Below, piece after piece: positions 1 through 64,000 of a DNA stretch of 64,000 nt (within the stretch, counting starts at the first letter, position 1; each line of letters starts with the position of its first letter). The position numbers and the translations under genes are program-made. The stretch covers positions 30,817 to 94,816 of the forward strand of contig CBDEUZ010000007.1 in NCBI GenBank assembly GCA_965243495.1, written 5' to 3'. The stretch is from Dehalococcoidia bacterium. GTDB taxonomy: Bacteria > Chloroflexota > Dehalococcoidia > UBA6926. The notes under the pieces were generated by a model. The model did no database searches, was not told where the DNA came from, and saw only the letters and a list, made by a program, of their open reading frames with translations.

Positions 1-1254
1 CGCCGTCTGCCACGGGTAGGCGTCAAAGCTGCCAAGGAAGACCATCAGCTCCGCCGCGAATCCGCTCAACAACGGCAGGCCAAGGCTCGCGAGGCCGGCG
101 AAGACGAATACCGCGCCCACCACCGGCATCCGCCCTATCAGTCCGCCGAGATCCGGAATGTGGCGCGTGTGGGCGTTCTCGTAGATTATTCCGACGACAA
201 GGAAAAGCAGGCCGGTAATCGTGCCATGCGCGAACATCTGCAGCGCCGCGCCCGTCACGCTCACAGCACCAAGCGAGGCCACTCCCAATAACACCAGTCC
301 CATGTGACTCACGCTCGAATACGCGATAAGCCTCTTGAGGTCGGTTTGCCTGAATACCACTGCCGCGCCATAGAGGACGCTGATGACGGAGAGGATAACC
401 AACAGCGGCGCCCACTGCTCCATCTCGCCGGGGAACATACCGATGTTGATGCGGATCAGGCCGTAGCCGCCCATCTTTAGCAGGACTCCCGCAAGGAGCA
501 CGCTGACTGCGGTCGGCGCGTCCGTGTGCGCGTCCGGCAGCCACGTGTGGAGCGGCCAGACAGGGAGTTTGATGGCAAACGCAGCCATGAACATGAGGAA
601 GATGGCGTCCAGCCCGAGGAAAGCGACGTGGAGCGTGCCCTCCTGCCCTGCCAACGTCATCGCGCTCATGTCAAACGAGCCGATGGCGAATCGCAGCGCA
701 AGCACGCCCACCAACATGAATGCGCTCCCAAAGAGCGTGTAGAGAACGAATTTCATGGCGGAGTATTCGCGATGGCCGGTGCCCCACATCGCGATGAGGA
801 AATACATCGGCACTAGCTCCACCTCCCAGAACAGGAAGAAGAGAAGCAGGTCGCCCGCTACGAACACCCCCTGTACGCCGGTCAGCAGCAGCAACAGCCA
901 AACGTGGTATTCACGGACGCGCTCCTTGACGTGCCACGACCCGAGCACGGCCACGACGCCGAGCAGCGCAGTCAGGAAAACGAGCGGCATCGAGAGGCCG
1001 TCGATGCTCAGCAAATAAGAGGCGTTGACGCCGGGAATCCACGGGTCTGACCCATATTGGCCAAGCTGTTCGATGATCGGGCCATTGGCGTTGTAGGAGA
1101 GCCAGGCGTAGGTTGCGAGAATCAGATCGAGAATCATCGCCCCGAGCGCGATGCGCCGTACCAGCATCTGCTCGCGACCGGCTATGGCGACTGCCGCCGC
1201 GCCGATAACCGGCAGGAAGACGATAAGTGTTATGAGGCCGTCGAAGGCTTGCAT
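1..1254 (-). CDS. nuoM: NADH-quinone oxidoreductase subunit M (3' end runs off the window)
   Basis: Manual translation from ATG at 1254: MQAFDGLITLIVFLPVIG...FFLFWEVELVPMYFLIAMWG...AIKLPVWPLHTWLPDAHTDAPTAVSVLLAGVLLKMGGYG; directly follows nuoL. Confidence 0.95.
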   Translation of the reverse strand, partial: MQAFDGLITLIVFLPVIGAAAVAIAGREQMLVRRIALGAMILDLILATYAWLSYNANGPIIEQLGQYGSDPWIPGVNASYLLSIDGLSMPLVFLTALLGVVAVLGSWHVKERVREYHVWLLLLLTGVQGVFVAGDLLLFFLFWEVELVPMYFLIAMWGTGHREYSAMKFVLYTLFGSAFMLVGVLALRFAIGSFDMSAMTLAGQEGTLHVAFLGLDAIFLMFMAAFAIKLPVWPLHTWLPDAHTDAPTAVSVLLAGVLLKMGGYGLIRINIGMFPGEMEQWAPLLVILSVISVLYGAAVVFRQTDLKRLIAYSSVSHMGLVLLGVASLGAVSVTGAALQMFAHGTITGLLFLVVGIIYENAHTRHIPDLGGLIGRMPVVGAVFVFAGLASLGLPLLSGFAAELMVFLGSFDAYPWQTA

Positions 1255-1257
1255 GTC

Positions 1258-3234
1258 CTAGCCCACGCCTCCCCATACGATGTACGCAGCAACGATGATT
1301 ACCGCGCCGATGGACAGCACCGTGATGGACATCTGCAGCTGGCCGTTCTCAACCACGCGGATGCCCTTGCCCACGTTGCGCCCGAAGAGGCCAAGCGTGT
1401 TGACTGCTCTGTCGACCACTCCCTTGTCGCTGTCGAACCACGCGAGGAATCGCCACATCCAGCCATACAGCACTCTGCCCACAAACAGATTCTCGTACAG
1501 CTCGTCCATGTAGTACTTGCGGGTGAGCAGGTTTGTGATGGGAGCGAGCGGGCCGCTTACGGACGGGGCGCTCGTCGCGCCACGGCGGTAGAGAACCGTT
1601 GCCACGCCGATACCGAGCAGCCCGGCAACGAGTCCGATAGCCGCAGGAACAACCTGGATTTCTTCGACGTGCGCGCCGAGCGGTTTCAGCAGATCGGTGA
1701 ACCAGTGCGTTACAGGGAAGTTGATGAACCAGGAGCCGATTGCCAGCACGGCGAGAATCGCCATTGGAACCACCATGACCCACGGCGACTCATGCGGCGT
1801 TGATCCATGACCCTCGTCGTGGGTCTCGTGGGCATCGGCTGTATCGTGCGTCTCCTGCGCCTCGCCTCCTCGGTACTGACCATGGAACGTCATGAACAGC
1901 GCGCGGAAGATGTAGGCGGCGGTCATGAACGCGCCGACAAGAGCGAGCAGGAAGAGAATTGTGCCCAGCGCGCCGCCGTATGACCACGCAACGCCGAGTA
2001 TCTCGTCCTTGCTCCAGAAGCCGGAGAACGGCGGGATGCCCGCAAGGCTCAGCGCGCCGATGAGAAAGACACCGTAGGTCCAGGGCATGACGCGGCGCAG
2101 CCCACCCATCAGCCGCATGTCAAACGTGCCGGTGGCGTGGTTGACGGATCCGGAGCCGAGGAACAGCAGCGCCTTGAAGAAGGCGTGGTTGAACAGGTGG
2201 AACAATGCGGGGCCGAGCGCGCCCAAGCCGAGGGCGAGGAACATATAGCCCAGTTGACTCACGGTGGAATAGGCAAGTACACGCTTGATGTCGTTCATGA
2301 CAAGGCCCATCGAGGCCGCAAAGACGACGGTGAATCCGCCGATGAGCGCAACGATGGTTCGCGCGGTTTCCGCCTCTTCGAACAGCGGCAGGAACCGCGC
2401 CACAAGGAAGACGCCTGCGGCGACCATCGTGGCGGCGTGGATGAGCGCGCTGACGGGCGTTGGGCCTTCCATCGCGTCCGGCAGCCACGTGTGCAGCGGG
2501 AACTGGGCGCTCTTGCCCGCCGCTCCCGCCATGATCCCAAGACAGATAAGTGTCAGCCCCGTTCCTGTCAATGCCGCACCGCCCGCGCTGAGCAGGTCCA
2601 CGGATGCGTTCGGGTCGCTGAGGGCGAACGTGACAGGCGTGTCGTCAGGCCACGACAGGAAGATGCCCAGGATGGCGAGCAGGAAGAAGAGATCACCGAA
2701 TCGGGTGATGATAAATGCCTTCTTGGCGGCTGCTGCCGCGGTGGGTCGTGTGAACCAGAAGCCGATCAACAGGTATGAACACAAGCCGACAAGCTCCCAT
2801 CCGACGAATAGCAGGATTAGGTTGTTGGCCAGCACCAGCGTCAGCATCGCTGCAGTGAACAGGGCCATGAAGGTGTAATAGCGAACGTAGCTTGCGTCAT
2901 CCCGCATGTAGCCGTGTGAGTAGATCTGCACAAGCAGGCTCACGGACGTGACGACAACCAACATGATGGCAGTCAGGCCGTCGAGGAGTAGTCCTATCCG
3001 AAGCGAAAACTCATCAACACGGATAATCTCGTGCAGAGGCAGGACGGCCTCCTGGTCTGTCCAGACGGCGGACAGCGCCCAGAGCGAAAGAATGAACGAT
3101 ATGGCAATAGAGCCGGCGGTCGCGTCGAAGGCCACCCGCGACACCGGGCCGAACAGAGGACGGATAACCAGGCCGTTGAAAACGGCCGCCGCGAGCGGCG
3201 CGCCAATGATCAGCCAGACTAGTATTTCTGGCAT
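1258..3234 (-). CDS. nuoL: NADH-quinone oxidoreductase subunit L
   Basis: GKSAQFPLHTWLPDAMEGPTPVSALIHAATMVAAG and HLFNHAFFKALLFL motifs; 658 aa hydrophobic. Confidence 0.97.
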   Translation of the reverse strand: MPEILVWLIIGAPLAAAVFNGLVIRPLFGPVSRVAFDATAGSIAISFILSLWALSAVWTDQEAVLPLHEIIRVDEFSLRIGLLLDGLTAIMLVVVTSVSLLVQIYSHGYMRDDASYVRYYTFMALFTAAMLTLVLANNLILLFVGWELVGLCSYLLIGFWFTRPTAAAAAKKAFIITRFGDLFFLLAILGIFLSWPDDTPVTFALSDPNASVDLLSAGGAALTGTGLTLICLGIMAGAAGKSAQFPLHTWLPDAMEGPTPVSALIHAATMVAAGVFLVARFLPLFEEAETARTIVALIGGFTVVFAASMGLVMNDIKRVLAYSTVSQLGYMFLALGLGALGPALFHLFNHAFFKALLFLGSGSVNHATGTFDMRLMGGLRRVMPWTYGVFLIGALSLAGIPPFSGFWSKDEILGVAWSYGGALGTILFLLALVGAFMTAAYIFRALFMTFHGQYRGGEAQETHDTADAHETHDEGHGSTPHESPWVMVVPMAILAVLAIGSWFINFPVTHWFTDLLKPLGAHVEEIQVVPAAIGLVAGLLGIGVATVLYRRGATSAPSVSGPLAPITNLLTRKYYMDELYENLFVGRVLYGWMWRFLAWFDSDKGVVDRAVNTLGLFGRNVGKGIRVVENGQLQMSITVLSIGAVIIVAAYIVWGGVG

Positions 3235-3300
3235 TTTTTAGACTTGGCCCTCTCGCAATAGTTTCATTGTTCGGTGGTGAAGATTCCGTTGCGTGTTGAA

Positions 3301-3507
3301 CTAGACTTTGCGCTCGATCTCTTCGGCAACGTGTTCGCGGGCGCGGGGGATGCAGACCTTGAACTCAGCAAACTCATCGCCCCACTGCTCTACGCGGTCG
3401 GGCATGATGCGCGTGGGGAGGCCCTCACCCTCGTAAAGGGTCTTCCACATCTCCGCGGCTTTCAGGCCCTTCACGCGTTTGAATTCAACCCACATTTTTT
3501 GTTCCAC
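3301..3507 (-). CDS. Small soluble protein, DUF2007/putative signal-transducing-like, inside the nuo operon
   Basis: 68 aa, co-oriented between nuoK and nuoL; AEMWKTLYEGEGLP..I pattern resembles DUF2007 (A.++...L...GI...+). Confidence 0.6.
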   Translation of the reverse strand: MEQKMWVEFKRVKGLKAAEMWKTLYEGEGLPTRIMPDRVEQWGDEFAEFKVCIPRAREHVAEEIERKV

Positions 3508-3519
3508 CCAATCTACCTG

Positions 3520-3542
3520 GCATTCCCGCGAAAACGGGAGTC
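3520..3542. repeat. REP/dRS3-like palindrome
   Basis: gcattcccgcgaaaacgggagtc; a related copy lies at 56879-56903. Confidence 0.5.
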
Positions 3543-3569
3543 TTAATCTTCATTTGCTTCCCTATTCCG

Positions 3570-3881
3570 TCACTTCAGGAGATTGATCTCGGCAGCGTCC
3601 ACCGTGTTGCGCCGCGCGAAAATCGTCAGCAGGATGGCAAGGCCTATTGCGACCTCCGCCGCCGCAACGGTGATGATGAAGATGGCGAAGATATGGCCTG
3701 CAAGCTCATCCACCGGGGAGTAGCGAGAGAAGGCGACGAGCGCGACGTTGACGCCGTTCAACATCAGCTCGATGGCCATGAGAATCACAACGACGTTGCG
3801 CTTGGCAAGGACGCCAATCAGTCCGACCGCAAAAAGTCCAGCGGAAAGCAGGAGATAGTGTTCGAGCGCGAGCGTGTCCAT
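3570..3881 (-). CDS. nuoK: NADH-quinone oxidoreductase subunit K
   Basis: RNVVVILMAIELMLNGVN and VAAAEVAIGLA motifs. Confidence 0.97.
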   Translation of the reverse strand: MDTLALEHYLLLSAGLFAVGLIGVLAKRNVVVILMAIELMLNGVNVALVAFSRYSPVDELAGHIFAIFIITVAAAEVAIGLAILLTIFARRNTVDAAEINLLK

Positions 3882-3893
3882 TCCCTGCCCGCC

Positions 3894-4397
3894 TCACCGC
3901 TCCCGCGCAATCACGAGCGCGCCAATCGTCGCCACAAGCAATAGAAGTCCCGCCAGCTCGAACGGCAGGAGATAGGTGCTGAACAAGAGATCCGGCAGGT
4001 GGATGCCGGCCGAGGAGGCGTCGCCGACCATCGGAGAGATCGTTTCGCCCCTGCTCTCGCTGCGCCATTCCGTGTTGATCATGACGTAGGCCAGCCCGGC
4101 CAGCGTTGCGGCTCCGGTCAGCAGTCCAAGCGGCCACAGCCGATGAGAACTGCTGGCGCGGTTGATCTGCGCCGTCATCATCACCGCGAAGACGATGAGC
4201 ACGGCAATGCCGCCGACGTAGATGAGGAACTGCGCGAGCGCGAGAAAGTCGGCGTCAAGCGTGACGTAGATGCCCGCGACGGCGGCGAGGCTGACAAGCA
4301 GGCCGAGCGCGGCATAGAAGAGGTTGCGCGCAGTCACTACTGCGAGCGCGCCGATCATGGCGGCAGTGGCGAGAAAGAAGAATGCTAGAGTGACCAA
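3894..4397 (-). CDS. nuoJ: NADH-quinone oxidoreductase subunit J
   Basis: AQFLIYVGGIAVLIVFAVMM and YLLPFELAGLLLLVATIGA motifs. Confidence 0.96.
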   Translation of the reverse strand: MVTLAFFFLATAAMIGALAVVTARNLFYAALGLLVSLAAVAGIYVTLDADFLALAQFLIYVGGIAVLIVFAVMMTAQINRASSSHRLWPLGLLTGAATLAGLAYVMINTEWRSESRGETISPMVGDASSAGIHLPDLLFSTYLLPFELAGLLLLVATIGALVIARER

Positions 4398-4891
4398 CGC
4401 CCCGCCTCATGCTCCTCAAGCTCATCCTTGCCATCGTGGCCGATCATCTCCATCTGCGGGCGGAACTGCGTGCGCGGCTTCTTTGGCATCGCCTTGAGGT
4501 CCTCGACACTGATAACCATGTCTTCGCGACCGTATGACGCCTGCTCGAAGTCGCCGCCCATGTGCAGGGCGTCGTAGGGGCAGACCTCCACACAGAGCGC
4601 GCAGAACATGCAGCGGCCCGTGTCGATATCGAAGACGTCAACGTGGTAGTCGCTGCCAACCTGCGAATGCGGTTCCGGATGCGTGACGATGCGGATGATG
4701 CCCAGGGGGCAACCCTTGGCGCATGTGGCGCAGCCGGTGCAGCGTTCCTCGTACCAGACGAAGGTATTGCCGCGGAATCGCGGCGACTGCTCCAGCTTGT
4801 CCTCCGGGTACTGGGTGGTAAAAGGCTTGCGGCGGATGTAGCCGAGCGTCACCATCAGCCCCTTGATCGCTCCCGTACCGAATAGAGCCAT
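4385..4891 (-). CDS. nuoI: NADH-quinone oxidoreductase subunit I (2x[4Fe-4S])
   Basis: CTGCATCAKGCP and CMFCALCVEVCP ferredoxin motifs; TTQYPE. Confidence 0.96.
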   Translation of the reverse strand: MALFGTGAIKGLMVTLGYIRRKPFTTQYPEDKLEQSPRFRGNTFVWYEERCTGCATCAKGCPLGIIRIVTHPEPHSQVGSDYHVDVFDIDTGRCMFCALCVEVCPYDALHMGGDFEQASYGREDMVISVEDLKAMPKKPRTQFRPQMEMIGHDGKDELEEHEAGRWSL

Positions 4892-4900
4892 AACCGCCTC

Positions 4901-6064
4901 CTACGCCCTCGCCTCGGCGGGGGTCGCCATCTGTTGATCGAATTTCGCAAGGCCAGGCACGCGCCCCAGCAGCGCCAGCGTCACGACAGTCAGGCCGATG
5001 TTGATAACGGCGATGACGGCCAGCGCGGCGGTCGGTAGCGCCTCGCCCGGTTCCAGTGAGAACAGCGCCTGCATCGCCAGAACTTCACCCGCTGTGACCA
5101 GGATGTTGACCGTCGCGAGCGGGAAGAGCACCTTCCACGCCAACGCAAGCATCTGGTCGATGCGCACGCGCGGCCACGTGCCGCGGAACCAGAAGAAGAG
5201 GAAAACGATGGCGGACGTCTTGAGTCCAAACCAGATGACGCCACCGAGGTCGGGCTTCCAGCCAGCAAAGAACAGAGTGACGATGACGGCGGACCAGCCG
5301 AGCGCGGCGACGTATTCAGCACCATAGATGAGCGCGAACTTGGTGCCCGTATATTCCGTGTGGAATCCCGCCACGATCTCCGACTCGGCCTCATTGATGT
5401 CAAACGGCGTGCGATTCAGTTCCGCCGTGACGGCTATAAGCATGATGAGGAACCCGAGCGGCTGGACGAGCACAAACGGGATGCCCTGGGCCTCGACAAT
5501 CTCCTGCAGGTTCAAGGAACCGGCCAGCACAACGACGGACGTGACGGCAAGGATCAGCGGCACTTCATAGCTGACCAGCTGCGCCACTCCGCGCACCGCG
5601 CCGTAGAGCGAGTACTTGTTGTTGGATGCCCACCCTGCGGCGAACGCGGCCAGTGACGAGATGGACGTGACAGCGATGACATAGACAATTCCCGCGTCGA
5701 GGTCGGCGACCGTCCAGCCATCGAAAAACGGCACGACTGCAAAGAGGGCGATAGCAGGGGCAAAGAAGAGGATGGGGGCAATAAGAAAGACGAGGCGATC
5801 CGCGGAACGTGGCGTCAGGTCTTCCTTGAGCACCAGCTTCATGAGGTCGGCCACGCCTTGCAGCAGGCCGAACGGACCGACGCGGTTGGGGCCGATGCGA
5901 TTCTGCATCCGAGCGACGATACGCCGCTCGGCGTAGGTCAGCATGACGGCGCTGCCAAGCAGGACATTCACGACGATGAAGAGGCCAAGCAGCGGCATCA
6001 GTATGTCGACCAGATCGGTCGACAAGTAATTCTCGAGGGTCTCGCGGGTGAGCTCGGCAATCAT
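4901..6064 (-). CDS. nuoH: NADH-quinone oxidoreductase subunit H
   Basis: ERRIVARMQNRIGPNRVGPFGLLQGVADLMKL and AELNRTPFD..EAESEIVAGFHTEY motifs. Confidence 0.97.
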   Translation of the reverse strand: MIAELTRETLENYLSTDLVDILMPLLGLFIVVNVLLGSAVMLTYAERRIVARMQNRIGPNRVGPFGLLQGVADLMKLVLKEDLTPRSADRLVFLIAPILFFAPAIALFAVVPFFDGWTVADLDAGIVYVIAVTSISSLAAFAAGWASNNKYSLYGAVRGVAQLVSYEVPLILAVTSVVVLAGSLNLQEIVEAQGIPFVLVQPLGFLIMLIAVTAELNRTPFDINEAESEIVAGFHTEYTGTKFALIYGAEYVAALGWSAVIVTLFFAGWKPDLGGVIWFGLKTSAIVFLFFWFRGTWPRVRIDQMLALAWKVLFPLATVNILVTAGEVLAMQALFSLEPGEALPTAALAVIAVINIGLTVVTLALLGRVPGLAKFDQQMATPAEARA

Positions 6065-7200
6065 CGGTCAACCTCGCCCACGTTGATGTCGAGCGTGCCG
6101 AAATTGACAATGAGGTCGGCGAGTTTCCAGCCGATGCAGAGTTCACGCAGGACGGTGAGGTTGATGAAGGACGGGGCGCGGATTCCGCAGCGGTACGGGG
6201 CAATGGTGCCATCGCTGACGAGGTAGAAGCCAAGCTCGCCCTTGGTGGCCTCGATGGCGCTGTAGACCTCGCCAACGGGCGGACGGATGAAGAAGTCCGC
6301 CTCAGTGCGCGTGATGCCCTCAGGCAGGTCAGCCATGCACTGCCGCACCATCTTCGCGGACTCTTTCATCTCCTGCAGTCGCACCCACATGCGATCCCAG
6401 TTGTCGCCGTTCTGCGTCACGGGCACATCAAAGTTCATGCGGTCGTAGACCTCATACGGGTCCTGCTTGCGAAGGTCGAAATTGACGCCGGAAGCCCGGA
6501 GATTGGGGCCGGTAACGGAGCATTCAATGGCGCGCTCGCCGGTCAGCGGGGCGATGCCCTTCATGCGGGAAACGAGAATCTCATTCTCCAGCAGCAGCTT
6601 CTCGTATTCCGCCACGCGCTCCTCGAAATCATCGAGGAAACCGTTGACGGCGGCGTCGAATCCGGGCGGCAGGTCATGGGAGACGCCGCCGATGCGCATA
6701 TAGCTGAACGTGATGCGTGCGCCGCAGATCATCTCAAAGAGATCGAGCACCTTTTCGCGCTCGCGGAACATGTGCATGAGCGGCGTGACCCACGCGCCGA
6801 GGTCGTTGATGAGGAAGCCCATCGCCATGAGATGGCTGGCAATCCTCATCAGTTCTGCGGTCATCACACGGAGATACTGAGCGCGCTCCGGCACTTCCAC
6901 GCCTGCCAATGCCTCCACGGCACGGACATAGGCCAGGTTGTTGGTCATGCCGGAGAGGTAATCGAGGCGATCCGTCAGGGTAATGACCTGAGTGTAGCTG
7001 CGCTCCTCTGCCAGCTTGGAACTGCCTCGGTGCAGGTAGCCGAACACCGGCTCGACGTCCACGACTTCCTCGCCGTCCAGCAGCGTCCGGATGCGGAACA
7101 CGCCGTGCGTGGACGGGTGCTGCGGCCCGAGATTGAGCAGTACCGGCTCGATGTTGTAGTCGGGCGAGTCTGCCGTGTTGGGTTGTTGTGGCGACTGCAT
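6061..7200 (-). CDS. nuoD: NADH-quinone oxidoreductase subunit D
   Basis: NLGPQHPSTHGV, GYLHRG, DRLDY and C-terminal GEVDR motifs. Confidence 0.97.
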   Translation of the reverse strand: MQSPQQPNTADSPDYNIEPVLLNLGPQHPSTHGVFRIRTLLDGEEVVDVEPVFGYLHRGSSKLAEERSYTQVITLTDRLDYLSGMTNNLAYVRAVEALAGVEVPERAQYLRVMTAELMRIASHLMAMGFLINDLGAWVTPLMHMFREREKVLDLFEMICGARITFSYMRIGGVSHDLPPGFDAAVNGFLDDFEERVAEYEKLLLENEILVSRMKGIAPLTGERAIECSVTGPNLRASGVNFDLRKQDPYEVYDRMNFDVPVTQNGDNWDRMWVRLQEMKESAKMVRQCMADLPEGITRTEADFFIRPPVGEVYSAIEATKGELGFYLVSDGTIAPYRCGIRAPSFINLTVLRELCIGWKLADLIVNFGTLDINVGEVDR

Positions 7201-7207
7201 GGGGGAC

Positions 7208-7648
7208 CTACGCAAAATCCTTGCGGAGGGGGTGGCCGGGGAAGCCCTCCCACAGCAGAATCCGCTTCATATTCGGATGGCCGTCAAATTCGATGCCGAA
7301 CAGATCATAAATCTCGCGCTCCTGGAGGTTTGCGCCTTCCCAAACCGGAGTCACGGAGGGAACACTGAGCTCGTCCCTGCCCCACACGCGCACTTTGAGC
7401 GTTGCTTCCTGATTGCGGCGGATAGAGAGCAAGCCGTAGCGCAACTCAAAGCGGTCGATGAAATCCACGGCATCGATGGAGCGGAGCATCCGGAAATCGG
7501 TCTCGTTGTCGTCGCGGAGAAGGCGGCAGACATCGGCAATGGACTCAGGAGAGACGACGACCCACTCCTCGCGCTCCTCTTCAACTGCGTCCGGCAGCGC
7601 GGCGCGGAGTTTCTCGGCGATGTCGTGACCTGAAAGGGTGGTTGTCAT
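7208..7648 (-). CDS. nuoC: NADH-quinone oxidoreductase subunit C
   Basis: EREIYDLFGIEFDGHPNMKRILLWEGFPGHPLRKDF motif. Confidence 0.97.
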   Translation of the reverse strand: MTTTLSGHDIAEKLRAALPDAVEEEREEWVVVSPESIADVCRLLRDDNETDFRMLRSIDAVDFIDRFELRYGLLSIRRNQEATLKVRVWGRDELSVPSVTPVWEGANLQEREIYDLFGIEFDGHPNMKRILLWEGFPGHPLRKDFA

Positions 7649-7654
7649 GCGGCC

Positions 7655-8311
7655 TCAGGAGATGAGTTTTCTCAGGCGCGGTTCTCGCTCGCGCACGAGG
7701 GAGTCGCGCTTTATCTTTTCCTGGAGTTTGAGCAGGCCGTGGAGCAGCGCGTCGGGCCGTGGCGGGCAGCCGGGCACATAGACGTCAACGGGAACGAGCC
7801 GGTTGACGCCCGGGACGACGCTGTAGCCCTGGTAGTAGGGGCCCCCACTGGTCGCGCAAACACCCATTGAGATAACCCACTTGGGATTCGGCATCTGCTC
7901 ATAGATGCGACGGACAACCGGCGCCATCTTCCACGTGACAGTGCCCGAAACAATCATCAGATCGGCCTGCCGTGGCGATGCCCGAAAGATCTCCATGCCG
8001 AATCGCGCTTGGTCGAATCGCGGCATCACGGCGGCAATCATCTCAAAGGCGCAGCAGGCGAGGCCGAGCGTGACCGGCCATACGGAGTTGGAACGTCCCC
8101 AGTCCAGCAGTGCATCTAGAGACGTGACAAGGACAGAGCGCTTTAGCTCCTCCGTGACCTCAATCGGTTCATCGACGTGCTGCTCCGTCGCAAGGGCGCG
8201 CAGCCGCTCAATAACCTCCCCTTCTTCGTTGTCCAACTGGTTTGTCGTGACGGTAAGGGGGATGCCATAGGGCGACGGCAACTGCTCAGGGCCGGGCGGC
8301 GTGGGGGTCAT
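7655..8311 (-). CDS. nuoB: NADH-quinone oxidoreductase subunit B
   Basis: [17 protein letters not shown] and [10 protein letters not shown] motifs; ATGA overlap with the nuoA stop. Confidence 0.97.
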
Positions 8312-8700
8312 TTCTGCCACTCAAGCGCCTCCTTTTTCCATTCATAGAGGAATCCTACAAGCACAAGTATGAGGAATATCGCCATGCCGATGAACGCCAC
8401 CCAACCCAGTGAGAGGAATCGCGCCGCCCATGGCAGGAGAAAAATCACTTCCACGTCAAAGATGACGAATAGCAGGGCAAACAAATAGAAGCGGAAGTTG
8501 AATTGGACGTTCGCCTCGCCTGTCGGGACCATGCCGGACTCATACGTCATGCGCATGAATCGTGGCTCCTGGTCGGCGGGTGTGGACGGACGGATGCGGA
8601 TGCGCTGAAGCATCCCGGAGAAAATCATGAGGCTCAGGGGAACGAGAACGGCGGCGACACCCATAGCCGCGATAATCCAATACTTGCCACTCTCAACCAC
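8308..8700 (-). CDS. nuoA: NADH-quinone oxidoreductase subunit A
   Basis: YESG and [22 protein letters not shown] motifs. Confidence 0.96.
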
Positions 8701-8814
8701 TGTCGAGGCTCCCCTAGGCAGGTTGGGTTCCGCTTGCCAACATAGCTCACTCTATGGAGCGGCGCGCGTACATGTCAAATGGCGCACGCCAACCTGTTGC
8801 CGTAACCTTTAGCT

Positions 8815-9810
8815 ATGTCCACGTCAGTCGATCCGCTGCTGAGCGTTGAGAATCTGCACACGTCCTTTTTCACCCAGGACGGCACCGTCAAGGCCGTCCA
8901 GGAGACGAGCTTTGCTGTCCGCCGGGGTGAGATTCTCGGCATCGTCGGCGAGAGCGGCTGCGGCAAGACGACGGCCGGCCTCTCGGTGATGGGACTCGTG
9001 CCCTACCCCGGCCGCGTGGTGGACGGGCGCATCAATTTCCGGGGAGCCGACCTCGATGAGATGGACGAGGATGAGCGTCGCATCCTCCGGGGCGAGGCGA
9101 TGGCCATGATCTTCCAGGACCCGCAGGCCGCGCTAAATCCACTCATCACCATCGGCGACCAAATCGCGGAGATCTTCAACGCTCACGGGCGCATTGACGC
9201 CGACGAGGTGCGTGAGGAGACGCTGGTTGCCCTCGCTTCGCTTGGCTTGCCGGACCCCGAGTACGTGATGCAGAGCTATCCATGGGAGATGAGCGGAGGC
9301 ATGTGCCAGCGAGTGATGCTGGCCATGATGTTGGTGCTCGAACCGGAACTGCTCATCGCCGATGAGCCGACTTCGGCGTTGGACGTAACGCTGCAGGCCG
9401 AGATTCTCGAACGCATCATGGGGCTGGCTAAGGAGTCCGGCACAGCGGTTATCCTTATCACTCACGATATGGGAGTCATCGCTCGGGCTGCGGACAAGGT
9501 ACTCGTGATGTATGGCGGGCGCATCGTGGAATCGGCGGACACCGTAACACTCTTCCACAACCCCAAGCATCCCTATACGTCCGCCCTATTGAACGCCATG
9601 CCGCGGCTGGACAGGGAAACCAGGCCGTTGCGGGGCGTGCCCGGCGCGCCGCCGGACCTTCTCGATCCTCCGGACGAGTGCCCGTTCCTGCCCCGCTGCA
9701 ACAAGGCAACAGTCGTCTGCCGTACTAACCCAATGCCGCCGCTAGTGACAATCGATGAGGGGCACACCCTCGCCTGCTACAACCCCATCACAGAGCCGCG
9801 GGTTAGCTGA
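8815..9810 (+). CDS. Oligopeptide/dipeptide ABC transporter ATP-binding subunit (OppD/DppD type)
   Basis: Walker A GESGCGKT, MSGGMCQR signature, IADEPT, HPYT, Cys-rich C-terminus. Confidence 0.93.
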   Translation: MSTSVDPLLSVENLHTSFFTQDGTVKAVQETSFAVRRGEILGIVGESGCGKTTAGLSVMGLVPYPGRVVDGRINFRGADLDEMDEDERRILRGEAMAMIFQDPQAALNPLITIGDQIAEIFNAHGRIDADEVREETLVALASLGLPDPEYVMQSYPWEMSGGMCQRVMLAMMLVLEPELLIADEPTSALDVTLQAEILERIMGLAKESGTAVILITHDMGVIARAADKVLVMYGGRIVESADTVTLFHNPKHPYTSALLNAMPRLDRETRPLRGVPGAPPDLLDPPDECPFLPRCNKATVVCRTNPMPPLVTIDEGHTLACYNPITEPRVS

Positions 9811-9816
9811 CGCGGT

Positions 9817-10878
9817 TTATCGGCCCCGTCCCGGCGTTCCGATGCCGCAGAGGTCTGCAATGAGCAACTCCAGCGCCGTGTCCTCGTTTAGTTGGCCTGT
9901 CTTGAGGGCGATGTCATAGTCCAGGATGGCGCGGTGCATCTCCCGCAGGCGTGGCATGGTGAAACTGCGGCTCTGATTCACCGTCTTGCGGATGGCGAAA
10001 TCGGAACGCGAGCCGATGGCATCCTGGAGTTCAGACTGCGAGACACGGCGCTCAGTCGCGTCTTTAGCGGCAAGGAGTCGCCTGACCTGCGTGCCAAGCA
10101 TCGCCATAATCTGCGGCACTGCCGCCCCTGAATCTTCTCTCAGTCTCTCGATGCGCTCCCGGGCACGGGGGTAGCGGCGCTCAATCACGTCGTCGACCAT
10201 CGCGAAGATGTTTTCCTCGCGGGTTGCGCCGGTCATAGCATTGACGTCCTCAACCGTGATCGGCCTGTCGGGACCCGCGTAGAGCAGGAGCTTGTCGATC
10301 TCGTTGGAAAGCGCCCAGAGGTTGCTGCCGTGCGCGTCGCCGAGGGCGCGCTGCGCGGCATTTTCGATCCGGCCTCCTCGTTCATGGACAGTTTGGCCAA
10401 TCCATCCGGTCAGGTCGTTGCCTCGCAGCGGCGCAAACACACGGACGTTGGCCACGGGCGCGAGGTGCCGGAGCAGCGGATTGGAGTCTGCGGCAGCTTC
10501 ATCTGACAGCACGAGGATGTTCGATTCCGGCAGGCCGGGGGCGATGTCCTTTAACTGGCCCCAGCCGCGGAACGAATCCGTCGATTGTGACTCGTTGTCT
10601 TCGAGCACAGCCTGCCGGGAACGCGAAGATCGCCTGCTCCCACCACCTCCCTGTGAACGGGAGAACATGGTCAGCAGTCCTTCAACGACCACCAAGCGGC
10701 CGTTGGCCAGGAACGGCACGGCGCCCGCCTGTGCGACAACCTCCGCCGGAGTTGTGTCGGCTGCGTTGAGGGTCACGGTGTTGAGAGACGCCATCTCCGG
10801 ATCGCCCAGCTGTTCCCGGAGCGCATCAATAGCGCGTTTACGAGAGTAGTCGTCCTCCCCGTAGTAGATCTCAAGCAC
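9817..10878 (-). CDS. holA: DNA polymerase III subunit delta
   Basis: YYGEDDY, PFLANGRLVVVE, LSNEIDKLLLY, NIFAMVD and DIALKTG pattern; GTG start at 10878. Confidence 0.88.
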   Translation of the reverse strand: MLEIYYGEDDYSRKRAIDALREQLGDPEMASLNTVTLNAADTTPAEVVAQAGAVPFLANGRLVVVEGLLTMFSRSQGGGGSRRSSRSRQAVLEDNESQSTDSFRGWGQLKDIAPGLPESNILVLSDEAAADSNPLLRHLAPVANVRVFAPLRGNDLTGWIGQTVHERGGRIENAAQRALGDAHGSNLWALSNEIDKLLLYAGPDRPITVEDVNAMTGATREENIFAMVDDVIERRYPRARERIERLREDSGAAVPQIMAMLGTQVRRLLAAKDATERRVSQSELQDAIGSRSDFAIRKTVNQSRSFTMPRLREMHRAILDYDIALKTGQLNEDTALELLIADLCGIGTPGRGR

Positions 10879-10941
10879 TGGCTTCCCCAGATTCCATATT
10901 GCCGCGCGGCGCGCGTCTCCGTACAATATGCCGCAATACCC

Positions 10942-13275
10942 ATGACATCATCGCCCGCGTCGCTGCAAGAGCGATACGACATCATTGCCGCCCTTCCCGG
11001 GACATCTCTTTATTCAGTCTATTCCGCCATCGAACGTGAAAGCGACGATGCGGTAGAAATCCGGGAGCCGCGCGTTCGCGCCCTTGAGAACACAGACACT
11101 CTTGGACCGTTTCGCTCGCTCATGGAGCAGCACCTGGATGTCCATCATGCGCATCTCGGCAGATTGCTGGAGATCCACCCTGATGGTGAGACATTCTGGA
11201 TGGTCTATGAGCCCGCCCGCGGCGAGCAGCTACGCGGATGGCTGACGCGAGGACTGCAGCTCGATGAGGCGCTCCAACTCATAGCTCAAGCGGCATCGGG
11301 ACTACAGGCGCTGCATGATGCAGGCCTCATTCACGGCGACGTTAATTCTCGGGACGTTTTCGTCACGCCCGTATCCGGCGCGCAACTACGGAACGCCGGG
11401 CTGTCCGAGTTGTCTATCAGTATGAGCGGCCTGCAGTCGTCGCTGCAGATTCCTCTGCCGTCATTCATGGCGCCGGAGATCCTGCGGGGCTCCGAGCCGG
11501 GGACAAAGTCGGACATATTCTCACTGGGAATGGTGCTGTATGAGACGCTAACAGGCCACCTGCCATTCACCGGCAACAATCGCGACACCGTGCGTGTTAA
11601 GCAGCAGGAGGGACGCATCGCCCCTGTCACCGCGCTGAACCCTGCGCTACCCGCCGCGCTCGACGACATTGTCGGCAAGGCGCTTGCGTGGGATCCGAAT
11701 GAACGCTTCGCGTCGGCGCAGGAGATGCGGGAAACGCTCCTGGAGTTCCGGAACAACCTCTCCATGCCGGAGGCGCAGATCGTAGTGCCCGAGGAGGCCG
11801 CGCGGCAGGAGATCCTGGACGACATCGCTCAATTCGAGCCATCACGCTTGAGCGTGGATGGCGACGGAACGGGAAAGTTCCGCGTTTGCAGTGAATGTCT
11901 GGCCATCAATCTTTCGAGCGTGACGCGCTGCGCCGTGTGCTGGCGGGATATTCGCGACGCCCCGATTCACAGTCGCGCTGATGCGGAAGAGTTCGCGCAG
12001 CGCACACAGCGACAGCGAACAACACGGAAATGGGTGCGCCGTGGGGCAATCGCTTTTGCCGTACTTGCCCTGCTCGTCCTGTTCATCTATGACCGCGGCG
12101 CTCCACCCGGCCTCTTAACCGGTCCCCCAACAACCACGCTGACGGCTCAAGTCGGCAACGGCCTTTGGACGACTCCGCGGGGCGGTGCCGCCAGTATAGG
12201 CAGCGCCAGCAATGTGGACGCGGTGCCGCAGGGAGTTGAGCGTTGGCGCATGGAATTCGGCGCAGAGATAACGTCGTCACCGACGGTCGACAATGGGCGT
12301 GTATTCGTCACCACTCTCGATTCTCGAATCCTCGCGTTTTCGACAGAAGACGGCTCGCTGCTCTGGGAACGACAGGGGCCCGGGCCGGTGGACACATCGC
12401 CCATCGTTGCGGACGATCGTCTTTACATCGCATTCAGGAATTCGAGGATGGCCGCGCTTGACGCTGACACCGGAGAAGTGATCTGGGAATCCGTTATCTC
12501 CAATCCTGCCTTTTCCTGGGTCAACGTCGCTGACGGCAGCGTTTACGTTTCCTGCCAGGACGGCCTGATCCAGGCGTTTGACGCGGGAACAGGCGTGAAG
12601 CGATGGGAGATAGATACAGGAGACGGCTTGTTTGCGCCTCCGTCCATCAGCGAGGGGCTGGTCATCATACCGACGCGGGGCAACCAGGTCCTCGTTCTCG
12701 TTGGTGAGACGGGGCAGACGCGGCTCAGCTACGTCGTTCCCGGCAACGTTGACGGAGCGGCTGCAATAAGCCACGGGACGGCTGCGCTTGGTGATTCACG
12801 CGGATTCGTTCGGGCGATCAATATCCGATCGCAGAATCTTCCACTTGAAAAGACAGTGCTTCGATTCTGGTCGCAGTTCTATATCTGGGGCCTCGCTCCC
12901 TTCCCGCCCGCGCAGAGTGGCACGGTGTGGACACGGAGCATTCGGGAAGAGGTATGGGCGGATGCAGCCATCTCCGGCAATCGCGCGTTCTTTGCAACTC
13001 GAGAGGGCAATGTCTACGCTTTCGCACTCGGCAGCGGCCAGGAACTGTGGAAGACGGCGCTGGACGACGAACCCACGTGGACCGGCTCCCCCACCGTTGT
13101 GAATGACACGCTGTACATCGGGGCGGAAAACGGGCGGCTCTATGCCCTTGATACCGTCTCAGGCGACCATTTGTGGAACATTGACCTCGGGGGTTCCGTG
13201 TCCTCGGCGCCGGCCTATGCGGACGGCGGCCTCTTTGTGCTGACCGACAACGGCACGCTCTACGCTTTCGAGTAG
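10942..13275 (+). CDS. Ser/Thr kinase-fold (probable pseudokinase) + double zinc ribbon + TM + PQQ-like beta-propeller protein
   Basis: FMAPE, SDIFSLG.VLYE.LTG kinase C-lobe; CSEC..RCAVC; hydrophobic AIAFAVLALLVLFIY; repeated A.D..TG...W propeller motifs. Confidence 0.85.
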   Translation: MTSSPASLQERYDIIAALPGTSLYSVYSAIERESDDAVEIREPRVRALENTDTLGPFRSLMEQHLDVHHAHLGRLLEIHPDGETFWMVYEPARGEQLRGWLTRGLQLDEALQLIAQAASGLQALHDAGLIHGDVNSRDVFVTPVSGAQLRNAGLSELSISMSGLQSSLQIPLPSFMAPEILRGSEPGTKSDIFSLGMVLYETLTGHLPFTGNNRDTVRVKQQEGRIAPVTALNPALPAALDDIVGKALAWDPNERFASAQEMRETLLEFRNNLSMPEAQIVVPEEAARQEILDDIAQFEPSRLSVDGDGTGKFRVCSECLAINLSSVTRCAVCWRDIRDAPIHSRADAEEFAQRTQRQRTTRKWVRRGAIAFAVLALLVLFIYDRGAPPGLLTGPPTTTLTAQVGNGLWTTPRGGAASIGSASNVDAVPQGVERWRMEFGAEITSSPTVDNGRVFVTTLDSRILAFSTEDGSLLWERQGPGPVDTSPIVADDRLYIAFRNSRMAALDADTGEVIWESVISNPAFSWVNVADGSVYVSCQDGLIQAFDAGTGVKRWEIDTGDGLFAPPSISEGLVIIPTRGNQVLVLVGETGQTRLSYVVPGNVDGAAAISHGTAALGDSRGFVRAINIRSQNLPLEKTVLRFWSQFYIWGLAPFPPAQSGTVWTRSIREEVWADAAISGNRAFFATREGNVYAFALGSGQELWKTALDDEPTWTGSPTVVNDTLYIGAENGRLYALDTVSGDHLWNIDLGGSVSSAPAYADGGLFVLTDNGTLYAFE

Positions 13276-13282
13276 CTCCGCA

Positions 13283-14383
13283 ATGGACGTTGGCATTATC
13301 GGGCTTCCCTCAAGCGGCAAGACCACCCTGCTCAACGCGCTCACCCATGCCCACGCGGAGACGGGCGCATTCAGCGCCGCCACACAGCCCAACCTTGGAG
13401 TCGTCCGCATTCCTGACCCACGGCTGGACCGTATCTCGAGGTTTGTCCAGCCGAAACGTGTCGTGCAGGCGGAGCTTTCGTTCATCGATATTCCGGGGCA
13501 ACCACCGGAGATGGGCAAGTCGCGCGGAATCCAAGGGCAATACCTGTTGGAGGTAAGTCAGGCCGACGCGCTGCTGCTTGTCGTTCGCGGCTTCCGCTCA
13601 CCGGCCCTGCCCGATCCCACACCGGACACCGACATCGAAACAATGCTCATGGAAATGGTGTTCGCAGACATGGCCATCGTCATGCGGCGGCTTGAGCGCA
13701 TCGAGGATTCTCTGAAAGGAGCGCGCGCCACAGAGCGGGAAGGCCTGCTGGCCGAGGCCGACCTGTTGCGTCGACTCCACGCCGCGCTCGAAAATAGCAA
13801 TGCTATCCGAAGCGTAGATATGACCCCTGAGGAAGCCCGCATGATTGCCGGTTTCACATTTCTGACGACTAAGCCGCTGATTATCGCTCTGAATATTGCG
13901 GAGGATGATCTGTCACGCAGCAATGAACTGTCGGATGATTGGAACGCAAAGCACGGCAGCGCAACGACTGGCTGCATCGCGCTTTCCGCTCGGCTCGAGG
14001 AGGAACTTTCCCAACTTGAGCCGGAGGAGGCTGCGGCTTTCAGAGAGGAAATGGGCGCGCCTGCAGATGCCATCGGTGAGCTGTCAAGGTTGGCCCAGAA
14101 CGTGGCGGGCCTGATCACGTTTTATACTGTCGGGCCGAACGAGACACGCGCATGGCAGCTTGAGACGGACACCCCTGCCCCCCAAGCAGCGGGCAGGAAG
14201 ATCCACACGGACATGGAGCGCGGCTTCATCCGCGCCGAGGTCACAGGTTATGACGACTTCATCGCAGTGGAGGGCAAATTTGCTGAGGCGCGCCGGCGTG
14301 GCACGCTCCGGCAGGAGGGGAAGACCTACCTCATCCAGGACGGAGACGTGGTGACGTTCCTGTTCAACGTGTCCGGGCGCTAG
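13283..14383 (+). CDS. ychF: Obg-family ATPase YchF
   Basis: GIIGLPSSGKTTL, FIDIPG, IHTDMERGFIRAEV, EGKTYLIQDGDV motifs. Confidence 0.92.
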   Translation: MDVGIIGLPSSGKTTLLNALTHAHAETGAFSAATQPNLGVVRIPDPRLDRISRFVQPKRVVQAELSFIDIPGQPPEMGKSRGIQGQYLLEVSQADALLLVVRGFRSPALPDPTPDTDIETMLMEMVFADMAIVMRRLERIEDSLKGARATEREGLLAEADLLRRLHAALENSNAIRSVDMTPEEARMIAGFTFLTTKPLIIALNIAEDDLSRSNELSDDWNAKHGSATTGCIALSARLEEELSQLEPEEAAAFREEMGAPADAIGELSRLAQNVAGLITFYTVGPNETRAWQLETDTPAPQAAGRKIHTDMERGFIRAEVTGYDDFIAVEGKFAEARRRGTLRQEGKTYLIQDGDVVTFLFNVSGR

Positions 14384-14390
14384 AGGGCAG

Positions 14391-16721
14391 CTATCCCTGC
14401 GCGTCCTGGATGGCGCGCCATACCCGTTCCGGCGTTAGAGGCATCTCAATGTGACTGACGCCAAGGGGCGAAAGCGCGTCAACGACGGCGTTCACAACAG
14501 CGGACGGGGCGCCCGTCGTGGGGCCCTCCCCCATTCCCTTCACTCCCAGCGAGTTCAGTGGAGACGGCGTCTCCGAGAACGCCACGACAAATTCGGGGGT
14601 CATCTCCGCCGTCGGTATCGCGTAGTCCATCAATGAGGCGTTCAGAAGCTGACCGGCCTGATCGTATTCGGAAATCTCGTACAGCGCCTGGCCAATTCCT
14701 TGTGTCGCGCCGCCATGCACCTGCCCCACCACAGTCATTGGATTCACGATGACGCCCTGATCATCAACGGTGTAGAGGCGCTGGAGGTCAACATCGCCGG
14801 TCTCCGTGTCCACATCGACGACGGCGATATACGTTCCAAAGTTGTAGGTCAGGCCGCTGGGTTGGTAGAAGGAGTCCTCATCCAGACCGAATTCCATGTC
14901 TGCCGGGCGCGCGAGCACCTGGAAAGACGCATCCGCCACTTCGGCGAACGAGAATCGGCGCTCCTTGTTCATGGTGCAGATGAATTCCCCGCCCTCCAGC
15001 GACATATGATCGGGTTGGCAACCCATCATGTGGGCGGAGAGTTTCAGCATCTTGTCGCGCACCTTTTCGGCGGCAATCTTGGCGGACATGCCGCCTGTCA
15101 CAAGCGCGCGGCTGCCGTATGTTCCGACACCGTGCGCGACGGTCGCCGTATCGCCATGCAGAACGGTAACGTCATCATCAGAAATGCCGAAAACGTCGGC
15201 GACGATCTGGGCGAAGACAGTCTCGCCGCCCTGCCCGTGCGGGGATGAGCCGGTAAACAGAGTCACCTTGCCACCACGGTTAACGCGTACCCTGCCCCAT
15301 TCGTAGCGGCTGCTGCTGGGATCAAGCGGGCTGGGGCCGGAGCCACCAGTCTTGACCCACGAGGCGACGCCGATTCCCATGTGCCGGCCCTCGGCACGCG
15401 CCTGTCGCTGTTGTTCGCGCAACTGCTGATAGCCGCTGAGTTCCATGACCTGGTCAAGGGAGGCTTCATAATTTCCACTATCAAAGACATCCCCGCCCCC
15501 TGAGCGCATCGGCTGGTCAAACGGCGGGAGATAGTTGCGACGGCGAATCTCGGTGGGATCAAGGCCGAGTTCACTGGCAAGGCGATCCAGTCCGCGTTCA
15601 ATGAGGTGGATGCCCTCCGGCCTGCCCGCGCCGCGGTACGGACCCTGTGGAGTCTTATTCGTGTAGGCATTCTCAGCCTCGAATTCGACGTTTGGAATGT
15701 CGTACACGCCGGTCGAAATCATCGCCGATGAGGCAGAATGTGTCGGTTCCGGTCCCTTGGCGTATGCGCCCAGATCGTGCAGATGCCGTACCCGGAGGCC
15801 GGTTAGCTTGCCATCCGCGTCCGCGGAAACTTCCAGATAGGACGTCTTGCCGCGCGCCTGGTGCATCGCCAGGAAATCCTCAGTGCGCGTGGCAACCCAC
15901 TTAACGGGCACACCAAGATGCATCGACGCAATGCAGAGGAGTGGATATTCGGGATCCTCGTGCTTCACTCCGAAACCGCCGCCAACATCCGGCGCAACCA
16001 CGCGGACGCTGTCCGATGACAGGTGCAGAATCTCGGCGAGATGGTCACGCAGCGCGTGCGGCGTCTGTACCGTCGCCCACAGGCTCATCGTTTCCTGCAC
16101 GGGATCCCAGTGTGCGAGGCCGGCGCGGGGTTCCATCGGCACGCCATGGATCTTCTGGTTCACGATTCGTTCCCGGACGATGACCGCGGCCTCCTCGAAG
16201 GCCTGGGAGACGTTCCCGAGCTGATAGCGCCAGTGGACGATTCCGTTCGGTCGGTCCTCATGGACGCGAGGCGAATCATCTCTTAGCGCCCTCTCAATAT
16301 CTACGACCGCTTCAAGAGGCTCGTAGTCGACAAAGATAAGATCTGCCGCGTCCCGCGCGCCATAACGGGTATCCGCAACGACTACGGCTACAACTTCTCC
16401 AACATGTCGCGCCTTATCGACTGCAATCAGGTCATACGGAGCGGATTCCGCGCTGTAGAACTTCAGTGAGATGGTCGGATTGGTGCCGAATCGCGGGTGA
16501 ATATCTTTTCCCGTCAGTACTGCGGTGACGCCGGGCGTCTGCAGGGCTGCCGATGTGTCGATGCTGCGGATGCGCGCATGCGCGTGCGGGCTGCGGACAA
16601 GGCTTACCCACTGGGTGCCGGGAACCTTGATGTCCTCAACAAATGCGCCACGGCCACGCAGCAGCTTGTCGTCTTCGCGGCGGGCAACCGACTGACCAAC
16701 GAGTTTAGTATCCGTGGCCAT
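14391..16721 (-). CDS. Xanthine-oxidase-family molybdopterin large subunit (CoxL form II-like), copy 2
   Basis: RREDDKLLRGRG, GGGFGVK, PYRGAGRPE, GVKGMGEG; probable start MATDTK at 16721. Confidence 0.92.
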   Translation of the reverse strand: MATDTKLVGQSVARREDDKLLRGRGAFVEDIKVPGTQWVSLVRSPHAHARIRSIDTSAALQTPGVTAVLTGKDIHPRFGTNPTISLKFYSAESAPYDLIAVDKARHVGEVVAVVVADTRYGARDAADLIFVDYEPLEAVVDIERALRDDSPRVHEDRPNGIVHWRYQLGNVSQAFEEAAVIVRERIVNQKIHGVPMEPRAGLAHWDPVQETMSLWATVQTPHALRDHLAEILHLSSDSVRVVAPDVGGGFGVKHEDPEYPLLCIASMHLGVPVKWVATRTEDFLAMHQARGKTSYLEVSADADGKLTGLRVRHLHDLGAYAKGPEPTHSASSAMISTGVYDIPNVEFEAENAYTNKTPQGPYRGAGRPEGIHLIERGLDRLASELGLDPTEIRRRNYLPPFDQPMRSGGGDVFDSGNYEASLDQVMELSGYQQLREQQRQARAEGRHMGIGVASWVKTGGSGPSPLDPSSSRYEWGRVRVNRGGKVTLFTGSSPHGQGGETVFAQIVADVFGISDDDVTVLHGDTATVAHGVGTYGSRALVTGGMSAKIAAEKVRDKMLKLSAHMMGCQPDHMSLEGGEFICTMNKERRFSFAEVADASFQVLARPADMEFGLDEDSFYQPSGLTYNFGTYIAVVDVDTETGDVDLQRLYTVDDQGVIVNPMTVVGQVHGGATQGIGQALYEISEYDQAGQLLNASLMDYAIPTAEMTPEFVVAFSETPSPLNSLGVKGMGEGPTTGAPSAVVNAVVDALSPLGVSHIEMPLTPERVWRAIQDAQG

Positions 16722-16741
16722 GGCTCCGTCCTTTCTCGCGA

Positions 16742-17614
16742 CTATTCCCGGGCGCGCTCCACCGCCTGCGTCAGCGCGCGCCGAGTCAGCACGCGGCACA
16801 GGTTCTGCCGGTACTCCGGCGAGCCGTGCAGGTCTGCAATGCACTCAAGGCCGTCCGCCGCCAGGGCAGACGCTGCTGCGATGGCCTCCGGTGTCGGCAC
16901 CTGTCCTCTCAGCGTGTCTTCGACGGCCGTTGCGCGGGCTGCGCGTGACGCAGCCCCGGTGATGCCGACGGCAACGCGGGACAGATAGCCGCTATCATCC
17001 AGTACAACGTGAGCAGCCACGCCGACGATGGCAAAGTGGGACGCCTTGTTTGCGAATTTGATATACGCCGCGCCAGTGCGTCCTTCCGTGATGGGGATGA
17101 CGATCTCCGTGATGATTTCGTCCTCGGCCAGCGTGCTGATGAACGCGTCCATGATGAGTTCATCAACGGATACGACGCGCACGCCGTTCGGCCCTGCAAC
17201 CTCCGCCTGTGCATCTAGGGCAAGGAGCGTTGCGGGGTAGTCCGCGACGGGGTCGGCGTGGGCGATGCTGCCGCCGATTGTGCCCAGGTTCCGCACTTGA
17301 ACGTCCGCAATCTCCGCAGCCGTTTCAGCAAGCACCGGAAGCGTATCCTGCACCACGTCGGATCCTGCGACGTGGGCGTGGCTCGTCATCGAGCCGATTC
17401 GCAGATTGTTGCCGTCGTTGCTGATATGAGACAACTCGCCGCGCGTCTTGCGCAGATCAACAATGAGGCCGGGCATGGCGACGCGGAGTTTCATCATCGG
17501 CAGGAGACTCTGACCACCCGCGATAACCTTGCCTTCGCCGGGGCGCTCTCTCAACAGGAGGACGGCGGCCGCGACGGTATCTGGCGCTGCATAGTCGAAT
17601 GCTCCGGGAATCAT
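16742..17614 (-). CDS. Mo-hydroxylase FAD-binding medium subunit (CoxM-like)
   Basis: MIPGAFDY, IAGGQSLLPMMKLR, QVRNLGTIGGSIAHADP, GSPEYR. Confidence 0.93.
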   Translation of the reverse strand: MIPGAFDYAAPDTVAAAVLLLRERPGEGKVIAGGQSLLPMMKLRVAMPGLIVDLRKTRGELSHISNDGNNLRIGSMTSHAHVAGSDVVQDTLPVLAETAAEIADVQVRNLGTIGGSIAHADPVADYPATLLALDAQAEVAGPNGVRVVSVDELIMDAFISTLAEDEIITEIVIPITEGRTGAAYIKFANKASHFAIVGVAAHVVLDDSGYLSRVAVGITGAASRAARATAVEDTLRGQVPTPEAIAAASALAADGLECIADLHGSPEYRQNLCRVLTRRALTQAVERARE

Positions 17615-19974
17615 GACTGGTCTCCATTCTGCGCGTCCTGGATGGCGCGCCACACCCGTTCCGGTGTTAGCGGCATCGCGATGTCACGAACGTTGAACGG
17701 CGCGAGCGCGTCAACAACTGCGTTGACCACGGCGGGGGGCGCGCCTGTTGTAGGGCCCTCTCCCATACCCTTCACGCCCAGCGGGTTAGTTGGCGACGGG
17801 GTCTCGATGAATTCAGAGATGAACTCCGGCATCATCTCCGCCGTCGGCAGTGCGTAGTCCATCAGGGACCCGCTAAGCAGCTGGCCGTTCTCGTCGTAGA
17901 TGATGTCCTCATAAAGCGCCTGACCGATTCCCTGCGCTGCGCCGCCGTGAACCTGCCCTTCCACGATGACCGGATGGACGACGACGCCCTGATCATCCAC
18001 GCAGAACAGCTGCTGCAGATCAACGTCGCCCGTTTCCGGGTCTACCTCCACGACGGCCACATACGTGCCGTAGTTGAAGGTGAGATGGGTCGGTTGGTAG
18101 AACGATGACTCGTCCAGCCCCATTTCCATGCCGGGGGGACGTTCCAATACCCGGTTGATGTTGGCGGCAACTTCACGGAAGGTGATGGACGACCCGTTGG
18201 CGCTGAACACGCCGTTCGTGTACGTCACACTGTCCGCATCTGCGCTCAGCGCATGGGCGGCGAATTGCGTCATTTTCTCGAGAATCTTCTGAGAGGCCTG
18301 GAGCACCGCCATTCCGCCCACCACCATGTTGCGGCTGGCGAACGTGCCCGAGCCGTAGGTCACTGTCGCCGTATCACCGTGCGTCACGGAGATATCGTCG
18401 ATCGGGACGTGGAGTGTATCCGCCGCCACCTGGGCGTAAGTGGTGTAGTTGCCCTGCCCGTGTGGCGAGGAGCCGGTGTAGATTGTGACCGCGCCTGCGG
18501 GAGACACTTTCACGCGCGCCCACTCAGGCATGGACGAGGATGGGTCAAGAGAGGACGGGCCAAAACCGCCGGTCTTGACCCACGACGCAAGTCCGATCCC
18601 CAAATATTTCCCGTCTGAACGCATTTCGCGCTGACGCGCCCGCAAACCCTCGTAGTCGCTGACTTCGAGCGCGCGCTCCAGCGCTTCGGGGTAGTGGCCG
18701 CTGTCGTAAATGTCCCCACCGGGGGTGCGGTAGTACGGGAACTCCTCCGGCTGGATCATGTTCCGCCTGCGGATCTCGGCAGGGTCGATGTCAAGATCAC
18801 GCGCCAGCATGTCCATGGCGCGTTCGATCAGGTAGATGCCCTCAGGTCGACCGTACCCACGGTACGCGCCCTCCGGCGTGTGGTTGGTATAGACGGAGTG
18901 GACCTCAAACGAGGCCTCCCGGATACCGTAGACGCCAGTGGCGATGATGGCAGATGTTTGCGCGACGATTGGGGTTGCGCCCTTGGGGAACGCGCCCAGG
19001 TCCGTGGTGTGGCGAAGGCGCAACGCCTTGACACGACCATCACGGTCAGCCGCTACTTCGAACTCGGATGTCTTGCCGCGCGCATGGCTGAGGGAAAGGA
19101 ATTCCTCCGTACGCGAGGCGGCCCACTTGACCGGCAGCCCGAGTTCCATCGAGGCGATGGCAAGGAGGAAGTACTCCACCTCCCCGCCGTGCTTCGCGCC
19201 GAATCCGCCGCCGACATCCGGTGCGACGGAGCGAATCTGATCAGGAGACAGCCCCAGCACCTCCGCCATCTGCGTTCGCAGCTCATGCGCGCCCTGGATA
19301 GACGCCCAGATGGTGAGGAACTGTGTGGCAGGATCCCAGTGGGCGATGCCGGCGCGGGGCTCCATAGGGACGGCGTGAATGCGCTGGTTTACAAAGTCAT
19401 GCCGCAGGATAATCTCCGAGTCCTCAAAGGTGCTGGACACGTTCTCCGTGCTCTTGAGCCAGCGAACCTGCTCATTAGAGCGGTCATCATGCACTTGCGG
19501 CGCATCGGGTTCCATCGCCTGCTCCGGTGTGTTGGCCACCGGCAGCGGCCGGTAGTCGACCATGAGTAGATCAGCAGCATCTCGAGCCGCCTCTCGCGTT
19601 TCCGCAACCACGATGGCGACGATTTCCCCCGCATACTTGGCCTTGCTCCTGGCGATGAGCGTGAACGCGGGCGCGCCGGCCGTGCTGTCAGGGTTCTCCG
19701 CGTCTCGCACAGCGAGAACCGGCGGAATGGGGTTATAGCGGGGGTGGACATCCTCTCCGGTGATAACGCGCAGCACGCCAGGATGAGCCATCGTGGCTGA
19801 GGAGTCGATGCTAAGAATGTGGGCGTGGGCATGCGGGCTGCGGACAAAGTGCGCCCAAACAGTCCCGGGTATGTTGATGTCGTCGGAGAACGCTCCCTGC
19901 CCGCGCAGAAGGCGATCATCCTCCTTGCGCCGTGGCGACTGACCGACCTGGCGAGGCGGGCTGCTTGTGGTCAT
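17611..19974 (-). CDS. Xanthine-oxidase-family molybdopterin large subunit (CoxL form II-like), copy 1
   Basis: RKEDDRLLRGQG, GGGFGAK, AYRGYGRPE, GVKGMGEG; stop overlaps the coxM ATG (ATGA). Confidence 0.92.
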   Translation of the reverse strand: MTTSSPPRQVGQSPRRKEDDRLLRGQGAFSDDINIPGTVWAHFVRSPHAHAHILSIDSSATMAHPGVLRVITGEDVHPRYNPIPPVLAVRDAENPDSTAGAPAFTLIARSKAKYAGEIVAIVVAETREAARDAADLLMVDYRPLPVANTPEQAMEPDAPQVHDDRSNEQVRWLKSTENVSSTFEDSEIILRHDFVNQRIHAVPMEPRAGIAHWDPATQFLTIWASIQGAHELRTQMAEVLGLSPDQIRSVAPDVGGGFGAKHGGEVEYFLLAIASMELGLPVKWAASRTEEFLSLSHARGKTSEFEVAADRDGRVKALRLRHTTDLGAFPKGATPIVAQTSAIIATGVYGIREASFEVHSVYTNHTPEGAYRGYGRPEGIYLIERAMDMLARDLDIDPAEIRRRNMIQPEEFPYYRTPGGDIYDSGHYPEALERALEVSDYEGLRARQREMRSDGKYLGIGLASWVKTGGFGPSSLDPSSSMPEWARVKVSPAGAVTIYTGSSPHGQGNYTTYAQVAADTLHVPIDDISVTHGDTATVTYGSGTFASRNMVVGGMAVLQASQKILEKMTQFAAHALSADADSVTYTNGVFSANGSSITFREVAANINRVLERPPGMEMGLDESSFYQPTHLTFNYGTYVAVVEVDPETGDVDLQQLFCVDDQGVVVHPVIVEGQVHGGAAQGIGQALYEDIIYDENGQLLSGSLMDYALPTAEMMPEFISEFIETPSPTNPLGVKGMGEGPTTGAPPAVVNAVVDALAPFNVRDIAMPLTPERVWRAIQDAQNGDQS

Positions 19975-19984
19975 GGCACTCACC

Positions 19985-20464
19985 TCACCTGGAGAGTTGT
20001 TCCGCCGCGAATTCAATCGCGAGGACGATGTTTTGGTATCCCGTGCATCGGCACATGTTGCCTGCAAGCGCGTGGCGGATCTCGTCGCGGCTCGGATTCG
20101 GGTTCTCGTTGAGGAGTGCCTTGGACATCATCAACATGCCGGGCGTGCAGAATCCACATTGAAGGCCGTGCTTCTCCGCGAACGCCTGTTGAATTGGGTG
20201 CAACGTCCCGTCCGCGTGAGCAAGCCCCTCCACGGTCTCGATCTGCTGGCCGTCCGCCTGCGCGGCGAGCATGGAGCATGATTTGACCGCTTCTCCATTG
20301 AGCAGAACGGTGCATGAGCCGCACTGGGACGTATCACAGCCGACATGCGTTCCGGTCAGGCCGATGACATCCCGGATGGCGTGGACAAGCAGTAAGCGTG
20401 GTTCAACCTCTATGGAATGCTCGGAATTGTTGACGGTTAGCGTGATTGACACTGATTCAGCCAT
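19985..20464 (-). CDS. Mo-hydroxylase 2x[2Fe-2S] small subunit (CoxS-like)
   Basis: GCDTSQCGSCTV, KSC, QCGFCTPG, NMCRCTGY motifs. Confidence 0.95.
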   Translation of the reverse strand: MAESVSITLTVNNSEHSIEVEPRLLLVHAIRDVIGLTGTHVGCDTSQCGSCTVLLNGEAVKSCSMLAAQADGQQIETVEGLAHADGTLHPIQQAFAEKHGLQCGFCTPGMLMMSKALLNENPNPSRDEIRHALAGNMCRCTGYQNIVLAIEFAAEQLSR

Positions 20465-20543
20465 AGCGCGGTAAGTCTCCCCTCCTAATCGCACCTGTGG
20501 CGATGCTATTCCCACGCGGCGCGGGCGGTCAACACTTGACCGT

Positions 20544-20987
20544 CTATTGAGACGCGGCGGCCTCCCGCGAGAGGGCATCAAAGAACTGCCCCATCAGCAT
20601 CCGTACCGCGGTCTGGATCATGCGCGAGCCGATCTGCGCCAGCGTTCCACCCACCTGGGCGTCCGCCTCAACTTCAACGAGAGTGCTGTCGCCGTCCTCG
20701 GTGAGGTTGATCTTCCCCTCGCCTGACACAAAGCCCGTCGGCCCCTGACCGCTCAAGGTCATCTTGTAAGTCTCCGGCACGGCCACATCCTCGATTTCAA
20801 CCGAGCCGCTGAACCGTCCCCTTATTGGCCCAACGCCTACGGCCAATGTCGCGGAGAATTTTTGGGGCGTTTCAGCGTCCAGCGACTGACATCCCGGCAC
20901 CATTCTTTGCAGGGCATCCGGGTCATGCAGCAGTTCCCACACGCGCTCACGCGAAGCGGGGACAGTGTGGCTGCCGGTGATGTTCAT
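20544..20987 (-). CDS. CoxG/SRPBCC-family accessory protein
   Basis: VWELLHDPDAL...PGC and GGTLAQIGSRMI patterns; adjacent to coxS. Confidence 0.88.
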   Translation of the reverse strand: MNITGSHTVPASRERVWELLHDPDALQRMVPGCQSLDAETPQKFSATLAVGVGPIRGRFSGSVEIEDVAVPETYKMTLSGQGPTGFVSGEGKINLTEDGDSTLVEVEADAQVGGTLAQIGSRMIQTAVRMLMGQFFDALSREAAASQ

Positions 20988-20992
20988 GCGGG

Positions 20993-21985
20993 TTAGTCGG
21001 CCCGCCCCGCGACGGGAGTAGCCGGACGCGGGGGTTCAATGGCCACGCGCATTCCCTCTTCAAGCTGGCCGCGTATATCGTTGATGCTGTTGAGGCGGTG
21101 CGTCTCCACGTAGGTGTTCAGGCCCTCAATGACATCCAGCATCGTTGTGGGGCGAGTGAAATTGGCAGTGCCGACAGCAATGGCCGTCGCACCCGCCAGG
21201 ATGAACTCCAACGCATCTTTGGTGGACGTGATACCGCCGATGCCGACGACGGGCAGCGACACTGCGGCGCACACCTGCCACACCATTCGGACGGCGATGG
21301 GACGGATGGCAGGGCCGGAAACACCGCCGGTCATGGTACCCGTAACGGTTCGGTGGTTATCCACGTCAATGACCATGCCGGACAGCGTGTTGATGGCTGA
21401 AATGGCCGTCGCGCCGCCCTGCTCGGATGCCTGCGCGATGTCTGCGATGTTGGTGATGTTGGGGGTGAGCTTGGCGATGACAGGGCCATCGAAACGGTCG
21501 GACACGCCGCGCACCACTCGTTCGACATTGGCCGGGCTCGCGCCGATCTCCATGCCGCCCGCCTCAAGGTTGGGACATGAGATGTTGACCTCAAGTCCCG
21601 CGACGCCCGACTCGCCGTTCAGACGTTCGGCAAGTCGGTCGTATTCCTCGATCCCCAACCCGCCAATGCTCACGATGACGGGTGAATCATACTTCGTGTA
21701 CTCGGGCAAGAGTTCGGTCAGGAAATTCTCGACACCGCGCGACGGGATGCCGATGGAGTTGAGCATTCCGGCGGGGGATTCGGCGGTGCGGGGGGCGGGA
21801 TTGCCCGCCCGTTCGCCGTAAAAGATGGTCTTGGGAACGAGCGCGCCGAGTTGGCCGAGGTCGAACAGGGTTCCCATCTCCGGCCCGAAACAGCCGGATG
21901 CAGGCATGACCGGGTTCTTGAGGGTCAGCCCGGCTCCGAGGTCAACCCCTAGCCTGCTATCGGTCTCAGTATCCTGTACGGCCAT
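20993..21985 (-). CDS. pyrD: Dihydroorotate dehydrogenase class 1B catalytic subunit (or paralog)
   Basis: LKNPVMPASG, GNPAPR, GMLNSIG, EVNISCPN (catalytic Cys), KLTPN, GGVSGPAIRP. Confidence 0.9.
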   Translation of the reverse strand: MAVQDTETDSRLGVDLGAGLTLKNPVMPASGCFGPEMGTLFDLGQLGALVPKTIFYGERAGNPAPRTAESPAGMLNSIGIPSRGVENFLTELLPEYTKYDSPVIVSIGGLGIEEYDRLAERLNGESGVAGLEVNISCPNLEAGGMEIGASPANVERVVRGVSDRFDGPVIAKLTPNITNIADIAQASEQGGATAISAINTLSGMVIDVDNHRTVTGTMTGGVSGPAIRPIAVRMVWQVCAAVSLPVVGIGGITSTKDALEFILAGATAIAVGTANFTRPTTMLDVIEGLNTYVETHRLNSINDIRGQLEEGMRVAIEPPRPATPVAGRAD

Positions 21986-21988
21986 CCC

Positions 21989-22906
21989 CTATACAGTAAC
22001 GCCTGCCGGGTGGCAGCGAAAGACGGGGCCGTCGCGGCACACCAGCGGCGACTCCGCCGACTCTCCAAACGCGCCCGTCGCGCAGGAATGACAGTAGCCC
22101 AGTCCGCAGGCCATGTGGGCCTCGAGGGAGACATAGGTCTCAACGTCAGCGGGAGCTGCAAGCCGGGTTGTCAACTCGATCAGGCGGTTGGAACCGCAGA
22201 CGTACGCCTGCTGCACGCGGCCCGACTCGATGATCTCGCTGATCCACGGCTCCACGTTCCTGACATCACTGCTACCGTCCGCGTCATCGACATAGAGGGC
22301 GTTGCCACGCGCCTTCTTGATGATGTCTTTCCCGAGCACAACGTCCTTGTTGCGCGCGCTGAACACAGCGTAGACCTCGGTGTTTTGCTGTCGTGCTGCG
22401 TCGATTAGCGTCGTCAATGAGCAGACACCTATCCCGCGTCCAACAATCAGGATGCCGTTGGCATCGTCAGCAATCGGGAAGGGCCGGCCAACTGGACCGA
22501 CAATTTCAACAATATCTCCCGCCCTGCGTTGGGCCATGGCAGCCGTGCCATACCCCACAACGCGGTAGACGAAGTCGGCAGTCCCTGCAGCCTTGTCATA
22601 GCGGTACACGGCCATGGGACGCGGAAGGATGGGGTGGACATCGGTGGCCGCGCCGGGTCGAATGACGCCGAACTGCCCCGGCTCGCCGTTCGCCAGTGCC
22701 TCGGAGCGCACGCGCATCAGATAGTGTTCCGGCGCAATCTCGTCGTTGGAAATAATCTCGGTTTCAACGAACGTCGCGGCGGGCGCTTGATGGCCGTTCG
22801 TCTGCATCACTTCAAGCCGCACGCTGGAGGGCAGACGGAGTTGCGGGACATGCGTGCCCGCAAAAACGGGAATCGTCCCGTTGGCGTCCATGAGTTCTGA
22901 TGTCAT
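21989..22906 (-). CDS. pyrK: Dihydroorotate dehydrogenase electron-transfer subunit (FAD, [2Fe-2S])
   Basis: PGQF, LPRPMAV, GPVG, SLEAHMACGLGYCHSC...VCRDGPVF. Confidence 0.88.
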   Translation of the reverse strand: MTSELMDANGTIPVFAGTHVPQLRLPSSVRLEVMQTNGHQAPAATFVETEIISNDEIAPEHYLMRVRSEALANGEPGQFGVIRPGAATDVHPILPRPMAVYRYDKAAGTADFVYRVVGYGTAAMAQRRAGDIVEIVGPVGRPFPIADDANGILIVGRGIGVCSLTTLIDAARQQNTEVYAVFSARNKDVVLGKDIIKKARGNALYVDDADGSSDVRNVEPWISEIIESGRVQQAYVCGSNRLIELTTRLAAPADVETYVSLEAHMACGLGYCHSCATGAFGESAESPLVCRDGPVFRCHPAGVTV

Positions 22907-24237
22907 TCGGCAACCTCTTTCGTCAGGAAAGTATCGATGTCCCGGATGCTCTCCCCGAGCGCCCGCGCTCCGATGGTGATGTCATCCATACTCGTCCACT
23001 CCTCCGGGCAGTGGCTGAGACCATCGCGGCTGGGCACGAAGAGCATTGCGGTGGGAATAGCGCGCGAGAGGATGCCGGCATCATGACCTGCCCCGCTCGT
23101 TGTCACACGGTGCGGAACATCAAGGCGGTCTGTGGCTGCAGTCGTCAGATCACGCAGCCACTTGGGCAGCACCACGGGCGACGTATCGGACACAACCTCC
23201 CACTCGCACCGCAGACCTCTTCGCGCGGCTGTTTCCTCTGCGCGGGAGACGATGTCCCGCGTCGTCAGGCGCTGACGGTCGCTGTCCACGTCGCGCACAT
23301 CAAGATAGAACTCTACGTCGCCGGGAATGGTGGTGATGCTGTTGGGAAAGACGTGCAGGCGTCCAACCGTGGCAACGGTGGCGCGACGGCGCGGCTCGTT
23401 GGCAATGGATTCCGCGGCAAGGATGACCTCGGCGGCGGCGGCCAGGGCGTCACGACGCTGCGACATGGGCGTGCCGCCGGAGTGGTCCTGCCGGCCCTTT
23501 ATCGCAAGACGGATTCGGGTGTTCCCGGCAATGGCGTCGACAAGACCAATGCGTTCTCCGCCCTCTTCCAACGATCGTGCCTGCTCAATGTGCAGTTCCA
23601 GGAACGCGGCGAGAGTGTTGGGCGCCCATCGGGCCTGCGCCAGGGCAAGCGGATCGAAATTCGCGGCTCTCATGGCTTGCGCCAGCGTGATACCGTTCGC
23701 GTCCCGGAGCCGTTCCATATCCGCGTCTTGCAGTACGCCGGCGATGGCCTTACTGCCTAAGCATGGCTCGCCGAATCGCGCGCCCTCCTCAGAGGCAAAG
23801 GCGACCACCATGAGAGGGTGGGTCGTCTTGATGTCCGCCTCAGCGAACATGCGGATGACTTCCAATGCGGTAAGCACGCCGATGGCGCCGTCGAATCGTC
23901 CGCCGTGCGGCACGGAGTCTAGGTGCGAGCCGAAGCCAATGGCGGGGCGCGCAGGGTCGGTTCCGGCGAGCGTTCCGATCGTGTTGCCGAAACTGTCCGT
24001 ACGGACGGAGAGGCCCATGTCTACCATCCATCCCGAGACAAGTTCATGGGCGGCGCGTTCTTCCTGCGAGAAGGGAATGCGAGAGACGCCGCCTCCCGGC
24101 TCCGCGCCTATCGCGGAGAGGAGTTCAAAGTCGGCGGAGATACGGCCGGGATCGGCGCGCAACTCGGCAGCAACGGCCTCGGCTTCCTCCGCCACGTCCG
24201 TCGATTCCGCGTTCCGTTCCTGCTCAGTCGTTGCCAT
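22903..24237 (-). CDS. M20 Zn-dependent N-carbamoyl-amino-acid hydrolase (allantoate amidohydrolase/beta-ureidopropionase family)
   Basis: GSHLDSVPHGGRFDG, FASEEGARF, ELHIEQ, DHSGGTPM, SGAGHDA, SHCPEEW. Confidence 0.92.
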   Translation of the reverse strand: MATTEQERNAESTDVAEEAEAVAAELRADPGRISADFELLSAIGAEPGGGVSRIPFSQEERAAHELVSGWMVDMGLSVRTDSFGNTIGTLAGTDPARPAIGFGSHLDSVPHGGRFDGAIGVLTALEVIRMFAEADIKTTHPLMVVAFASEEGARFGEPCLGSKAIAGVLQDADMERLRDANGITLAQAMRAANFDPLALAQARWAPNTLAAFLELHIEQARSLEEGGERIGLVDAIAGNTRIRLAIKGRQDHSGGTPMSQRRDALAAAAEVILAAESIANEPRRRATVATVGRLHVFPNSITTIPGDVEFYLDVRDVDSDRQRLTTRDIVSRAEETAARRGLRCEWEVVSDTSPVVLPKWLRDLTTAATDRLDVPHRVTTSGAGHDAGILSRAIPTAMLFVPSRDGLSHCPEEWTSMDDITIGARALGESIRDIDTFLTKEVAE

Positions 24238-24715
24238 CAGTTCCTGCCTCTATCGTCACAAGGGAAAGCTCCCCTGCGATCGCCCCCACCCCAACCAGAG
24301 ACGCGGTGACCGCCAGCCTGCCGCCTCTGTTCTCGACGAATGCTCTTGCGAGATTGGCATCGCGTTCGCTCAGTGTCACGCCGATGAGGGCGACTTCCTG
24401 ACCCGCCTCAACGTTGCCGGAAGCCGTAACAAGCCCCTCTGCGTCAGACAGCAGGACGACGGGTTTGTCTGCCTGCACACCGACGGCGAACGCCAGAACG
24501 ATGTTGCCCAGCCCCGGCCACGCGGCGATGATATCAGGCGCGGGGGACGGCAGCGCCTCCGAGAGGCATTCGGCCAGTTCGGAGACGGCCGTGGGGTTGG
24601 CCAGCGGCTCCATAGCCCCGGCAACTAAAGCGCTTTGCCCGTCAGCGTCCTCGGCTTGCCCTTCAATAAGGCAGCCGGTGGACTTCAATAGGTTGACTAT
24701 CTGCGATTCATTCAT
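24224..24715 (-). CDS. Degenerate orotate-phosphoribosyltransferase-like protein
   Basis: Colinear with OPRT (LLKSTGCLIEG; LANP..VSELA; PDIIAAWPGLGNIVLA; GQEVALI; RGG) but lacks the EDVxTTG PRPP motif. Confidence 0.65.
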   Translation of the reverse strand: MNESQIVNLLKSTGCLIEGQAEDADGQSALVAGAMEPLANPTAVSELAECLSEALPSPAPDIIAAWPGLGNIVLAFAVGVQADKPVVLLSDAEGLVTASGNVEAGQEVALIGVTLSERDANLARAFVENRGGRLAVTASLVGVGAIAGELSLVTIEAGTDGND

Positions 24716-24716
24716 T

Positions 24717-24892
24717 TGAATACTGTAGCGCGTTTATCGGACTACTTGTATCAACGTCCGATTGTACATGGGAAGCGTGTTGTGACGTTGACTCGTTAAG
24801 CGCGCTACCTGTTGTCACGTCGATTCGTTTTAGAGCTACTTGTTGCCATGCTGATTCGTTCTTAGGTCTAGGTGTTGTGACGTTGAAAAGTA
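24717..24892. repeat. Imperfect tandem array, 31/32-bp period, about 5 units
   Basis: Units at 24779 GTTGTGACGTTGACTCGTT, 24811 GTTGTCACGTCGATTCGTT, 24842 GTTGCCATGCTGATTCGTT, 24874 GTTGTGACGTTGAA; degenerate units at 24748 and 24717. Confidence 0.8.
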
Positions 24893-25450
24893 CTAGATGC
24901 CGAGGTCGCTCCGCCTGAACAGGGCGCGGAGTTGGTAGCCCGCGGCGGCAAGATACTGCTGCGCCCCCTCCTCACGATCAATCACGACCAGCACATCGGA
25001 AACGGTCGCGCCGGCGGCTCTGAGGGCGATACCCGCCTCGATGGCCTGGCTGCCCGTCGTCACCACGTCCTCCACAAGCAGGACGCGCTCGCCCGCAAAG
25101 AGTTCACCCTCCACAACGTTGCCCGTCGCGTATGATTTTTGCTCTTTCTTGACGATCACGAACGGCAGGCCCATCTCGAGGGAGAGGGCGGTTGCTAGGG
25201 CCACCGCGCCGAGCTCCGGGCCGGCGATGCGATCCGTGCCGGGCGGGACAAGCTCTGCCATGAACGCCGCCAAACGGCGCAGGATGCTGGGCTTGGTCTC
25301 AAAGAGGTACTTGTCGAAATAGTAGTTGCTGGTGCGGCCGGAGCGGAGAACAAAGCTGCCGCGCAGATAGGCGGCGCTGAGCAGATCACGGCCAAGCTCC
25401 GTAATGCGCTGCTCACGCGACAGGCCAATCGACCGGCTCAAAGTCGCCAT
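24893..25450 (-). CDS. pyrE: Orotate phosphoribosyltransferase
   Basis: FVLRSGRTSNYYFDK, GPELGAV, VLLVEDVVTTGSQ, VIDREEG. Confidence 0.92.
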   Translation of the reverse strand: MATLSRSIGLSREQRITELGRDLLSAAYLRGSFVLRSGRTSNYYFDKYLFETKPSILRRLAAFMAELVPPGTDRIAGPELGAVALATALSLEMGLPFVIVKKEQKSYATGNVVEGELFAGERVLLVEDVVTTGSQAIEAGIALRAAGATVSDVLVVIDREEGAQQYLAAAGYQLRALFRRSDLGI

Positions 25451-25595
25451 GTGTGGGTCTCCTTCCCGCGCTGCTTATCCCAATTGCACCATCGGCATCC
25501 CGTTAATGGTACTAGATTCGCCAAGCGGCGCCCGTGCGGGCGTGGGCGCTACAATAACGATTGATTAAGTTGGGGCACTCAAGGAGCTCGCGCCA

Positions 25596-26579
25596 GTGAA
25601 GCAACTCCCTCTCCTACTAGCAAGCACTCTACTATTTGTACTGCTTGCGATGTCTTGCAGGGAGGAGGACTCGACGCAGTCAGTTCCCTCGTCCACAGTA
25701 ATCTCGGACGCAATCTCCACATCTGTTCCTGTCACTCCGGCTACCGCGACACCTGCGCCGACGTTCACACCCGTGCCCACCGATACACCGACGCCCACGC
25801 CGACTGCCACCGCGACACCGCCGCCAACGGCCACTCCCACGCCGGTTCCTCCCACTCCTACACCGGTGCCTCCAACGCCTACCCCGGTACCCCCGACTCC
25901 CACGCCGGAGCCGGTAGTAAAGTCTTTCTCGGATGAATTCGTACAAAACTCGCTCGTGAGAGTCCGAGCGTATATCGACGATTACAGCTACTACATAGGT
26001 ACAGGGGTAATCATCAGGCGCGAAGGGCAAGAATATATAGTTACCAACCGGCACGTCGTAGAGGATAGAGACGACATAAGGATATTCGGAGAGGCTTATG
26101 GATTCGCGCGACCACAGAGTATCGCTATCGCTTCAGAGTACGACGTGGCGATTTTGACTCCAACAATAAATCAGCAACGCCTTAATGTATCGGACTATGG
26201 GTTAGAGCTGGCGCCAAAAGATGCCGACCCGCCATCGACGGCATGGTTTGGCCTATTCAGGAACAATGCGGCAAACACAACGCATATTGCTCCTGCAACA
26301 TACTGCGACACTTCTACCATCATGGGTACTGAAAGCTGGGTTTACGACCTAACCACATTCAGGGGCACATCAGGGTCACCAATCATAAACTCGCAGGGTC
26401 ATCTAATTGCAGTACATTGGGGCATCTTGAGCGGAAGGGGCACTTGTAGAGAGGCGGGCCTGGACGCAGCAAAGGGATATGCCTCCGTAGGAGAATCCTA
26501 TTCCGTCCCAACACATGCCATTCACGATTTATTCGATGAGATGGCTACAGAGGACGCGGACGGGGAGTCCGCCAGTTGA
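25596..26579 (+). CDS. Lipoprotein with Pro/Thr linker and trypsin-like (S1) serine protease domain
   Basis: Lipobox LAMSC; (PT)n tract; IVTNRHVV (His), YDVAIL (Asp), GTSGSP (Ser). Confidence 0.8.
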   Translation: MKQLPLLLASTLLFVLLAMSCREEDSTQSVPSSTVISDAISTSVPVTPATATPAPTFTPVPTDTPTPTPTATATPPPTATPTPVPPTPTPVPPTPTPVPPTPTPEPVVKSFSDEFVQNSLVRVRAYIDDYSYYIGTGVIIRREGQEYIVTNRHVVEDRDDIRIFGEAYGFARPQSIAIASEYDVAILTPTINQQRLNVSDYGLELAPKDADPPSTAWFGLFRNNAANTTHIAPATYCDTSTIMGTESWVYDLTTFRGTSGSPIINSQGHLIAVHWGILSGRGTCREAGLDAAKGYASVGESYSVPTHAIHDLFDEMATEDADGESAS

Positions 26580-26670
26580 TTCACTTGGTTGATGGGTAGC
26601 GTGCGCGACCAGCCGCTACAATAGCGAATGATTGACCGGCCGCATTTGAGGGACTGGGGAGTTTTCGTTC

Positions 26671-27657
26671 ATGCACATCGATACGCACAATCATTTCGCC
26701 GTTCCTGAATACATCAACCTTCTGCTGAATCGAAAAACGTTCCCCTATATGGAACGCAGCGGCGATGACATCCTCTTCCACGTCAGCAACATGGATACCT
26801 ACACCATGCCCGCCGGCATGTTCCGGTTGGAGACGCGTGTCGATGACATGGACGAGGCGGGTGTAGACATGCACGTGATGAGCTGCATTGTTCCCGCAGG
26901 CGAGGTGGCGGATGATCCCGTGCTGAACGTGGAGCTTGCGGCGGCGGCGAACGAGGGCATCGCGCAGATTCAGAAGGACAGCCCGGATCGATTCGTGGGA
27001 ATGGGAACGCTGCCGCTGCTCAACCCGGACGCGGCAGTCAAGGAGCTGGATCGCGCTGTGAATGACCTTGGTCTGGGCAGCATGATGCTCACCTCGAACG
27101 TGGCGGGCAAGCAGCTGCATGAAGAGGATCTTTGGCCTGTCTATGAGCGGGCGGAGGAGTTAGGTGTCGTGATGATGATCCACCCCAGCTGGCCCGTGAT
27201 GGCTCACCACATGGAGGGCTGGACAATGGCCGTCAATATGGGGTTCCTCTTTGACTCATCAACCGCCATGATGCGCATCATCCTCAGCGGTGTCATGGAG
27301 AAGTACCCGAACCTGCAGTTCGTCCTGTGCCACCTCGGCAGCACCCTGCCCTTCCTCATGGGGCGGCTGAATCGCACCGGAGGCCCCCGCGCCGGCCACT
27401 GGGGCGAAAACGACAAGGGCCCCTGGGAGTATTTCAAGAAGGTCCATATTGACACCGTTTCGCGACTCAGGCCGGCCATCATGTTCGCCCGCGAGCTGAT
27501 GGGCAACGACATGATCATGTTCGGAACAGACTATCCGTACACGACGATCCCGCCGATGAAGGCCGACGTGACGGAGCTTGATCTGCCTGAGGACGATCGG
27601 GCTGCGATTCTGGGCGGCAACGCGGCGCGGCTGTTTGGGATTGAGGAACGCGGGTAA
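26671..27657 (+). CDS. Amidohydrolase_2 family protein (ACMSD/uracil-5-carboxylate decarboxylase-like)
   Basis: IDTHNH, MMIHP, CHLG, MFGTDYPY, ILGGNA..LF. Confidence 0.88.
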   Translation: MHIDTHNHFAVPEYINLLLNRKTFPYMERSGDDILFHVSNMDTYTMPAGMFRLETRVDDMDEAGVDMHVMSCIVPAGEVADDPVLNVELAAAANEGIAQIQKDSPDRFVGMGTLPLLNPDAAVKELDRAVNDLGLGSMMLTSNVAGKQLHEEDLWPVYERAEELGVVMMIHPSWPVMAHHMEGWTMAVNMGFLFDSSTAMMRIILSGVMEKYPNLQFVLCHLGSTLPFLMGRLNRTGGPRAGHWGENDKGPWEYFKKVHIDTVSRLRPAIMFARELMGNDMIMFGTDYPYTTIPPMKADVTELDLPEDDRAAILGGNAARLFGIEERG

Positions 27658-27661
27658 CAGG

Positions 27662-29005
27662 GTGGCCAGCAAGCCGACAATTGCTATCGTGCCGACGGGC
27701 GGCACGATTCAGAACGGGCTGCCGTTTGTGACATCGAGCAAGGCGGGCGGGCCGCTCAACGTACTGCGCGCTCAGCGACTGCATGAGCCGGTCACGGTAC
27801 GGATTCGTCGCGAGGATCGTGACGGCAACCCGGTGGGCGACGGCGACGGTGAGTTCCATGAGGTGACGCTGACGCCGGAGGACGGCCTCTATCTCCTGCC
27901 TTACATGGAGCCCGGGCATGAGCCTCCGCAGACGTATTCTCAGTTCCATCTGACCGCCAAGCGCGTCATTGAGGAGATTGACCGTTTCAGCGTGGACACG
28001 AACGGGCGTAACGGACTGCTGTCCGACGTTGCGGATCTGCGCGTGGAGATGGTCATAGATCCGGACACTGGCGGCGAGCTGCGGCGCGGCGGCGAGACAT
28101 TTGGAATGCGTGAGCTGGTTCTCATCTCCAATACAGTCAACGAAGCAATCTCGCGGCCAGACGTGGATGCCTGCATCGTCACGCACGGAACGTTCACGAC
28201 GGAAGAGACGGCCGCTTTCCTTAACTACACCGTCAACTCGCACAAGCCGGTCGTCGTAGCGGCTTCGCAGCGCAGGCACGGCAGCGTCGGGAATGACGGC
28301 GACTGGAATCTCTGGGACGCCGTGCGCGTGGCGGCGTCGCCGGAGGCCGTGGGCAAGGGCGTGGTGGTTGTGCTGGACGAGCAGATGTTTCCGGCGCGTG
28401 AGGTGACCAAGACGAACCAGAGGCCAGGAGGGTTCGCGTCGCTGGGCGGTTCCGCGTCTGCCATTGGCTCCATCGAGGCCGACCAAGTGTCCTTCTATTT
28501 CGCGCCGACACGGCTCCACACGGCGGAGTCGCGCGTGCGAGGCGAGGGCCCCCTGCCGTTGGCCTTACCCACCGTGGACATCGTGAAGACGTACGCCGGC
28601 GCGGACGACGTACAGGTTCGGGCGCTGATAGACCGCGCCGTTTCTGAACGCGAGGCGGACGCAGCCCATCCCGGCCACGGCATCGTCGTTGAAGGATTTG
28701 CCTATAGCGGCGTGCCCCATCGATTCCAGCGGCCTGCGCTTGAAGAGGCTGTCCGGAAACACGGCATGCCTGTCGTCCTGACGAGTCGAGGACTGCGCGG
28801 GCGGATTCCCAAGGAGCCGACGCAGGACACGTTCATCACGGGGGACAACCTCTCGGGAGTCAAGGCACGGCTGCTGCTGACCCTCGCGATTCGGACGCTG
28901 GGGCCGTTGACACCGTTCGCGGATACGGATAACCCGACGCCGCAGGAACGCGAGCTTCTACTGGCCGAGATCGGGCGGTACCAGGAGATATTTGACACGC
29001 ACTAA
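27662..29005 (+). CDS. Asparaginase/glutaminase-family amidohydrolase, atypical
   Basis: PTGGTI, VTHGTFTTEETA, AREVTKTN, NLSGVKARLLL; long insert after TGGT; GTG start 4 nt after the amidohydrolase stop. Confidence 0.8.
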   Translation: MASKPTIAIVPTGGTIQNGLPFVTSSKAGGPLNVLRAQRLHEPVTVRIRREDRDGNPVGDGDGEFHEVTLTPEDGLYLLPYMEPGHEPPQTYSQFHLTAKRVIEEIDRFSVDTNGRNGLLSDVADLRVEMVIDPDTGGELRRGGETFGMRELVLISNTVNEAISRPDVDACIVTHGTFTTEETAAFLNYTVNSHKPVVVAASQRRHGSVGNDGDWNLWDAVRVAASPEAVGKGVVVVLDEQMFPAREVTKTNQRPGGFASLGGSASAIGSIEADQVSFYFAPTRLHTAESRVRGEGPLPLALPTVDIVKTYAGADDVQVRALIDRAVSEREADAAHPGHGIVVEGFAYSGVPHRFQRPALEEAVRKHGMPVVLTSRGLRGRIPKEPTQDTFITGDNLSGVKARLLLTLAIRTLGPLTPFADTDNPTPQERELLLAEIGRYQEIFDTH

Positions 29006-29040
29006 TCCCCTCTCCTTGGGGAGAGGGCTAGGGTGAGGGG
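29006..29040. repeat. CCCTCTCC-GGAGAGGG-GGGTGAGGG type intergenic palindrome
   Basis: tcccctctccttggggagagggctagggtgagggg between the asparaginase and pgi genes. Confidence 0.55.
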
Positions 29041-29044
29041 CAGC

Positions 29045-30673
29045 ATGGCACAAGCGGATGCGGTTCCCGAACGCATTGAGGCGCGTCTGCGGCAGTGGGC
29101 GGCAGACGGATTCGTCAGGCGGATGCTGGAGCGCGACCCGACGCTGTGGGCGCCACGCGGCACGCCTGAGATTGAGAATCGACTCGGCTGGCTCGATCTT
29201 CCCTTAACCATGGCGCCCAAGATCGGGGACCTGACGCAGTTTGGTCGTGAAGTTGCAAGCGAGGGTTTCACTAACGTTGTCGTTCTGGGCATGGGCGGCT
29301 CAAGCCTTGCGCCGGAGGTCTTTCAGACCACGTTCGGCAACGCCGTTGGACATCCTCGCCTTACCGTATTGGACAGCACCCATCCGGCCGCCGTAACCGC
29401 GCTGGCAGATGCTATTGACCTACCGCGAACGCTGTTCGTCGTGTCCAGCAAGTCGGGCACCACGACAGAGATGCTTTCGTTCTTCTACTACTTCTGGGCG
29501 AGGCTAACCGAAGCGGGCATTGACCCCGGCCCACACTTTGTTGCCGTGACGGATCCCGGCACGCCGCTGGAGCGGTTGGCGCAGGAGCGTGGGTTCCGCC
29601 GCGTGTTCTCTGCGCCGACGGACGTTGGCGGCCGCTACTCTGCCCTCTGCGAATTCGGCCTCGTTCCGGCAGCCCTCATCGGCATTGATGTCGGCGAGCT
29701 GCTCGCGACCGTTCATTCGGCTCGTGACACATCGGATGAGGAATTAGGATTCGCACTCGGCTTGGGGGCAAGGATCGGTGAATGCGCGCTGGCGGGTCGT
29801 GACAAGTTGACCTTTGTCACATCACCGAGCCTGCGCAGTCTGCCAACGTGGATCGAGCAACTCATCGCCGAGAGCACTGGCAAGCTCGACGTTGGAATAG
29901 TTCCCATCGACCAGGAGCCTGTTTGGGACTACCCCGACTACGGCCATGATCGAGTGATAGTCTACATCGGCCTGCGGACCGAGCCGGAGCAGGAGAAGCG
30001 CGAGAACGTGCAGAGCCTTGTGCCGGAATGGGCCCACGTTTCGCAGATCATCGAGGACGCCCACGAAATCAGCAGGCTCATGATGCGGTGGGAGATCGCC
30101 ACCGCCGCCGCGGGAGCCGTGTTGGGCATCAACCCATTCGATCAGCCGGACGTCCAGTTGGCCAAGGACCTGGCACGTGAAGCGATGGCGGGCGGCGGCT
30201 CATCTCAGGATTCGGGGCGCATCATCTCCATTGATGATGCCGGTCTGGAATCTGGAGCATCAAAGTGGCTGGAATCGGCATCGGCAGGCGACTACATCGG
30301 GCTGCATGCCTACCTCGCACCAAGTAATGAGACCTGGGAGGGCATCCGGAGCCTGCGAAGTGTCCTGGGAAGCAAGGCGCGTGTCGCAACGACCGCCGGC
30401 TATGGCCCCCGATTCCTCCATTCCACGGGGCAGCTCCACAAGGGCGGCGCGAACAATGGTCTTTTCCTGCAGATTGTGGATGATGCCACGGCGAACGACG
30501 TTGCTGTGCCTGAAACCGACTATACATTTGGGCAGCTCCTTACGGCGCAGGCAGCAGGCGACGCCGGCGCATTACTGCAGCGTGGGCGGCGCGTGTTGCG
30601 AGTGAACGTTGGCACGGACGCACGGGCCGGGCTGGAGCGGTTAACCTCGCTATTCAAGGACCTGGCAGAATAG
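29045..30673 (+). CDS. pgi: Glucose-6-phosphate isomerase (Tal/Pgi-type Pgi domain)
   Basis: NRLGWL, LGMGGSSL, SSKSGTTTE, GGRYSAL, WIEQLIAESTGK, INPFDQPDVQLAK, GPRFLHSTGQLHKGG. Confidence 0.92.
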   Translation: MAQADAVPERIEARLRQWAADGFVRRMLERDPTLWAPRGTPEIENRLGWLDLPLTMAPKIGDLTQFGREVASEGFTNVVVLGMGGSSLAPEVFQTTFGNAVGHPRLTVLDSTHPAAVTALADAIDLPRTLFVVSSKSGTTTEMLSFFYYFWARLTEAGIDPGPHFVAVTDPGTPLERLAQERGFRRVFSAPTDVGGRYSALCEFGLVPAALIGIDVGELLATVHSARDTSDEELGFALGLGARIGECALAGRDKLTFVTSPSLRSLPTWIEQLIAESTGKLDVGIVPIDQEPVWDYPDYGHDRVIVYIGLRTEPEQEKRENVQSLVPEWAHVSQIIEDAHEISRLMMRWEIATAAAGAVLGINPFDQPDVQLAKDLAREAMAGGGSSQDSGRIISIDDAGLESGASKWLESASAGDYIGLHAYLAPSNETWEGIRSLRSVLGSKARVATTAGYGPRFLHSTGQLHKGGANNGLFLQIVDDATANDVAVPETDYTFGQLLTAQAAGDAGALLQRGRRVLRVNVGTDARAGLERLTSLFKDLAE

Positions 30674-30759
30674 CCGTCAAACGCGTCCGCCACCCGAAGT
30701 CGTATTCCCCATGTTGTGGTATCCCGTGCCATAATGGATAACCCAGTCGTCATATTCGG

Positions 30760-30846
30760 GCCGAGGTGGCGGAACGGCAGACGCGCTGCGTTCAGGGCGC
30801 AGTGCCCCTAGCGGGCGTGAGAGTTCAAATCTCTCCCTCGGCACCA
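30760..30846 (+). tRNA. tRNA-Leu(CAG)
   Basis: Acceptor GCCGAGG/CCTCGGC, anticodon stem CTGCG-TTCAGGG-CGCAG, long variable arm, encoded CCA. Confidence 0.97.
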
Positions 30847-30892
30847 CACGACAGTCTGGGCAAATGTGGCCGAAGACGGCCATGAGTGACAC

Positions 30893-30970
30893 GCGCTTGT
30901 AGCTCAGTCTGGATAGAGCGCAGCCCTGCGGAGGCTGAGGCCGTGGGTTCGAGTCCCGCCAAGCGCGCCA
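30893..30970 (+). tRNA. tRNA-Arg(GCG)
   Basis: Acceptor GCGCTTG/CAAGCGC, anticodon stem CAGCC-CTGCGGA-GGCTG, TTCGAGT loop, encoded CCA. Confidence 0.95.
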
Positions 30971-31011
30971 CTTTCTCTCTCGTCAGTGCTATGGAGTACC
31001 CTGAGACGTGA

Positions 31012-31085
31012 GGGCGGCTAGCTCAGCTGGTTAGAGCGTCTGCTTTACACGCAGAAGGCCGGGGGTTCGAGCCCCTCGCCGCCCA
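31012..31085 (+). tRNA. tRNA-Val(TAC)
   Basis: Acceptor GGGCGGC/GCCGCCC, anticodon stem TCTGC-TTTACAC-GCAGA; CCA not fully encoded (ACCC). Confidence 0.96.
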
Positions 31086-31472
31086 CCCTCCCCGGATCGG
31101 CGGACAACGAGGCCGGATCCCGATGTTCCGTGTCTGCCGCGTCGGTGCCATTGCCCAGTAAGAAACCAGCAATCAATTTCCCACCTGAGCCGGTGAACTC
31201 CCTGCCGCCCATCTCTTGTTGGATCGGCTAGAACGCGCCAAACCAAACTGCCACGCTTCGCATCCGGAGCTGTATCAGCAAGCCCGTCCTGCTCGGCTTT
31301 CGTTCTCCCAAAACTCATAAATCCGCCCCATACGGGCCAACTCTGCGGCATTTTGCCCAATAATTACAAAAGGTGATGTTAGTTCGTTCAAATAGCGTCA
31401 AATAGTTACGGAGTAGTTATATTCAGTGTCTATAGTTATGCGCAGAATCGTAACTGGGTGGGGAGGTGTAAC

Positions 31473-33506
31473 ATGTCTCTCGTCCGAAGCACAACTGCGC
31501 GGAAAGCAACGTGGCCCGCAGCGATGGCGGCCATCGCTACCCTCATTACCCTCATCGCCTTGGCGACGTTGCTGATGGTCAACACAGCGCAAGCCCAATC
31601 CGATACGTCGGAGCCCGTCCTCATGTTGGGGAGTGTGAACGGGAATGGGCTGACCCTGGAAGTCAGCGAGGCCCTGGACATCGGCTCGGTGCCGACAGAC
31701 AGCGTGTTCGTGCTGCGCGAGGTAGAGAACGGCACGATCCCGACCCTGAACGGCACTGTCCGCCACGGCGAGAAGGTCACGCTGAATCTTGCTCGTGCCG
31801 CCGCGGAACCCGGGCCCCATCCCAACGCCATCCACGAGGTCACAGCCGCATCGTACGCACTGGGGAACGACGCCGGAGAGCCGCCTGGCGTGCAGAGTAT
31901 GCCTGTACTGCAAGACCCCGCCGCTGCGACAGCGACGCCGGAGGCAACGGCTGCGCCAACGCCGACTGCGACGCCTGAACCGACCGTCGAGGAACAGTGT
32001 ACTGAGGCAGTAGAGAATACACCCATGAGGGCATGGAGCAATCCGGATCCCAACACGCTGATTTCTGCGTGTATCGGCGCTGTCAACGCGGGACTTGGAA
32101 CTGCGCAGGAAATCGTCAATACCTTTGCGAATATCGATTTCTCAACCAACCTGAACAACATGGGCAACGCCTATCGAAACGCCGGTATCCCCGTAAACGC
32201 CGGTATCCCCGTTGCGAACGCGACGCCCGAGCCGGCTGGGTTGAATGATGCGCCCGGCTCGCCTCCCGTATCACAGGCGACACCCACGCCGCGTAACAGT
32301 GACAGCGGGCGTATCGCCACCCAAAGGACCAGTAGCGTGGCAGGGGGGCCTGCGGGATGTAACTCTCATCGCTTTGCGCGGATCATGAACTTCACCAACG
32401 TTCAGCAACGCGTCAGGATAGCGTCTGGCGCATTTTCCGAGAACATCCCGGGAGTGACGTGGACAGATGATGCGCCTGCGCAAGCCTCGACGGACGGCAA
32501 CACGGTGATTTACCCGCCCTACCGGTCCCTCAGGACTGAATCGTTCACTGAAACTGTGGAGTGGATGAGCCCTGAATTCAGTGTTCAGTCGGGTGAGACT
32601 CGCGCCGCTGCAATTGCTTGCCATACAGCCGAGGCGAAGAGGCAGGCGTACCTGTATGCAGCTGACAATGGGAAGGCCTGGGCCAATGCGACCGGCATGC
32701 GCATCGTTGTTCGACCGAGCGTCGATGTTCACGAGCGGGAACTCGACGGCAAGACGCTCATCTCGATCTCTGCCTTTGCGACCGTCTCGGGAAGGTACAG
32801 CGTTCTGAATGACCCCGATCGATACCATCGTGCCCATGGAGCAGTGAATGCTCTTGAGAGGGATAGAGTTCATCCCGGATCGCCGCGCGAGGCTTTCTTC
32901 ACCGAGGACGGCGAGCGCAAGCAGTACACGCATATTGACGGGCACAAGATGCGGATTCCGGGCGGTGGGGACGTTGAGATTCATCAGGACTCTTACCAGC
33001 AGTGCCCGCGAGGCACGAGCGACACGGCGCTCGCGTTCTATAAGCTGTTCGGGCAAGGTTCATGCCTCGTTGTTGAGACGACGACTCTGGATGAATGGTA
33101 CACGCTGAAGGGGCCTGTCGAGAGCAACCCGCTCTACGATCACCAGAGCCTCGTCTACAGGGGCACGACCTATCGCATGACCGGCAAGATTCACCAGATC
33201 AACCTGGACGGGACGATCGTGTTTGAGGTCGAAGTCCTCCCGCCGCCAACCTTCTCGACCAACTCTGGCGCGGATCAAAGCTGGACTTCCGGAACGGCGA
33301 TAACCAACATCACGGTTCCTGAAGCGACCTCTGAGTCAGCGGTCACGTATGGCGTTGTCGGTAGCCTGCCTGCTGGACTCTCGTTCAGCGCAACAACTCG
33401 TGTTATCAGCGGAACGCCAACAACTGCTGGATCAGGCACGATCACGATTCGTGCGACGAATGCCGGAGGCACTGCTGACTGGACGGTGGACTACACCATC
33501 ACGTAA
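31473..33506 (+). CDS. Secreted protein: signal peptide, SwmB-like repeat, PT linker, unknown core, C-terminal putative Ig (He_PIG) domain
   Basis: AQAQS signal cleavage; VNGNGLTLEVSEALD...VTLNLA; SLPAGLSFSATTRVISGTPTTAGSGTITIRATN; GGAGG SD before ATG 31473. Confidence 0.75.
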   Translation: MSLVRSTTARKATWPAAMAAIATLITLIALATLLMVNTAQAQSDTSEPVLMLGSVNGNGLTLEVSEALDIGSVPTDSVFVLREVENGTIPTLNGTVRHGEKVTLNLARAAAEPGPHPNAIHEVTAASYALGNDAGEPPGVQSMPVLQDPAAATATPEATAAPTPTATPEPTVEEQCTEAVENTPMRAWSNPDPNTLISACIGAVNAGLGTAQEIVNTFANIDFSTNLNNMGNAYRNAGIPVNAGIPVANATPEPAGLNDAPGSPPVSQATPTPRNSDSGRIATQRTSSVAGGPAGCNSHRFARIMNFTNVQQRVRIASGAFSENIPGVTWTDDAPAQASTDGNTVIYPPYRSLRTESFTETVEWMSPEFSVQSGETRAAAIACHTAEAKRQAYLYAADNGKAWANATGMRIVVRPSVDVHERELDGKTLISISAFATVSGRYSVLNDPDRYHRAHGAVNALERDRVHPGSPREAFFTEDGERKQYTHIDGHKMRIPGGGDVEIHQDSYQQCPRGTSDTALAFYKLFGQGSCLVVETTTLDEWYTLKGPVESNPLYDHQSLVYRGTTYRMTGKIHQINLDGTIVFEVEVLPPPTFSTNSGADQSWTSGTAITNITVPEATSESAVTYGVVGSLPAGLSFSATTRVISGTPTTAGSGTITIRATNAGGTADWTVDYTIT

Positions 33507-33533
33507 GACCTCAACAACAGGCTCCGGTCAATC

Positions 33534-33570
33534 AGAGCCCTCGCACTTCGGTGCGGGGGCTCTTTCTTTT
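33534..33570 (+). terminator. Rho-independent terminator
   Basis: AGAGCCCTCGCAC-TTCG-GTGCGGGGGCTCT followed by TTCTTTT. Confidence 0.9.
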
Positions 33571-33887
33571 GAGCGGTATAGTGGCGGCCATGCCTTCACT
33601 AAAGGACATCCGCAAGAACACGAATCTGAAAGCCCGGAGCACGGATGGCCTCTACGCTGAAGTGAAGGCCCTCGGAGGACCGTGGGGCGAGCAGAGTTCA
33701 CAGATAAGATGCTTGGGAAGGGCATGATCCTGTTCCGGCGATACGGCGGCGAGCATCCTGTATTCCGCAGTGGCAATTGCCGTCCTTGTGCGCGCCCGCG
33801 TCTTCGTCCTGTACATTCTGTTGGCGATGCTGGGCCCTTGCCTCGCAGGGTACACGGCCAACTGGCTCATCTAGTCCGATACCGCGG

Positions 33888-36869
33888 CTATTTCTCCAAA
33901 AACATAGTCACGTAGTCGGCGCTGACGTTTGGCATGGTGAGGCCGATTCCCGATAGCGCTTCGGCGAACTTGCTGATGTCGTAGACGCTGGTGTCCGACA
34001 GATACGGCTCTACTGAGTCCAGCGAACGGAGCAGCATCTTCAACTCAAGGTCATCATCGTGGTCGGCCGTTTCTTGTAGCCTCACCTTCCACTCCGCCAA
34101 CGGAACCCGTTCCGTGATGTGACCGTTGCGTTCCATGAGATCAAAGACCTTGTCCGCCGGAACCGGATCCTGTTGGACCACGTTGTAGACCCTCCCGAGA
34201 TGATCCGGGTCATTGGCGATCTTACTGATTGCAGAGACGAGGAAATCGACGGGGGTCATCTCAAAGAACCAGTCCGGCGCGTGGGGCGCGCTGCCGAGGC
34301 GGGCGCAGGCCTTGAGGATCAGCAGCAGAAAATCATTCGGATTACCCGTGCCCGTGCCACTGTGGTGGCCGATGTTGCCGGGTCGATACAGACACACCGG
34401 CAGTCCCCGTGAGACGGAATGCCAGACCAGCCGCTCTGCGACCCACTTCGACTGGTTATACCCCCCCTCCATCCGGTTCACCCAGGAATCAATCTCGTTG
34501 TTCTCCAGGTACGGGGTGGTGTCCCCACCGGGGAAGACGCCGTTGGATGAGATGTACTGCAGTGTCTTTGGCCTGCCGGTCGTGGCGAATCTGAGCACCT
34601 CTGTCGTGCCACCGACGGTGTGGGGCTTGGAGGCCGAATACGGGTAGACGTAATTGACAGAGGCGGCGCAGTGGAATACCAAATCGACCTTTTCGGCCAG
34701 CTCAAAATACTTGTCGCCGCCCAACCCCATTAGCGGCTGGGTGAGGTCTCCTGAGACAGTGATGATCCGGTCACTCTCGGATTGGCTGGGGAGCCCGTAG
34801 AATTTCAACGTCTCCAATACCCGATTGGACGTGCCACCCTCTCCGGCATCGCCGTCACGCGCCAGGCAATAGAACGTGGTATCCGGCCCTGTGGACCGCA
34901 TCAGCTGATCGAGCAGGAATGCGCCGAGGAATCCGGTCGTCCCCGTGACAAAGATGGAGGATGCCTCGCTCAACCGCATAAAGCTAACCTGGCCTTGGGG
35001 TGTAATCTCCGGGTCGAGCTGTGCATCCTGGGCCAGTGTGGCGCCGGTCGCCGCTCCCCCTGCCCCGCCATTTTCGAGGTATGCCGCCAGTTCACCGATG
35101 GTGGGGTACTCGTACACCTCGACACCGCTCAGTTCTCTTCCGAATGTCTCCTCTATGGCAATCGTGAGAGACATGCCCGCCAACGAGTGGCCGCCGAGAT
35201 CAAAGAAATTCCAGTCGTCCTCAAGATCGTCGAGGTTGAGTTCCAGCGTCTCGGCCCAGAGTTCCCGCAGGGCCGCGCGCCGCTCGTTCGCCGTGGACTT
35301 CTCTGTCAGCCTTGTTCGCCGCCCGGCAGGCGATGCCCCGTTGCGCAGCGACGGCAAGGCCTTCCTTTGCAGCTTGCCGGTCTGCTGATTGATCGGCAGG
35401 GCGTCCATTTCAATGAAGTGAGACGGGACGGAGTAGAGAGGCAGATACCGCTCGAGGAGATTTCGCAGATCCCTGCTCGCTCCACTTCGAGCGTCCAGTT
35501 TCCAGAAGGCGTTTGGGCCTCGAACAACATACGCAACCAATCGCTTACTGGTCTCGTCCAGGTCTTCAACAACAACGGCCGCATCCGCGGCGTCACAGTG
35601 TCGGCGCAGCATCTCTTCAATGGCGCCGAGATACACGGTGTATCCCCTGATCTTGACCATGGAATCGGTCCGGCCCACGATCGTCGTCATGCCATCAGGC
35701 GCAACTTCTGCAAGATCACCAGTAGCGTAGTAGCGCTCGCCATCCAGAGTGACAAACCTCTCGGCATCCAGATCGGGCCTCTTGAGGTAGCCACGCGCCA
35801 CGCCCTGACCGCCGATGAGCAGCTCCCCTACACCACTCGTCTCCACGGCGGAGCCATCCTCCGGGCGTACGCGGAGCTCCACGCCGTCCATCGCATAACC
35901 GACCGGGCACGTGTCCATCCCATCCAGCGACAGATCGGTCAGGTCAATGGTGCAGACATCGTGGGTCTCACTGATGCTGTAGGTGTTGAACAAGCGGGCG
36001 TTTGGCGGCAGGACGTCCCGGGCTTGCCTGAGCAGGCTGACAGGCACCACCTCTCCGTTCAGCCAAACGACGCGCAGTGACGACATCTGTTGCCGGAGTT
36101 GCTCATGATCTGCTGAGTTCAGGGCGCTCTGCAGCAATGACGGCGTGAACAGAATCTCGGAAAGCTGATTCTCTGAGATGTACCTGGCGAGCGTCCTCGG
36201 CATGAATATGACTTCATCCGGAATCACATACACCGTCCCGCCCTTTAGAAGCGGCCGCAGGAACTCCCAGGGAAAGAAGATGTTGCAGCCGACACGGTCT
36301 CCAACGCGGTAGGAACTGTACGTGTACCTGGCGTCGTAGGAGGACATCATCGCTCCCACACTCAGCATCACGCCTTTCGGATCACCGGTGGTACCGGAGG
36401 TATAGGGGATGAATGCCAGATCATGACTATCAGTGTTCGTCGCACGGTCTGCCGGCTCATATCCTCGCCAGGAGTGGTCACTATCAACGGGGAGTATCAG
36501 AGTCCCATTGAACTCAGCCAGTTTGGGCAGGAATCGCTCTTTGGTGAGCACGACCTTCGGCTGCGCCTCAGCTACGATGCCGTACAGCAGGGGTTCAGGT
36601 GAGTCAACGGCCATGGGCATGAATGCCCCGCCGGCCTTTAGTGTTGCGATGGCCCCGACGATATATTCAAAGCACGTATCCATGAATATGCCCACGGGAT
36701 CATCGGTTCCCACCCCGCAGTTTCGAAGCCAGGCGCCCAGAGTGTCCGTTGCCCGGTTCAGTTCGGCATACGTCATCTGCCCATTTCCGAATACAATTGC
36801 GGTGGCATCCGGGGTGATTTCAACTTGTTTTTCAAATAATTGATGGACGCTATAGTTCACTAAAACCAT
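33888..36869 (-). CDS. Stand-alone NRPS-like reductase, A-T-R architecture
   Basis: A: YTSGTTGDPKG, TGD, KIRG, TGKL; T: FFDLGGHSL; R: VTGTTGFLG, YNQSKWVAE, YRPGNI. Confidence 0.92.
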   Translation of the reverse strand: MVLVNYSVHQLFEKQVEITPDATAIVFGNGQMTYAELNRATDTLGAWLRNCGVGTDDPVGIFMDTCFEYIVGAIATLKAGGAFMPMAVDSPEPLLYGIVAEAQPKVVLTKERFLPKLAEFNGTLILPVDSDHSWRGYEPADRATNTDSHDLAFIPYTSGTTGDPKGVMLSVGAMMSSYDARYTYSSYRVGDRVGCNIFFPWEFLRPLLKGGTVYVIPDEVIFMPRTLARYISENQLSEILFTPSLLQSALNSADHEQLRQQMSSLRVVWLNGEVVPVSLLRQARDVLPPNARLFNTYSISETHDVCTIDLTDLSLDGMDTCPVGYAMDGVELRVRPEDGSAVETSGVGELLIGGQGVARGYLKRPDLDAERFVTLDGERYYATGDLAEVAPDGMTTIVGRTDSMVKIRGYTVYLGAIEEMLRRHCDAADAAVVVEDLDETSKRLVAYVVRGPNAFWKLDARSGASRDLRNLLERYLPLYSVPSHFIEMDALPINQQTGKLQRKALPSLRNGASPAGRRTRLTEKSTANERRAALRELWAETLELNLDDLEDDWNFFDLGGHSLAGMSLTIAIEETFGRELSGVEVYEYPTIGELAAYLENGGAGGAATGATLAQDAQLDPEITPQGQVSFMRLSEASSIFVTGTTGFLGAFLLDQLMRSTGPDTTFYCLARDGDAGEGGTSNRVLETLKFYGLPSQSESDRIITVSGDLTQPLMGLGGDKYFELAEKVDLVFHCAASVNYVYPYSASKPHTVGGTTEVLRFATTGRPKTLQYISSNGVFPGGDTTPYLENNEIDSWVNRMEGGYNQSKWVAERLVWHSVSRGLPVCLYRPGNIGHHSGTGTGNPNDFLLLILKACARLGSAPHAPDWFFEMTPVDFLVSAISKIANDPDHLGRVYNVVQQDPVPADKVFDLMERNGHITERVPLAEWKVRLQETADHDDDLELKMLLRSLDSVEPYLSDTSVYDISKFAEALSGIGLTMPNVSADYVTMFLEK

Positions 36870-37041
36870 CTTGTCTTCCCCCACCACCTCGGACCTGACC
36901 TCTAGGGAACAGGTAACCAATGAATCAGCTAAATGTTGATGGTCGATTTTACAGGAACGTTAAAGCAATGTAAAATCCAGATGTGGCTTTACGCCGTTGG
37001 CTTGGTCGGATGTCTCACCTAAATGGAAGGGATGGTCTTTT

Positions 37042-37731
37042 ATGCAGTTTGAGTCGCTAGAGTTTTATAAGGAGCATGGCAAGAGATACTCCCAGATGTC
37101 TCATGAATTTTCGCATTCGAATTACGACGAGATATCCCACCCCAAGCTGACAGGCGATATGGCTCTGCTGAATCGCGCAACTGACCTGGCGTCCGGCAAA
37201 CGCAGTCTGGATGCCGGATGCGGCGCCGGAGCCCGAGACGTGGCCCTGCTCCACTCCCGGGGTTTTGACGCGTACGGCATTGATGCCGTGGAGGAGAACA
37301 TCAATCTGGGCAGAAAGCTGCACCCGGAGATCGCCAACAAGATCAGCGTCGCCGACTTGAGGGAGCCCCTGGAGTTTGAGTCTGAGTTCTTCGATCTGAT
37401 TCTCTGCAATGCAGTCATCCAGCATCTGTCGCCGGAGGACGTTGAAACCACGACGATCCCGGAGTTTGCCCGGGTGTTGGCTCCCGGAGGCGTATTGCAG
37501 CTGATGTTTAAGGTCGGGTCCGGCATAGCAGAGGTGAGTGACCCGGCATTCGGGAACGACGGTGTGGACAGGCTATTCCAGCTCTACGAAGAGAAGCACC
37601 TGCTGGACATTCTTGACGAGTCCGGCTGCTCTCTCATTGAGGAGGAAGGCAGCGACAAGCTTGGCGGCCTGTTGTACTTCACCGACCACAAGCCGATGCG
37701 CTATTGCGTCTTCTGGGCCAGAAAGAACTAG
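37042..37731 (+). CDS. Class I SAM-dependent methyltransferase
   Basis: LDAGCGAG, GIDA, FDLILCNAVIQHL, RVLAPGG. Confidence 0.9.
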   Translation: MQFESLEFYKEHGKRYSQMSHEFSHSNYDEISHPKLTGDMALLNRATDLASGKRSLDAGCGAGARDVALLHSRGFDAYGIDAVEENINLGRKLHPEIANKISVADLREPLEFESEFFDLILCNAVIQHLSPEDVETTTIPEFARVLAPGGVLQLMFKVGSGIAEVSDPAFGNDGVDRLFQLYEEKHLLDILDESGCSLIEEEGSDKLGGLLYFTDHKPMRYCVFWARKN

Positions 37732-37743
37732 AACCGCTGCTGG

Positions 37744-38712
37744 CTAGAGCTGAAGAGGCTGCGCCTCAAGGGATGCGGCGGTTTTCTGGACATCACTGAC
37801 CGACACTTCCGCAATTCCGGTCATTCCGCACTTGAGCCCCGCATAGGCGGCGGCGAATCGCCCGATTTCCTCCAGCGACCAGCCCGCCCACAGCCCGTAC
37901 ATGACGCCGGCTGAACAGGCTGCGCCCGCTCCATTGCCGTCCACCACGTCCACCTGCGGAGGCCTCACGAGATATGCCTCATCGCCGTGCGCAACTACGC
38001 ACCCATCCGCCCCCAGGGTCACCACAGCCATATCCACCCCACGGTCTATCAGGCTGCGGGCTATGTCGGAAGGATCACCGGATGCTTCGGGAATATCCAG
38101 GGAGACCTGGCAGATGGTGGCTTCTCCAATCATGTCCGTGATCCACGTGTCACCATCGTACTGAGATTCCAGGTTGAGATAGACTGGCACGTCCTGGGAG
38201 ACGGCGTCCCGTACGGCATGAACGACGCTGGCGCCGTCATACCAATCGACATACAGTAGTCCCGCGTTCTTGAGTTGGGAAGGATCGGGCGGCCTCAGTT
38301 CTGCCATGGAGGCGGGATCTCTCCGCTGAAAATACGTTCGGCCTCCGTCGGGGTCGATAATCGACACTTCGAACGGAGTCGGCCAACCTTCCTTGACGTG
38401 CTGCCGGACATTCACGCCCAACGAATCGAGTTGCTCTTTGACGCTCTCGCCGCGCTGATCATCTCCTAGCGGTGACGTGATGAGACGTGTTGGAACGTCC
38501 CAATGAGTCAGGACGCTTGCAGCGATGGCGGCATCATCACCCAGTGATTCCAATGAGTCCAGGATCGGCGCCCCGCCATTGTGCTCGGGCAGTTCATCCA
38601 CCTTAAGTAAAAGGCAGTGAGTCAGTAATCCAAAACAGACCACGTCTCCCTTGCCAACGTGGGCCGGAAGTCGGTTTCCATTCGCGCGTGCTCCGTTGCT
38701 TGAAGTAGACAT
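37744..38712 (-). CDS. PfkB/ribokinase-family kinase
   Basis: VVTLGADG and anion-hole DGNGAGAAC (variant of DTxGAGD); probable start MSTSSNG. Confidence 0.85.
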   Translation of the reverse strand: MSTSSNGARANGNRLPAHVGKGDVVCFGLLTHCLLLKVDELPEHNGGAPILDSLESLGDDAAIAASVLTHWDVPTRLITSPLGDDQRGESVKEQLDSLGVNVRQHVKEGWPTPFEVSIIDPDGGRTYFQRRDPASMAELRPPDPSQLKNAGLLYVDWYDGASVVHAVRDAVSQDVPVYLNLESQYDGDTWITDMIGEATICQVSLDIPEASGDPSDIARSLIDRGVDMAVVTLGADGCVVAHGDEAYLVRPPQVDVVDGNGAGAACSAGVMYGLWAGWSLEEIGRFAAAYAGLKCGMTGIAEVSVSDVQKTAASLEAQPLQL

Positions 38713-38934
38713 TACGGTTTTCCCCCAATCGCTCCCCTCTTGGTGCCAGACGTTCTGGTGGCAACAGTTGGAAATGAGGGAGCCAACGTTTGCCGATGTT
38801 AACGCACTTAAGAAAGATTGTCCATTCAGGCAGTTGCCGCTTGTCCCCGTAGACTCGCGCGCCACGTTTGACGGCGGGCGCATGATGGCCGTTCAATGGC
38901 CTCAGTCGGAGCAAAGTGAATTGTGGAGTCAAAC

Positions 38935-39633
38935 ATGAAACTGAATGGACGGCGGGTCATTGTGACCGGGGGCAGTCGCGGCATAGGATACCGGATCAGC
39001 GAACTCTTCCTCGCTGAGGGTGCTCACGTTCTGGCTGTGTCCCGGAACTCCGAGAAGCTCACCGAAGCACAAGCACAGCTCCCTGCCCTTGCCACTCTGT
39101 CTGCCGACGTTTCAATCGCATCGGACATCGACCGCGTCGTTGCGTGGGCTGAGAACGAATGGGGCGGCGTCGACATCCTGATAAACAACGCGGGTGTGCT
39201 GGATCCAAGTGAGCGAGGCCTAACGGAAGGGCCTGACGAAATCTTCTTGTCCACCCTCCAGGTGAACGTTACTGGCGTGTATCTATGCACCAAGCGGTTG
39301 TTGCCGCTGCTGCTTCGGTCGGACGACCCTCGCATCGTCAACGTGGGTTCGATGTCGGGCATCCTTGGGCCGGGACTGCGCGGCTCCTACGGTGTGTCCA
39401 AGGCGGCCCTGCACGCGCTTACGATCGCCACCGCCAATGAGCTGCGAGGAAAGGTTCCCGTCAACGCGCTTTCGCCCGGTTGGGTCAAGACAGATATGGC
39501 CCCCACCGGCCCCGGAGACCCCAGATCATCGGCGCAGGGGGCGCTGTGGATTGTCACGCGCCCGCCGGACGTGACAGGCAAGCTCTTTCGCGGCAACCGC
39601 ATTCGTTCCTGGTCTACACGTTCAACATCATAG
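38935..39633 (+). CDS. Classical short-chain dehydrogenase/reductase
   Basis: VTGGSRGIG, LINNAG, YGVSK, PGWVKTDM. Confidence 0.93.
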   Translation: MKLNGRRVIVTGGSRGIGYRISELFLAEGAHVLAVSRNSEKLTEAQAQLPALATLSADVSIASDIDRVVAWAENEWGGVDILINNAGVLDPSERGLTEGPDEIFLSTLQVNVTGVYLCTKRLLPLLLRSDDPRIVNVGSMSGILGPGLRGSYGVSKAALHALTIATANELRGKVPVNALSPGWVKTDMAPTGPGDPRSSAQGALWIVTRPPDVTGKLFRGNRIRSWSTRSTS

Positions 39634-39671
39634 ACAACGAGCACGAACCCGACAGCGGGTTCCCCTGATAG

Positions 39672-39830
39672 ATGCCGGACATCATGCGCGCTTTGTATTA
39701 AGTCCTCGGAACCATCCTTCTCTTCGTGGCTTCCTTCACCACTGCCCTAACGAGACTTCAAATGGCTCAGTCGAAGACGAACGAGGATGCCGACGCGGCA
39801 AAGCCAAAGCGAAGGGGCCGCTCCCAGTAG
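39672..39830 (+). pseudogene. Possible small single-TM protein interrupted by an in-frame TAA
   Basis: MPDIMRALY*VLGTILLFVASFTTALTRLQMAQSKTNEDADAAKPKRRGRSQ*; TAA at 39699-39701. Confidence 0.3.
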
Positions 39831-39846
39831 ATGGGAGCGGCCCCTT
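39812..39846. terminator. Perfect 15-bp hairpin, likely terminator between convergent units
   Basis: AAGGGGCCGCTCCCA-GTAGA-TGGGAGCGGCCCCTT just downstream of the collagen-like gene. Confidence 0.8.
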
Positions 39847-39876
39847 TACGGCTGTTCTTTGTGTTACTGCGCCAGT

Positions 39877-41016
39877 TTAGCCTGCTATCTTGGCACAAAC
39901 TGCGTAGACGGTGAGCGTCCAGTTGCCAGCGACTTCGTTGATCTCTGTGGCGCTTGCTTCCCATCCTGTGGGAACTCCACCAACCACTCCCACCGGGCGG
40001 GATTCTGTTATGGCTACGCCGCCACTAGAGGAATCTACTTCCGCGCCGCCGGAGATTGCAGAGAAGCCTGAGCCAACCGACGAGCAAAGCACGGATTCAC
40101 TCTTGTCAGCATCGCTGTTCGATGAGCTTTGCGACCTAGCGATCCGAAGGTCGGATACTCCCGGCTCGCCTTGCTCGCCCTGAGGACCATGCGGGCCTGC
40201 CGTGCCTGTAGCTCCTGTGGCTCCGCGTTGTCCTGCCTCACCTTGCGGCCCGCGTTGTCCTTCCGCACCTTGCGGGCCAATCGGTCCTTCTGGGCCCTGA
40301 GGTCCTTCGGGGCCCGTTAGGCCTTGCTCGCCTTGCTGACCTCGTGGTCCCTCAGGTCCGGTTGGGCCTACCGCGCCTTGTGGGCCTTCCGGTCCTACAG
40401 CGCCGGCCGGTCCGGGCAATCCTTGTGGACCCCTATCACCTTGTATGCCTTGTGGGCCTTGTGGGCCTGCCTCACCTTGTGCACCGCGAGGCCCAACAGG
40501 TCCCTGCGATCCGGCCGGCCCTGGGTCTCCCTTGGGTCCTTCAGGTCCGCCTTCAGGTCCCCGAGGTCCTTGCACGCCCTGAGGTCCTGGCACGCCCTGA
40601 GGTCCTTGTATTCCCTGAGGCCCTGGAGGTCCTACATTACCTTGCGGGCCTGTCTCACCTTGCGGGCCTGTCTCACCTTGCGGGCCTATCGGCCCTGTCG
40701 GACCGGTCGCGCCCCGAGGCCCTTGAGGACCACCCGGGTCTCCCTGGGGTCCTGCCGGTCCTGTGGCTCCTGCCGGTCCTGCCACGCCTTGTGGTCCTGA
40801 CGGTCCTGCCTCGCCCTGAGGTCCTGCCACGCCCTGAGGGCCCTGAGCCCCGGCCGGTCCGGGCTCACCCTGCGGTCCCTGAGCTCCTGCAGCTCCTTCG
40901 CATGCAGCTGCAAGCATCATGACTATCGCAAAGGCCGAGATAGCCACAATCGCCGCCCAGCTTCGCACGGGCGCAATCGATTTCACATACTTTGACAAGG
41001 CTGGCATTATACCCAT
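39877..41016 (-). CDS. Collagen-like triple-helix lipoprotein
   Basis: Lipobox LAAACEG; about 82 Gly-X-Y triplets in three blocks; Cys-bracketed C-terminal domain ending YAVCAKIAG. Confidence 0.9.
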
Positions 41017-41377
41017 TCCTTTCACCTCACCCCAACGCTCTGTTTCAATCCTCAAGCGAAATACCATGAATGTCAAGGACTTCGCTCGACTATCTATGAC
41101 CTCGCCATAAAGGAGACGGACTCACGCGGCGCACGGACTCGCGGCCTTCTCGATTGGCATCACATCTTTGACCGCGTGACCTGCTTGCCGGAGGCGCTCC
41201 CAATCAGAATAGCAGTATTCGTGCTTCCTTGACACCCCCGCCGCCTCTAAAATCTGAGTTCCGCATCATCCAAATCGAACCAGCAAGGGAACCCGGACAA
41301 ACGCTACTTCCGTTGAACCTGTCCCTCCCGCTACATCGTGAACGGAAGAGAACTTCACACGGCACCGCCCTGCGCCG

Positions 41378-42517
41378 TCAGTAGATTCCGGGCATGATGC
41401 GCCATTTGACACGGGACTTATATTCAGCCCATTTCTCAGCCCCGTACTTCTCCTCGCAGTGCGTTTCATCGCTGCGCTGGCGCCACGTGAAGAATGACAC
41501 GACGAACACGAAGTATGCCCATGCCCAGGGATTCAGGAAGTGGCCGAACGAGAGGCCAACTGCGAAGGACAAGAATCCCTCACCCATGTAGTTGAAGTGG
41601 CGGGCGACGCCCCAGAGGCCCGTGTACAGTATCTTGCGCTCGCCGGCCTCGATGTACTTCGGCTCGATGATGCCGAGGAACTTGCGATCCGGCCACCTCT
41701 TAAAGGTGTATTTCTGGAGGTTGGCGCCGCGTCCAATACTCCAGCCCAGGAGGAAGAGCGCGGTGGAGCCAATGAGCCAGACGTAGGTCCAGAAGTCGGA
41801 GAATCCGGGATGCGGGTGCGCGGCCATACCCCAGAGCGGCAGGATGAACACCCAGCCGTAGATGACGATTCCGCCCCAGAACATCTTGAATCCCATGCGT
41901 TCGTAGATCAGATCGTAGGTGTAGAGCTGGACACGCTCCCAGATGAAGTAATCGAACACGTAGAAGGTGAAGAACGCTGCATAGAGGAAGACACCGGGGT
42001 TGAAGTCGCTTCCAAATTGGTCGTAGTGCCACGCCGCGCCGGACATGGCGTTGAGCGACAACATAGTGCCGCCGACGACGTAGAAGTACATCTTGATATC
42101 GACGCGTTCCCCGAATAGGGATATCTCTCGCGCTCGTCCTTCCCAAAGAGCGAGCAACGGGTTCTTGATGTCTCCCTGCGGCTGGCTATAGACCGCGACT
42201 ATGGACATGATCAGGGTGAAGACGGTGCCGCCGGCGATGGCGTACAGGGACGACCGATAGAACCAGTCACGCGGCATACCCGTGATTTCCGTCGCCCAGA
42301 TGGCGACCGCAAGGAGGAAGACAAGGATGCCGTTCAGTCGATAGTTGCGTGGTTGGCCGGTTTCCTGATCAACGACATACCCGGGTACTTTTCTGCCGGG
42401 CAGAATAAACTGTGCTAAGAGGAATGCGGCGAAGATGGCAAGGGGCGTGAAGAACCCCGCGACGGCCTCGGCGCCCGAAAGCTCGAAGAGGTGCTCGATA
42501 CCAAGCCATTCAATCAT
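41378..42517 (-). CDS. ERG4/ERG24-family (delta14-sterol reductase-like) membrane reductase
   Basis: YRLNG, GANLQKYTFK, GLWGVARHFNYMGE, DETHCEEKYG..W.EY..RVKWRIMPGIY. Confidence 0.88.
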   Translation of the reverse strand: MIEWLGIEHLFELSGAEAVAGFFTPLAIFAAFLLAQFILPGRKVPGYVVDQETGQPRNYRLNGILVFLLAVAIWATEITGMPRDWFYRSSLYAIAGGTVFTLIMSIVAVYSQPQGDIKNPLLALWEGRAREISLFGERVDIKMYFYVVGGTMLSLNAMSGAAWHYDQFGSDFNPGVFLYAAFFTFYVFDYFIWERVQLYTYDLIYERMGFKMFWGGIVIYGWVFILPLWGMAAHPHPGFSDFWTYVWLIGSTALFLLGWSIGRGANLQKYTFKRWPDRKFLGIIEPKYIEAGERKILYTGLWGVARHFNYMGEGFLSFAVGLSFGHFLNPWAWAYFVFVVSFFTWRQRSDETHCEEKYGAEKWAEYKSRVKWRIMPGIY

Positions 42518-42557
42518 GACGGAAGACCCCTCTCTCCGATGACGAGGTTATTATGCC

Positions 42558-43115
42558 CTATTCAGGTTTTGCGTAGGTGAGCCGCCATTCTTCCCCGAAT
42601 TCTTCATAGATAAACACCATGTAGATCAAGCCTCCCTGGAAACGCGCGGTGTGCCTGACTTCCCACCTGCCCGGGGCGATCTCCGTGGGCGGAGACGTTT
42701 CCTCCGCAGTTATAGCCAGATTCAGGTTCCTGAAGGGCTCCATGTTTGTCCGGATCTCTTCCACTTCCTCTTGCCAGTAGTCTTCCGAGTAGAAGACCGC
42801 CAGCGCATCCGGGTCATACATGTTGTAAACGTCCCATAGGCGCATGGTCTTTTCACTGAGGTGCCCGGCGATGTCCGTTGATTCGCCAGACGCGGGTTCC
42901 TCTTCCGCTTCTACGGTTGGTGTGGGCTCCACCTGAGGCGCTTCAGTGGCCGTCGGGGCGGGGGCACGTGTTTCAGAATCGTTGCTGTCGGTTGTTTCTT
43001 CGGCTGATCCGCCGCACGCGGCCAGGACAAGGAGCAGTGCCAGGATAGCCGCCAGCACCATCCCTCTCTGCAACAGACCGGCCTTCCTGTGTAACGGCAT
43101 TTGGCGTATGGACAC
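42558..43115 (-). CDS. Lipoprotein, unknown function
   Basis: LLLVLAACGG lipobox, acidic Pro/Thr linker, small C-terminal (NTF2-like?) domain. Confidence 0.7.
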   Translation of the reverse strand: MSIRQMPLHRKAGLLQRGMVLAAILALLLVLAACGGSAEETTDSNDSETRAPAPTATEAPQVEPTPTVEAEEEPASGESTDIAGHLSEKTMRLWDVYNMYDPDALAVFYSEDYWQEEVEEIRTNMEPFRNLNLAITAEETSPPTEIAPGRWEVRHTARFQGGLIYMVFIYEEFGEEWRLTYAKPE

Positions 43116-43449
43116 TCCACTACCTCCCGGGCAGGCTCTTCTTGTTTACCAGGTATTGTCCTGCCCTCGCCCACATACACCATGAGCAGGTTGTCATTGT
43201 CAACCCTGCGCCGCTGTCAGGAAAAGACCATATCGGAAGTATTGCATTTCCCGGTAGCACGTATACTTCCCAAAGTGATCGGAGAGCATGCGCCCTTAGT
43301 TATTATCGACGACGAGGAATCAGATCCCGCGTGCCGGTGAATTTTCACTGTCTGGGCATGTGCCGGTTTCTTCACAGTTTTGAAAATCGCGCATGCCGCT
43401 GTATCCTTATCGTAAAGCAATCTCACTTGCCCGCAGATTGGAGCACGCT

Positions 43450-43965
43450 ATGGAAGCACAAGCATCTGTGTCCGGCGCCCAGCAAGGCGGCCTTGTTGGT
43501 GAGGGTCAGTACCAGATTTATTCGTACAAAATCGACATTCAATCAAGCCGCGCGCCTGAGTTTGTGGATGTCACAGATTGGGTACAGGATATCGTGGAGG
43601 ACACCGGCGTCCAGTACGGTTCGGTGCTCGTCTATACCAAGCACACCACAACCGCCGTTGTCATCAATGAATTGGAGCCGCTGCTTCTCGAAGACGTTGG
43701 CCACATCCTTGAGCATTTCGCGCCGCGCGAGGGTGGATATCAGCACAACGATTTCGAGATTCGGACCGTCAACATGAACGACGACGAGCCCCCCAACGGC
43801 CATGCCCATTGCCAGCAAATCGTCATGGGGAGTAGCGAGACGATTCCCATCATCGCTAATCGACTCCAGTTCGGCATGTACCAGCGGATCTTCTTCATTG
43901 AGCTGGATCGCCCGCGCCCGCGCCAGCTGATCATCCAGGTGATGGGAGTCCAGGGAGAGAAGTAA
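43450..43965 (+). CDS. YjbQ/UPF0047 family protein
   Basis: HTTTAVVINE, YQHND, NGHAH, FGMYQRIFFIELDRPRPR. Confidence 0.88.
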   Translation: MEAQASVSGAQQGGLVGEGQYQIYSYKIDIQSSRAPEFVDVTDWVQDIVEDTGVQYGSVLVYTKHTTTAVVINELEPLLLEDVGHILEHFAPREGGYQHNDFEIRTVNMNDDEPPNGHAHCQQIVMGSSETIPIIANRLQFGMYQRIFFIELDRPRPRQLIIQVMGVQGEK

Positions 43966-44849
43966 TGCGGATGAGCGAGGCAGCTAAAGTTCCTGCCTCA
44001 CTTGAGTCCGCTTACAGCGAGTGCATCGCCATTGCGCGATCGCACTACGAGAATTTCTCTGTAGCGTCGCGCCTTATGCCACGTGACATGCTTCCTCACG
44101 TTGCCGCCATCTATACCTACTGCCGCGGTGTGGATGACCTCGGCGACGAGGCAACAGGAGACCGCCTTGCGCTGCTGGATGAATGGGCGGCGCAGCTGGA
44201 GCAATGCTACTCCGGCTCCCCGACCGAGCCTCGATTTCTCGCTCTCCAACACACCATCTCGGCCTTTGACATAGAGCGGCAGCCGTTCCTCAATCTCATC
44301 GAGGCCAATCGGATGGATCAGGTCAACACGCGTTACGCAACATACGAAGACGTGCTGCACTACTGCCGTCATTCCGCGAACCCCGTTGGCGACTTGTATC
44401 TCACCTTGATCGGCAAGAACGACCCGGAGCGGCGTGCGCTGTCAGATGCCACCTGCACCGCCCTCCAGCTCGCCAATTTCTGGCAGGACGTTAATCGTGA
44501 CTATGCCACGGGCCGAATTTACCTCCCGCAGGAGGACATGCGCCGATTCGGGTACACGGAGGAAGAGCTTGCGCGAGGCGAGTGCTCGCCCGCTTTTCGC
44601 GATCTCATGGCGTTCCAGGTGGACCGGACACGACGGCTGTTCGAGGAGGGCTTGCCACTTGTCGATACGCTTGACGGCATCTTCAAACTGCACGTCAAGT
44701 TATTCACGCTGGGCGGCCTCCGCGTCCTTGACGCCATCGAGGGCCAGAACTACGACGTGCTTTACAAACGTCCAACGGTGACAAAGGCACGTAAGACGTG
44801 GCTGCTGGCAAGGACGTGGCTTGGGATGAAGATCACGAGGCAGATCTAA
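43965..44849 (+). CDS. hpnC: Squalene pathway enzyme HpnC (hydroxysqualene synthase)
   Basis: HYENFSVAS, DDLGDE, YCRHSANPVG, QLANFWQDV..D...GRIYLPQED. Confidence 0.88.
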   Translation: MRMSEAAKVPASLESAYSECIAIARSHYENFSVASRLMPRDMLPHVAAIYTYCRGVDDLGDEATGDRLALLDEWAAQLEQCYSGSPTEPRFLALQHTISAFDIERQPFLNLIEANRMDQVNTRYATYEDVLHYCRHSANPVGDLYLTLIGKNDPERRALSDATCTALQLANFWQDVNRDYATGRIYLPQEDMRRFGYTEEELARGECSPAFRDLMAFQVDRTRRLFEEGLPLVDTLDGIFKLHVKLFTLGGLRVLDAIEGQNYDVLYKRPTVTKARKTWLLARTWLGMKITRQI

Positions 44850-44861
44850 AGGCGACGCATC

Positions 44862-45749
44862 ATGGTATCGCTAGCTGCGCCCCTTGAGGCATACGAGCAC
44901 TGTCGCAGGATAACGCGCGAGGCGGCGGGCAATTTTTACTATGCGTTTGTCACACTGCCACGCCACCGACGACGCGCCATGTACGCCGCCTATGCGTACT
45001 GCCGCCTCTGTGATGACCTCTCCGACGATGACCTGCCAATCAACGAGAAGACCCAACGGATTCAGGGCATCGACACATTGCTGGAAGAAGCGCGGGCCGG
45101 GAATCCCGACGGCCCGGTATTCGAGGCTCTGGCACATGCCGCTGCGGAGTACAACATTCCCTACGAAGACCTTATTGAGGTGGCGCGCGGTGTTGAGATG
45201 GATCTCACCATCTCCCGCTATGAGACCTTTGATGACCTCAAGACGTATTGCTACCGTGTGGCGTCGGTGGTCGGGCTCATCTGTATTCAGATCATGGGCT
45301 ACACGGATCAGCGCGCTCGCGAATACGCCATCGATCTTGGGCTAGCCATGCAGCTCACAAACATCCTGCGGGATATCCGCGAGGACGCCGAACGCGGCCG
45401 CATCTACATCCCACAGGAGGACTTGCGACGATTCGGCTACAGCGAGGAAGACCTGCTGGCGGGCACTGTGAACGATCAGTTCAGAAGCCTGATGGAATTC
45501 GAGGTGGCTCGCGCCAGGGAGTATTTCGAGCGCGGAAAGCGGCTGCTCAAGCTCCTGCCCGTCCGCACGCGCGCCTTCCCTGCCGTGCTCGGCGGACTTT
45601 ATGGCCGAGTACTCGATAGAATCGAAGCACGGAACTACAACGTCTTTGAAGGTCGGGTTGGCCTGTCAACCCGCGAGAAAGTCGGGTTGGCGGTGCGACT
45701 GTGGATTCAGAGTTACATCCCGATGGAGCGCGTAGCCACTGCGTGGTGA
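44862..45749 (+). CDS. hpnD: Presqualene diphosphate synthase HpnD
   Basis: NFYYAF, DDLSDD, YCYRVASVVG, QLTNILRDIREDAERGRIYIP. Confidence 0.88.
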   Translation: MVSLAAPLEAYEHCRRITREAAGNFYYAFVTLPRHRRRAMYAAYAYCRLCDDLSDDDLPINEKTQRIQGIDTLLEEARAGNPDGPVFEALAHAAAEYNIPYEDLIEVARGVEMDLTISRYETFDDLKTYCYRVASVVGLICIQIMGYTDQRAREYAIDLGLAMQLTNILRDIREDAERGRIYIPQEDLRRFGYSEEDLLAGTVNDQFRSLMEFEVARAREYFERGKRLLKLLPVRTRAFPAVLGGLYGRVLDRIEARNYNVFEGRVGLSTREKVGLAVRLWIQSYIPMERVATAW

Positions 45750-47077
45750 TTGGCGGCGGGCTTGCCGGCCTCTCCGCCGCTTGCGCCCTCGCTGAACGCG
45801 GCGTCACCGTCACCCTGATTGAGCGCCGCAACTACCTTGGTGGGCGCGCCTTTTCCTTTATTGATCCGCACACGGGCATGGAGTTGGACAACGGCCAGCA
45901 CGTCTTCCTCCGCTGCTGCACTGAATACATCGACTTCCTCAAGAGGATTGGCGCGTTCAGTCAGACAACGCTTCAGGAGCGGCTGCGCGTACCCGTGGCC
46001 AATAGGGCCGGAAAACTAGGCGTCCTGTCATCAACGCGGTTCCTCCCCGCGCCGCTCGACCTCCTGCCCTCGCTCCTGCGCTATCCACACCTTGGCTTCA
46101 GAGACAGGCTGCGGATCATCCGCGGCATGATGAGCATCCGCCGCACGAACAGGGAACACGAACGTGAGCGGTTGGAGTCCATGTCTTTTCATGATTGGCT
46201 TTTACAGAACGGGCAGAATGACAGGACCATCGTGGCTCTCTGGGAACTCATCACCCTGCCAATACTTAACGACACCATCGACGCCGCCAGCGCCAACATG
46301 GGCGTCATGGCATTCCAGGACTCCCTGTTGGCCGGTAAGGGCATGGCTGATCTCGGTTATTCGCGCGTGGGGCTATCAACGCTGGTCAGTGATGGAGCGC
46401 GTCATTACATCGAATCGCGCGGCGGCAAACTCATCATGGGCCGCCGCGTGAGTGACCTTCACGTAACAGAAGGCCGTGTCACGGGAGTCAGGGTTGGCGA
46501 GGAAACCATTGACGCGGATGCAGTGATCAGCGCTGTGCCATGGGACGGACTTGAGAGGCTGCTAACCAGCGAGGACACGGACGCCTCTCTATCGGCCGTC
46601 AGTCCACCACAGCTGGAATGGGCGCCAATCGTCGGCCTTCACATCGGCTATGACCGCCCGGTGATGAATGACCCATTCCTGACGGTTGTGGACAGCCCAA
46701 TTCAGTGGATATTCAATCGCTCTCTCATGCAGGAGTCAGCCGATGCAGACTCACGCTTGTTGGTGTCGATTAGCGCCGCATGGCGTGAGGCGGGCATGAC
46801 AGAGGAGGAGCTGCGTGACCTGGCTGAGGCGGAGCTGCGCGCAGTGCTTCCGGAGACACGCAATGCCTCAATGACATTCTTCCGCGTCGTCAAGCAGCCG
46901 CAAGCAACCTTTCGATGCCTTCCCGGAATCCAGGAGCAGAGGCCGTCGCAATCAACTAACGTGCTCGGCCTCTTCCTCGCGGGAGACTGGACTCAGACGG
47001 GGTGGCCGGCGACGATGGAATCCGCCGTCCGCAGTGGAAATCTCGCGGCCGCTACCGCGGCCTCCTCACTCTCCTGA
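45701..47077 (+). CDS. hpnE: Hydroxysqualene dehydroxylase HpnE (FAD-dependent)
   Basis: VIGGGLAG, LGGRA, LDNGQHV, AGDWTQTGWPATMESAVRSG; follows hpnCD. Confidence 0.87.
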   Translation: MDSELHPDGARSHCVVIGGGLAGLSAACALAERGVTVTLIERRNYLGGRAFSFIDPHTGMELDNGQHVFLRCCTEYIDFLKRIGAFSQTTLQERLRVPVANRAGKLGVLSSTRFLPAPLDLLPSLLRYPHLGFRDRLRIIRGMMSIRRTNREHERERLESMSFHDWLLQNGQNDRTIVALWELITLPILNDTIDAASANMGVMAFQDSLLAGKGMADLGYSRVGLSTLVSDGARHYIESRGGKLIMGRRVSDLHVTEGRVTGVRVGEETIDADAVISAVPWDGLERLLTSEDTDASLSAVSPPQLEWAPIVGLHIGYDRPVMNDPFLTVVDSPIQWIFNRSLMQESADADSRLLVSISAAWREAGMTEEELRDLAEAELRAVLPETRNASMTFFRVVKQPQATFRCLPGIQEQRPSQSTNVLGLFLAGDWTQTGWPATMESAVRSGNLAAATAASSLS

Positions 47078-47087
47078 GACTATCCTC

Positions 47088-48311
47088 TTACCAGGGGCTG
47101 GAGTTCTCGGAATAAACGTGATCCGGCATGTTGTAGTGAATATCCGTTTCCGCAACCGTTGCGGCATCCAACAGGCCGGTGAATTGCGTGAAGTTATTCT
47201 GGTTGGTGAGGCGTGGAATCCACCGTGCCAGCAGGTTGTTGTACTTGGCCTGGAACCTGAAGAACGGAAGAACGCCAAAAACCGGCGTCCTCGGGTAGCG
47301 GAGCCTGTCAGCCATATCCGCCCCGATCACGGCGCGGGAAATCCGAAAGACATAGTTGGCCAGCTTCTGCCGTTCCTTCGGGTCTTGAATACCCACAACC
47401 AGCGGCGCGGAATTGATCAGGGCGTGAGCCATGACAACCCCTTCCTGGCTGGGGCTTGGCTCGCACATGACGGCAATTCTGTAGAGCTCAAGTGCCTCTT
47501 CTTCATCCTTGAACAGGATCGTCTCTGGAATGCCCATGAGATGGCCCGTGTAGCGCCACACGGCCATGAAGCTCTTTCTCTCCTCATCCGTGTATTTCGC
47601 GCCGAGCCGCTTCATGTGATAGAGAAGGCGCGCGGAGAATCCTGCAATCGCCATCCCCAGGTGCGCTGAACTCAGTGGCACGCCCCACGCACCTGTATCC
47701 CAGTCTTCGGATGCCTCCAGCAGCTTGCGGACCTGCGCGTGAACCAAACGCAGGCGCATGCTCAGCTTGAGACCGTCACCGGCGCGATCCAGCCCTCCCG
47801 GAAGGAAGGACTCCAGCATGTGCCGATTGTTCTGCATCAGGCGTCGCACGCCCTGGTCACGAACCCGGCCGGTAATGAAGAACGACTTACTGATGTTTGT
47901 CGTGAAACCTTCGACGAGCGTTCCACCCACAAACGCTGCGAGGATAATGCGCGCGTTGCGTAGAAACATACGCGATCCCGGCATGAATTCATCGTAGTTC
48001 ACCCAGTCCGGGGGGGTATCCAGTCCGCCAACGAGACGCTGAACGCTCGCAGGAGCATCCTTGATGACACTGCCGTCCGGATTATCCATTACCGCCCGAA
48101 TGAGCATGGCGGATTGCGCGCGATCCATATCACCGAGTTCCGCGATGACAGCATCCGCCTCGGGGTCGGCGATCAGATGATGGGCAATGTAGTTGTCCGC
48201 GACGGCCTTATTCGCTTTACTGGCATGTCCGTACCCCTCGATGTAATCGGTGGGAATAGTCAAACCGTACGAGCCGTCATACTTGCTTTCCGGGGGCAAT
48301 GATGCGGTCAT
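47088..48311 (-). CDS. DUF2236/MpaB/Lcp-like oxygenase
   Basis: RLVHAQVR, WGVPLS, WRYTGHLMG pattern typical of the family. Confidence 0.8.
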   Translation of the reverse strand: MTASLPPESKYDGSYGLTIPTDYIEGYGHASKANKAVADNYIAHHLIADPEADAVIAELGDMDRAQSAMLIRAVMDNPDGSVIKDAPASVQRLVGGLDTPPDWVNYDEFMPGSRMFLRNARIILAAFVGGTLVEGFTTNISKSFFITGRVRDQGVRRLMQNNRHMLESFLPGGLDRAGDGLKLSMRLRLVHAQVRKLLEASEDWDTGAWGVPLSSAHLGMAIAGFSARLLYHMKRLGAKYTDEERKSFMAVWRYTGHLMGIPETILFKDEEEALELYRIAVMCEPSPSQEGVVMAHALINSAPLVVGIQDPKERQKLANYVFRISRAVIGADMADRLRYPRTPVFGVLPFFRFQAKYNNLLARWIPRLTNQNNFTQFTGLLDAATVAETDIHYNMPDHVYSENSSPW

Positions 48312-48492
48312 GCTAACTATTGAAATCCAGTGTATCTACCAATCTTGTCCGTTCATTATAGTCGGTTGTTCCACAGATTTTTGATTCGGTCTCAAAAACA
48401 TCGCTCTTAGCCGAGGCTCATGTCGCTCAGTTTTCCGCTGGAGTACCCTACAGATGAATCGTAGTTGAGCAAGATTGAGGAAGGAGTAAACG

Positions 48493-48918
48493 ATGGCACA
48501 GATACTGACCCGCGTCTTTGGAGCCTATATCCTGCTGACAGGAATTGCCGTCGCCTTACTATTCATGATCACACCGCTGATTCATGATGGCTCGCCCGAG
48601 TACCCGTACTGGACCATCATGAATTACTTCATGGCTTTGGGCGTGATCCTGATGGTTGTCCTGACGTTCCTCTATCGATGGCAACTCGACCCGGAGCAGA
48701 CGGACAACTACACCTGCGCCATAGCGAACGGGCTCTTCTACGCATCCGTCGTCCTGATGATGCTGTTCTACTGGCAGTACTTCTGGCTGCTGGACACGAG
48801 CAGTGAAACGGGCGACGCCGCTGTGTCGCACACCATCTATTTCCCGCTGATGGATGCGATATACGTCGTGCTTGGCCTGATCATTGGGGAGCGTCTGCTG
48901 CGTAGAGGCGGACAGTAA
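48493..48918 (+). CDS. Hypothetical 4-TM membrane protein
   Basis: 141 aa with four hydrophobic segments; GGAG SD. Confidence 0.75.
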   Translation: MAQILTRVFGAYILLTGIAVALLFMITPLIHDGSPEYPYWTIMNYFMALGVILMVVLTFLYRWQLDPEQTDNYTCAIANGLFYASVVLMMLFYWQYFWLLDTSSETGDAAVSHTIYFPLMDAIYVVLGLIIGERLLRRGGQ

Positions 48919-48942
48919 CGAGGCCAGTCGCGAACCGGGAAA

Positions 48943-50175
48943 TTAAACGCGCCCCGTCACTGCGGTTCTCAGAAGCTGCAAAAGAGGAGGCCGGTGCCCG
49001 TAGACCAGCAGATAGCTGCGGAAGAGGCGCTGCGCCAGCTTCACTGCCACGACGACTGAAATCGTCAGCACAATCAGGCTAGCGGCGATCTCCAGCGGTC
49101 CCATGGCATCAAGCGCCAGGCGCGCTAATGACATTGTCGGCGCGGTGAACGGGATGTACGTCATGACCTGCGGCAGTAAGCCGCCGGCATCATCAATAAT
49201 CGCGAATGAGAACCAGAACGGGGCGACGGCAGGCAGGATGACGATGACCGTTAGCTGCTGCGACTCTCGCTGCGAGGTTGTGACTGCGCCCAGCGCCGCC
49301 ATCAGCGCCGCGAAGAACGCATAACCAAGCAGAAAGTAGGCAAACGCCACAAGAATGAGCGGCAGCGGAGGCAACGTCAGCGTTGGAATATCGTCAAGGA
49401 AAACCGCCCCCCCAAACATGAGACCGACGGCTGAGCCCATCCATACGCCCATTTGAATCATGCCTGCGACGCCCAGACCCACCAGCTTGCCCAGCATCAG
49501 CTGGTCCGGGCTGACCGTAGAGAGCAGGATCTCCATAACACGATTCTCTTTCTCCTCGTTCAGCCCCTGCAGCAGATAGCCCGTGATGGTCAACACGGAG
49601 AAGATTACGGCGAACGCCATCGCCATGAAGAAGATCAGCGTCGCGGGATCAAATGAGTCTTCCTCGGGTTGACCTCCTTCGCCTACCTCAAGCGTGGTGA
49701 TGAACACCGGCGACAGGATGCGCGCAGCCCGGGCATCATCCACTGCCTCCGCAACAAGGTTGATGCGCAAGAACTCCCGCAGCGAGCCGCTGCCACTGCC
49801 GGTGATGTTCAGACCTTGCCTACCCTTGACAATCTCAACAACTCTGCCGGTGGAGATGTAGTCGCGCTGGATCACATAGGCAGCATCGAGTTCCCCGGAT
49901 GCGACCGCTGACCGCGCCTGTTCCTCCCTCTCGATCGGCACATATTCAGTATTTCCAATCGTTCCGGGTTCGCTGATGACGCCGGCGAGGTCCACATAGC
50001 CCACCGTCCGGGATTCCGGCTCATCATCGCCGCCGGAGGTGAAGAAGACGTACGCTCCGATACCACCCACGAGCAGAAGCATGCCAATGGGCACGAGCGC
50101 GGTCATGACAAGGAAACCGGTCCGAGACAACATCGTTGTCAACTCGTGGCGGGCGACAATCAAGGCCTTATTCAT
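48943..50175 (-). CDS. ABC-2 type exporter permease (NatB/YhaP-like)
   Basis: EEKENRVMEILLS, GKLVGLG, IPFTAP. Confidence 0.9.
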   Translation of the reverse strand: MNKALIVARHELTTMLSRTGFLVMTALVPIGMLLLVGGIGAYVFFTSGGDDEPESRTVGYVDLAGVISEPGTIGNTEYVPIEREEQARSAVASGELDAAYVIQRDYISTGRVVEIVKGRQGLNITGSGSGSLREFLRINLVAEAVDDARAARILSPVFITTLEVGEGGQPEEDSFDPATLIFFMAMAFAVIFSVLTITGYLLQGLNEEKENRVMEILLSTVSPDQLMLGKLVGLGVAGMIQMGVWMGSAVGLMFGGAVFLDDIPTLTLPPLPLILVAFAYFLLGYAFFAALMAALGAVTTSQRESQQLTVIVILPAVAPFWFSFAIIDDAGGLLPQVMTYIPFTAPTMSLARLALDAMGPLEIAASLIVLTISVVVAVKLAQRLFRSYLLVYGHRPPLLQLLRTAVTGRV

Positions 50176-51122
50176 ACCGTGCCTCTCCGCCCCTGGACTT
50201 CACGGATGAAGATCTCCTCCAGCGTCGGCAACGCGACTTCAAATCGTTCTATACGCATACCGGCATCAAGGAGTTGCTTGAGCACTTGCTCCGCCGTAGC
50301 TCCCTCCGTGAGACGCATTGTGATGGTTTCCGCCGAGCGTTCGATTTCCCCTGCTCCACTGATTCGTTCCGGCAGCGCGTCCGGAGATTCAATGCGGATA
50401 GTGTCGCCACGGTAACGCCGGCGGAGCTCGGACGGCGCGCCGTCAAGTGCCACTTCCCCGCCATCAATCATCAACACGCGATCCGAGAGTTCCTCCACGT
50501 CCGTCATCTGGTGGGTGGAGAAGATGATTGCCGCGCCGCGTTCCTTTTCCTCGAGCACAAGCTCCTTCATCCGGCGGGCGTTGACCGGATCAAGCCCTGA
50601 GAACGGCTCATCGAGGACAAGGATGTCCGGCCTGTGCAGCAGGGTCGCCCCGAACTGAACGAGTTGCGTCATGCCACGGCTCAGCTCACGCACCTTTTTA
50701 TGGGCGTGCTCTGCCATTCCAACCGCGTCAAGCATTTCCGCGGCACGAATCGCAGCCTCACGGCGGCTCAGCCCTTTCAACTGTCCCAAATAAGAAAGGA
50801 CGATGGTAAGGCGCAGCCCTTCGTATAGGCCGCGTTCCTCCGGGAGGTAGCCGATGCGTTCCTGCGTCTCCTCAGTGAGCGGCCCGCCAAACGCTCGCGC
50901 CTCGCCCTCATCAGGCGCGAGTATGCCGAGCATCATGCGAATCGTAGTTGTCTTGCCTGCGCCGTTGGGACCAACAAGCCCAACAACCTCACCGCTATTG
51001 ACGTGCAAAGAGACATCATTCACGACATCCCTGCCGCCAAATTGTTTGCGCAACCGGCGCGCCTCCAACGCCGGGGCGCCAGCAGCATCAGAATCGAACC
51101 GGGAATCTCCAACACCAACCAT
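50172..51122 (-). CDS. ABC exporter ATP-binding subunit (NatA/YhaQ-like)
   Basis: GPNGAGKTT, GYLPEERGLY, LSRG, LDEPFSGLDPVN. Confidence 0.92.
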   Translation of the reverse strand: MVGVGDSRFDSDAAGAPALEARRLRKQFGGRDVVNDVSLHVNSGEVVGLVGPNGAGKTTTIRMMLGILAPDEGEARAFGGPLTEETQERIGYLPEERGLYEGLRLTIVLSYLGQLKGLSRREAAIRAAEMLDAVGMAEHAHKKVRELSRGMTQLVQFGATLLHRPDILVLDEPFSGLDPVNARRMKELVLEEKERGAAIIFSTHQMTDVEELSDRVLMIDGGEVALDGAPSELRRRYRGDTIRIESPDALPERISGAGEIERSAETITMRLTEGATAEQVLKQLLDAGMRIERFEVALPTLEEIFIREVQGRRGTV

Positions 51123-51198
51123 CTAGGCCAGTATATGCGGCGAAGTCTTCAGGAAAAGTACCCTCTCTCTGAGAGAAGTCTGACGGATGGGGTCGTGC

Positions 51199-51924
51199 CT
51201 ATGTGGCGGCTGAACCCAAAGGCAGGCTAAGCTGCCTCGGCATCATTGCCCAGCGCGGGTCATCCAGTGTTAGCGTCGTGCAGCCGAGAGCAAGCAACTC
51301 TTGTGCCCCCATCGGCGTTCTGATCCCATACGCGCGAACGTCGATCCCCAGTGATCCGGCCTGTGCCACCAGCTCCGCACTGACTTCGGAAGCCTGCACT
51401 GCCAGTTCGGACACTCCAACCACGGACGCCTCAACCACTGCCGCCGGAGTCAGTGTCCCGTGACGTGCTCCAATAGTCCAACTGAGCCGCAGCCCCTCCG
51501 CAAGCGCCTGCGCTCGGCGCAGGAGGCTGAGGTCTGAACCCGTCACGTAACACCGCTCAGCCCGGCCTGACTCGGCAACGACGCGCCCCACGGCCTCGGC
51601 GAGTTCCCTGCTCTTCTCCTTGAGGTCGATGATCACGTCAAAGTCGGCGGCAAAGACATCAAGCATGATGGAGAGGGGTGGCACACCAAGAGTCTCCAGG
51701 TCAGCCATCCTCGTGGCGGCAACCTGAGCCTTGTGGCCGTGCGTCCTCGTCAGTGTCGGATCGTGGATGATGGCGGGCAGCCGGTCCGCGGTCAGGCGGA
51801 CATCGGTCTCTATTGCAGCAACGCCAAGCTCTGCGGCCGTTGTGAATGCGAGTAGAGAATTCTCGGGCGCTAGTGCCTTGGCGCCTCGGTGAGCGACTGT
51901 CCTAATCGCCTTTGGATGATTCAC
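51199..51924 (-). CDS. Glycerophosphodiester phosphodiesterase family
   Basis: VAHRGA, PENSL, IETDV, IIHD; start uncertain. Confidence 0.87.
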   Translation of the reverse strand: MNHPKAIRTVAHRGAKALAPENSLLAFTTAAELGVAAIETDVRLTADRLPAIIHDPTLTRTHGHKAQVAATRMADLETLGVPPLSIMLDVFAADFDVIIDLKEKSRELAEAVGRVVAESGRAERCYVTGSDLSLLRRAQALAEGLRLSWTIGARHGTLTPAAVVEASVVGVSELAVQASEVSAELVAQAGSLGIDVRAYGIRTPMGAQELLALGCTTLTLDDPRWAMMPRQLSLPLGSAAT

Positions 51925-52083
51925 AGTGGAGGTAATATATTCAGTTTCCACATAACCACAATGCCACACTATCAGATAATTGGGGTTAAGTCACCGTTAA
52001 GGTCATGTATGACCACGGTTAAGTTTCCACAGAATCGCCGTGCTACAGTTTTCATAGACGGTTTGTTCGGGAGGGGGTACCAC

Positions 52084-52869
52084 ATGCACGGCGTGGAGCC
52101 GCACGTTTTCCTCGTCGGCGAGACCAGGATCATACCGGAAGGGCTTAGCGCCTATCTTGAGCACATCGGCGCGCCGAACTGGTCAACAGACGCAGCCACG
52201 GACGTTGAAGCGCTCGCCGAATTCATGGGACGCCTTTGCTATCGGAGCTTTGAACCCGGCCTCAACCCTAATGTCACGCGCGTCCGCCCCAACAACGCCG
52301 CCCACCTCAAGAACATCATCGCCACCGGCCACGGCTCCGTGCTGGAGCACAGTGTCCTGAACTTCGCCATCACCGGCATCAGCCGCGTCTTTACGCATGA
52401 GCTGGTCCGCCATCGCGCCGGCACCGCCATCTCGCAGGAGAGCCTGCGTTTCGTCCGCCTTGATGACCTTGGCATGTGGGCGCCCACCGCCGTCCGCGAA
52501 GACGAGCACATCATGGAGGTCTTCGTCGACACCTTTAAGAAGCTGGAAGAGCTGCAGATCATGATGGCGGAGCACTACCAGCTGGATGAGGACGGCGCGC
52601 AGTTCTCTCGCAAGAAGGAGATCACGTCCGCCATGCGGCGCATCGCTCCCATCGGCGTCTCGACGAGCATCGGCTGGAGCACGAATATCCGCGCTCTACG
52701 CCATATCCTGGAGGCGCGCACGGACCCCAGCTCGGAGGAGGAAATCCGCGTCGTCTTCGCCAAGATTGGCGAGATTGCCCAGGACCGCTATCCCGTTCTC
52801 TTCTCCGACTACAAGGTCGAAATGGTGAACGGCCTGCCCTGGTACACGACCCAGCACCAAAAGGTCTAA
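52084..52869 (+). CDS. thyX: FAD-dependent thymidylate synthase
   Basis: GRLCYRS, GHGSVLEH, SRVFTHELVRHR...SQESLRF. Confidence 0.93.
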   Translation: MHGVEPHVFLVGETRIIPEGLSAYLEHIGAPNWSTDAATDVEALAEFMGRLCYRSFEPGLNPNVTRVRPNNAAHLKNIIATGHGSVLEHSVLNFAITGISRVFTHELVRHRAGTAISQESLRFVRLDDLGMWAPTAVREDEHIMEVFVDTFKKLEELQIMMAEHYQLDEDGAQFSRKKEITSAMRRIAPIGVSTSIGWSTNIRALRHILEARTDPSSEEEIRVVFAKIGEIAQDRYPVLFSDYKVEMVNGLPWYTTQHQKV

Positions 52870-52906
52870 GACGCGACGACGGCAGCACGCACCAGCGGAG
52901 GAACGT

Positions 52907-53434
52907 ATGGACATCACGGACCTGACTATCGATCACTTTGGCCGCGTGAGGGGCCTGCTCGCGAGGTGCATTGAAGGTCTGACAATCGAGCAGTTGATGC
53001 AGCAGCCGGACGAGAACTCCAACCCGCTTGGTTGGACAGGGTGGCACCTGACGCGAACACAGGACCACGAGATTTCCGGGCTTGCCGGGCGCGAGCAGGC
53101 GTGGATTGCCGACGGCTGGCACGAGCGATTCGGCATGGCTGCCGACCCGCAGAATACCGGCACGGGCCACTCCATGGATGAGGTGCGCGCCTTCCAGTCG
53201 CCGGAGGCGTCCGTCATCATCGGATACTACGATGCCGTCTATGCCCGCACGCAGGAATTCCTGCAGACCATCACGCCGGAGGCGCTTGACCGTGTCCTGA
53301 ACGAGCCGCGGTGGGACCCGATGCCGACGGTCGGCGTGCGCCTTGTTAGCGTCATGCACGATAATTCCATGCACACGGGGGAGATGTCCTATCTCAAAGG
53401 TATGTTCGAACGCAGGCAGTGGTACCCCGCCTGA
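52907..53434 (+). CDS. DinB-superfamily protein
   Basis: NPLGWTGWHL and HDNSMHTGE His pattern. Confidence 0.85.
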   Translation: MDITDLTIDHFGRVRGLLARCIEGLTIEQLMQQPDENSNPLGWTGWHLTRTQDHEISGLAGREQAWIADGWHERFGMAADPQNTGTGHSMDEVRAFQSPEASVIIGYYDAVYARTQEFLQTITPEALDRVLNEPRWDPMPTVGVRLVSVMHDNSMHTGEMSYLKGMFERRQWYPA

Positions 53435-53478
53435 TTCCCTGCCCTAAACTGAGTCATCAACACACACCGGGAGGTTCT

Positions 53479-54360
53479 GTGCCTGAAGTCATCACACGCG
53501 AGCAATCCGAGGGTCGCACAAGCCTGTTCGTCACCGTGGAAGGCGTTCAGTTTCACGCGCTTGATTGGGGAGGCAACGGCCCGCCGCTCCTGCTGGTTCA
53601 TGGCGGGCGCCGCACCGGACGCAGTTGGAACGCCGTCGCGCGACGACTCCGCAATGACTTCCGCGTGATCGCATTGGACACGCGAGGCCATGGCGAGTCG
53701 GACGGCCCGGAAACCGGCTATCGAGCAATGGAAGGCGCGCGCGATATGGCGGGCATTGCCGAGGAGCTTGACCTGCCGCCGCACTACATCATGTCCCACT
53801 CCTACGGCGGCGCAATCAGCGGACTCTACGCCACGAACCATCCTGATCGCGTGCTCGGAATGGTGATGATTGAGCCGGTGCCGGAGGGCCCCGCCCACTG
53901 GGTGCGCGTCAATGTCCTCAATGAAGACCTGACGGAGAAGCCCGGCCCGGGCCGCCGCAACTCCTGGGTGTCTCTGGAAGACCTCAAGCGCCGTCTGGAG
54001 TCCAATAGCATGACAAGCGTATGGACGCAGGAAGCTCTTGCGGATGTCCTCAATGAGGAAACCATCGTCCTCCCGGATGGCCGCGCGGAGGCGGCATGGA
54101 GCCTCAACTCGTACAACATGGAGGAAATGGCAACCGACGAGTTCATGCTCATTGACGGCGCAGACCGACTGACCATGCCCGTCCTCATCGTGGTGGCTGA
54201 GGAGAACAACCTGCTTGAGTCACATCAAAGGCCTTTGGCGCAGGCATTGCCCCGCGGCGAGTTTCTCGTGATGCCGGACGTTGGCCATGCAATCTACATG
54301 CAAGTCCCTGACGAGACCGCCAACATCGCCCGCGACTTCCTGCTAAGCAGCAGGGACTAA
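53479..54360 (+). CDS. Alpha/beta-fold hydrolase
   Basis: LVHGG, DTRGHGES, SHSYGG nucleophile elbow, VGHAI. Confidence 0.9.
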   Translation: MPEVITREQSEGRTSLFVTVEGVQFHALDWGGNGPPLLLVHGGRRTGRSWNAVARRLRNDFRVIALDTRGHGESDGPETGYRAMEGARDMAGIAEELDLPPHYIMSHSYGGAISGLYATNHPDRVLGMVMIEPVPEGPAHWVRVNVLNEDLTEKPGPGRRNSWVSLEDLKRRLESNSMTSVWTQEALADVLNEETIVLPDGRAEAAWSLNSYNMEEMATDEFMLIDGADRLTMPVLIVVAEENNLLESHQRPLAQALPRGEFLVMPDVGHAIYMQVPDETANIARDFLLSSRD

Positions 54361-54416
54361 ACCCTTCGTCTAGTGAAAGAGGTGGCATAATGGCCACAAG
54401 TAAGGAGTAGTTGGTG

Positions 54417-54638
54417 ATGACAAGTGGTGCCCCCCAGACCACTGACCGAGTGAGTTTTCTCGAAGGCGCATTCAGCCAGGTACAGGACAGGTTGTCAGAC
54501 ATGAATGGCAGGATAGACAGCCTTCATTCAGATATACGCAGCCTGCGGATACTCATGTTTACAGGCATGGGCATCATGTGGGCTTCGATGGTAGCCGGGT
54601 TTGTAGCCGTATTTGTGGCAGTATCCAACATCTCGTAG
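54417..54638 (+). CDS. Small coiled-coil + C-terminal TM protein
   Basis: Heptad-like RLSDMNGRIDSLHSDIRSLR followed by a hydrophobic tail. Confidence 0.6.
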   Translation: MTSGAPQTTDRVSFLEGAFSQVQDRLSDMNGRIDSLHSDIRSLRILMFTGMGIMWASMVAGFVAVFVAVSNIS

Positions 54639-54675
54639 ATAAGCCAGTTTCCTGAGACTCTGCCTCAGGATTTCT

Positions 54676-55173
54676 CTACTCCTCCAGCCGCAGATCCCCG
54701 CTTTGCCCGCCGGATTTGGACACGAGCCGCACTGCCTCAACCCTCATCGAGCGGTCGATGGCCTTGCACATGTCATAGACGGTGAGTCCGGCGACACTGA
54801 CCGCAGTCAGCGCCTCCATCTCGGCCCCCGTCTGCCCTGTCGTGCGCACGGTGGCCTCAATCTCGACGCTGGCTCCATCCTCCCCGGGAGTCAGCTCAAC
54901 GCCTACGAACGATAGCTGCAGTGGATGGCACAGCGGGATCAACTCGGCGGTACGCTTTGCGGCCATGACTCCTGCCAGTTGCGCGACTGACAGAACGTCA
55001 CCCTTCGGTGTCGCCTGCTCGCGGATGGCCGTGAGTGTTTCGGACGACATAACCACCCTGCCCCGCGCAACGGCCTCGCGTTTTGTCACATCTTTATCGC
55101 CAACATCAACCATGCGTGGCCCTGCTGTTGGGTCGACGTGGGACAGTTGGCCGGGGTTTTCCTGGTCAGCCAT
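54676..55173 (-). CDS. moaC: Cyclic pyranopterin monophosphate synthase
   Basis: MVDVGDK, KGDVL, LIPLCHP, EMEAL, YDMCKA. Confidence 0.96.
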
Positions 55174-55197
55174 CGGATTTCTCGGGAGCGCCTTGCC

Positions 55198-56244
55198 CTA
55201 CCCGCCGATGTGGTACATCTCCACGCGCTCAGGTTTGCTGCCTCCGAGCGCGGCAGTTTCACTGGTCCGTTCTTCGGAGTAGCGGTCCGTGCGCTGCTCC
55301 CAGACGCCGGTGATCAGCGCGAGAATCTCATCGTCGGTCGCGCCGTCCCGCATCGGCCCGCGCAGGTCATGGCCGTCGCCGGTGAACAGGCAGGTGTACA
55401 GCTTGCCATCCGTGGAGAGGCGGGCACGGGTGCAGTCGTCGCAAAACGGCTCTGAGACGGAGGATATGAACCCGATCTCGCCGGTGCCATCGGCATACGC
55501 ATAGCGTGAGGATGTCTCGCTCCGGTAGTTCCGATCGATTGGGATGATAGGCGTCTCGGCATTGATGCGCGCCGCAAGTTCCCTGCTCGGCACCACTTCT
55601 TCCAGCTTCCAGCCGTTGATCGTGCCGACGTCCATGTATTCGATGAATCGCACGATCTTGTCCGTGCCCTTGAAGTATTTGGCGAGGTCTGTCACGAAAT
55701 TGTCGTTGATGCCCCGCTGCACTACGCTGTTGATCTTGATCGGTCCAAGGCCTGCATCCTCCGCAGCCTCAATGGCCTCAAGCACGCGATCCACGCCAAA
55801 CCCGCGACCGTTCATCCGCTTGAACGTCTCGTCATCCAGGCTGTCCAGGCTGATTGTCACACGCCGCAGCCCTGCCTCCTGTAATTCCTTCGCCATAGGT
55901 GGCAACAGGTAGCCGTTCGTGGTCAAAGAAAGATCCTCTATCCCTTCAACTGCGGCGAGCATCCGAATCAACTCGGGCAAATCCCTGCGCAGAAGTGGCT
56001 CCCCACCGGTCACGCGGATTTTCGTGACGCCCAGACCGGCAAAGATGCGGGTGAGTCGCTCAATCTCTTCAAACGTCAGGATTTGGTCGCGCGGCAGGAA
56101 CTCGTACCGCTCGCCGAATATCTCAGCCGGCATGCAGTAAGCGCAACGGAAATTACACCGGTCCGTGACGGAGATGCGGAGGTCTTGCAGGAGGCGTCCG
56201 AACACATCCTTGACGCTTATGGGGGCGGCGACGGTCATGCTCAC
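55198..56244 (-). CDS. moaA: GTP 3',8-cyclase (radical SAM)
   Basis: [33 protein letters not shown]-terminal IGG. Confidence 0.97.
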
Positions 56245-56870
56245 GCGTTTCCTTCCGCCTGCCGTGAGTCGGCCATTTCAGCGATGATTTCCCGGGCAAT
56301 GCTTGCCGCACGACCGCGATGGCTGAGTGCGTTCTTTGTTTCTGAATCCAATTCGGCTACCGTCTTCCCATACTCCCGGACAACGAATACCGGATCATAT
56401 CCGAATCCATTCGTCCCTCTTGGAGATTGTCCAATTATACCCCGCAGTTCTCCCTTCGCCATGCGAACGGTGTCGTTATCCGGTTCCGCGATGACGATAA
56501 CGCAGCGGAACGCCGCATCCCGCTCTCCGTCTGGCACGTCCGCGAGGTTGCGTAGCAAGAGTTCCACGCGATCCTCGTCCGTCTTTGCATCGGGAGCACC
56601 GTAGCGTGCGCTGCGTACCCCCGGCTCACCGCCAAGCGCGTCCACAAACAGGCCCGAGTCATCGGCAAGCGTCAGAACCCCGCTCGCGTTCGCATATGCC
56701 TGCGCCTTGATCAGCGCGTTCTCCTCTAGCGTTTCACCGGTCTCATCGACCTCCATGTCAAGGCCGACCTCAGAGGGTATCACAATCTCAACGGGCAGCC
56801 CGTCCAGCAACTCCCGGAACTCCCCTACCTTGCCGGGATTCCCCGTGCCAACAAGAAGTCTCATGGACAA
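56241..56870 (-). CDS. rdgB: XTP/dITP diphosphatase
   Basis: [38 protein letters not shown]. Confidence 0.95.
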
Positions 56871-56878
56871 CCCTACCC

Positions 56879-56903
56879 GTCATTCCCTCACAAGCGGGAA
56901 TCC
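56879..56903. repeat. REP/dRS3-like palindrome
   Basis: gtcattccctcacaagcgggaatcc. Confidence 0.5.
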
Positions 56904-56985
56904 TGAATAGCAACACTGGCTGCCGGCGTCTGAACGCGGAACTCCGACCAAACAGGCCAAGAAATGCTGTTCGCGAACCGAGAAA

Positions 56986-58128
56986 TTACTCCGCTCTGAT
57001 CGCGAAGCGATCCTCCAGTCCAGTCACGATGTCCCGGAATCCGCCGTATTCCAACTCCGTGTACGGCAGCATCGCCGGGCCCGACCATCCCTGGTCGCGC
57101 ATGTACAAGGCCTTCTCCTGCGCCTTGTTTCGAACGAGATCCCACGCCGGATTGTCAAAGAAATCGACAAAGTTGGCGGAGAACTTACCCTCAGCATTCA
57201 TCGAGAAGCCGAGCGACTCGACAATCGGCAGGCAGTATGGCCCGGTGACCGGCGTATTCATCGGCACCGGCATCAACGGCATGTTGTGGGAACCACGCGC
57301 ATCACCACCGATGTAATGCGCCTTGGTAAATGTTGAAAGGACCTCTTCTGGCGCCGGGAAGATGCCCTGGTTCCGCACGATGGCGATCGGATCATCCTTG
57401 CCTGTATATGTTCCCGCGATGTTGTGCAACCGCTGCGCGGAAACCGCCACCGCCTCTTGGTCGCCATGCGTCCGTGATGTGATGCTCTCAATGCCGAAGC
57501 GCTCGTTGTCACGCAGCAGCACCGTGATCTGGTAGTAGTCGTCCGGCGCGTGGAGTGTCAGGATGCTGTCACCGCCCGTGTTGTTCATATCGATGATGTT
57601 GAAATCAAAGCCCTGGATCATTTGCGGCAGCATCAGGCCTGCGCAGTACATCGGGTCGGCGAAACCGAGGAATAGCGGCAGGTTGTAGGCGCCCGGCCCG
57701 CACTTGTCCGCCGCAAAGATCATGAACGACTCTGCACGACGCGCGCTGTTGGAACTCACCGGCTCATGCTCGAATTCCACCTCAGCCACACCGGGTCCGG
57801 CGCCGCGCACGTTTCCGGAGGGAGCGTCCACCAACAGGTCCTGCCCTGCCCCATAGAGGCCATACTCTTGGGCGATGGCTGTCGCCGCAATAAAGCTGTC
57901 CCATGCGAACTGGTGAATCTCCGTGTCATCCTTGCCGCGCGTATGGGACATGATGATGGCGATGTCATCGCCCACGTGAAACACGTAGCCATCGATAAGC
58001 AGCCCTCGTTCGATCGCGGCCTGCACCTCAGAGCGCACCTTGTCGAGCATCTCTTCAGTCGGCCTTGTGTGGCCACCGATGGATCCAACGTCCGCCTTGA
58101 TGGCTGAAAGTGTCACGCGCATGGTCAT
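56986..58128 (-). CDS. fbp: Bifunctional fructose-1,6-bisphosphate aldolase/phosphatase (class V)
   Basis: IKADVGSIGGH, GLYGAGQDLL, GNVRGAGP, ADKC, YTGKDDP (Schiff-base Lys), ELEY. Confidence 0.94.
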   Translation of the reverse strand: MTMRVTLSAIKADVGSIGGHTRPTEEMLDKVRSEVQAAIERGLLIDGYVFHVGDDIAIIMSHTRGKDDTEIHQFAWDSFIAATAIAQEYGLYGAGQDLLVDAPSGNVRGAGPGVAEVEFEHEPVSSNSARRAESFMIFAADKCGPGAYNLPLFLGFADPMYCAGLMLPQMIQGFDFNIIDMNNTGGDSILTLHAPDDYYQITVLLRDNERFGIESITSRTHGDQEAVAVSAQRLHNIAGTYTGKDDPIAIVRNQGIFPAPEEVLSTFTKAHYIGGDARGSHNMPLMPVPMNTPVTGPYCLPIVESLGFSMNAEGKFSANFVDFFDNPAWDLVRNKAQEKALYMRDQGWSGPAMLPYTELEYGGFRDIVTGLEDRFAIRAE

Positions 58129-58381
58129 TCCCCCTGTGTTTCGTGACTGTTCCCGGCACGCGGCGCTGCTCCTGATTCAGGGCGGCACACGTTGCGGAAC
58201 GGTACAATATCCCCCACGTGATGGGCTTACCCAAACCCGATTCACCCTACCAGTCGCGCGCGAACCATGTCAAAGCCGACGTACTACGCCGCCACGCCGT
58301 CAACTTGACATCGGACTCACCAAAAATCTAGGCTTAGTCGGCTTTACGCAGGAGAATCCACAGAGGTGGGAGGGGAAGCAA

Positions 58382-59230
58382 ATGCCTGAACTGCTATATG
58401 AGAAGAATGAGGCGGAACACTACGCCACATTTACCATGAATCGCCCGGATCGGCTGAACGCCATGGGCGGAAGCATGAACGAGGAGCTCCAGATTGCGCT
58501 CCACGATTTCAACAACGACCGCAACATGTGGGTCGGCATTGTGACGGGCAATGGCCGCGCATTCTCAGCAGGCGCCGACCTGCGAGAAATGTCGGATCGA
58601 AACACCCGCACAGCCGAGGTCAATGAGGCGTTCGACAAGGGTGAAATCGACGCAGAAGAGCGGGCACGTCGCCTGTTCCAGATTTCCGGAGGCGGCGGAG
58701 CTGGCCCCACGGGCTCACTCTTCCAGTTCGCCCGCTCACCCAAGCCCTTCATCGCGGCCATCAACGGTTTGGCTGTCGGCGGCGGCACTGAGCGCGCAAT
58801 CGACTGCGATATTCGCATCATCTCGACCGAGGCCTACATGGGCTTGTTCGAGGTCAAGCGCGGAATCATGCCCGGCTCCGGCATGCACCTCATGCCGCGG
58901 CTGGTTCCCGTCGGTGAGGCCATGTACATCGGCCTGACGGCGGACCGCATCTCGCCGCAAGAGTGTCTGCGCATCGGCCTCGTGCATGAGGTTTGTGAGC
59001 CGGATCAACTCCTGCCACGGGCCGTTGAAATCGCCAAGATGATCTCGGAAAACGCACCCATCGCCGTCCAGGGCGTCAAGGCCGTTGCCCAGTTCTGGCG
59101 CAACCTGGTCATTGACGAGCACTACCAGTTCAGTGGCTGGGTCAACAGGATCGTCGGCGGTTCCGAGGACTCCAAGGAGGGTCCGCTCGCCTTCGCAGAG
59201 AAGCGGGCGCCCAACTGGCAGAACCGGTAG
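58382..59230 (+). CDS. Enoyl-CoA hydratase/isomerase family
   Basis: MNRPDRLNA, AFSAGADL, AVGGGTE, FEVKRG, EG..AFAEKR.P.W. Confidence 0.92.
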   Translation: MPELLYEKNEAEHYATFTMNRPDRLNAMGGSMNEELQIALHDFNNDRNMWVGIVTGNGRAFSAGADLREMSDRNTRTAEVNEAFDKGEIDAEERARRLFQISGGGGAGPTGSLFQFARSPKPFIAAINGLAVGGGTERAIDCDIRIISTEAYMGLFEVKRGIMPGSGMHLMPRLVPVGEAMYIGLTADRISPQECLRIGLVHEVCEPDQLLPRAVEIAKMISENAPIAVQGVKAVAQFWRNLVIDEHYQFSGWVNRIVGGSEDSKEGPLAFAEKRAPNWQNR

Positions 59231-59256
59231 ATTCCGCGTTCCACAAGGAACCCACG

Positions 59257-59294
59257 GGCGGGGCGGCACAATGTGCCGCCCCGCCTTCGCTTTT
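59257..59294 (+). terminator. Rho-independent terminator
   Basis: GGCGGGGCGGCAC-AAT-GTGCCGCCCCGCC then TTCGCTTTT. Confidence 0.8.
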
Positions 59295-59436
59295 GTCCCA
59301 CTGCCCCACTCGATTGTTACAATGGTGCAGTCGTACAGGGCAGCAGAGATTGGTAATCATGGCGTCAACATCAAGACAGCGTCGCGGGATAGAGCCTACT
59401 GCGCCGAAAAAGCAAGCGTCGCAGGAGGAACAACAC

Positions 59437-59790
59437 GTGGGGGTTTTCTACTCCGAACTCACTGTCCAAAACGAGGACGGAGACCGCTCTCTGGAGCTTG
59501 AGGCTATGGTGGATACCGGGGCCAGTTTCACGATCATTCCATCTATCCTGCTGCAGTCCATTGGCATCCAACCGCATCGTTCAGTTTCAATGAGGCTCGC
59601 TGATGGCCGTCCGGTCGAATACCCGCTGGGGCGAGCGTGGATAACACTGCAAGGTGCAAGAGAGATTGCCCTCGTGGCATTCGGGGACGATAACGCTCAA
59701 CCTCTATTGGGCGCTCACACCCTTGAAAGTTTCGCTCTGGCCGCGGATCCATACAACGGGCGGCTTGTGCCGGCCAATCTGTGGGCATGA
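59437..59790 (+). CDS. Retropepsin-like (clan AA) aspartyl protease
   Basis: AMVDTGAS and LLGAHTLE flap motifs; AGGAGG SD before GTG 59437. Confidence 0.85.
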   Translation: MGVFYSELTVQNEDGDRSLELEAMVDTGASFTIIPSILLQSIGIQPHRSVSMRLADGRPVEYPLGRAWITLQGAREIALVAFGDDNAQPLLGAHTLESFALAADPYNGRLVPANLWA

Positions 59791-59806
59791 AGCAGGAACT
59801 ACTGCT

Positions 59807-61036
59807 ATGACCTACGCAACAGCGCTCAGGTGCAAGGAATGTTCGCGGGAAACTGAGCTCCTGCCCGTCAACGTCTGTGACTTCTGTTTCGGGCCGCTTG
59901 AGGTTCAGTATGACTATGACGCAATAGCCCGCGTCATGTCCCGCGAGTCCATCAAGAGCGGGCCTCCCTCCATGTGGCGATACGCGGAACTCCTGCCTGC
60001 CGATCCAGAGAATCGTGTCGACATCAATGCCGGCCTCACTCCCCTCGTCAAAGCAGATCGGCTCGGTAAGGCGCTTGGACTCAACGAGCTCTATCTCAAG
60101 AACGACTGCGTCAACCCGACCTATTCCTTCAAGGACCGTGTCGTTTCGGTTGCTGCTACTGCCGCGCGCGACTTCGGATTTGACACGCTCGCCTGCGCCT
60201 CTACAGGCAACCTCGCCGGCTCCGTTGCTGCTCACGCCGCGCGTGCCGGAATCAGATGCTACGTCTTCATTCCTGCCGATCTCGAACTCGGCAAGGTCGT
60301 GGGGGCGGCCATCTACGGCCCTACCCTCGTTGCCGTCAATGGCAGCTATGACGACGTTAACCGCCTCTGCTCGGAGATCGCGGACCGCTACGGCTGGGCA
60401 TTCGTCAACATCAACGTGCGCCCCTACTATTCGGAGGGTTCCAAGACGCTGGGGTATGAGGCGGCAGAACAACTCGGCTGGCACGCGCCGGATCACGCAA
60501 TCGTTCCTGCCGCGTCCGGCTCCATGTTCACCAAGATCTGGAAGGGCCTAAACGAGCTTCACGACATCGGCATCATCAGCAAGCCAAAAACGAAGATGCA
60601 CATCGCCCAGGCGGAAGGCTCATCGCCCATCGTCTCCGCCTATGACGCCGGCATCAAAGACATTCGTCCCGTCCGGCCCGATACCGTTGCCAAGTCGCTT
60701 GCCATCGGCAATCCCGCTGACGGCTACTACGCGCTCAAGGTTATCGAGGAAAGCGACGGCACCGGCCATGCCGTCTCGGATGAGGAGATCGTCGATTCCA
60801 TGAAGCTCCTCGCCCAGACGGAGGGCATCTTTGCCGAGACGGCCGGTGGCGTGACCATCGGCGTTCTCCGCAAGCTGGCCGCCAAGGGTCTCATCGGAAA
60901 GGATGAGGTGACCGTCGCCTATATCACCGGAAACGGACTCAAGACGCAGGAGGCCGTACAGGACGTGGCGCAAACCGTGAACATCAATGCCTCGCTGCGC
61001 GACTTTGAGGACGCCCTTAAGGCCGAGGACGCCTGA
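59807..61036 (+). CDS. thrC: Threonine synthase-family PLP enzyme (short form with N-terminal Cys4 site)
   Basis: CKEC..CDFC; NPTYSFKDR (PLP Lys), CASTGN, EGSKT, SGSMF, TGNGLK. Confidence 0.88.
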   Translation: MTYATALRCKECSRETELLPVNVCDFCFGPLEVQYDYDAIARVMSRESIKSGPPSMWRYAELLPADPENRVDINAGLTPLVKADRLGKALGLNELYLKNDCVNPTYSFKDRVVSVAATAARDFGFDTLACASTGNLAGSVAAHAARAGIRCYVFIPADLELGKVVGAAIYGPTLVAVNGSYDDVNRLCSEIADRYGWAFVNINVRPYYSEGSKTLGYEAAEQLGWHAPDHAIVPAASGSMFTKIWKGLNELHDIGIISKPKTKMHIAQAEGSSPIVSAYDAGIKDIRPVRPDTVAKSLAIGNPADGYYALKVIEESDGTGHAVSDEEIVDSMKLLAQTEGIFAETAGGVTIGVLRKLAAKGLIGKDEVTVAYITGNGLKTQEAVQDVAQTVNINASLRDFEDALKAEDA

Positions 61037-61094
61037 TCGCGTCCCGCTGGATTCATAACCAAGCCGGAATAACCGGGAAATAACGGGGGGAACA

Positions 61095-61337
61095 ATGGCC
61101 AAAGCTCGTGTCCGTTTCACGTTCGCGTCAGAACTTATCCAAGAGCCCATCATCTGGTCTCTCGGACGTGAATTTGAGCTGGTCACAAACATCCGCCGCG
61201 CCAACGTTGAAGAAGATCAAGGCTGGGTCGTCCTTGAACTCGAGGGCGCTCAGGAAGAGATTGACCGCGGCATGGAATGGATCAAGGAAAAGGGCGTCCG
61301 CATCGACCCCGTTCCTGGAGACGTCATCGACGGGTAA
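61095..61337 (+). CDS. Stand-alone NIL domain protein
   Basis: EPIIWSLGREFELVTNIRRANV...GWVVLELEG. Confidence 0.88.
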   Translation: MAKARVRFTFASELIQEPIIWSLGREFELVTNIRRANVEEDQGWVVLELEGAQEEIDRGMEWIKEKGVRIDPVPGDVIDG

Positions 61338-61436
61338 AGCGTAGCTTCCTCCCGTACTTCGGGAATTGGAGTGCTTCCATACATTCGCGGCAGCAATTGT
61401 GCTGACAAAAGGCACACATTGTGACACTATTGATAT

Positions 61437-61724
61437 ATGGATCTGGTCTTTGAATGGAGCCCCGAGAAAGATCAGCAGCTAATTGAGCAGATAGGGGTAT
61501 CATTTGCCGACGTGGTGGAATCCATTGTCCGGGATGGCCCAGTTGATACGTATGTCCACCCCAATCAGAGGCGCTATCCGGGCCAAAGCGTGTACGTCGT
61601 AGATATACGTGATTATTTGTATCTGGTCCCATTTGTGGAGCAGGACGAAGGAAGAAGGTTCCTCAAGACAATAATCCCGAATCAGAGAGCCATGCGGAGA
61701 TATGGCAGAAGGAGTCAGCCATGA
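61437..61724 (+). CDS. BrnT-like type II toxin
   Basis: FEWSPEK, GVSF, HPNQRRYPGQ, YLVPFVE, FLKTIIP. Confidence 0.8.
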   Translation: MDLVFEWSPEKDQQLIEQIGVSFADVVESIVRDGPVDTYVHPNQRRYPGQSVYVVDIRDYLYLVPFVEQDEGRRFLKTIIPNQRAMRRYGRRSQP

Positions 61725-61996
61725 AGTATCGACTGGATGAGGAAGAGCAGGAAATCCTTGAGGCTTATGAGCGCGGCGAACTAAAGAGAGTCGCTGACCC
61801 TGAGAAGGAATTCGCGCTCGCCAAGCTAGCGGCACGCAATACACTGAAGAAATCCAAGCGAGTGACACTGCGTGTCACCGAACACGACTTCAACGTGGCT
61901 CACATTCGCGCTATGGAGGAGGGAATGCCTTATCAGACGCTGCTGTCCAGCGTCATCCATAAGTACCTTTCAGGCCGCCTGGTCGAGAAGGATTAG
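61721..61996 (+). CDS. CopG/BrnA-like antitoxin
   Basis: LDEEEQEIL acidic N-terminus; RVTLRV...EEGMPYQTLLSSVIHKY RHH domain; ATGA overlap with the toxin. Confidence 0.82.
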   Translation: MKYRLDEEEQEILEAYERGELKRVADPEKEFALAKLAARNTLKKSKRVTLRVTEHDFNVAHIRAMEEGMPYQTLLSSVIHKYLSGRLVEKD

Positions 61997-62113
61997 AATC
62001 CACGCATCCGGACTGACGGAGACGCTCCTGCTTCGTTCCGCTATAGTTATATGAAAGCGCCTGCCTAAAGGCCGCTGTTACATCTGAACCACAAACAGAA
62101 TCAAAGGAGCCAG

Positions 62114-62395
62114 TTGTCTATGCCGGTCACAGTCAAGATTCCCACGCCCCTGAGGCGCGTGACGGATGGCGTTGATGAGATTGAAGCCAGCAGTGATCGG
62201 CTAGACGGCGCGCTTGCGGTTCTCAACGAGCGCTTCCCCGGCATCAAGGAGCGCCTCTTCAATGATGAGGGCGAGCTTCATCGCTTCGTCAACATCTACG
62301 TCAACGGCGAGGATGTCCGGTTTCTCAGCGGCCTTGAAACGCCCCTCAAGGAAGGCGATGAGGTCAGCATCGTCCCCGCCGTCGCCGGCGGCTAA
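62114..62395 (+). CDS. MoaD/ThiS/CysO-family ubiquitin-like sulfur carrier
   Basis: VKIPTPLR, FVNIYVNGEDVRF, C-terminal VAGG. Confidence 0.92.
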   Translation: MSMPVTVKIPTPLRRVTDGVDEIEASSDRLDGALAVLNERFPGIKERLFNDEGELHRFVNIYVNGEDVRFLSGLETPLKEGDEVSIVPAVAGG

Positions 62396-62415
62396 TCCTC
62401 ACTACCCCACCGAAT

Positions 62416-63651
62416 CTAGTCCAACCCCGAATCCGACTCCCATTCTTCCGGCATCTCCGTCTGCTCGCGCGCCTGCTGTGATCTCAGCCACAGGCCGCGT
62501 TGCTCTTCCCGCGCCGCTTCGTCACTTGGCGTATATGCGGCATGAAAATCCCGCCTGAACTGTTCATACGTGCCCGCTGCGATAGCAGCACGTGCGTCAT
62601 CGAACAGGCGATGGATGAAGCGCAGATTGTGGATGCTCGCCAGGCGATATGCCAGCAGCTCCTTCGCCTTGAACAGGTGCTGTAGATAGGCGGCAGAGTG
62701 CGTCACGCACATCGCGCAGTCACATCCTTCCATCACCGGCCCCAACTCATTTGTGAAACGCGCGTTGAGGATGTCCACCCGACCCTGCGGTGTGTAAAAG
62801 GCGCCATTCCGCGCAACCCGTGTCGGCAGCGCGCAGTCGAACGTGTCAATGCCCCGCGCCACTCCCTCCACGATGTCTTCCGGCGACCCGACACCCAGCA
62901 GGTGACGCGGCTTGTACGCTGGCAGCAGAGGCATAGAGACATCCACCATCTCCCACATCACCTTTTTCGGCTCGCCGAGGCTCAAGCCGCCAATGGCGAT
63001 CCCTTGCGTCCCGTCTAACCCTGCGATAAACCGTGACGACTCTTCCCTAAGGTCAGCTTCGGTTCCGCCCTGCGCGATTCCGTAGAGCAGACCAGTCTCC
63101 GGACGATGAGCGCGCGCCGAGCGCTCGGCCCACAGGTGCGTTCGCGCCATCGCCCGCTTTACACCATCCCGCTCTACCCCGTAGTTCAGAGGCTGATCCA
63201 GGCACATGATCATGTCCGCGCCGAGCCGCTCCTGCAGCGCCACGGCGGATTCCGGTGACAGGTGGAACTGAGTCCCATCGATGTGCGAAAGAAATGTGAC
63301 CGCCTCGTCCGAGACACGCAAGCGGTGCGCGAGCGAAGTCATTTGGAAACCGCCGGAGTCGGTCGCGATTGGACGATTCCACCCCATGAATCCATGCAGC
63401 CCGCCCGCTTGCTCAATCAGGTCCACACCCGGCCTGAGAGCAAGGTGATAGGCGTTGCAGATAACAACCTGCCCACCCAGTGCCGCCACGTCAGACGGAG
63501 ACAGCGCCTTGACGCTCCCTTGCGTGGCAACTGGCAGGAATGCGGGAGTCTGAATCTCTCCGTGCGGCGTGACGAGGATGCCGGTTCGCGGTCCCGGCGC
63601 AGCGCCGTCTTTAGGGTTCGTCACACGGAAATACGGAACGGCAGTCGTCAT
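62416..63651 (-). CDS. tgt: tRNA-guanine transglycosylase
   Basis: TPAFLPVAT, TDSGGFQ, QGG, HLLGVG, GIDTFDC..PTR.AR, CDC.MC...H zinc site. Confidence 0.95.
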   Translation of the reverse strand: MTTAVPYFRVTNPKDGAAPGPRTGILVTPHGEIQTPAFLPVATQGSVKALSPSDVAALGGQVVICNAYHLALRPGVDLIEQAGGLHGFMGWNRPIATDSGGFQMTSLAHRLRVSDEAVTFLSHIDGTQFHLSPESAVALQERLGADMIMCLDQPLNYGVERDGVKRAMARTHLWAERSARAHRPETGLLYGIAQGGTEADLREESSRFIAGLDGTQGIAIGGLSLGEPKKVMWEMVDVSMPLLPAYKPRHLLGVGSPEDIVEGVARGIDTFDCALPTRVARNGAFYTPQGRVDILNARFTNELGPVMEGCDCAMCVTHSAAYLQHLFKAKELLAYRLASIHNLRFIHRLFDDARAAIAAGTYEQFRRDFHAAYTPSDEAAREEQRGLWLRSQQAREQTEMPEEWESDSGLD

Positions 63652-63682
63652 GCGGTCACGCGGGCCATTGACCGGAGGAACC

Positions 63683-64000
63683 TCACTGAATGGCGGTCAG
63701 GGCTGTTGTAATCAGCAGAGCAGTGAACACTCCGCACAGCAGACTGTACGATGCCGTCTTGAATCGTCGGCGTTGAATTGCAGGACTCAGGGACGCCCGC
63801 TCCAACTGCATAGTCCCCCAGACGTTGTAAAGCGCGAATACTCCTGCCATGGCCCAGTACACGGGTCCCTGCTCCGCCGCGAAGCCCATCGCCACCACTA
63901 AAACAACCAGCAACAGCGCCAGTGAAAGGAATAGCGGACGCGCACTTCTCCAGGCTGACCGAAGCGGAAAGATATCGACTCCCGCTTGCAGATAATCTGA
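63683..64000 (-). CDS. C-terminal part of a UbiA-superfamily prenyltransferase (heme O synthase-like), truncated by the window edge
   Basis: Frame open to the edge: SDYLQAGVDIFPLRSAWRSARPLFLSLALLLVVLV..., resembling CtaB DY..AG+P+LP+, then three TM segments. Confidence 0.45.
   Translation of the reverse strand, partial: SDYLQAGVDIFPLRSAWRSARPLFLSLALLLVVLVVAMGFAAEQGPVYWAMAGVFALYNVWGTMQLERASLSPAIQRRRFKTASYSLLCGVFTALLITTALTAIQ

Follow-up and report, generated by a model that had tools for sequence, protein, structure and literature searches.

The window (the whole stretch of 64,000 nucleotides that was analysed) contains a row of ten co-oriented genes on the minus strand, running pyrE, X, M20, pyrK, pyrD, coxG, coxS, coxL1, coxM and coxL2. 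They are listed here in that order, with the repeats located between pyrE and X and two conserved neighbours on the plus strand.

24893..25450, minus strand: pyrE, orotate phosphoribosyltransferase, at the head of the module and its best-conserved gene (TIGR00336, 134 bits, cut-off 106.8)
24772..24892, no strand: four tandem 31-32-nt repeats, inside the pyrE-X spacer
24224..24715, minus strand: X, probable degenerate type I phosphoribosyltransferase-fold protein (pseudo-OPRT), 163 aa (predicted fold)
22903..24237, minus strand: M20 hydantoinase/carbamoylase-family amidase (TIGR01879, 408 bits; NF006771, 448 bits, above 399)
21989..22906, minus strand: pyrK-type electron-transfer subunit, FAD and [2Fe-2S] (PF10418)
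20993..21985, minus strand: pyrD, class 1B dihydroorotate dehydrogenase catalytic subunit (NF005574, 366 bits, above 269)
20544..20987, minus strand: coxG-family SRPBCC protein (PF06240, E 1.4e-26)
19985..20464, minus strand: coxS, 2x[2Fe-2S] small subunit, xanthine-oxidase family (PF01799 and PF00111)
17611..19974, minus strand: coxL1, Mo-cofactor large subunit, loop AYRGYGR (PF01315, PF02738, PF20256)
16742..17614, minus strand: coxM, FAD subunit (PF00941 and PF03450)
14391..16721, minus strand: coxL2, Mo-cofactor large subunit, loop PYRGAGR, form II-like (annotation and loop)
26671..27657, plus strand: Amidohydro_2 decarboxylase (ACMSD/LigW/IDCase family), divergent from pyrE, conserved neighbour (PDB matches)
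27578..29005, plus strand: type II asparaginase-like gene, conserved neighbour (TIGR00520, 161.9 bits, under cut-off; the true start is probably later)

With start codons picked by ribosome-binding site and homologues (coxS, for example, starts at ATG 20464 with GGAG upstream), the overlaps are 14 bp between X and M20 and 4 bp between M20 and pyrK, and the junctions that follow are +3 (pyrK/pyrD), +5 (pyrD/coxG), +79 (coxG/coxS), about +10 (coxS/coxL1), -4 (coxL1/coxM) and +20 bp (coxM/coxL2). The preliminary description had set out nine of these genes with pyrE upstream; all ten are found, with order and gaps as claimed (-14 to +79 bp), and the identities it gave are confirmed by profiles and, for the 'pseudo-OPRT' X, by a model of the fold. 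The pyrE-X spacer is 177 bp, and holds three copies of the motif TGTTGTSACGTYGA against 0.11 expected; the motif was found in none of 108 related loci. The genome is compact, and gaps of 3-15 bp also separate convergent and unrelated genes (e.g. 9810/9817 and 14383/14391), so that short gaps alone do not prove a single operon. No pyrB, pyrC, pyrF or further cox genes occur among the called genes of the window, as seen with a profile set without pyrB and pyrF and library annotation covering 10-30 kb.

The encoded proteins

The PRPP motif of PyrE (VLLVEDVVTTG) is intact. X has no sequence match in Pfam, NCBIfam or the PDB, and its AlphaFold (AF2) model (pLDDT 84) fits the APRT and OPRT folds with TM scores of 0.65-0.75. 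The sequence VALIGVTLSER takes the place of the PRPP loop; on this model X would be a dead phosphoribosyltransferase, with the fold but lacking the PRPP site. The family comprises about 100 clusters at 50% identity, and between lineages its sequences are only 25-41% identical.

The best solved relative of M20 is the L-carbamoylase 3N5F (E 1.7e-95), and it retains what we take to be the metal- and carboxylate-binding motifs of that enzyme. The models that it passes are at subfamily level only, and are named for allantoate amidohydrolase or hydantoinase/carbamoylase. PyrK has the cysteine pattern C267-x4-C272-x2-C275-x14-C290 and falls under the NCBIfam equivalog cut-offs (129.8 vs 219). PyrD most resembles Lactococcus lactis PyrDB (1EP1, E 1e-68) among solved structures, and retains the NISCPN, MLNSIG and INT motifs and the conserved lysine; from its sequence it is evidently a canonical class 1B dihydroorotate dehydrogenase, with the predicted active site of a strict orotate enzyme.

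CoxL1 and CoxL2 are 56% identical, and the catalytic GEG motifs of both are intact. Assignment of either as a CO dehydrogenase was rejected, as the loops AYRGYGR and PYRGAGR lack the signature of that enzyme. The products of coxS, coxL1, coxM and coxL2 are predicted to form a hydroxylase or dehydrogenase of the xanthine-oxidase family. The Amidohydro_2 decarboxylase finds LigW (6e-40), ACMSD (5e-34) and IDCase (8e-22) in the PDB.

Conservation of the gene row

The row is common to 21 Dehalococcoidia species, over which PyrE is 93-99% identical, compared with 74-79% for YchF. CoxL1 is confined to the shallower part of this clade, being absent from five species (L001, L002, L020, L021 and L023), and coxL2 is the large subunit retained by every member whose locus reaches that far. 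The decarboxylase is 86-99% identical over the clade and also lies beside pyrE in L024, L029 and L036; the asparaginase-like gene is kept in most of the 21 species, and is missing from L001, L002, L020 and L021.

The first three genes extend much further, into many unrelated soil and sediment contigs. X was present in at least 36 of 63 loci of PyrE relatives with enough sequence, directly following a pyrE-type phosphoribosyltransferase in all contexts read (from called genes in 8 loci and from profiles in at least 36 metagenome loci), and M20 was present in all 28 X-positive loci with enough sequence. In about half of the loci the triad continues into pyrK-pyrD; outside the clade this five-gene order occurs free of cox genes in L024, L025, L027, L033, L039, L040, L043 and L066, and the triad stands alone in L026, L028, L031, L061 and others. 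For 22 of the 120 best PyrD matches the longest contig was equal in size to that of one of the 120 best M20 matches. Thus pyrE-X-M20 is an invariant core, so far undescribed, that is often followed by pyrK-pyrD. The proposed link of M20 to pyrK-pyrD is real and deeply conserved, whereas pyrE, which had been placed outside the unit, proves to be its most conserved and invariant member.

The synteny does not extend to the cox array. The coxS/M/L genes follow pyrD in the clade of the window only, and were found in none of eight clusters outside it having pyrD and downstream sequence. Even within the clade an extra gene lies before or within the cox row in four of the 21 species; in L010 pyrD and coxG are separated by a 954-aa gene on the same strand, and in L006, L011 and L014 a gene of 676-698 aa on the opposite strand separates coxG from coxS. 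The locus extends as far as coxG in 19 of the 21 species; in each of these coxG lies next to pyrD or, in L010, after the inserted gene. CoxG-like genes are also found beside the triad in the soil loci L043 and L084, in neither of which were coxS/M/L seen. The row is best explained as two adjoining units, a putative orotate-node module (pyrE, X, M20, pyrK, pyrD and perhaps coxG) and coxS/coxL1/coxM/coxL2, the latter of which became a neighbour in a single Dehalococcoidia lineage associated with sponges and corals.

The genes around related clusters suggest uptake and catabolism rather than biosynthesis. Among 16 triad loci Amidohydro_1 was found in 10 neighbouring proteins and ABC transporter parts in 6-8, and none of pyrB, pyrF and carAB/CPSase was among the 25 most frequent neighbour families. 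Regulators of IclR, MarR and GntR/FCD type are tightly packed in the same operons with ABC uptake systems. L027 is a tight operon of IclR, the phosphoribosyltransferase, X, M20, pyrK, pyrD, a Liv-type ABC transporter and a dihydroorotase/allantoinase-like amidohydrolase; L025 has the same gene set, and its cyclic amidohydrolase passes the pyrC_multi domain model (288 vs 279). An asparaginase and an aspartate-oxidase-like flavoprotein lie beside the triad in L095, aminotransferases lie near it in L044 and L048, and a weaker asparaginase profile match adjoins an X-less pyrE in L107. In the clade of the window, neither a dihydroorotase-type amidohydrolase nor a transporter lies close to the cluster.

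A possible orotate-node module and its alternatives

These surroundings fit a route from orotate through dihydroorotate and N-carbamoyl-aspartate to aspartate, and we tentatively favour (with a probability of roughly 0.4) a module that would split orotate between nucleotide salvage and this breakdown. PyrE would convert orotate to OMP in salvage or biosynthesis. With surplus orotate, dihydroorotate or carbamoyl-aspartate, NADH-linked PyrKD would run as an orotate reductase; reduction of orotate is favourable, the potential of the orotate/dihydroorotate couple being above that of NAD+/NADH. The ring might be opened by a dihydroorotase encoded elsewhere in the genome, or in several relatives by the cyclic amidohydrolase of the cluster. 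From its family and context we propose that M20 is an N-carbamoyl-L-aspartate amidohydrolase, whose release of aspartate, CO2 and NH3 would pull the reversible steps forward. As a guess, X might serve PyrE or M20 as a non-catalytic partner or as a sensor of a ligand.

The best-surviving alternative, which we consider unlikely though deserving of weight, is an operon for the late steps of pyrimidine biosynthesis (pyrE, pyrK, pyrD and sometimes pyrC) with accessory X and M20 and unrelated cox neighbours. X might then be a regulatory subunit of the OPRT. M20 would serve homeostasis or repair, for instance by draining carbamoyl-aspartate present in excess or by clearing the N-carbamoyl amino acids to which carbamoyl phosphate or cyanate gives rise. 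PyrD and PyrE pass their respective models, pyrE is the best conserved of the genes at the locus, the L025 amidohydrolase passes the pyrC_multi model, and duplicate pyr genes are unlikely in a genome of only about 1.9 Mb. In the tree, the PyrE sequences from triad loci are mixed with housekeeping copies, e.g. that of L108 (S1, pyrE, pyrF). Because PyrE and PyrD thus look ordinary and biosynthetic they may be the only copies, in which case a co-expressed ureidosuccinase would risk a futile cycle with ATCase, and this counts against the orotate-node reading. Their ordinary appearance speaks against a dedicated catabolic paralogue, and not against dual use. Against a biosynthetic operon stand the missing pyrB, pyrF and carAB, the catabolic-type regulators and uptake systems, and the presence of a carbamoylase, for which we know of no biosynthetic role.

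In roughly half of the triad loci pyrK-pyrD is missing, with a COG0402-type amidohydrolase in its place in some, so the triad may handle something other than carbamoyl-aspartate. This could be a 5-substituted hydantoin, an allantoate-like compound or another N-carbamoyl-L-amino acid, with pyrE a mere genomic anchor. The loci without pyrKD contain COG0402-type or hydantoinase-type amidohydrolases, a hydantoin-racemase-like gene and NMT1-type and PnrA-type binding proteins (the COG0402-type enzyme occurs in L028, L031 and L033), and the subfamily-level matches of M20 would allow such substrates. We regard this as improbable; X itself has a PyrE-derived fold and never occurs away from pyrE in the loci read, a second orotate enzyme, PyrKD, follows in half of them, and a mere anchor would not keep translational coupling across the divergence seen in X.

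Least probable is the single pathway of the preliminary description, in which CoxSLML would make an orotate-like dioxo acid by hydroxylating a pyrimidine or pyridine, such as a pyrimidine-carboxylate or isonicotinate (giving citrazinate), for reduction by PyrKD and decarbamoylation of the opened ring by M20: the 5 bp pyrD-coxG gap, the order kept in 21 species, the GEG motifs and loops expected of N-heterocycle or aldehyde hydroxylases, the adjacent ACMSD-type decarboxylase and the precedent of nicotinate fermentation (Mo hydroxylase, then reductase, then amidohydrolase) are in its favour, but it lacks support outside the clade, within which the array is interrupted in four species, closely spaced genes are usual in this genome even where unrelated, the PyrD active site makes an 'orotate-like' substrate unnecessary, and we know of no natural compound that Mo-hydroxylation would plausibly turn into orotate. 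The catabolic reading is in part supported by the surroundings of the relatives; its Mo-hydroxylase step is not supported.

Comparison with known systems

X may be compared by analogy with HisZ, a non-catalytic protein encoded directly beside an active phosphoribosyltransferase, HisG. HisZ descends from a tRNA synthetase, whereas X would share descent of the fold with its putative partner. The Cox proteins share S/M/L subunits, CoxG and loops of the kind (A/P)YRG(A/Y)GR with form II CoxL-type enzymes (quinoline 2-oxidoreductase, 6-hydroxypseudooxynicotine dehydrogenase and archaeal glyceraldehyde oxidoreductase), and among solved structures they are closest to CoxL, Qor and Kdh; they differ in having two L subunits for one S and one M, and in missing every NCBIfam equivalog cut-off.

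The Bacillus-type pyr operon (pyrR-P-B-C-AA-AB-K-D-F-E) likewise has adjacent pyrK-pyrD near pyrE, with canonical sequences. In contrast to it, the present cluster has no pyrB, pyrC, pyrF, carAB or pyrR nearby, M20 and the pseudo-phosphoribosyltransferase are inserted with translational coupling, and relatives have transporters and catabolic-type regulators.

The hydantoinase/carbamoylase systems, and ErtD (hydantoin-5-propionate amidohydrolase) and ErtE (N-carbamyl-L-glutamate amidohydrolase) of ergothioneine breakdown, follow the same logic of a cyclic amidase and then an L-carbamoylase giving an acidic L-amino acid. Against the ErtE model (equivalog cut-off 520) M20 reaches 397-416 bits, and the L025 amidohydrolase reaches 318 against that of ErtD (equivalog cut-off 650), both below threshold; there are no ergothionase or thiourocanate genes, and the pairing is with orotate enzymes.

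In the reductive fermentation by Clostridium oroticum (Lieberman and Kornberg) orotate is degraded by dihydroorotate dehydrogenase B (orotate reductase), dihydroorotase and ureidosuccinase (EC 3.5.1.7). To our knowledge no gene has been assigned to ureidosuccinase, hence there is no sequence for comparison. The cluster of the window differs in lacking a dihydroorotase, in having the OPRT and pseudo-phosphoribosyltransferase as integral members, and in its host, an aerobic-type marine Dehalococcoidia and not a fermenter. The two systems have in common class 1B PyrD/PyrK, an amidohydrolase family able to act on N-carbamoyl-L-amino acids and aspartate as the predicted end product, with neighbours acting on aspartate or asparagine in related loci.

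The gene row and its surroundings

The genes pyrE, X, M20, pyrK, pyrD, coxG, coxS, coxL1, coxM and coxL2 form a single row on the minus strand, arranged as in the preliminary description. X denotes the 163-aa degenerate phosphoribosyltransferase-fold protein (pseudo-OPRT), M20 is the amidase of the hydantoinase/carbamoylase family, and pyrE–X–M20 is termed the triad. The features of this region of the window are as follows.

14391–25450, minus strand: the row of ten genes, pyrE to coxL2
24224–24715, minus strand: X
24772–24892: four tandem repeats of 31–32 nt in the pyrE–X spacer
25451–26670: insertion of ~1.2 kb between pyrE and the decarboxylase gene
25596–26579: open reading frame of the insertion
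26671–27657, plus strand: decarboxylase gene of the ACMSD/LigW/IDCase family, divergent from pyrE
27578–29005, plus strand: asparaginase-like gene
30760–31085, plus strand: three tRNA genes in a row

Start codons were set from ribosome-binding sites and homologues before the junctions were measured. The junctions are −14, −4, +3, +5, +79, about +10, −4 and +20 bp, and pyrE lies upstream of X across a spacer of 177 bp. The genome is very compact, with gaps of 3–15 bp even between convergent, unrelated genes, and because unrelated genes are equally close the tight spacing is weak evidence for a single operon. Scans for promoters and terminators gave signal at background level. Rfam contains no riboswitch or attenuator that matches within the window; its only matches there are the three tRNAs (51–69 bits), which lie downstream of the PGI gene. 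In the window, neither pyrB, pyrC and pyrF, whose absence was remarked upon in the preliminary description, nor carAB was detected in the ~10 kb around the cluster.

Two local peculiarities flank pyrE. The repeats of the pyrE–X spacer have the core TGTTGTSACGTYGA, with three exact matches observed against 0.11 expected. None of 108 related loci has them, and most of those loci have a spacer of only ~15–100 bp. The repeats may have expanded in this strain specifically, or may serve as an operator array. On the other side of pyrE, the reading frame of the insertion has a weak trypsin/DegP-like match (E 1.7e-10), and over about two-thirds of its length it has an 87% identical match, found in a single locus of the clade (L004). 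The interval between pyrE and the decarboxylase gene is ~150–230 bp in most relatives, and several others have insertions of other lengths.

Conservation within and outside the clade

When one genome was scanned for each GTDB species, 21 loci emerged, all from Dehalococcoidia MAGs with chromosomes of 1.6–2.4 Mb; isolate names such as APA_bin and Plut suggest that some come from sponges or corals. Loci of this clade are numbered L001–L023, and out-clade and metagenome loci from L024 upwards. X follows pyrE in all 21 loci and M20 comes next in all 20 that reach beyond X, with pyrK, pyrD, coxG, coxS, coxM and coxL following in every locus long enough to show them. Only one coxL, in the order G-S-M-L, is present in the deeper members (L001, L002, L020, L021 and L023), so that coxL1 is a later insertion. 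The cox row is interrupted or preceded by other genes in 4 of the 21 species. In L010 a same-strand gene of 954 aa lies between pyrD and coxG (13736–16597), and in L006 (14167–16260), L011 and L014 (14170–16197) an opposite-strand gene for a putative membrane protein of 676–698 aa lies between coxG and coxS; L006 has an additional gene of 474 aa. The decarboxylase beside pyrE is 86–99% identical in the clade, above PyrD. It also adjoins pyrE in L024, L029 and L036, and may be a member of the module.

The decisive comparison is the synteny outside the clade. The next-closest M20 proteins (52–63% identity) come from other Chloroflexota and from soil contigs. L024 has an Amidohydro_2 gene, then in divergent orientation pyrE, X, M20, pyrK and pyrD, and then unrelated genes. 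L025 has pyrE, X, M20, pyrK and pyrD followed by a Liv-type ABC transporter and a 462-aa cyclic amidohydrolase, which passes the pyrC_multi model and comes close to passing the one for allantoinase. L026 has only pyrE, X and M20. Further contexts come from the wider X family. L027 is a tight operon of IclR, PRT, X, M20, pyrK, pyrD, ABC transporter, cyclic amidohydrolase and PrpD-like genes. In L028, MarR, PRT, X and M20 are joined by an amidohydrolase of COG0402 type and an ABC transporter of NMT1 type, and a JGI contig has a similar set.

The X-family alignments are too divergent for metagenome scans, so the PyrE alignment was used instead. The 80 metagenome loci around relatives of the window PyrE were labelled by profiles, with GC3-filtered gene calls for the high-GC loci. 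X is present in at least 36 of the 63 PyrE-relative loci with room for it, M20 in all 28 X-positive loci with room, and pyrK–pyrD continue in half of those with at least 3.8 kb downstream (6/12). Pairing by longest-contig size, which is a proxy for co-location only, links 22 of the 120 best PyrD matches to one of the 120 best M20 matches. The coxS/M/L array is absent from all eight out-clade loci having pyrD and downstream sequence, and the only trace of the array there is a divergent coxL fragment alongside L035. The preliminary description had placed the molybdenum hydroxylases in one pathway and operon with PyrDK and M20. The row and its gene links are real; a pathway shared with the molybdenum enzymes is not supported, and the conserved part is the triad.

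CoxG requires separate mention. CoxG-family (SRPBCC) genes adjoin the pyrE cluster in two soil contigs, L043 (5309–5803) and L084 (6719–7123), with no coxS/M/L on the part of either contig that was read. In the window's clade coxG remains with pyrD even where coxS-L-M-L is separated. Thus coxG may be part of the pyr unit, and not of the molybdenum enzyme.

The proteins of the row

PyrE passes the pyrE model (TIGR00336, 134 bits against a cut-off of 106.8) with its PRPP-binding loop VLLVEDVVTTG intact. Across the clade PyrE is 93–99% identical, compared with 49–91% for X and 74–79% for the adjoining universal GTPase YchF. PGI is 67–89% identical among those species of L001–L023 where PyrE is 93–99%. 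For an OPRT this constraint is unusually strong, as might be expected if PyrE had an obligate protein partner, for which X is a candidate. In a quick neighbour-joining tree of the 180-residue PyrE, triad-linked sequences interleave with those from loci lacking X, and a triad-dedicated paralogue was rejected on this basis; one such X-less gene, in L108, sits in a housekeeping context between ribosomal protein S1 and pyrF.

X has no sequence match in Pfam, NCBIfam or PDB, and none to the Pribosyltran family of Pfam even at E 10, and was identified by fold search only. Its AlphaFold model (pLDDT 84) has the Rossmann-like PRT fold, with Foldseek matches to adenine and orotate phosphoribosyltransferases at a probability of 1.00 and TM of 0.65–0.75. 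The PRPP motif (four hydrophobic residues, two acidic residues and a TTG-type phosphate loop) is missing: at this position members of the clade read VALIGVTLSER, and more distant ones LV(T/A)D(A)xR. The name pseudo-OPRT is a fair one. Only 28 close relatives were found in a collection of 5.8 billion proteins. A profile compared with 1.84 billion representatives gave ~100 clusters of 165–190 aa, several with a C-terminal CPxC. This family, which forms ~100 clusters at 50% identity and lacks a Pfam model, would give a core nucleotide enzyme a new kind of partner, a pseudo-enzyme.

M20 passes its family model (TIGR01879, 408 bits against 204), and among solved structures it is closest to the L-N-carbamoylase 3N5F (E 1.7e-95). 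The motifs GSHLDSV, FDG, SEEGARF, ELHIEQ, RDV and GHD align with that structure, and presumably contain the catalytic Glu, the ligands of the two metals and the Arg that binds the carboxylate. The score against the model of ErtE, an N-carbamoyl-L-glutamate amidohydrolase, is close to, yet below, the cut-off. Hydrolysis of N-carbamoyl-L-aspartate has been known as a reaction since the 1950s. We know of no reference or assigned sequence for ureidosuccinase (EC 3.5.1.7), and none turned up in the literature; if M20 is an N-carbamoyl-L-aspartate amidohydrolase, a reaction without an assigned sequence would gain its gene.

PyrD is a class 1B dihydroorotate dehydrogenase by its catalytic Cys in NISCPN, its orotate-binding residues and its FMN barrel motifs. 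In the alignment with Lactococcus lactis PyrDB 1EP1 (E 1e-68), NISCPN, MLNSIG, INT and Lys are kept; judging from DHOD structures, the motifs beyond NISCPN contain the Asn and Lys residues that bind orotate. It scores above the NCBIfam DHOD equivalog (NF005574, 366 bits against 269). Assignment as a dihydropyrimidine dehydrogenase was rejected (PreA model, 160 against a cut-off of 335). PyrK, encoded 3 bp from pyrD, is an FAD/[2Fe-2S] subunit with the PF10418 domain and the C-terminal C-x4-C-x2-C-x14-C motif ([2Fe-2S]) of the class 1B partner, and with 129.8 against 219 it misses the equivalog cut-offs that NCBIfam sets for PyrK.

The cox genes encode the subunits of a xanthine-oxidase-family enzyme, with Pfam domains for 2x[2Fe-2S] (S), FAD (M) and MoCo (L). 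CoxL1 and CoxL2 are 56% identical, with the active-site loops AYRGYGR and PYRGAGR, and GVKGMGEG with the catalytic Glu in both. Neither is an aerobic CO dehydrogenase: the AYxCSFR of form I CoxL with its Cu-binding Cys is absent, and TIGR02416 gives them 613 and 599, where its cut-off is 991. Both fall below every NCBIfam equivalog cut-off, the nearest solved relatives being CoxL, quinoline 2-oxidoreductase and 6-hydroxypseudooxynicotine dehydrogenase. CoxL genes beside the module should not be annotated as CO dehydrogenases.

A proposed role in the fate of orotate

We read the row tentatively, with a probability of about 0.4, as two units: an orotate-node module (pyrE, X, M20, pyrK and pyrD) and a cox neighbour. 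PyrE would convert orotate to OMP. For surplus orotate and its reduced forms, NADH-linked PyrKD would reduce orotate, a dihydroorotase would open the ring, and M20 would hydrolyse N-carbamoyl-L-aspartate to aspartate, rendering the sequence irreversible. X would most simply be a non-catalytic partner or ligand sensor, and the cox genes a lineage-specific neighbour. Reduction of orotate is thermodynamically favoured, and Clostridium oroticum runs the reaction in this direction. Exogenous orotate should raise UTP and CTP, which would shut down ATCase, so that a futile cycle could be avoided. The substrate of M20, the direction of flux and the role of X are what we infer here. Up to 10 kb from the cluster, neither the window nor its clade has a dihydroorotase or other ring-opening amidohydrolase, and no transporter is nearby in the clade. 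Such an amidohydrolase is present in the cluster of L025, L027 and L060 and upstream of pyrE in L066, with a weaker match after pyrK in L087.

Less likely, though the strongest competitor, is the reading as a biosynthetic operon for the late steps that carries two accessory genes. In its favour, PyrE and PyrD are canonical and highly conserved, and the genome is small; against it, the neighbours of the triad are catabolic. Among 112 neighbour proteins of 16 triad loci, Pfam finds Amidohydro_1 in 10 proteins and ABC transporter parts in 6–8, with Peripla_BP_6, MarR, Amidase, DUF1989, a hydantoin-racemase-like family and aminotransferases in fewer. Aspartate carbamoyltransferase, OMP decarboxylase and carbamoyl-phosphate synthetase are absent from the 25 most frequent neighbour families, and the co-location with pyrB, pyrC, pyrF or carAB that marks a biosynthetic pyr operon was not found. 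Single loci add a PnrA-type nucleoside-binding protein (L060), an asparaginase with an aspartate-oxidase-like flavoprotein (L095), and a GntR/FCD regulator with an aminotransferase and a second M20 (L048). These families and single-locus genes point to uptake and catabolism ending in aspartate, not to biosynthesis.

An asparaginase-like gene adjoins the pyrE cluster in the window, in its clade and in L095 (2376–3320), and a weaker asparaginase match lies beside an X-less pyrE (L107, 4750–5595). With the flavoprotein of L095, these neighbours hint at aspartate or asparagine as the metabolic exit. Glycine reductase genes (Gly_reductase and GRDB) lie <8 kb from the triad in two unrelated loci, L001 (1110–3471) and a JGI contig, which may be coincidence.

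The triad might instead act on a different ureido or hydantoin substrate, as loci without pyrKD that carry other amidohydrolases would allow; we consider this improbable. A second arrangement lacks X: in L103 (7647–10922) another M20 peptidase, one that has a dimerisation domain, precedes pyrE and then Amidohydro_1, and in L093 the confirmed part is pyrE then Amidohydro_1. Thus pyrE recurs beside amidohydrolases outside the X family too. Slightly less probable again is the full scheme of the preliminary description, with molybdenum hydroxylases feeding PyrDK and M20, since adjacency within the clade is its only basis. An anaerobic-type purine route, with a ureidoimidazole carboxylate amidohydrolase and decarboxylase, was considered as a possible reading; PyrD and PyrE are clearly orotate enzymes.

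Under the orotate-node reading, it is the pyrE/pseudo-PRT/carbamoylase unit, with pyrKD present about half of the time, that probably decides what becomes of orotate. The interest lies in this unit, and not in the molybdenum enzymes. A bolder version, which we think has little chance of being right, makes the triad a widespread and so far unrecognised system in which a dead OPRT paralogue couples OPRT to ureidosuccinase, long an orphan activity, and so decides between salvaging orotate and burning it to aspartate; sponge-associated Dehalococcoidia would have recruited a two-CoxL molybdenum hydroxylase and the ACMSD-type decarboxylase to funnel in a host-derived N-heterocycle. Should the reading of M20 be true, uncultured Chloroflexota and soil bacteria would provide a documented case of a reversible 'orotate node'. 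Among them are abundant symbionts of sponges and corals whose genomes measure ~1.9 Mb, and which could draw nitrogen from pyrimidine intermediates supplied by the host. For annotation, pyrD and pyrK of this module are not simple biosynthetic markers.

The conserved unit is apparently undescribed so far: full-text literature searches gave no description of this cluster, an absence that is not proof. An analogous idea, a 'reaction module' of DHOD, amidohydrolase and carbamoylase, has been put forward for purines only (PMC4016543).

Follow-up and report, generated by a model that had tools for sequence, protein, structure and literature searches.

A stand-alone A-T-R protein of Dehalococcoidia related to fungal glycine betaine reductase

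Introduction

[quoted passage not shown] With ATRR it became clear that the pathway from choline to betaine can operate in reverse. Its domains follow the order A-T-R1-R2, the last being a C-terminal YdfG-like SDR, and its substrate cage has been described as F201, W204 and W270 together with an anionic residue, E304 (bioRxiv 10.1101/559534). The enzyme is strictly size-selective, its specificity being very sensitive to the size and methyl count of the substrate, and a sulfonium analogue is partly accepted. The gene was described by its discoverers from eukaryotes only, with no conserved neighbourhood around it (bioRxiv 10.1101/559534), and marine surveys of betaine-to-choline conversion assign transcripts of atrr homologs mainly to eukaryotic groups.

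Other described enzymes resemble parts of this system. Diatom PtNRPS1, which is also A-T-R1-R2, has been reported as a reductase of L-tryptophan to tryptophanol, and some of its diatom homologs also lack R2 (PMC13194791). MxaA (PDB 4u7w) and MxcG (myxobacterial) end multi-module PKS/NRPS assembly lines.

Here we consider a bacterial A-T-R protein encoded within a 64-kb window, that is, the whole stretch of DNA analysed. The original prediction was that this protein is a bacterial homolog of ATRR that adenylates betaine or another quaternary amine acid and reduces it to its aldehyde, and that no bacterial example had been characterised; in the literature searched we found none.

Results

The A-T-R gene lies at 33888–36869 on the minus strand and, from its open reading frame and Pfam content, encodes a stand-alone NRPS-like carboxylate reductase, which we place as an Asp-type sister of ATRR. 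The frame ends at 33888 and could start at 36920 (TTG) or at 36869 (ATG). The latter, which has a Shine-Dalgarno-like GGGGGAAG just ahead of it, gives a protein of 993 aa, compared with a median of 992 aa for 79 orthologs, and the protein is intact in 79 of 80 related genomes, at around 992 aa with a stop codon. The gene appears monocistronic, since its downstream neighbour is convergent and its upstream neighbour divergent.

The predicted stand-alone architecture was borne out: Pfam recognises AMP-binding (aa 12–362), AMP-binding_C (417–495), PP-binding (533–598) and NAD_binding_4 (641–881), and no condensation domain. The adenylation domain (35346–36869, minus strand; aa 1–508) has its core motifs SGTTGDPKG, YATGD, GRTDSMVKIRGY and GKLQRK intact. 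In the thiolation (carrier) domain (35076–35273, minus strand), identified by Pfam PP-binding, the phosphopantetheine-attachment residue Ser562 (codon 35184–35186) lies within GGHSL and is invariant in all 80 sequences. The thioester reductase domain (33897–34955, minus strand; aa 639–991) is recognised by Pfam NAD_binding_4 and by TIGR01746, the thioester reductase model, which scores 264 bits over aa 639–991, above its cut-off of 213. It carries the NADPH motif TGTTGFLG and the catalytic residues Y804 and K808; these features and Ser562 are each kept in 79–80 of the 80 sequences, with the third position of the NADPH motif varying between T, A and S.

The R domain is 36% identical to R1 of ATRR and co-evolves with the A domain. 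By sequence, its closest characterised relatives are the R domains of MxaA and MxcG, of which MxaA (4u7w) is the best solved relative. The likeness to MxaA is confined to this domain: the A domain is related to those of MxaA and MxcG only at the general NRPS level, and the A-T-R protein stands alone where the myxobacterial domains terminate assembly lines.

Across the substrate-pocket segment A4–A5 (35946–36305, minus strand; aa 189–308), the spacing of residues maps onto the published ATRR cage. Three unusual segments of the A domain had been singled out in the original prediction, DRVGCNIFFPWEFLRPL, WLNGEVV and TYSISETHDV, and all three are present. The fungal counterparts that it cited also exist: A. 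fumigatus (P0300) contains DRVACNVFFIWEILRPL and WLNGEVV, and YSACETHE is found both in Aureobasidium (P0281) and in L155, a full-length sequence of the fungal type. In general form, CN[VI]FFxWE, [WY]LNGEV and YSxSE[TC]H[DE] occur in every family member covering the region, with the Trp position varying in a few eukaryotic members, and are absent from the roughly 30 ordinary NRPS A domains compared, which argues that the segments do not match by chance.

Alignment of the cage, which with the grouping of the A domain was one of two sequence-level checks named with the prediction, both of which came out in its favour, pairs F201, W204 and W270 of ATRR with F198 (codon 36276–36278), W201 (36267–36269) and W269 (36063–36065) of the A-T-R protein, and E304 with D304 (35958–35960). 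The ATRR positions were taken from the text of the preprint and validated through residue numbering on fungal sequences. A sequence search returned no ATRR structure from the PDB. The cage elements are spaced 3/66/34 in the fungal proteins (exactly so in P0075 and L155) versus 3/68/35 in the A-T-R protein, which has a two-residue insertion between cage elements relative to ATRR. At the acidic position, Asp is fixed throughout the Asp-type clade, so that the charge is kept on a side chain one methylene shorter than Glu. Among 80 Dehalococcoidia sequences with a median identity of 67% and only 27% of positions invariant, F198, W201, L240, W269, N271, T296, D304 and K499 never vary.

In PheA numbering (235–331 plus 517) the specificity code of the A domain reads I F W L W N T D V K, positions 235 and 236 having been read by hand from the FFPW of the CNIFFPWE motif. 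Over the first nine positions, I-F-W-L-W-N-T-D-V in the A-T-R protein compares with V-F-W-L-W-N-C-E-I in fungal ATRR; position 322 is thus Thr in the former and Cys in the latter. Asp235 is missing from both, being replaced by Ile197 here and by Val in fungal ATRR, whilst it is present in 12 of 12 ordinary NRPS domains. Its loss indicates that this is not an ordinary α-amino-acid pocket. Identity over the pocket segment is 44% to fungal ATRR versus 22–30% to ordinary NRPS domains; outside it, the A domain is 32% identical to ATRR, no closer than to ordinary NRPS domains (33–37%).

Phylogenetic analysis modified the original assignment in one respect. The A domain does group with the ATRR type rather than with ordinary NRPS domains, at 100% bootstrap, but as a sister clade and not inside true ATRR. 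This support stays at 100% when the A4–A5 pocket segment is removed, and a bootstrap on A4–A5 alone, where distances are saturated, was not used as support. The full-length ATRR-type sequences came from a metagenome scan. Lys2 and CAR, with which the A domain might have grouped instead, were judged by HMM scores rather than in the tree, and these scores exclude them: the Lys2 model (TIGR03443) reaches 295 bits against an equivalog cut-off of 1030, with its best stretch (aa 378–938) mainly in T-R, and the CAR model (NF041592) 170 bits against 1300, with its best stretch at aa 348–933 and again mainly in T-R. The MxcG model matches along the whole protein at 480 bits, compared with a cut-off of 2300. 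The A-T-R protein is colinear with L155 over 986 aa (35.7% identity, E = 4e-176) and, overall, shares only 35–36% identity with fungal ATRR; on the basis of these alignments and the tree, we conclude that the two share ancestry.

At least 80 species genomes of Dehalococcoidia encode an Asp-type A-T-R protein without R2, and relatives with the same cage also occur in Nitrospinales, Desulfobacterales, Tectomicrobia and Actinomycetota. A second bacterial clade, split from the first at 100% bootstrap, is of the Glu type. Its members resemble the A-T-R protein in being stand-alone, in length (around 950–1050 aa) and in having the same cage, and are 38–43% identical to it; they differ in keeping Glu, in grouping with fungal ATRR and in having neither of the two partner genes described below. 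They come from high-GC soil metagenome contigs and Rubrobacter/Actinomycetota MAGs, and we found no publication on them. Fungal ATRR and the Glu-type proteins form a clade at 100%, in which fungal ATRR is nested, the fungal sequences joining the Glu-type sequence L147 at 93%. At a subset of Glu-type loci, an SDR 55–65% identical to fungal R2 is encoded around 80–90 bp downstream, so that R2 is carried as a separate gene, a split ATRR; no protein spanning R1 and R2 was present among the retrieved database proteins.

Unlike fungal atrr, the A-T-R gene has conserved partners. Divergent from it is a gene for a class I SAM-dependent methyltransferase (37042–37731, plus strand; 229 aa from ATG 37042, with an alternative opening at TTG 36997; Pfam Methyltransf_11/25). 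A homolog is present at 48–50 of 80 loci, and the linkage is kept where the genes have relocated. When the ortholog profile was compared with the PDB, the best match was 4krh (E = 5e-11), followed by 4ine, 5wp5, 5wp4 and the Plasmodium PMTs; PMTs, the phosphoethanolamine and phosphomethylethanolamine N-methyltransferases, hold the top three ranks and several lower ones (E = 5e-11 to 1e-7). The closest solved relatives of the partner are these PMTs (nematode PMT-2, plant PMT1/2, Plasmodium PMT), which build the trimethylammonium head group of phosphocholine, the partner being a single-domain relative of 229 aa. The alignment covers positions 35–203 of 228, reaching past the SAM-binding core and including the IQH motif. 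The match is weak, at 46 bits versus 36 bits for unrelated small-molecule methyltransferases, and the protein falls below all NCBIfam cut-offs.

Abutting the methyltransferase gene, and present at 34 of 80 loci, is a gene for a PfkB/ribokinase-fold protein of around 320 aa (37744–38706, minus strand, with the open frame extending to 38883; Pfam PfkB). Aligned to the GAGD motif of the solved kinases 3pl2, 3h49, 1tyy and 7ag6, it reads GAGA, the catalytic Asp being replaced by Ala (codon 37921–37923), and GAGA is invariant in 11 orthologs. A role for this partner as choline kinase is unsupported because the catalytic Asp is missing.

Between the A-T-R and methyltransferase genes lies a strand-symmetric inverted repeat (36945–36977) with perfect 9-bp arms, GATTTTACA-N15-TGTAAAATC. 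It is unique in the window, where none is expected by chance, and is exact at 16 related loci, the arms being conserved whilst the flanks drift. Since it reads TTTACA-N17-TAAAAT on each strand, a 10/12 match to the sigma-70 consensus in both directions, we predict that it is a symmetric bidirectional promoter (or operator) serving the two genes.

The A-T-R protein stops after NAD_binding_4 and has no R2 domain, and within 10 kb of the gene in 80 genomes no R2 ortholog was found, only generic SDR matches at 25–30% identity. The one nearby candidate for an R2 acting in trans, a short-chain dehydrogenase (38923–39633, plus strand; 236 aa; Pfam adh_short) outside the conserved module, was rejected: it is 29.5% identical to fungal R2, the generic SDR level, and weak homologs occur at only 6 of 80 loci. 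The 64-kb window contains no betaine transporter, choline-using gene or PPTase, no other NRPS/PKS gene or tailoring cluster, and no riboswitch by Rfam, which reported only three tRNAs. The chromosomal context is housekeeping with no BGC, as for ATRR.

Discussion

The A-T-R protein shares with ATRR the A-T-R1 order, the F/W/W cage with an acidic residue, the loss of Asp235 and a code of the form x-F-W-L-W-N-x-acid-x, and differs in being bacterial and lacking R2. We consider it probable, with rather better than even confidence, that it uses ATP and NADPH to reduce glycine betaine, or an onium acid close to it, to the aldehyde or alcohol. The comparisons show the domain anatomy, the intact catalytic motifs, the ancestry shared with ATRR, the conserved cage and the conserved gene partners; we infer the substrate, the extent of the reduction (two or four electrons), the order of methylation and reduction and the physiological role. 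The enzyme would work as fungal ATRR does, minus the last domain. A small carboxylate with a quaternary ammonium (or similar onium) head, most likely glycine betaine, would be bound with the head group in the aromatic cage F198/W201/W269 and D304 behind it. The A domain would adenylate the substrate with ATP, the thioester would be loaded on the phosphopantetheine arm of Ser562, and the R domain would reduce it with NADPH to betaine aldehyde.

Several observations weigh against this reading: the low overall identity to ATRR, an A domain that outside the pocket segment is no nearer to ATRR than to ordinary NRPS domains, and a window with no betaine transporter, choline-using gene or PPTase. In addition, an R domain halting at this point would leave the reactive aldehyde without an explained fate. 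The R domain itself may continue to choline, or an unlinked dehydrogenase may take over. MxaA and MxcG carry out four-electron reductions. The same is reported for a single animal TR domain (PMC11869996), and with these precedents choline could form without R2. The A-T-R protein may be co-expressed with the PMT-like methyltransferase from the putative shared palindromic promoter; given this promoter and the nature of the partner, N-methylation and reduction are probably steps of one quaternary-amine pathway.

A different onium acid as the true substrate of the same chemistry is the alternative that survives best, and we regard it as unlikely but worth keeping in view. Here Asp and the two-residue insertion would enlarge or reshape the cage for a related compound common in marine or sponge settings (beta-alanine betaine, dimethylsulfonioacetate, DMSP, proline betaine, gamma-butyrobetaine or arsenobetaine), which the methyltransferase would produce or alter. 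Several related genomes come from sponge-symbiont bins. Asp304, Thr at position 322 (PheA numbering) and the insertion could shift specificity, given that ATRR is so strictly size-selective and tolerates a sulfonium in part; D304, T296 and the insertion consistently set these proteins apart from the well-separated Glu-type clade, and they are invariant in 80 of 80 sequences. Set against this, the A-T-R protein matches ATRR at each of the three aromatic cage residues and at five of the nine variable code positions, with conservative changes at the other four; Asp and Glu carry the same charge, and the neighbourhood points to no specific alternative.

With a diatom member reported to reduce tryptophan, the wider family is not monofunctional, and the aromatic residues of the A-T-R protein could in principle stack on a ring rather than cage an ammonium group, the substrate then being an aromatic or some other amino acid. 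PtNRPS1 is a member of this wider family; it has the FFxW motif in common with the A-T-R protein and retains Glu, and inside the family the tree contains a eukaryotic subgroup with Tyr or Phe in place of the third cage Trp. PtNRPS1 is however eukaryotic and has Phe285 at that third position, in a pocket that its authors describe as rearranged and larger, whereas the ATRR-type W269 is kept in all 80 Dehalococcoidia sequences. There is moreover no Asp235 to hold an α-amino group, and the partner gene resembles N-methyltransferases acting on small amines; this explanation therefore seems to us improbable. Were the protein a Lys2, a generic CAR or the last module of an NRPS for secondary metabolism, its A-T-R order would be the same, and the MxcG, Lys2 and CAR models are among the NCBIfam matches, but the scores far below their cut-offs, an A domain monophyletic with ATRR and the want of a C domain, NRPS/PKS gene or tailoring cluster in 64 kb leave such an identity hardly credible.

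Returning to reduction of glycine betaine or a close analogue, the locus invites a bolder scheme, which we offer as speculation and think doubtful in full. The PMT-like enzyme might carry glycine (or a different small amino acid) through to its betaine by exhaustive N-methylation, and the A-T-R protein would reduce the carboxylate to betaine aldehyde or choline, giving abundant marine and sponge-associated Dehalococcoidia a new route to choline-type compounds independent of phospholipid N-methylation; alongside this, fungal ATRR might have arisen when the A-T-R1 and R2 genes of a split bacterial operon fused.

Relatives with the same trimethylammonium cage can now be placed in bacteria. If betaine is what they reduce, bacteria could add to the flux from betaine to choline in sponges and the ocean, and the split and R2-less bacterial forms would supply a concrete scenario for the origin of the fused fungal enzyme. 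The natural Asp/Glu pair of cages would then be a ready test of how a cation-π pocket controls substrate size, and the A-T-R proteins are compact bacterial candidates for making quaternary-ammonium aldehydes or alcohols.

Among Asp-type homologs at a greater distance, gene neighbourhoods follow no consistent pattern, which also counts against the betaine reading. Neighbours with a link to betaine or glycine, namely gcvTHP with an SDR (L005) and a GMC oxidoreductase (L007), each occur once beside distant homologs and are not conserved. The short-chain dehydrogenase encoded at 38923–39633 is 29% identical to an SDR found beside a distant homolog.

The A-T-R gene and its binding pocket

The A-T-R open reading frame lies on the minus strand, ending at 33888, with possible starts at 36920 (TTG) and 36869 (ATG). 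The ATG is the likely start codon, as it yields a protein of 993 aa, close to the ortholog median (992 aa), and has GGGGGAAG a few bases upstream. Pfam detects AMP-binding, AMP-binding_C, PP-binding and NAD_binding_4 domains and no condensation domain, so the original prediction of an A-T-R protein encoded at 33888-36869 was accurate. The thioester reductase model TIGR01746 matches the protein with 264 bits, above its cut-off of 213 bits.

In A. nidulans ATRR, the glycine betaine reductase, the substrate is held by an aromatic cage of F201, W204 and W270 together with the anionic E304; the enzyme is specific for glycine betaine, and atrr genes were described as “exclusive to eukaryotes” (Hai, Huang and Tang, 10.1101/559534). 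The original prediction quoted three segments of the window A domain, all of which we find in the protein, and likened them to fungal segments that it listed. These are also real: fungal ATRR sequences, retrieved with the specificity region of remote relatives in the family as query, include A. fumigatus P0300, which carries DRVACNVFFIWEILRPL and WLNGEVV, and Aureobasidium P0281, in which YSACETHE is present. In the fungal sequences the first Phe and the Trp of FFxW, the Trp of WLNGEVV and the final Glu of ETHE are separated by 3, 66 and 34 residues, exactly as positions 201, 204, 270 and 304 are, so these motif residues match the published cage. In L155, a full-length fungal-type gene of 1277 aa that shares 76% identity with the A. 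fumigatus fragment, the cage residues fall exactly at 201, 204, 270 and 304. Aligned to the fungal sequences, the window protein has F198, W201, W269 and D304 as counterparts. Thus the expected alignment of the cage holds for all three aromatics, but Asp takes the place of the acidic Glu, and the stretch between the cage elements is two residues longer.

Specificity codes were read in PheA numbering by alignment to a GrsA-PheA reference segment, from which the published code DAWTIAAIC is recovered. The window protein reads I-F-W-L-W-N-T-D-V(-K) and fungal ATRR V-F-W-L-W-N-C-E-I, whereas ordinary NRPS A domains had Asp235 and unrelated codes in 12 of 12 compared.

Common ancestry with ATRR

Within the pocket segment the window protein is 44% identical to fungal ATRR, versus 22–30% to ordinary NRPS domains, while over the rest of the A domain the figures are 32% and 33–37%. 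In neighbour-joining trees (200–300 replicates) the signature-bearing sequences are monophyletic with respect to ordinary NRPS A domains, with ~100% bootstrap. As the window protein is nearer to ATRR in raw identity only within the pocket, the tree was redone without residues 189–308; monophyly with the ATRR-type sequences was still 100%, so the resemblance reflects shared ancestry rather than convergence limited to the pocket. The window protein is also colinear with L155 along its whole length (35.7% over 986 aa, E = 4e-176), and outside its own clade its R domain is closest to those of the other bacterial ATRR-type group.

The family splits into two well-separated clades (100% each). The Asp-type comprises the window protein, other Dehalococcoidia and, more distantly, Nitrospinales, Desulfobacterales, Tectomicrobia and GCA_964656755.1; the Glu-type comprises Rubrobacter/Actinomycetota, high-GC soil contigs and fungal ATRR. 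The A domain therefore groups with ATRR against ordinary NRPS A domains at 100% bootstrap, although the window protein sits in a clade apart from that of fungal ATRR; Lys2 and CAR are disfavoured by their models, which score far below their cut-offs and match mostly within the T-R part. In fold, ancestry and cage the window gene resembles ATRR, but it is bacterial, has no R2, carries an Asp-type pocket and is accompanied by a methyltransferase and a PfkB-like protein as conserved partners of its own. The searchable literature yielded no account of an ATRR-type enzyme from bacteria.

Split ATRR genes in bacteria

Glu-type A-T-R genes in high-GC metagenome contigs encode ~950–1050 aa and are closed by a stop codon. 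In nine of these contigs (L123, L125, L132, L133, L136, L143, L146, L147 and L089:10001-13914) a separate SDR, 55–65% identical to fungal R2, begins ~80–90 bp downstream; the match is full-length in seven, L136 being cut by the contig end and L089 frameshifted. The order A, T, R1, R2 likewise occurs on a frameshifted long-read contig with bacterial neighbours. Neither a methyltransferase nor a PfkB partner is present at the split Glu-type loci. Fused fungal ATRR groups with one split system at 93% bootstrap. Gene order and tree together indicate that the ATRR enzyme system is present in bacteria as a two-gene operon, and suggest that fungal ATRR is a fusion of such genes, possibly after transfer.

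Distribution and conserved partners

A scan with family-specific peptides of one genome per bacterial and archaeal species gave 253 confirmed loci, the best 80 of which are all from Dehalococcoidia/Chloroflexota MAGs, several of them sponge-symbiont bins; some genomes carry two copies, and the window is syntenic with the nearest loci. Among these 80 the A-T-R gene is intact in 79, and every sequence keeps the pocket residues, the Ppant Ser and the Lys of the reductase (reductase Tyr, 79/80), at a median ortholog identity of 67% and with only 27% of positions invariant. Many family proteins in the database, including P0394, P0398 and P0408, are A-only or R-only pieces of 360–440 aa on Mb-scale contigs; the longest contig listed for P0398 is 4,309,579 bp, equal in length to the record behind L048, in which the full-length ORF is intact. 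Gene calling often breaks members of this family into pieces, and searches by domain architecture may have missed it for that reason.

An unsupervised neighbourhood census of the same best 80 of 253 loci found only two linked genes. A class I methyltransferase of 229 aa (37042-37731, plus strand) adjoins the A-T-R gene in 48–50 loci, nearly always divergently, and in some genomes is relocated yet still adjacent. The best solved relatives of its ortholog profile are phosphoethanolamine and phosphomethylethanolamine N-methyltransferases (E = 5e-11, by a modest margin over other methyltransferases), with alignments extending well past the SAM-binding core. The second, a PfkB-fold protein (37744-38706, minus strand), occurs in 34 of the 80. 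In the window protein and the 11 examined orthologs alike, GAGA replaces GAGD, Ala standing for the catalytic Asp (codon 37921-37923 in the window), and this partner may be no kinase but a pseudo-kinase or ligand-binding protein. The nearby SDR (38923-39633, plus strand) was rejected as a trans-acting R2, being neither conserved nor R2-like. No biosynthetic cluster, PPTase, betaine transporter or Pcs lies within the 64-kb window, and the neighbourhoods examined for distant Asp-type homologs hold no consistent betaine or choline genes.

Between the A-T-R and methyltransferase genes lies a perfect palindrome, GATTTTACA-N15-TGTAAAATC (36945-36977, both strands), which occurs once in the window and is exact in 16 related genomes. 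On either strand it reads TTTACA-N17-TAAAAT, near-consensus for sigma-70, over the same 33 bp. By its sequence, the element is predicted to be a symmetric bidirectional promoter, or operator, tying the two genes together. RNA polymerase could bind it facing only one way at any moment, and the two genes may thus be in competition for it or regulated together.

Proposed activity

By homology with ATRR, the substrate would be a small carboxylate bearing a quaternary ammonium head group. The A domain would adenylate it and load it on Ser562, and the R domain would reduce the thioester with NADPH. The most economical guess for this substrate is glycine betaine, given that all three cage aromatics are those of ATRR, that five of nine variable code positions match while the remaining four are conservative changes, and that the partner methyltransferase resembles enzymes making trimethylammonium groups. 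Asp for Glu, Thr322 and the two-residue insertion are fixed differences of the Asp-type clade from ATRR, and could shift specificity, since characterised ATRR is strictly size-selective (10.1101/559534). Tryptophan reduction is reported for a diatom relative whose third cage residue is Phe (PMC13194791).

The window protein has no R2, yet the closest characterised relatives of its R domain, MxaA and MxcG, perform four-electron reductions. A single animal TR domain does likewise (PMC11869996). Either betaine aldehyde or choline is therefore a possible product.

Other genes in the window

Elsewhere the window holds ordinary chromosomal genes (nuo operon, Mo-hydroxylases, Moco and pyrimidine genes, tRNAs). 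They include one for a 777-aa protein that joins a Ser/Thr protein kinase domain to a PQQ-type beta-propeller (10942-13275), two paralogous molybdopterin hydroxylase large subunits of the CODH/xanthine-dehydrogenase family with FAD, 2Fe-2S and CoxG subunits (14391-20987), three consecutive tRNA genes (30760-31085, plus strand) and the Moco biosynthesis genes MoaA and MoaC (54676-56238). A 682-aa protein (31458-33506) combines an N-terminal membrane/signal segment with linkers rich in Thr, Pro and Ala and, at its C-terminus, an He_PIG Ig-like domain; none of the 80 related loci has a homolog, and it is thus strain-specific. A 399-aa collagen triple-helix repeat protein (39877-41076; five repeat stretches, Pfam E = 3e-38), a eukaryote-like repeat protein in a bacterial genome, likewise has no homolog in these 80 loci. 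The gene for an ERG4/ERG24-family (sterol-reductase-like) membrane protein (41378-42517) is separated by 1.4 kb from a group of two squalene/phytoene-synthase genes plus one for an amine oxidase (43965-47077; HpnC/D/E-like squalene synthesis), which are followed by an MpaB/Lcp-family oxygenase (47088-48311). The genes at 41378-48311 may form a sterol- or hopanoid-type lipid cluster in this Dehalococcoidia genome, and are conserved at 86–97% in 8–13 syntenic loci.

What the first reader, a model, noticed from the sequence alone, without database searches (positions are those of the whole stretch)
59807..62395. ThrC-like + NIL + MoaD: possible sulfur-carrier-dependent homocysteine/cysteine synthesis
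Seen: thrC-like gene, a stand-alone NIL domain and a GG-ending ubiquitin-like protein, co-oriented once the TA pair is removed. Established: thiocarboxylated carriers donate sulfur to PLP enzymes (CysO/CysM in Mycobacterium; HcyS in Wolinella); NIL domains occur in the MetN transporter ATPase and in the methanogen homocysteine-synthesis ferredoxin; threonine synthase acts on O-phosphohomoserine. Inference: this ThrC paralog may perform gamma- or beta-replacement with the carrier thiocarboxylate rather than threonine synthesis.
Basis: partly seen in the sequence, partly recalled or inferred. Interest (0 to 1): 0.6.

Follow-up and report, generated by a model that had tools for sequence, protein, structure and literature searches.

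The report
MetM/MetO homocysteine genes plus NIL protein
A gene labelled "threonine synthase" in this Dehalococcoidia genome is most likely the enzyme of the MetM/MetO route published in 2024, which makes the methionine precursor homocysteine with sulfur from a small carrier protein; here it travels with a small methionine-sensor-like NIL protein that I did not find described, and a toxin-antitoxin pair has recently landed in the middle.

Summary
On the + strand lie a zinc-ribbon ThrC paralog (59807-61036), an 80-aa NIL protein (61095-61337), a small toxin-antitoxin-like pair (61437-61996) and a GG-ended CysO-like carrier (62120-62395).

- The enzyme groups with carrier-linked enzymes from many phyla. 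These include SAM-riboswitch-controlled ones in Streptomyces-like genomes (55-56% identity).
- The genome has a separate hom-linked thrC, thrB, metH, a MoeB-type E1, a JAB protease and its own MoaD-MoaE fusion.
- I found no MetY/MetB, MetX or COG1900 route.
- The same-genus relative has the trio without the toxin-antitoxin pair, so that pair is a recent insertion.

The part I did not find described is the NIL protein. It lies beside MetM/MetO in 34 of 80 loci from five phyla and is fused behind the carrier's GG in three. It folds like the methionine-binding MetN C2 domain. Its role is inferred, not shown.

This scan has already noted the same trio in more than 150 other genomes, so this is one more instance.

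The parts
59807..61036 (+). MetM-like homocysteine synthase: a ThrC-family PLP enzyme (409 aa) with an N-terminal Cys4 zinc ribbon and PLP lysine K109 in the SFKDR motif.
   Evidence: PALP 233 bits and NF006050 311 bits. 35% identical to the genome's own hom-linked ThrC. 55-56% identical to SAM-riboswitch-linked, carrier-linked enzymes in Streptomyces-like genomes. Falls inside the carrier-linked clade, SH-aLRT 95.
61095..61337 (+). Stand-alone NIL-domain protein (80 aa, no cysteine). It is the only NIL domain found in this genome.
   Evidence: PF09383 56.5 bits. Single hit in the genome. AlphaFold model pLDDT 89 matches the MetN C2 regulatory domain at TM 0.8, rmsd 1.2-1.8 A. N32 and A36 align with MetN N295 and A299 and are nearly invariant in the family.
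61437..61724 (+). BrnT-like toxin candidate (95 aa), first gene of an inserted two-gene cassette.
   Evidence: BrnT_toxin at only 14.6 bits, below the cut-off of 34.5. Overlaps the next ORF by 4 bases. Absent from this position in the same-genus genome G045 and in L094.
61721..61996 (+). BrnA/CopG-like antitoxin candidate (91 aa), second gene of the inserted cassette.
   Evidence: CopG_antitoxin at 22.3 bits, below the cut-off of 28. A homologous pair (61-64% identity) lies about 3 kb away in G045 rather than between NIL and the carrier.
62038..62048 (+). Motif CCGCTATAGTT, 72 nt before the carrier gene's ATG. It is kept in front of the carrier gene in two relatives and may be a -10-like promoter element (inference only).
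   Evidence: Unique in the window, with 0 expected by chance. Seen by eye in the same relative position in G045 and L094. The insertion lies upstream of it.
62120..62395 (+). MetO-like sulfur-carrier protein (91 aa, beta-grasp, free C-terminal GG).
   Evidence: ThiS family 63.8 bits and SAMP1/MoaD_arch models. Best solved relatives are M. tuberculosis CysO (3DWG chain C, E 2.6e-23) and the 4N6E ThiS/MoaD-family protein (E 1.1e-20). 47-52% identical to the carriers that follow the SAM-riboswitch-linked enzymes.
59256..59286 (+). Terminator-like hairpin after the enoyl-CoA hydratase gene. It marks the likely upstream limit of the transcription unit.
   Evidence: 14-pair stem with 12 G-C pairs and a T-rich tail. 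This is a consensus match only.

Best explanation
The locus encodes a MetM/MetO-type route to homocysteine.

Proposed steps:
1. Homoserine kinase (thrB, elsewhere in the genome) makes O-phospho-L-homoserine.
2. The MoeB-type E1 adenylates the free Gly-Gly end of the carrier (62120-62395), which is then converted to a thiocarboxylate.
3. The ThrC paralog (59807-61036) eliminates phosphate from O-phosphohomoserine on PLP and adds the carrier thiocarboxylate at the gamma carbon.
4. Homocysteine is released, probably after an S-to-N acyl shift and hydrolysis by the JAB protease.
5. MetH methylates homocysteine to methionine.

What is shown here is orthology, gene linkage and the genomic context. 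The chemistry is inferred from the published Streptomyces system and from the CysO/CysM and HcyS/MetY precedents.

The NIL protein (61095-61337) is a conserved accessory part of this system. Most likely it is a methionine-binding (or related amino-acid-binding) dimer that works on the carrier or the enzyme to match sulfur flux to methionine supply. I give that role about 0.4; it is inference only.

The BrnT/BrnA-like pair is a recent selfish insertion between NIL and the carrier and has no role in the pathway.
For: Orthology:
- The enzyme is 58-68% identical to carrier-linked enzymes in Chloroflexota, Nitrospirota, Cyanobacteria, Actinomycetota, Planctomycetia, Nitrospinota and others.
- It is 55-56% identical to enzymes in five 7.5-9.2 Mb, 70% GC actinobacterial genomes. 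There a SAM riboswitch (76-81 bits) precedes the enzyme and a carrier follows it. That is the arrangement reported for S. albulus metM-metO.
- SAM riboswitches also precede the enzyme in Chloroflexota loci L126, L162 and L102.
- In the tree, the carrier-linked enzymes form one clade (SH-aLRT 95) and hom-linked ThrCs another (99).

Genome context (92% complete):
- Present: a canonical thrC after hom, thrB, metH, an E1, a Prok-JAB protease and a separate MoaD-MoaE fusion.
- Not found: real PF01053 enzymes (best hit 27 bits), MetX, HcyBio/COG1900.

NIL:
- Adjacent to the enzyme-carrier pair in 34 of 80 cross-phylum loci, in two gene orders.
- Fused in frame behind the carrier's GG in L116, L143 and L147.
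- Lies inside SAM-riboswitch-led operons in L126 and L162.
- Folds like the MetN C2 domain.
- Keeps the Asn that binds L-methionine in MetN (PMC6233128).

Insertion: the pair is absent from G045 and L094 at this site.
Against: - No biochemistry exists for this protein or for any Chloroflexota ortholog.
- I could not obtain the S. albulus MetM sequence or the Hasebe paper. The link to the characterised enzyme therefore runs through unnamed Streptomyces-like genomes and through citing papers.
- NCBIfam's thrC equivalog models score the enzyme above their cut-offs.
- A study of the Microcystis homolog reports threonine synthase and deaminase activity in vitro and no clear MetM activity (PMC12172450).
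- The E1 here lacks the rhodanese domain of MoeZ, so the sulfur donor is unknown.
- The one clear JAB protease could instead serve the MoaD-MoaE fusion.
- The genome is 92% complete, so absences are not proof.
- NIL is missing from most MetM/MetO loci (cyanobacteria, actinobacteria, two thirds of the sampled Chloroflexota), so it is not essential to the chemistry.
- Close NIL homologs also occur in unrelated contexts.
Confidence: 0.8

Rival explanations
1. The enzyme is simply a second threonine synthase (or a threonine synthase/deaminase), and its position beside the carrier has no catalytic meaning.
For: It scores above the cut-offs of the NCBIfam thrC models. All solved relatives are threonine synthases. 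The Microcystis homolog showed threonine synthase and deaminase activity in vitro (PMC12172450).
Against: The genome already has a hom-linked thrC that is only 35% identical. The enzyme's clade is tied to the carrier across many phyla, and to SAM riboswitches, which control methionine genes rather than threonine genes. No other homocysteine-forming enzyme was found, although metH is present.
Confidence: 0.08
2. The pair makes cysteine by beta-replacement on O-phosphoserine, like CysM/CysO of Mycobacterium tuberculosis.
For: The carrier's closest solved relative is CysO. In some relatives the pair lies next to a MoeB, CysO-like carrier, CysK/M and JAB cluster.
Against: The enzyme belongs to the ThrC family, not the CysK/M family. 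The genome has its own CysK/M-type enzyme two genes from the E1. In loci that hold both sets, the two carriers are distinct paralogs. SAM riboswitch control of orthologs points to methionine.
Confidence: 0.05
3. The carrier is the MoaD of molybdenum cofactor synthesis (moaA and moaC lie 6-7 kb away), and the ThrC and NIL genes are unrelated neighbours.
For: moaA and moaC are nearby on the opposite strand. The carrier also matches MoaD-family models.
Against: A dedicated MoaD-MoaE fusion exists elsewhere in the genome. The carrier scores below cut-off on the bacterial moaD model (16.7 against 66). Its position next to the ThrC paralog is conserved in phyla where moaA and moaC are not nearby.
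Confidence: 0.02
4. About NIL only: it is not a ligand sensor. It is a structural partner or chaperone of the carrier. For example, it could be a cap that keeps the GG end unavailable until a JAB protease frees it, or a docking adaptor between carrier and enzyme.
For: In three phyla NIL is translated as a C-terminal extension directly after the carrier's GG. This resembles MoaD-MoaE fusions, which need JAMM cleavage (PMC11237513). JAB genes lie in or near those operons.
Against: In most loci, including this one, NIL is a separate gene and the carrier already ends in GG. NIL keeps the MetN methionine-contact Asn. The two ideas are not exclusive.
Confidence: 0.25

Closest known systems
MetM/MetO (with MoeZ and Mec) of Streptomyces albulus: O-phospho-L-homoserine-dependent homocysteine synthesis (Hasebe et al. 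2024, Appl Environ Microbiol 90:e0124724; read only through PMC13759103 and PMC12172450)
   Same: A ThrC-family PLP enzyme is followed by a GG-ended beta-grasp carrier. The enzyme is 55-56% identical, and the carrier 47-52% identical, to the riboswitch-linked pair in Streptomyces-like genomes. An E1, a JAB protease and homoserine kinase are present in the genome.
   Different: There is no SAM riboswitch here. The E1 lacks a rhodanese domain. The carrier needs no C-terminal trimming. A NIL protein is encoded between enzyme and carrier, and the accounts of the pathway that I could read do not mention one. A toxin-antitoxin-like pair is inserted.
CysO/CysM/Mec/MoeZ of Mycobacterium tuberculosis (PDB 3DWG)
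   Same: A thiocarboxylated carrier donates sulfur to a fold-type II PLP enzyme acting on an O-phospho amino acid. The carrier here is the closest sequence relative of CysO among solved structures.
   Different: The enzyme is ThrC family rather than CysK/M family, and the expected product is homocysteine rather than cysteine.
HcyS/HcyF/HcyD/MetY of Wolinella succinogenes (Krishnamoorthy and Begley 2011, cited in PMC5764234)
   Same: Protein-thiocarboxylate-dependent homocysteine synthesis, with an E1 and a JAB hydrolase.
   Different: That system uses O-acetylhomoserine and a MetY (PF01053) enzyme. No such enzyme was found in this genome.
C2 (NIL) regulatory domain of the methionine importer ATPase MetN (PDB 3DHX, 3TUZ)
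   Same: Same fold (TM 0.8). The L-methionine-contacting Asn295 and the strand residue Ala299 are conserved as N32 and A36.
   Different: Here it is a free-standing 80-aa protein (a carrier fusion in some phyla), not the tail of an ABC ATPase. Ligand and partner are untested.
NIL-ferredoxin protein MA1822 with COG1900/DUF39 MA1821 (methanogen homocysteine synthesis from aspartate semialdehyde)
   Same: A NIL domain is genetically tied to homocysteine formation (PMC5764234).
   Different: This genome has no COG1900 protein, and the NIL protein has no ferredoxin domain and no cysteine.

Membership tests
MetM/MetO thiocarboxylate pathway | ThrC-family PLP enzyme orthologous to the characterised MetM | tested here: met
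   55-56% identity to enzymes in SAM riboswitch, enzyme, carrier operons of five Streptomyces-like genomes. One clade with them, SH-aLRT 95. Caveat: the S. albulus sequence itself was not available.
MetM/MetO thiocarboxylate pathway | Cognate ThiS/MoaD-fold carrier with a C-terminal Gly-Gly encoded beside the enzyme | tested here: met
   The carrier at 62120-62395 ends AVAGG. It is directly adjacent once the inserted pair is discounted, as in G045.
MetM/MetO thiocarboxylate pathway | E1-type adenylyltransferase/sulfurtransferase (MoeZ) in the genome | tested here: inconclusive
   One full MoeB/UbaA-type E1 of 291 aa is present (277 bits to ThiF), but it matches only the first ~275 of 392 positions of the MoeZ model. 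It therefore has no rhodanese domain.
MetM/MetO thiocarboxylate pathway | JAB/Mec hydrolase in the genome | tested here: met
   Prok-JAB protein of 161 aa, 77 bits. It is not linked to the locus and could serve the MoaD-MoaE fusion instead.
MetM/MetO thiocarboxylate pathway | Supply of O-phosphohomoserine and use of homocysteine | tested here: met
   thrB at 240 bits and a metH-type methyltransferase at 282 bits in a 1204-aa frame.
MetM/MetO thiocarboxylate pathway | Catalysis: O-phosphohomoserine plus carrier thiocarboxylate gives homocysteine | not testable with these tools
   Needs an enzyme assay.
Canonical threonine synthase (ThrC) | Sequence model match above the curated cut-off | tested here: met
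   TIGR00260 288 bits (cut-off 167) and NF006050 311 bits (cut-off 303). GapMind's authors note that MetM is often misannotated as threonine synthase for this reason.
Canonical threonine synthase (ThrC) | It is the genome's threonine-pathway copy (hom/thrB-linked, groups with characterised ThrCs) | tested here: not met
   A different 351-aa thrC follows hom. The two are 35% identical and fall in separate clades.
CysO/CysM cysteine synthesis | CysK/CysM-family PLP enzyme paired with the carrier | tested here: not met
   The enzyme matches cysM models at only about 36 bits. The genome's CysK/M-type enzyme lies elsewhere.
NIL domain (PF09383) / MetN C2 regulatory domain | HMM match, ferredoxin-like fold and conserved NI motif | tested here: met
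   56.5 bits against a cut-off of 24. Model TM 0.8 to 3TUZ and 3DHX. N32 aligns with N295.
NIL domain (PF09383) / MetN C2 regulatory domain | Binds L-methionine at a dimer interface and inhibits its partner | not testable with these tools
   Needs ITC or another binding assay.
BrnT/BrnA type II toxin-antitoxin | HMM matches to BrnT_toxin and its CopG-type antitoxin | tested here: inconclusive
   14.6 bits (cut-off 34.5) and 22.3 bits (cut-off 28). The gene order, sizes and 4-base overlap fit the family.
COG1900 + NIL-ferredoxin homocysteine route | HcyBio (PF01837) protein and a ferredoxin-fused NIL | tested here: not met
   No PF01837 hit in the genome. NIL here is a single domain without cysteine.

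The most novel reading that the evidence does not exclude
The NIL protein is a so far undescribed third subunit of the MetM/MetO system. In this reading it is a methionine-sensing dimer that binds the sulfur carrier (or the enzyme) and gates sulfur transfer. In some phyla it is made as a carrier-GG-NIL pro-protein that a JAB protease must cut, so one cleavage both frees the carrier's reactive end and releases its regulator.
Probability: 0.3. Interest if true: 0.65.

Novelty: new variant of a known kind. Interest (0 to 1): 0.42.

Why it matters
- **Annotation:** the call "threonine synthase" is probably wrong for this gene and for thousands of relatives. One search listed only the best 120 of 8000 scored hits, and the few that carry a name are all called threonine synthase.
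- **Metabolic reconstruction:** with the MetM/MetO reading, methionine synthesis in this Dehalococcoidia genome closes without MetY, MetB or COG1900. That changes predictions of auxotrophy for many uncultured Chloroflexota, Nitrospirota and others.
- **A testable lead:** the NIL protein is a small conserved partner that resembles the methionine-sensing domain of the methionine importer, is linked to homocysteine synthesis in five phyla, and is sometimes fused to the carrier's reactive end. If it senses methionine, it would be an example of feedback control exerted on a ubiquitin-like sulfur carrier.
- **Operon tolerance:** the toxin-antitoxin insertion shows that the carrier gene tolerates being split off from the enzyme and NIL genes.

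Tried and rejected
- **Complex prediction** (enzyme + carrier + NIL as the partner, each with an alignment): no verdict, score 0.00 against a mark of 0.32, controls not run. This is neither support nor evidence against binding.
I therefore could not inspect the contexts of the 50%-cluster representatives.
- **The search for related loci** with the 17-row alignment A1 found no usable conserved stretch. The 7-row alignment A2 worked.
- **Literature access:** the Hasebe et al. 2024 paper is not held, and no GapMind supplements are held. I cannot say whether NIL is mentioned there. Full-text searches linking a NIL domain to MetM/MetO, or to threonine synthase plus MoaD, found nothing.
- **SAM riboswitch in the window:** none, at either gathering or permissive threshold.
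- **"NIL replaces the riboswitch":** rejected, because L126 and L162 have both.
- **"NIL goes with rhodanese-less E1s":** not strict. The Nitrospinota loci have short E1s and no NIL. NIL has no cysteine, so it cannot carry a persulfide.
- **Longer NIL-containing proteins:** the search gave three hits whose tails look like frame read-through (Arg-rich, low complexity), so I did not count them as fusions. The real fusions were found by checking reading frames in the fetched loci.
- **Retropepsin-like ORF upstream as the carrier's protease:** unlikely. It occurs only in this genus, at 40% identity between the two genomes, and the carrier already ends in GG.
- **NIL homologs outside MetM loci:** some lie beside polysaccharide deacetylases or are fused to Gfo/Idh/MocA oxidoreductases. 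The domain is therefore not exclusive to this pathway.
Full report
**What is there**

The window has about 60% GC around the locus. It lies on the large contig C7 of a 2.27-Mb, 92%-complete Dehalococcoidia genome. A strong terminator-like hairpin at 59256-59286 closes the enoyl-CoA hydratase gene. After it, the + strand carries these genes:

| Coordinates | Gene | Key evidence |
|---|---|---|
| 59293-59790 | Retropepsin-like ORF | |
| 59807-61036 | ThrC-family enzyme, 409 aa | PALP 233 bits; thrC models above cut-off; invariant N-terminal Cys4 ribbon |
| 61095-61337 | NIL protein, 80 aa | PF09383 56.5 bits |
| 61437-61724 and 61721-61996 | Two overlapping small ORFs | BrnT and CopG-antitoxin matches, both below cut-off |
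| 62120-62395 | Beta-grasp carrier, 91 aa, ends AVAGG | |

tgt converges from the other strand. The only correction is that the carrier starts at the ATG at 62120.

**The pathway is already published**

Full-text search led to two papers that summarise Hasebe et al. 2024. In Streptomyces albulus, MetM is a threonine-synthase homolog that is "often misannotated as such". It makes homocysteine from O-phospho-L-homoserine using the thiocarboxylate of the carrier MetO, with MoeZ and Mec as helpers, and metM has an upstream SAM riboswitch. I could not read the original paper.

**Is this enzyme a MetM?**

*Paralogy.* The genome has a second thrC of 351 aa directly after homoserine dehydrogenase. It is 35% identical to the window's enzyme. 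A preprint gives a similar distance (33%) between B. subtilis ThrC and MetM.

*Orthologs in the phylum.* In 301 sampled Chloroflexota genomes the matches are bimodal. 116 genomes have one ortholog at 48% identity or more, and the other paralogs are at 42% or less.

*Orthologs across phyla.* A scan of one genome per species returned 80 loci at 58-89% identity. They come from Chloroflexota, Nitrospirota, Cyanobacteria, Actinomycetota, Planctomycetia, Omnitrophota, Nitrospinota, Syntrophaceae and Aquificaceae. In most of them a carrier gene follows the enzyme.

*Link to Streptomyces.* 111 of 251 sampled Actinomycetota genomes have an ortholog. In the five largest carriers (7.5-9.2 Mb, 70-71% GC) the order is SAM riboswitch (76-81 bits), enzyme (55-56% identity), carrier (47-52% identity). 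This matches the published S. albulus layout. SAM riboswitches also precede the enzyme in two Acidimicrobiia/Actinomycetes MAGs and in Chloroflexota loci L126, L162 and L102.

*Tree.* A maximum-likelihood tree puts all 32 rows that I labelled as carrier-linked in one clade (SH-aLRT 95). The window's protein falls inside a Chloroflexota subclade (97), and hom-linked ThrCs sit apart (99). Two of the 32 rows, L153 and L161, had no carrier in the fetched stretch.

**Does the genome need it?**

- Present: thrB, a metH-type gene, two MetE-like hits, one full MoeB/UbaA-type E1 without rhodanese, one clear Prok-JAB protein and a CysK/M-type enzyme two genes from the E1.
- Not found: real PF01053 enzymes, meaning MetY, MetB, MetZ or MetC (best hit 27 bits); MetX; COG1900/HcyBio.
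- The genome is incomplete, so these absences are "not found" rather than proof.
- Molybdenum cofactor synthesis has its own MoaD-MoaE fusion.

**The NIL protein**

*Distribution in the phylum.* It is the only NIL domain in the genome. Homologs at 60-99% identity and exactly 80 aa are abundant in Chloroflexota metagenomes. In the 301-genome sample, by my hand tally, NIL lies within 1.5 kb of the enzyme in 39 of the 116 ortholog-bearing genomes and 2-7 kb away in 3 more. The usual order is enzyme, NIL, carrier. In 20 NIL-less loci the carrier directly follows the enzyme in 15.

*Distribution across phyla.* NIL is adjacent in 34 of the 80 loci:

| Group | Loci with NIL adjacent |
|---|---|
| Chloroflexota | 21 of 32 |
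| Nitrospirota | 10 of 10 |
| Syntrophaceae | 1 locus |
| Planctomycetia | 1 locus |
| Omnitrophota | 1 locus |
| Cyanobacteria, Actinomycetota, Nitrospinota | none |

In six of the ten Nitrospirota loci the order is CysK, MoeB, enzyme, carrier, NIL, MoeB, JAB. A seventh stops at the contig end after the second MoeB. In the other three a second ThrC paralog follows NIL.

In L116, L143 and L147 the carrier and NIL form one ORF, with 6-25 linker residues directly after the carrier's GG. Such a product must be cut after GG before the carrier can be activated.

*Fold and conserved residues.* The predicted NIL structure (pLDDT 89) superposes on the MetN C2 regulatory domain (TM 0.8; the best hit is the selenomethionine-soaked form). 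N32 and A36 align with MetN N295 and A299 and are nearly invariant in the family. N295 hydrogen-bonds the bound L-methionine, and N295A abolishes binding (PMC6233128).

*Limits.* NIL homologs also occur next to polysaccharide deacetylases and fused to Gfo/Idh/MocA oxidoreductases, so the domain is a portable module. A complex prediction gave no verdict. The role of NIL as a methionine-responsive partner of the carrier or enzyme is inference.

**The inserted pair**

The same-genus genome G045 keeps the whole neighbourhood (FBPase, ECH, Asp protease, enzyme at 96% identity, NIL at 86%, carrier at 97%, tgt), with only 80 bp between NIL and the carrier. A homologous toxin-antitoxin pair (61-64% identity) lies 3 kb away there. 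L094, whose enzyme is 89% identical, also lacks the pair at this site. The insertion sits upstream of the motif CCGCTATAGTT, which is retained before the carrier gene in all three genomes.

**Comparison and verdict**

This works like, and by the testable criteria belongs to, the MetM/MetO system. It differs from the described system in four ways: an extra conserved NIL gene, a rhodanese-less E1, no riboswitch at this locus, and a mobile insertion. The pathway itself is known. The NIL association is what I did not find described.

This scan has already recorded the same trio in more than 150 genomes, so this window adds one more instance. Here I also checked the carrier-NIL fusion for myself and documented the recent toxin-antitoxin insertion.

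**Unpublished genomes**

Some tallies include genomes flagged as unpublished:
- G038 (also locus L043), G227, G272 and G173.
- G453, G323, G306, G544, G531, G425, G353, G479 and G387.

Only counts rest on them, and no conclusion depends on any one of them.

Noticed in passing
window 59293-59790 (+): Retropepsin-like (clan AA, VDTGAS motif) single-domain protease ORF ending 16 bp before the enzyme gene, just after a terminator-like hairpin. It appears to lead the transcript. It occurs at this position only in this genus, and the two copies are just 40% identical while the flanking genes are 89-96% identical.
   Followed up: partly
G000:C7:1147150-1147353; L017:1492-1788 (-): A third ThiS/MoaD-family protein (98 aa, 52% identical to the window's carrier) whose GG is followed by two extra alanines, so it would need trimming. 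It lies directly next to msrB and msrA.
   Followed up: partly
L006:1054-3321 (-) and L007:1096-3254 (-) (G000:C7 around 474000 and 1846000): Two separate three-gene sets of Prok-E2_D, a weak Prok-JAB and a short ThiF-family E1. These are bacterial ubiquitin-like conjugation cassettes unrelated to sulfur transfer.
   Followed up: partly
L015:1066-1743 (-) (G000:C7 around 1686750): MoaD-MoaE fusion protein (225 aa) with GG at the junction, next to a cytochrome c oxidase subunit II gene. It would need JAMM-type cleavage, as reported for Deinococcus.
   Followed up: no
L112, L114, L115, L121, L123, L170 (Nitrospirota; a similar but incomplete set in L154): A seven-gene cluster of CysK, MoeB, enzyme, carrier, NIL, MoeB and JAB puts the whole thiocarboxylate machinery, with two E1 genes, in one place. 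L088, L090 and L101 (Chloroflexota) place the enzyme-carrier pair beside a MoeB, CysO-like carrier, CysK/M and JAB set.
   Followed up: partly
P0310, P0354, P0359, P0360, P0370; P0307, P0348, P0382: More distant zinc-ribbon ThrC-family proteins (37-41% identity) carry C-terminal PadR domains or LeuA allosteric/dimerisation domains. This shows that the subfamily repeatedly acquires regulatory modules.
   Followed up: no
L070:8486-9778 (-), L073:8431-9684 (-); L062, L063, L069, L072: Close NIL homologs (47-58% identity) are fused to the C-terminus of Gfo/Idh/MocA oxidoreductases, or stand alone in front of polysaccharide deacetylase genes, in other Chloroflexota.
   Followed up: partly
L054:4501-5059 (-) (G045): The same-genus genome carries a homologous BrnT/BrnA-like pair (61-64% identity) about 3 kb from the carrier gene, at a different site. 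This suggests that the cassette moves locally.
   Followed up: no
L209:3132-4523 (-) and L210:2860-3414 (-): In two actinobacterial MAGs a NIL-containing ORF lies 6-8 kb downstream of the SAM riboswitch, enzyme and carrier operon. In L209 the NIL domain is the C-terminus of a 464-aa open frame, which I guessed to be a MetN-type transporter ATPase but did not check.
   Followed up: no
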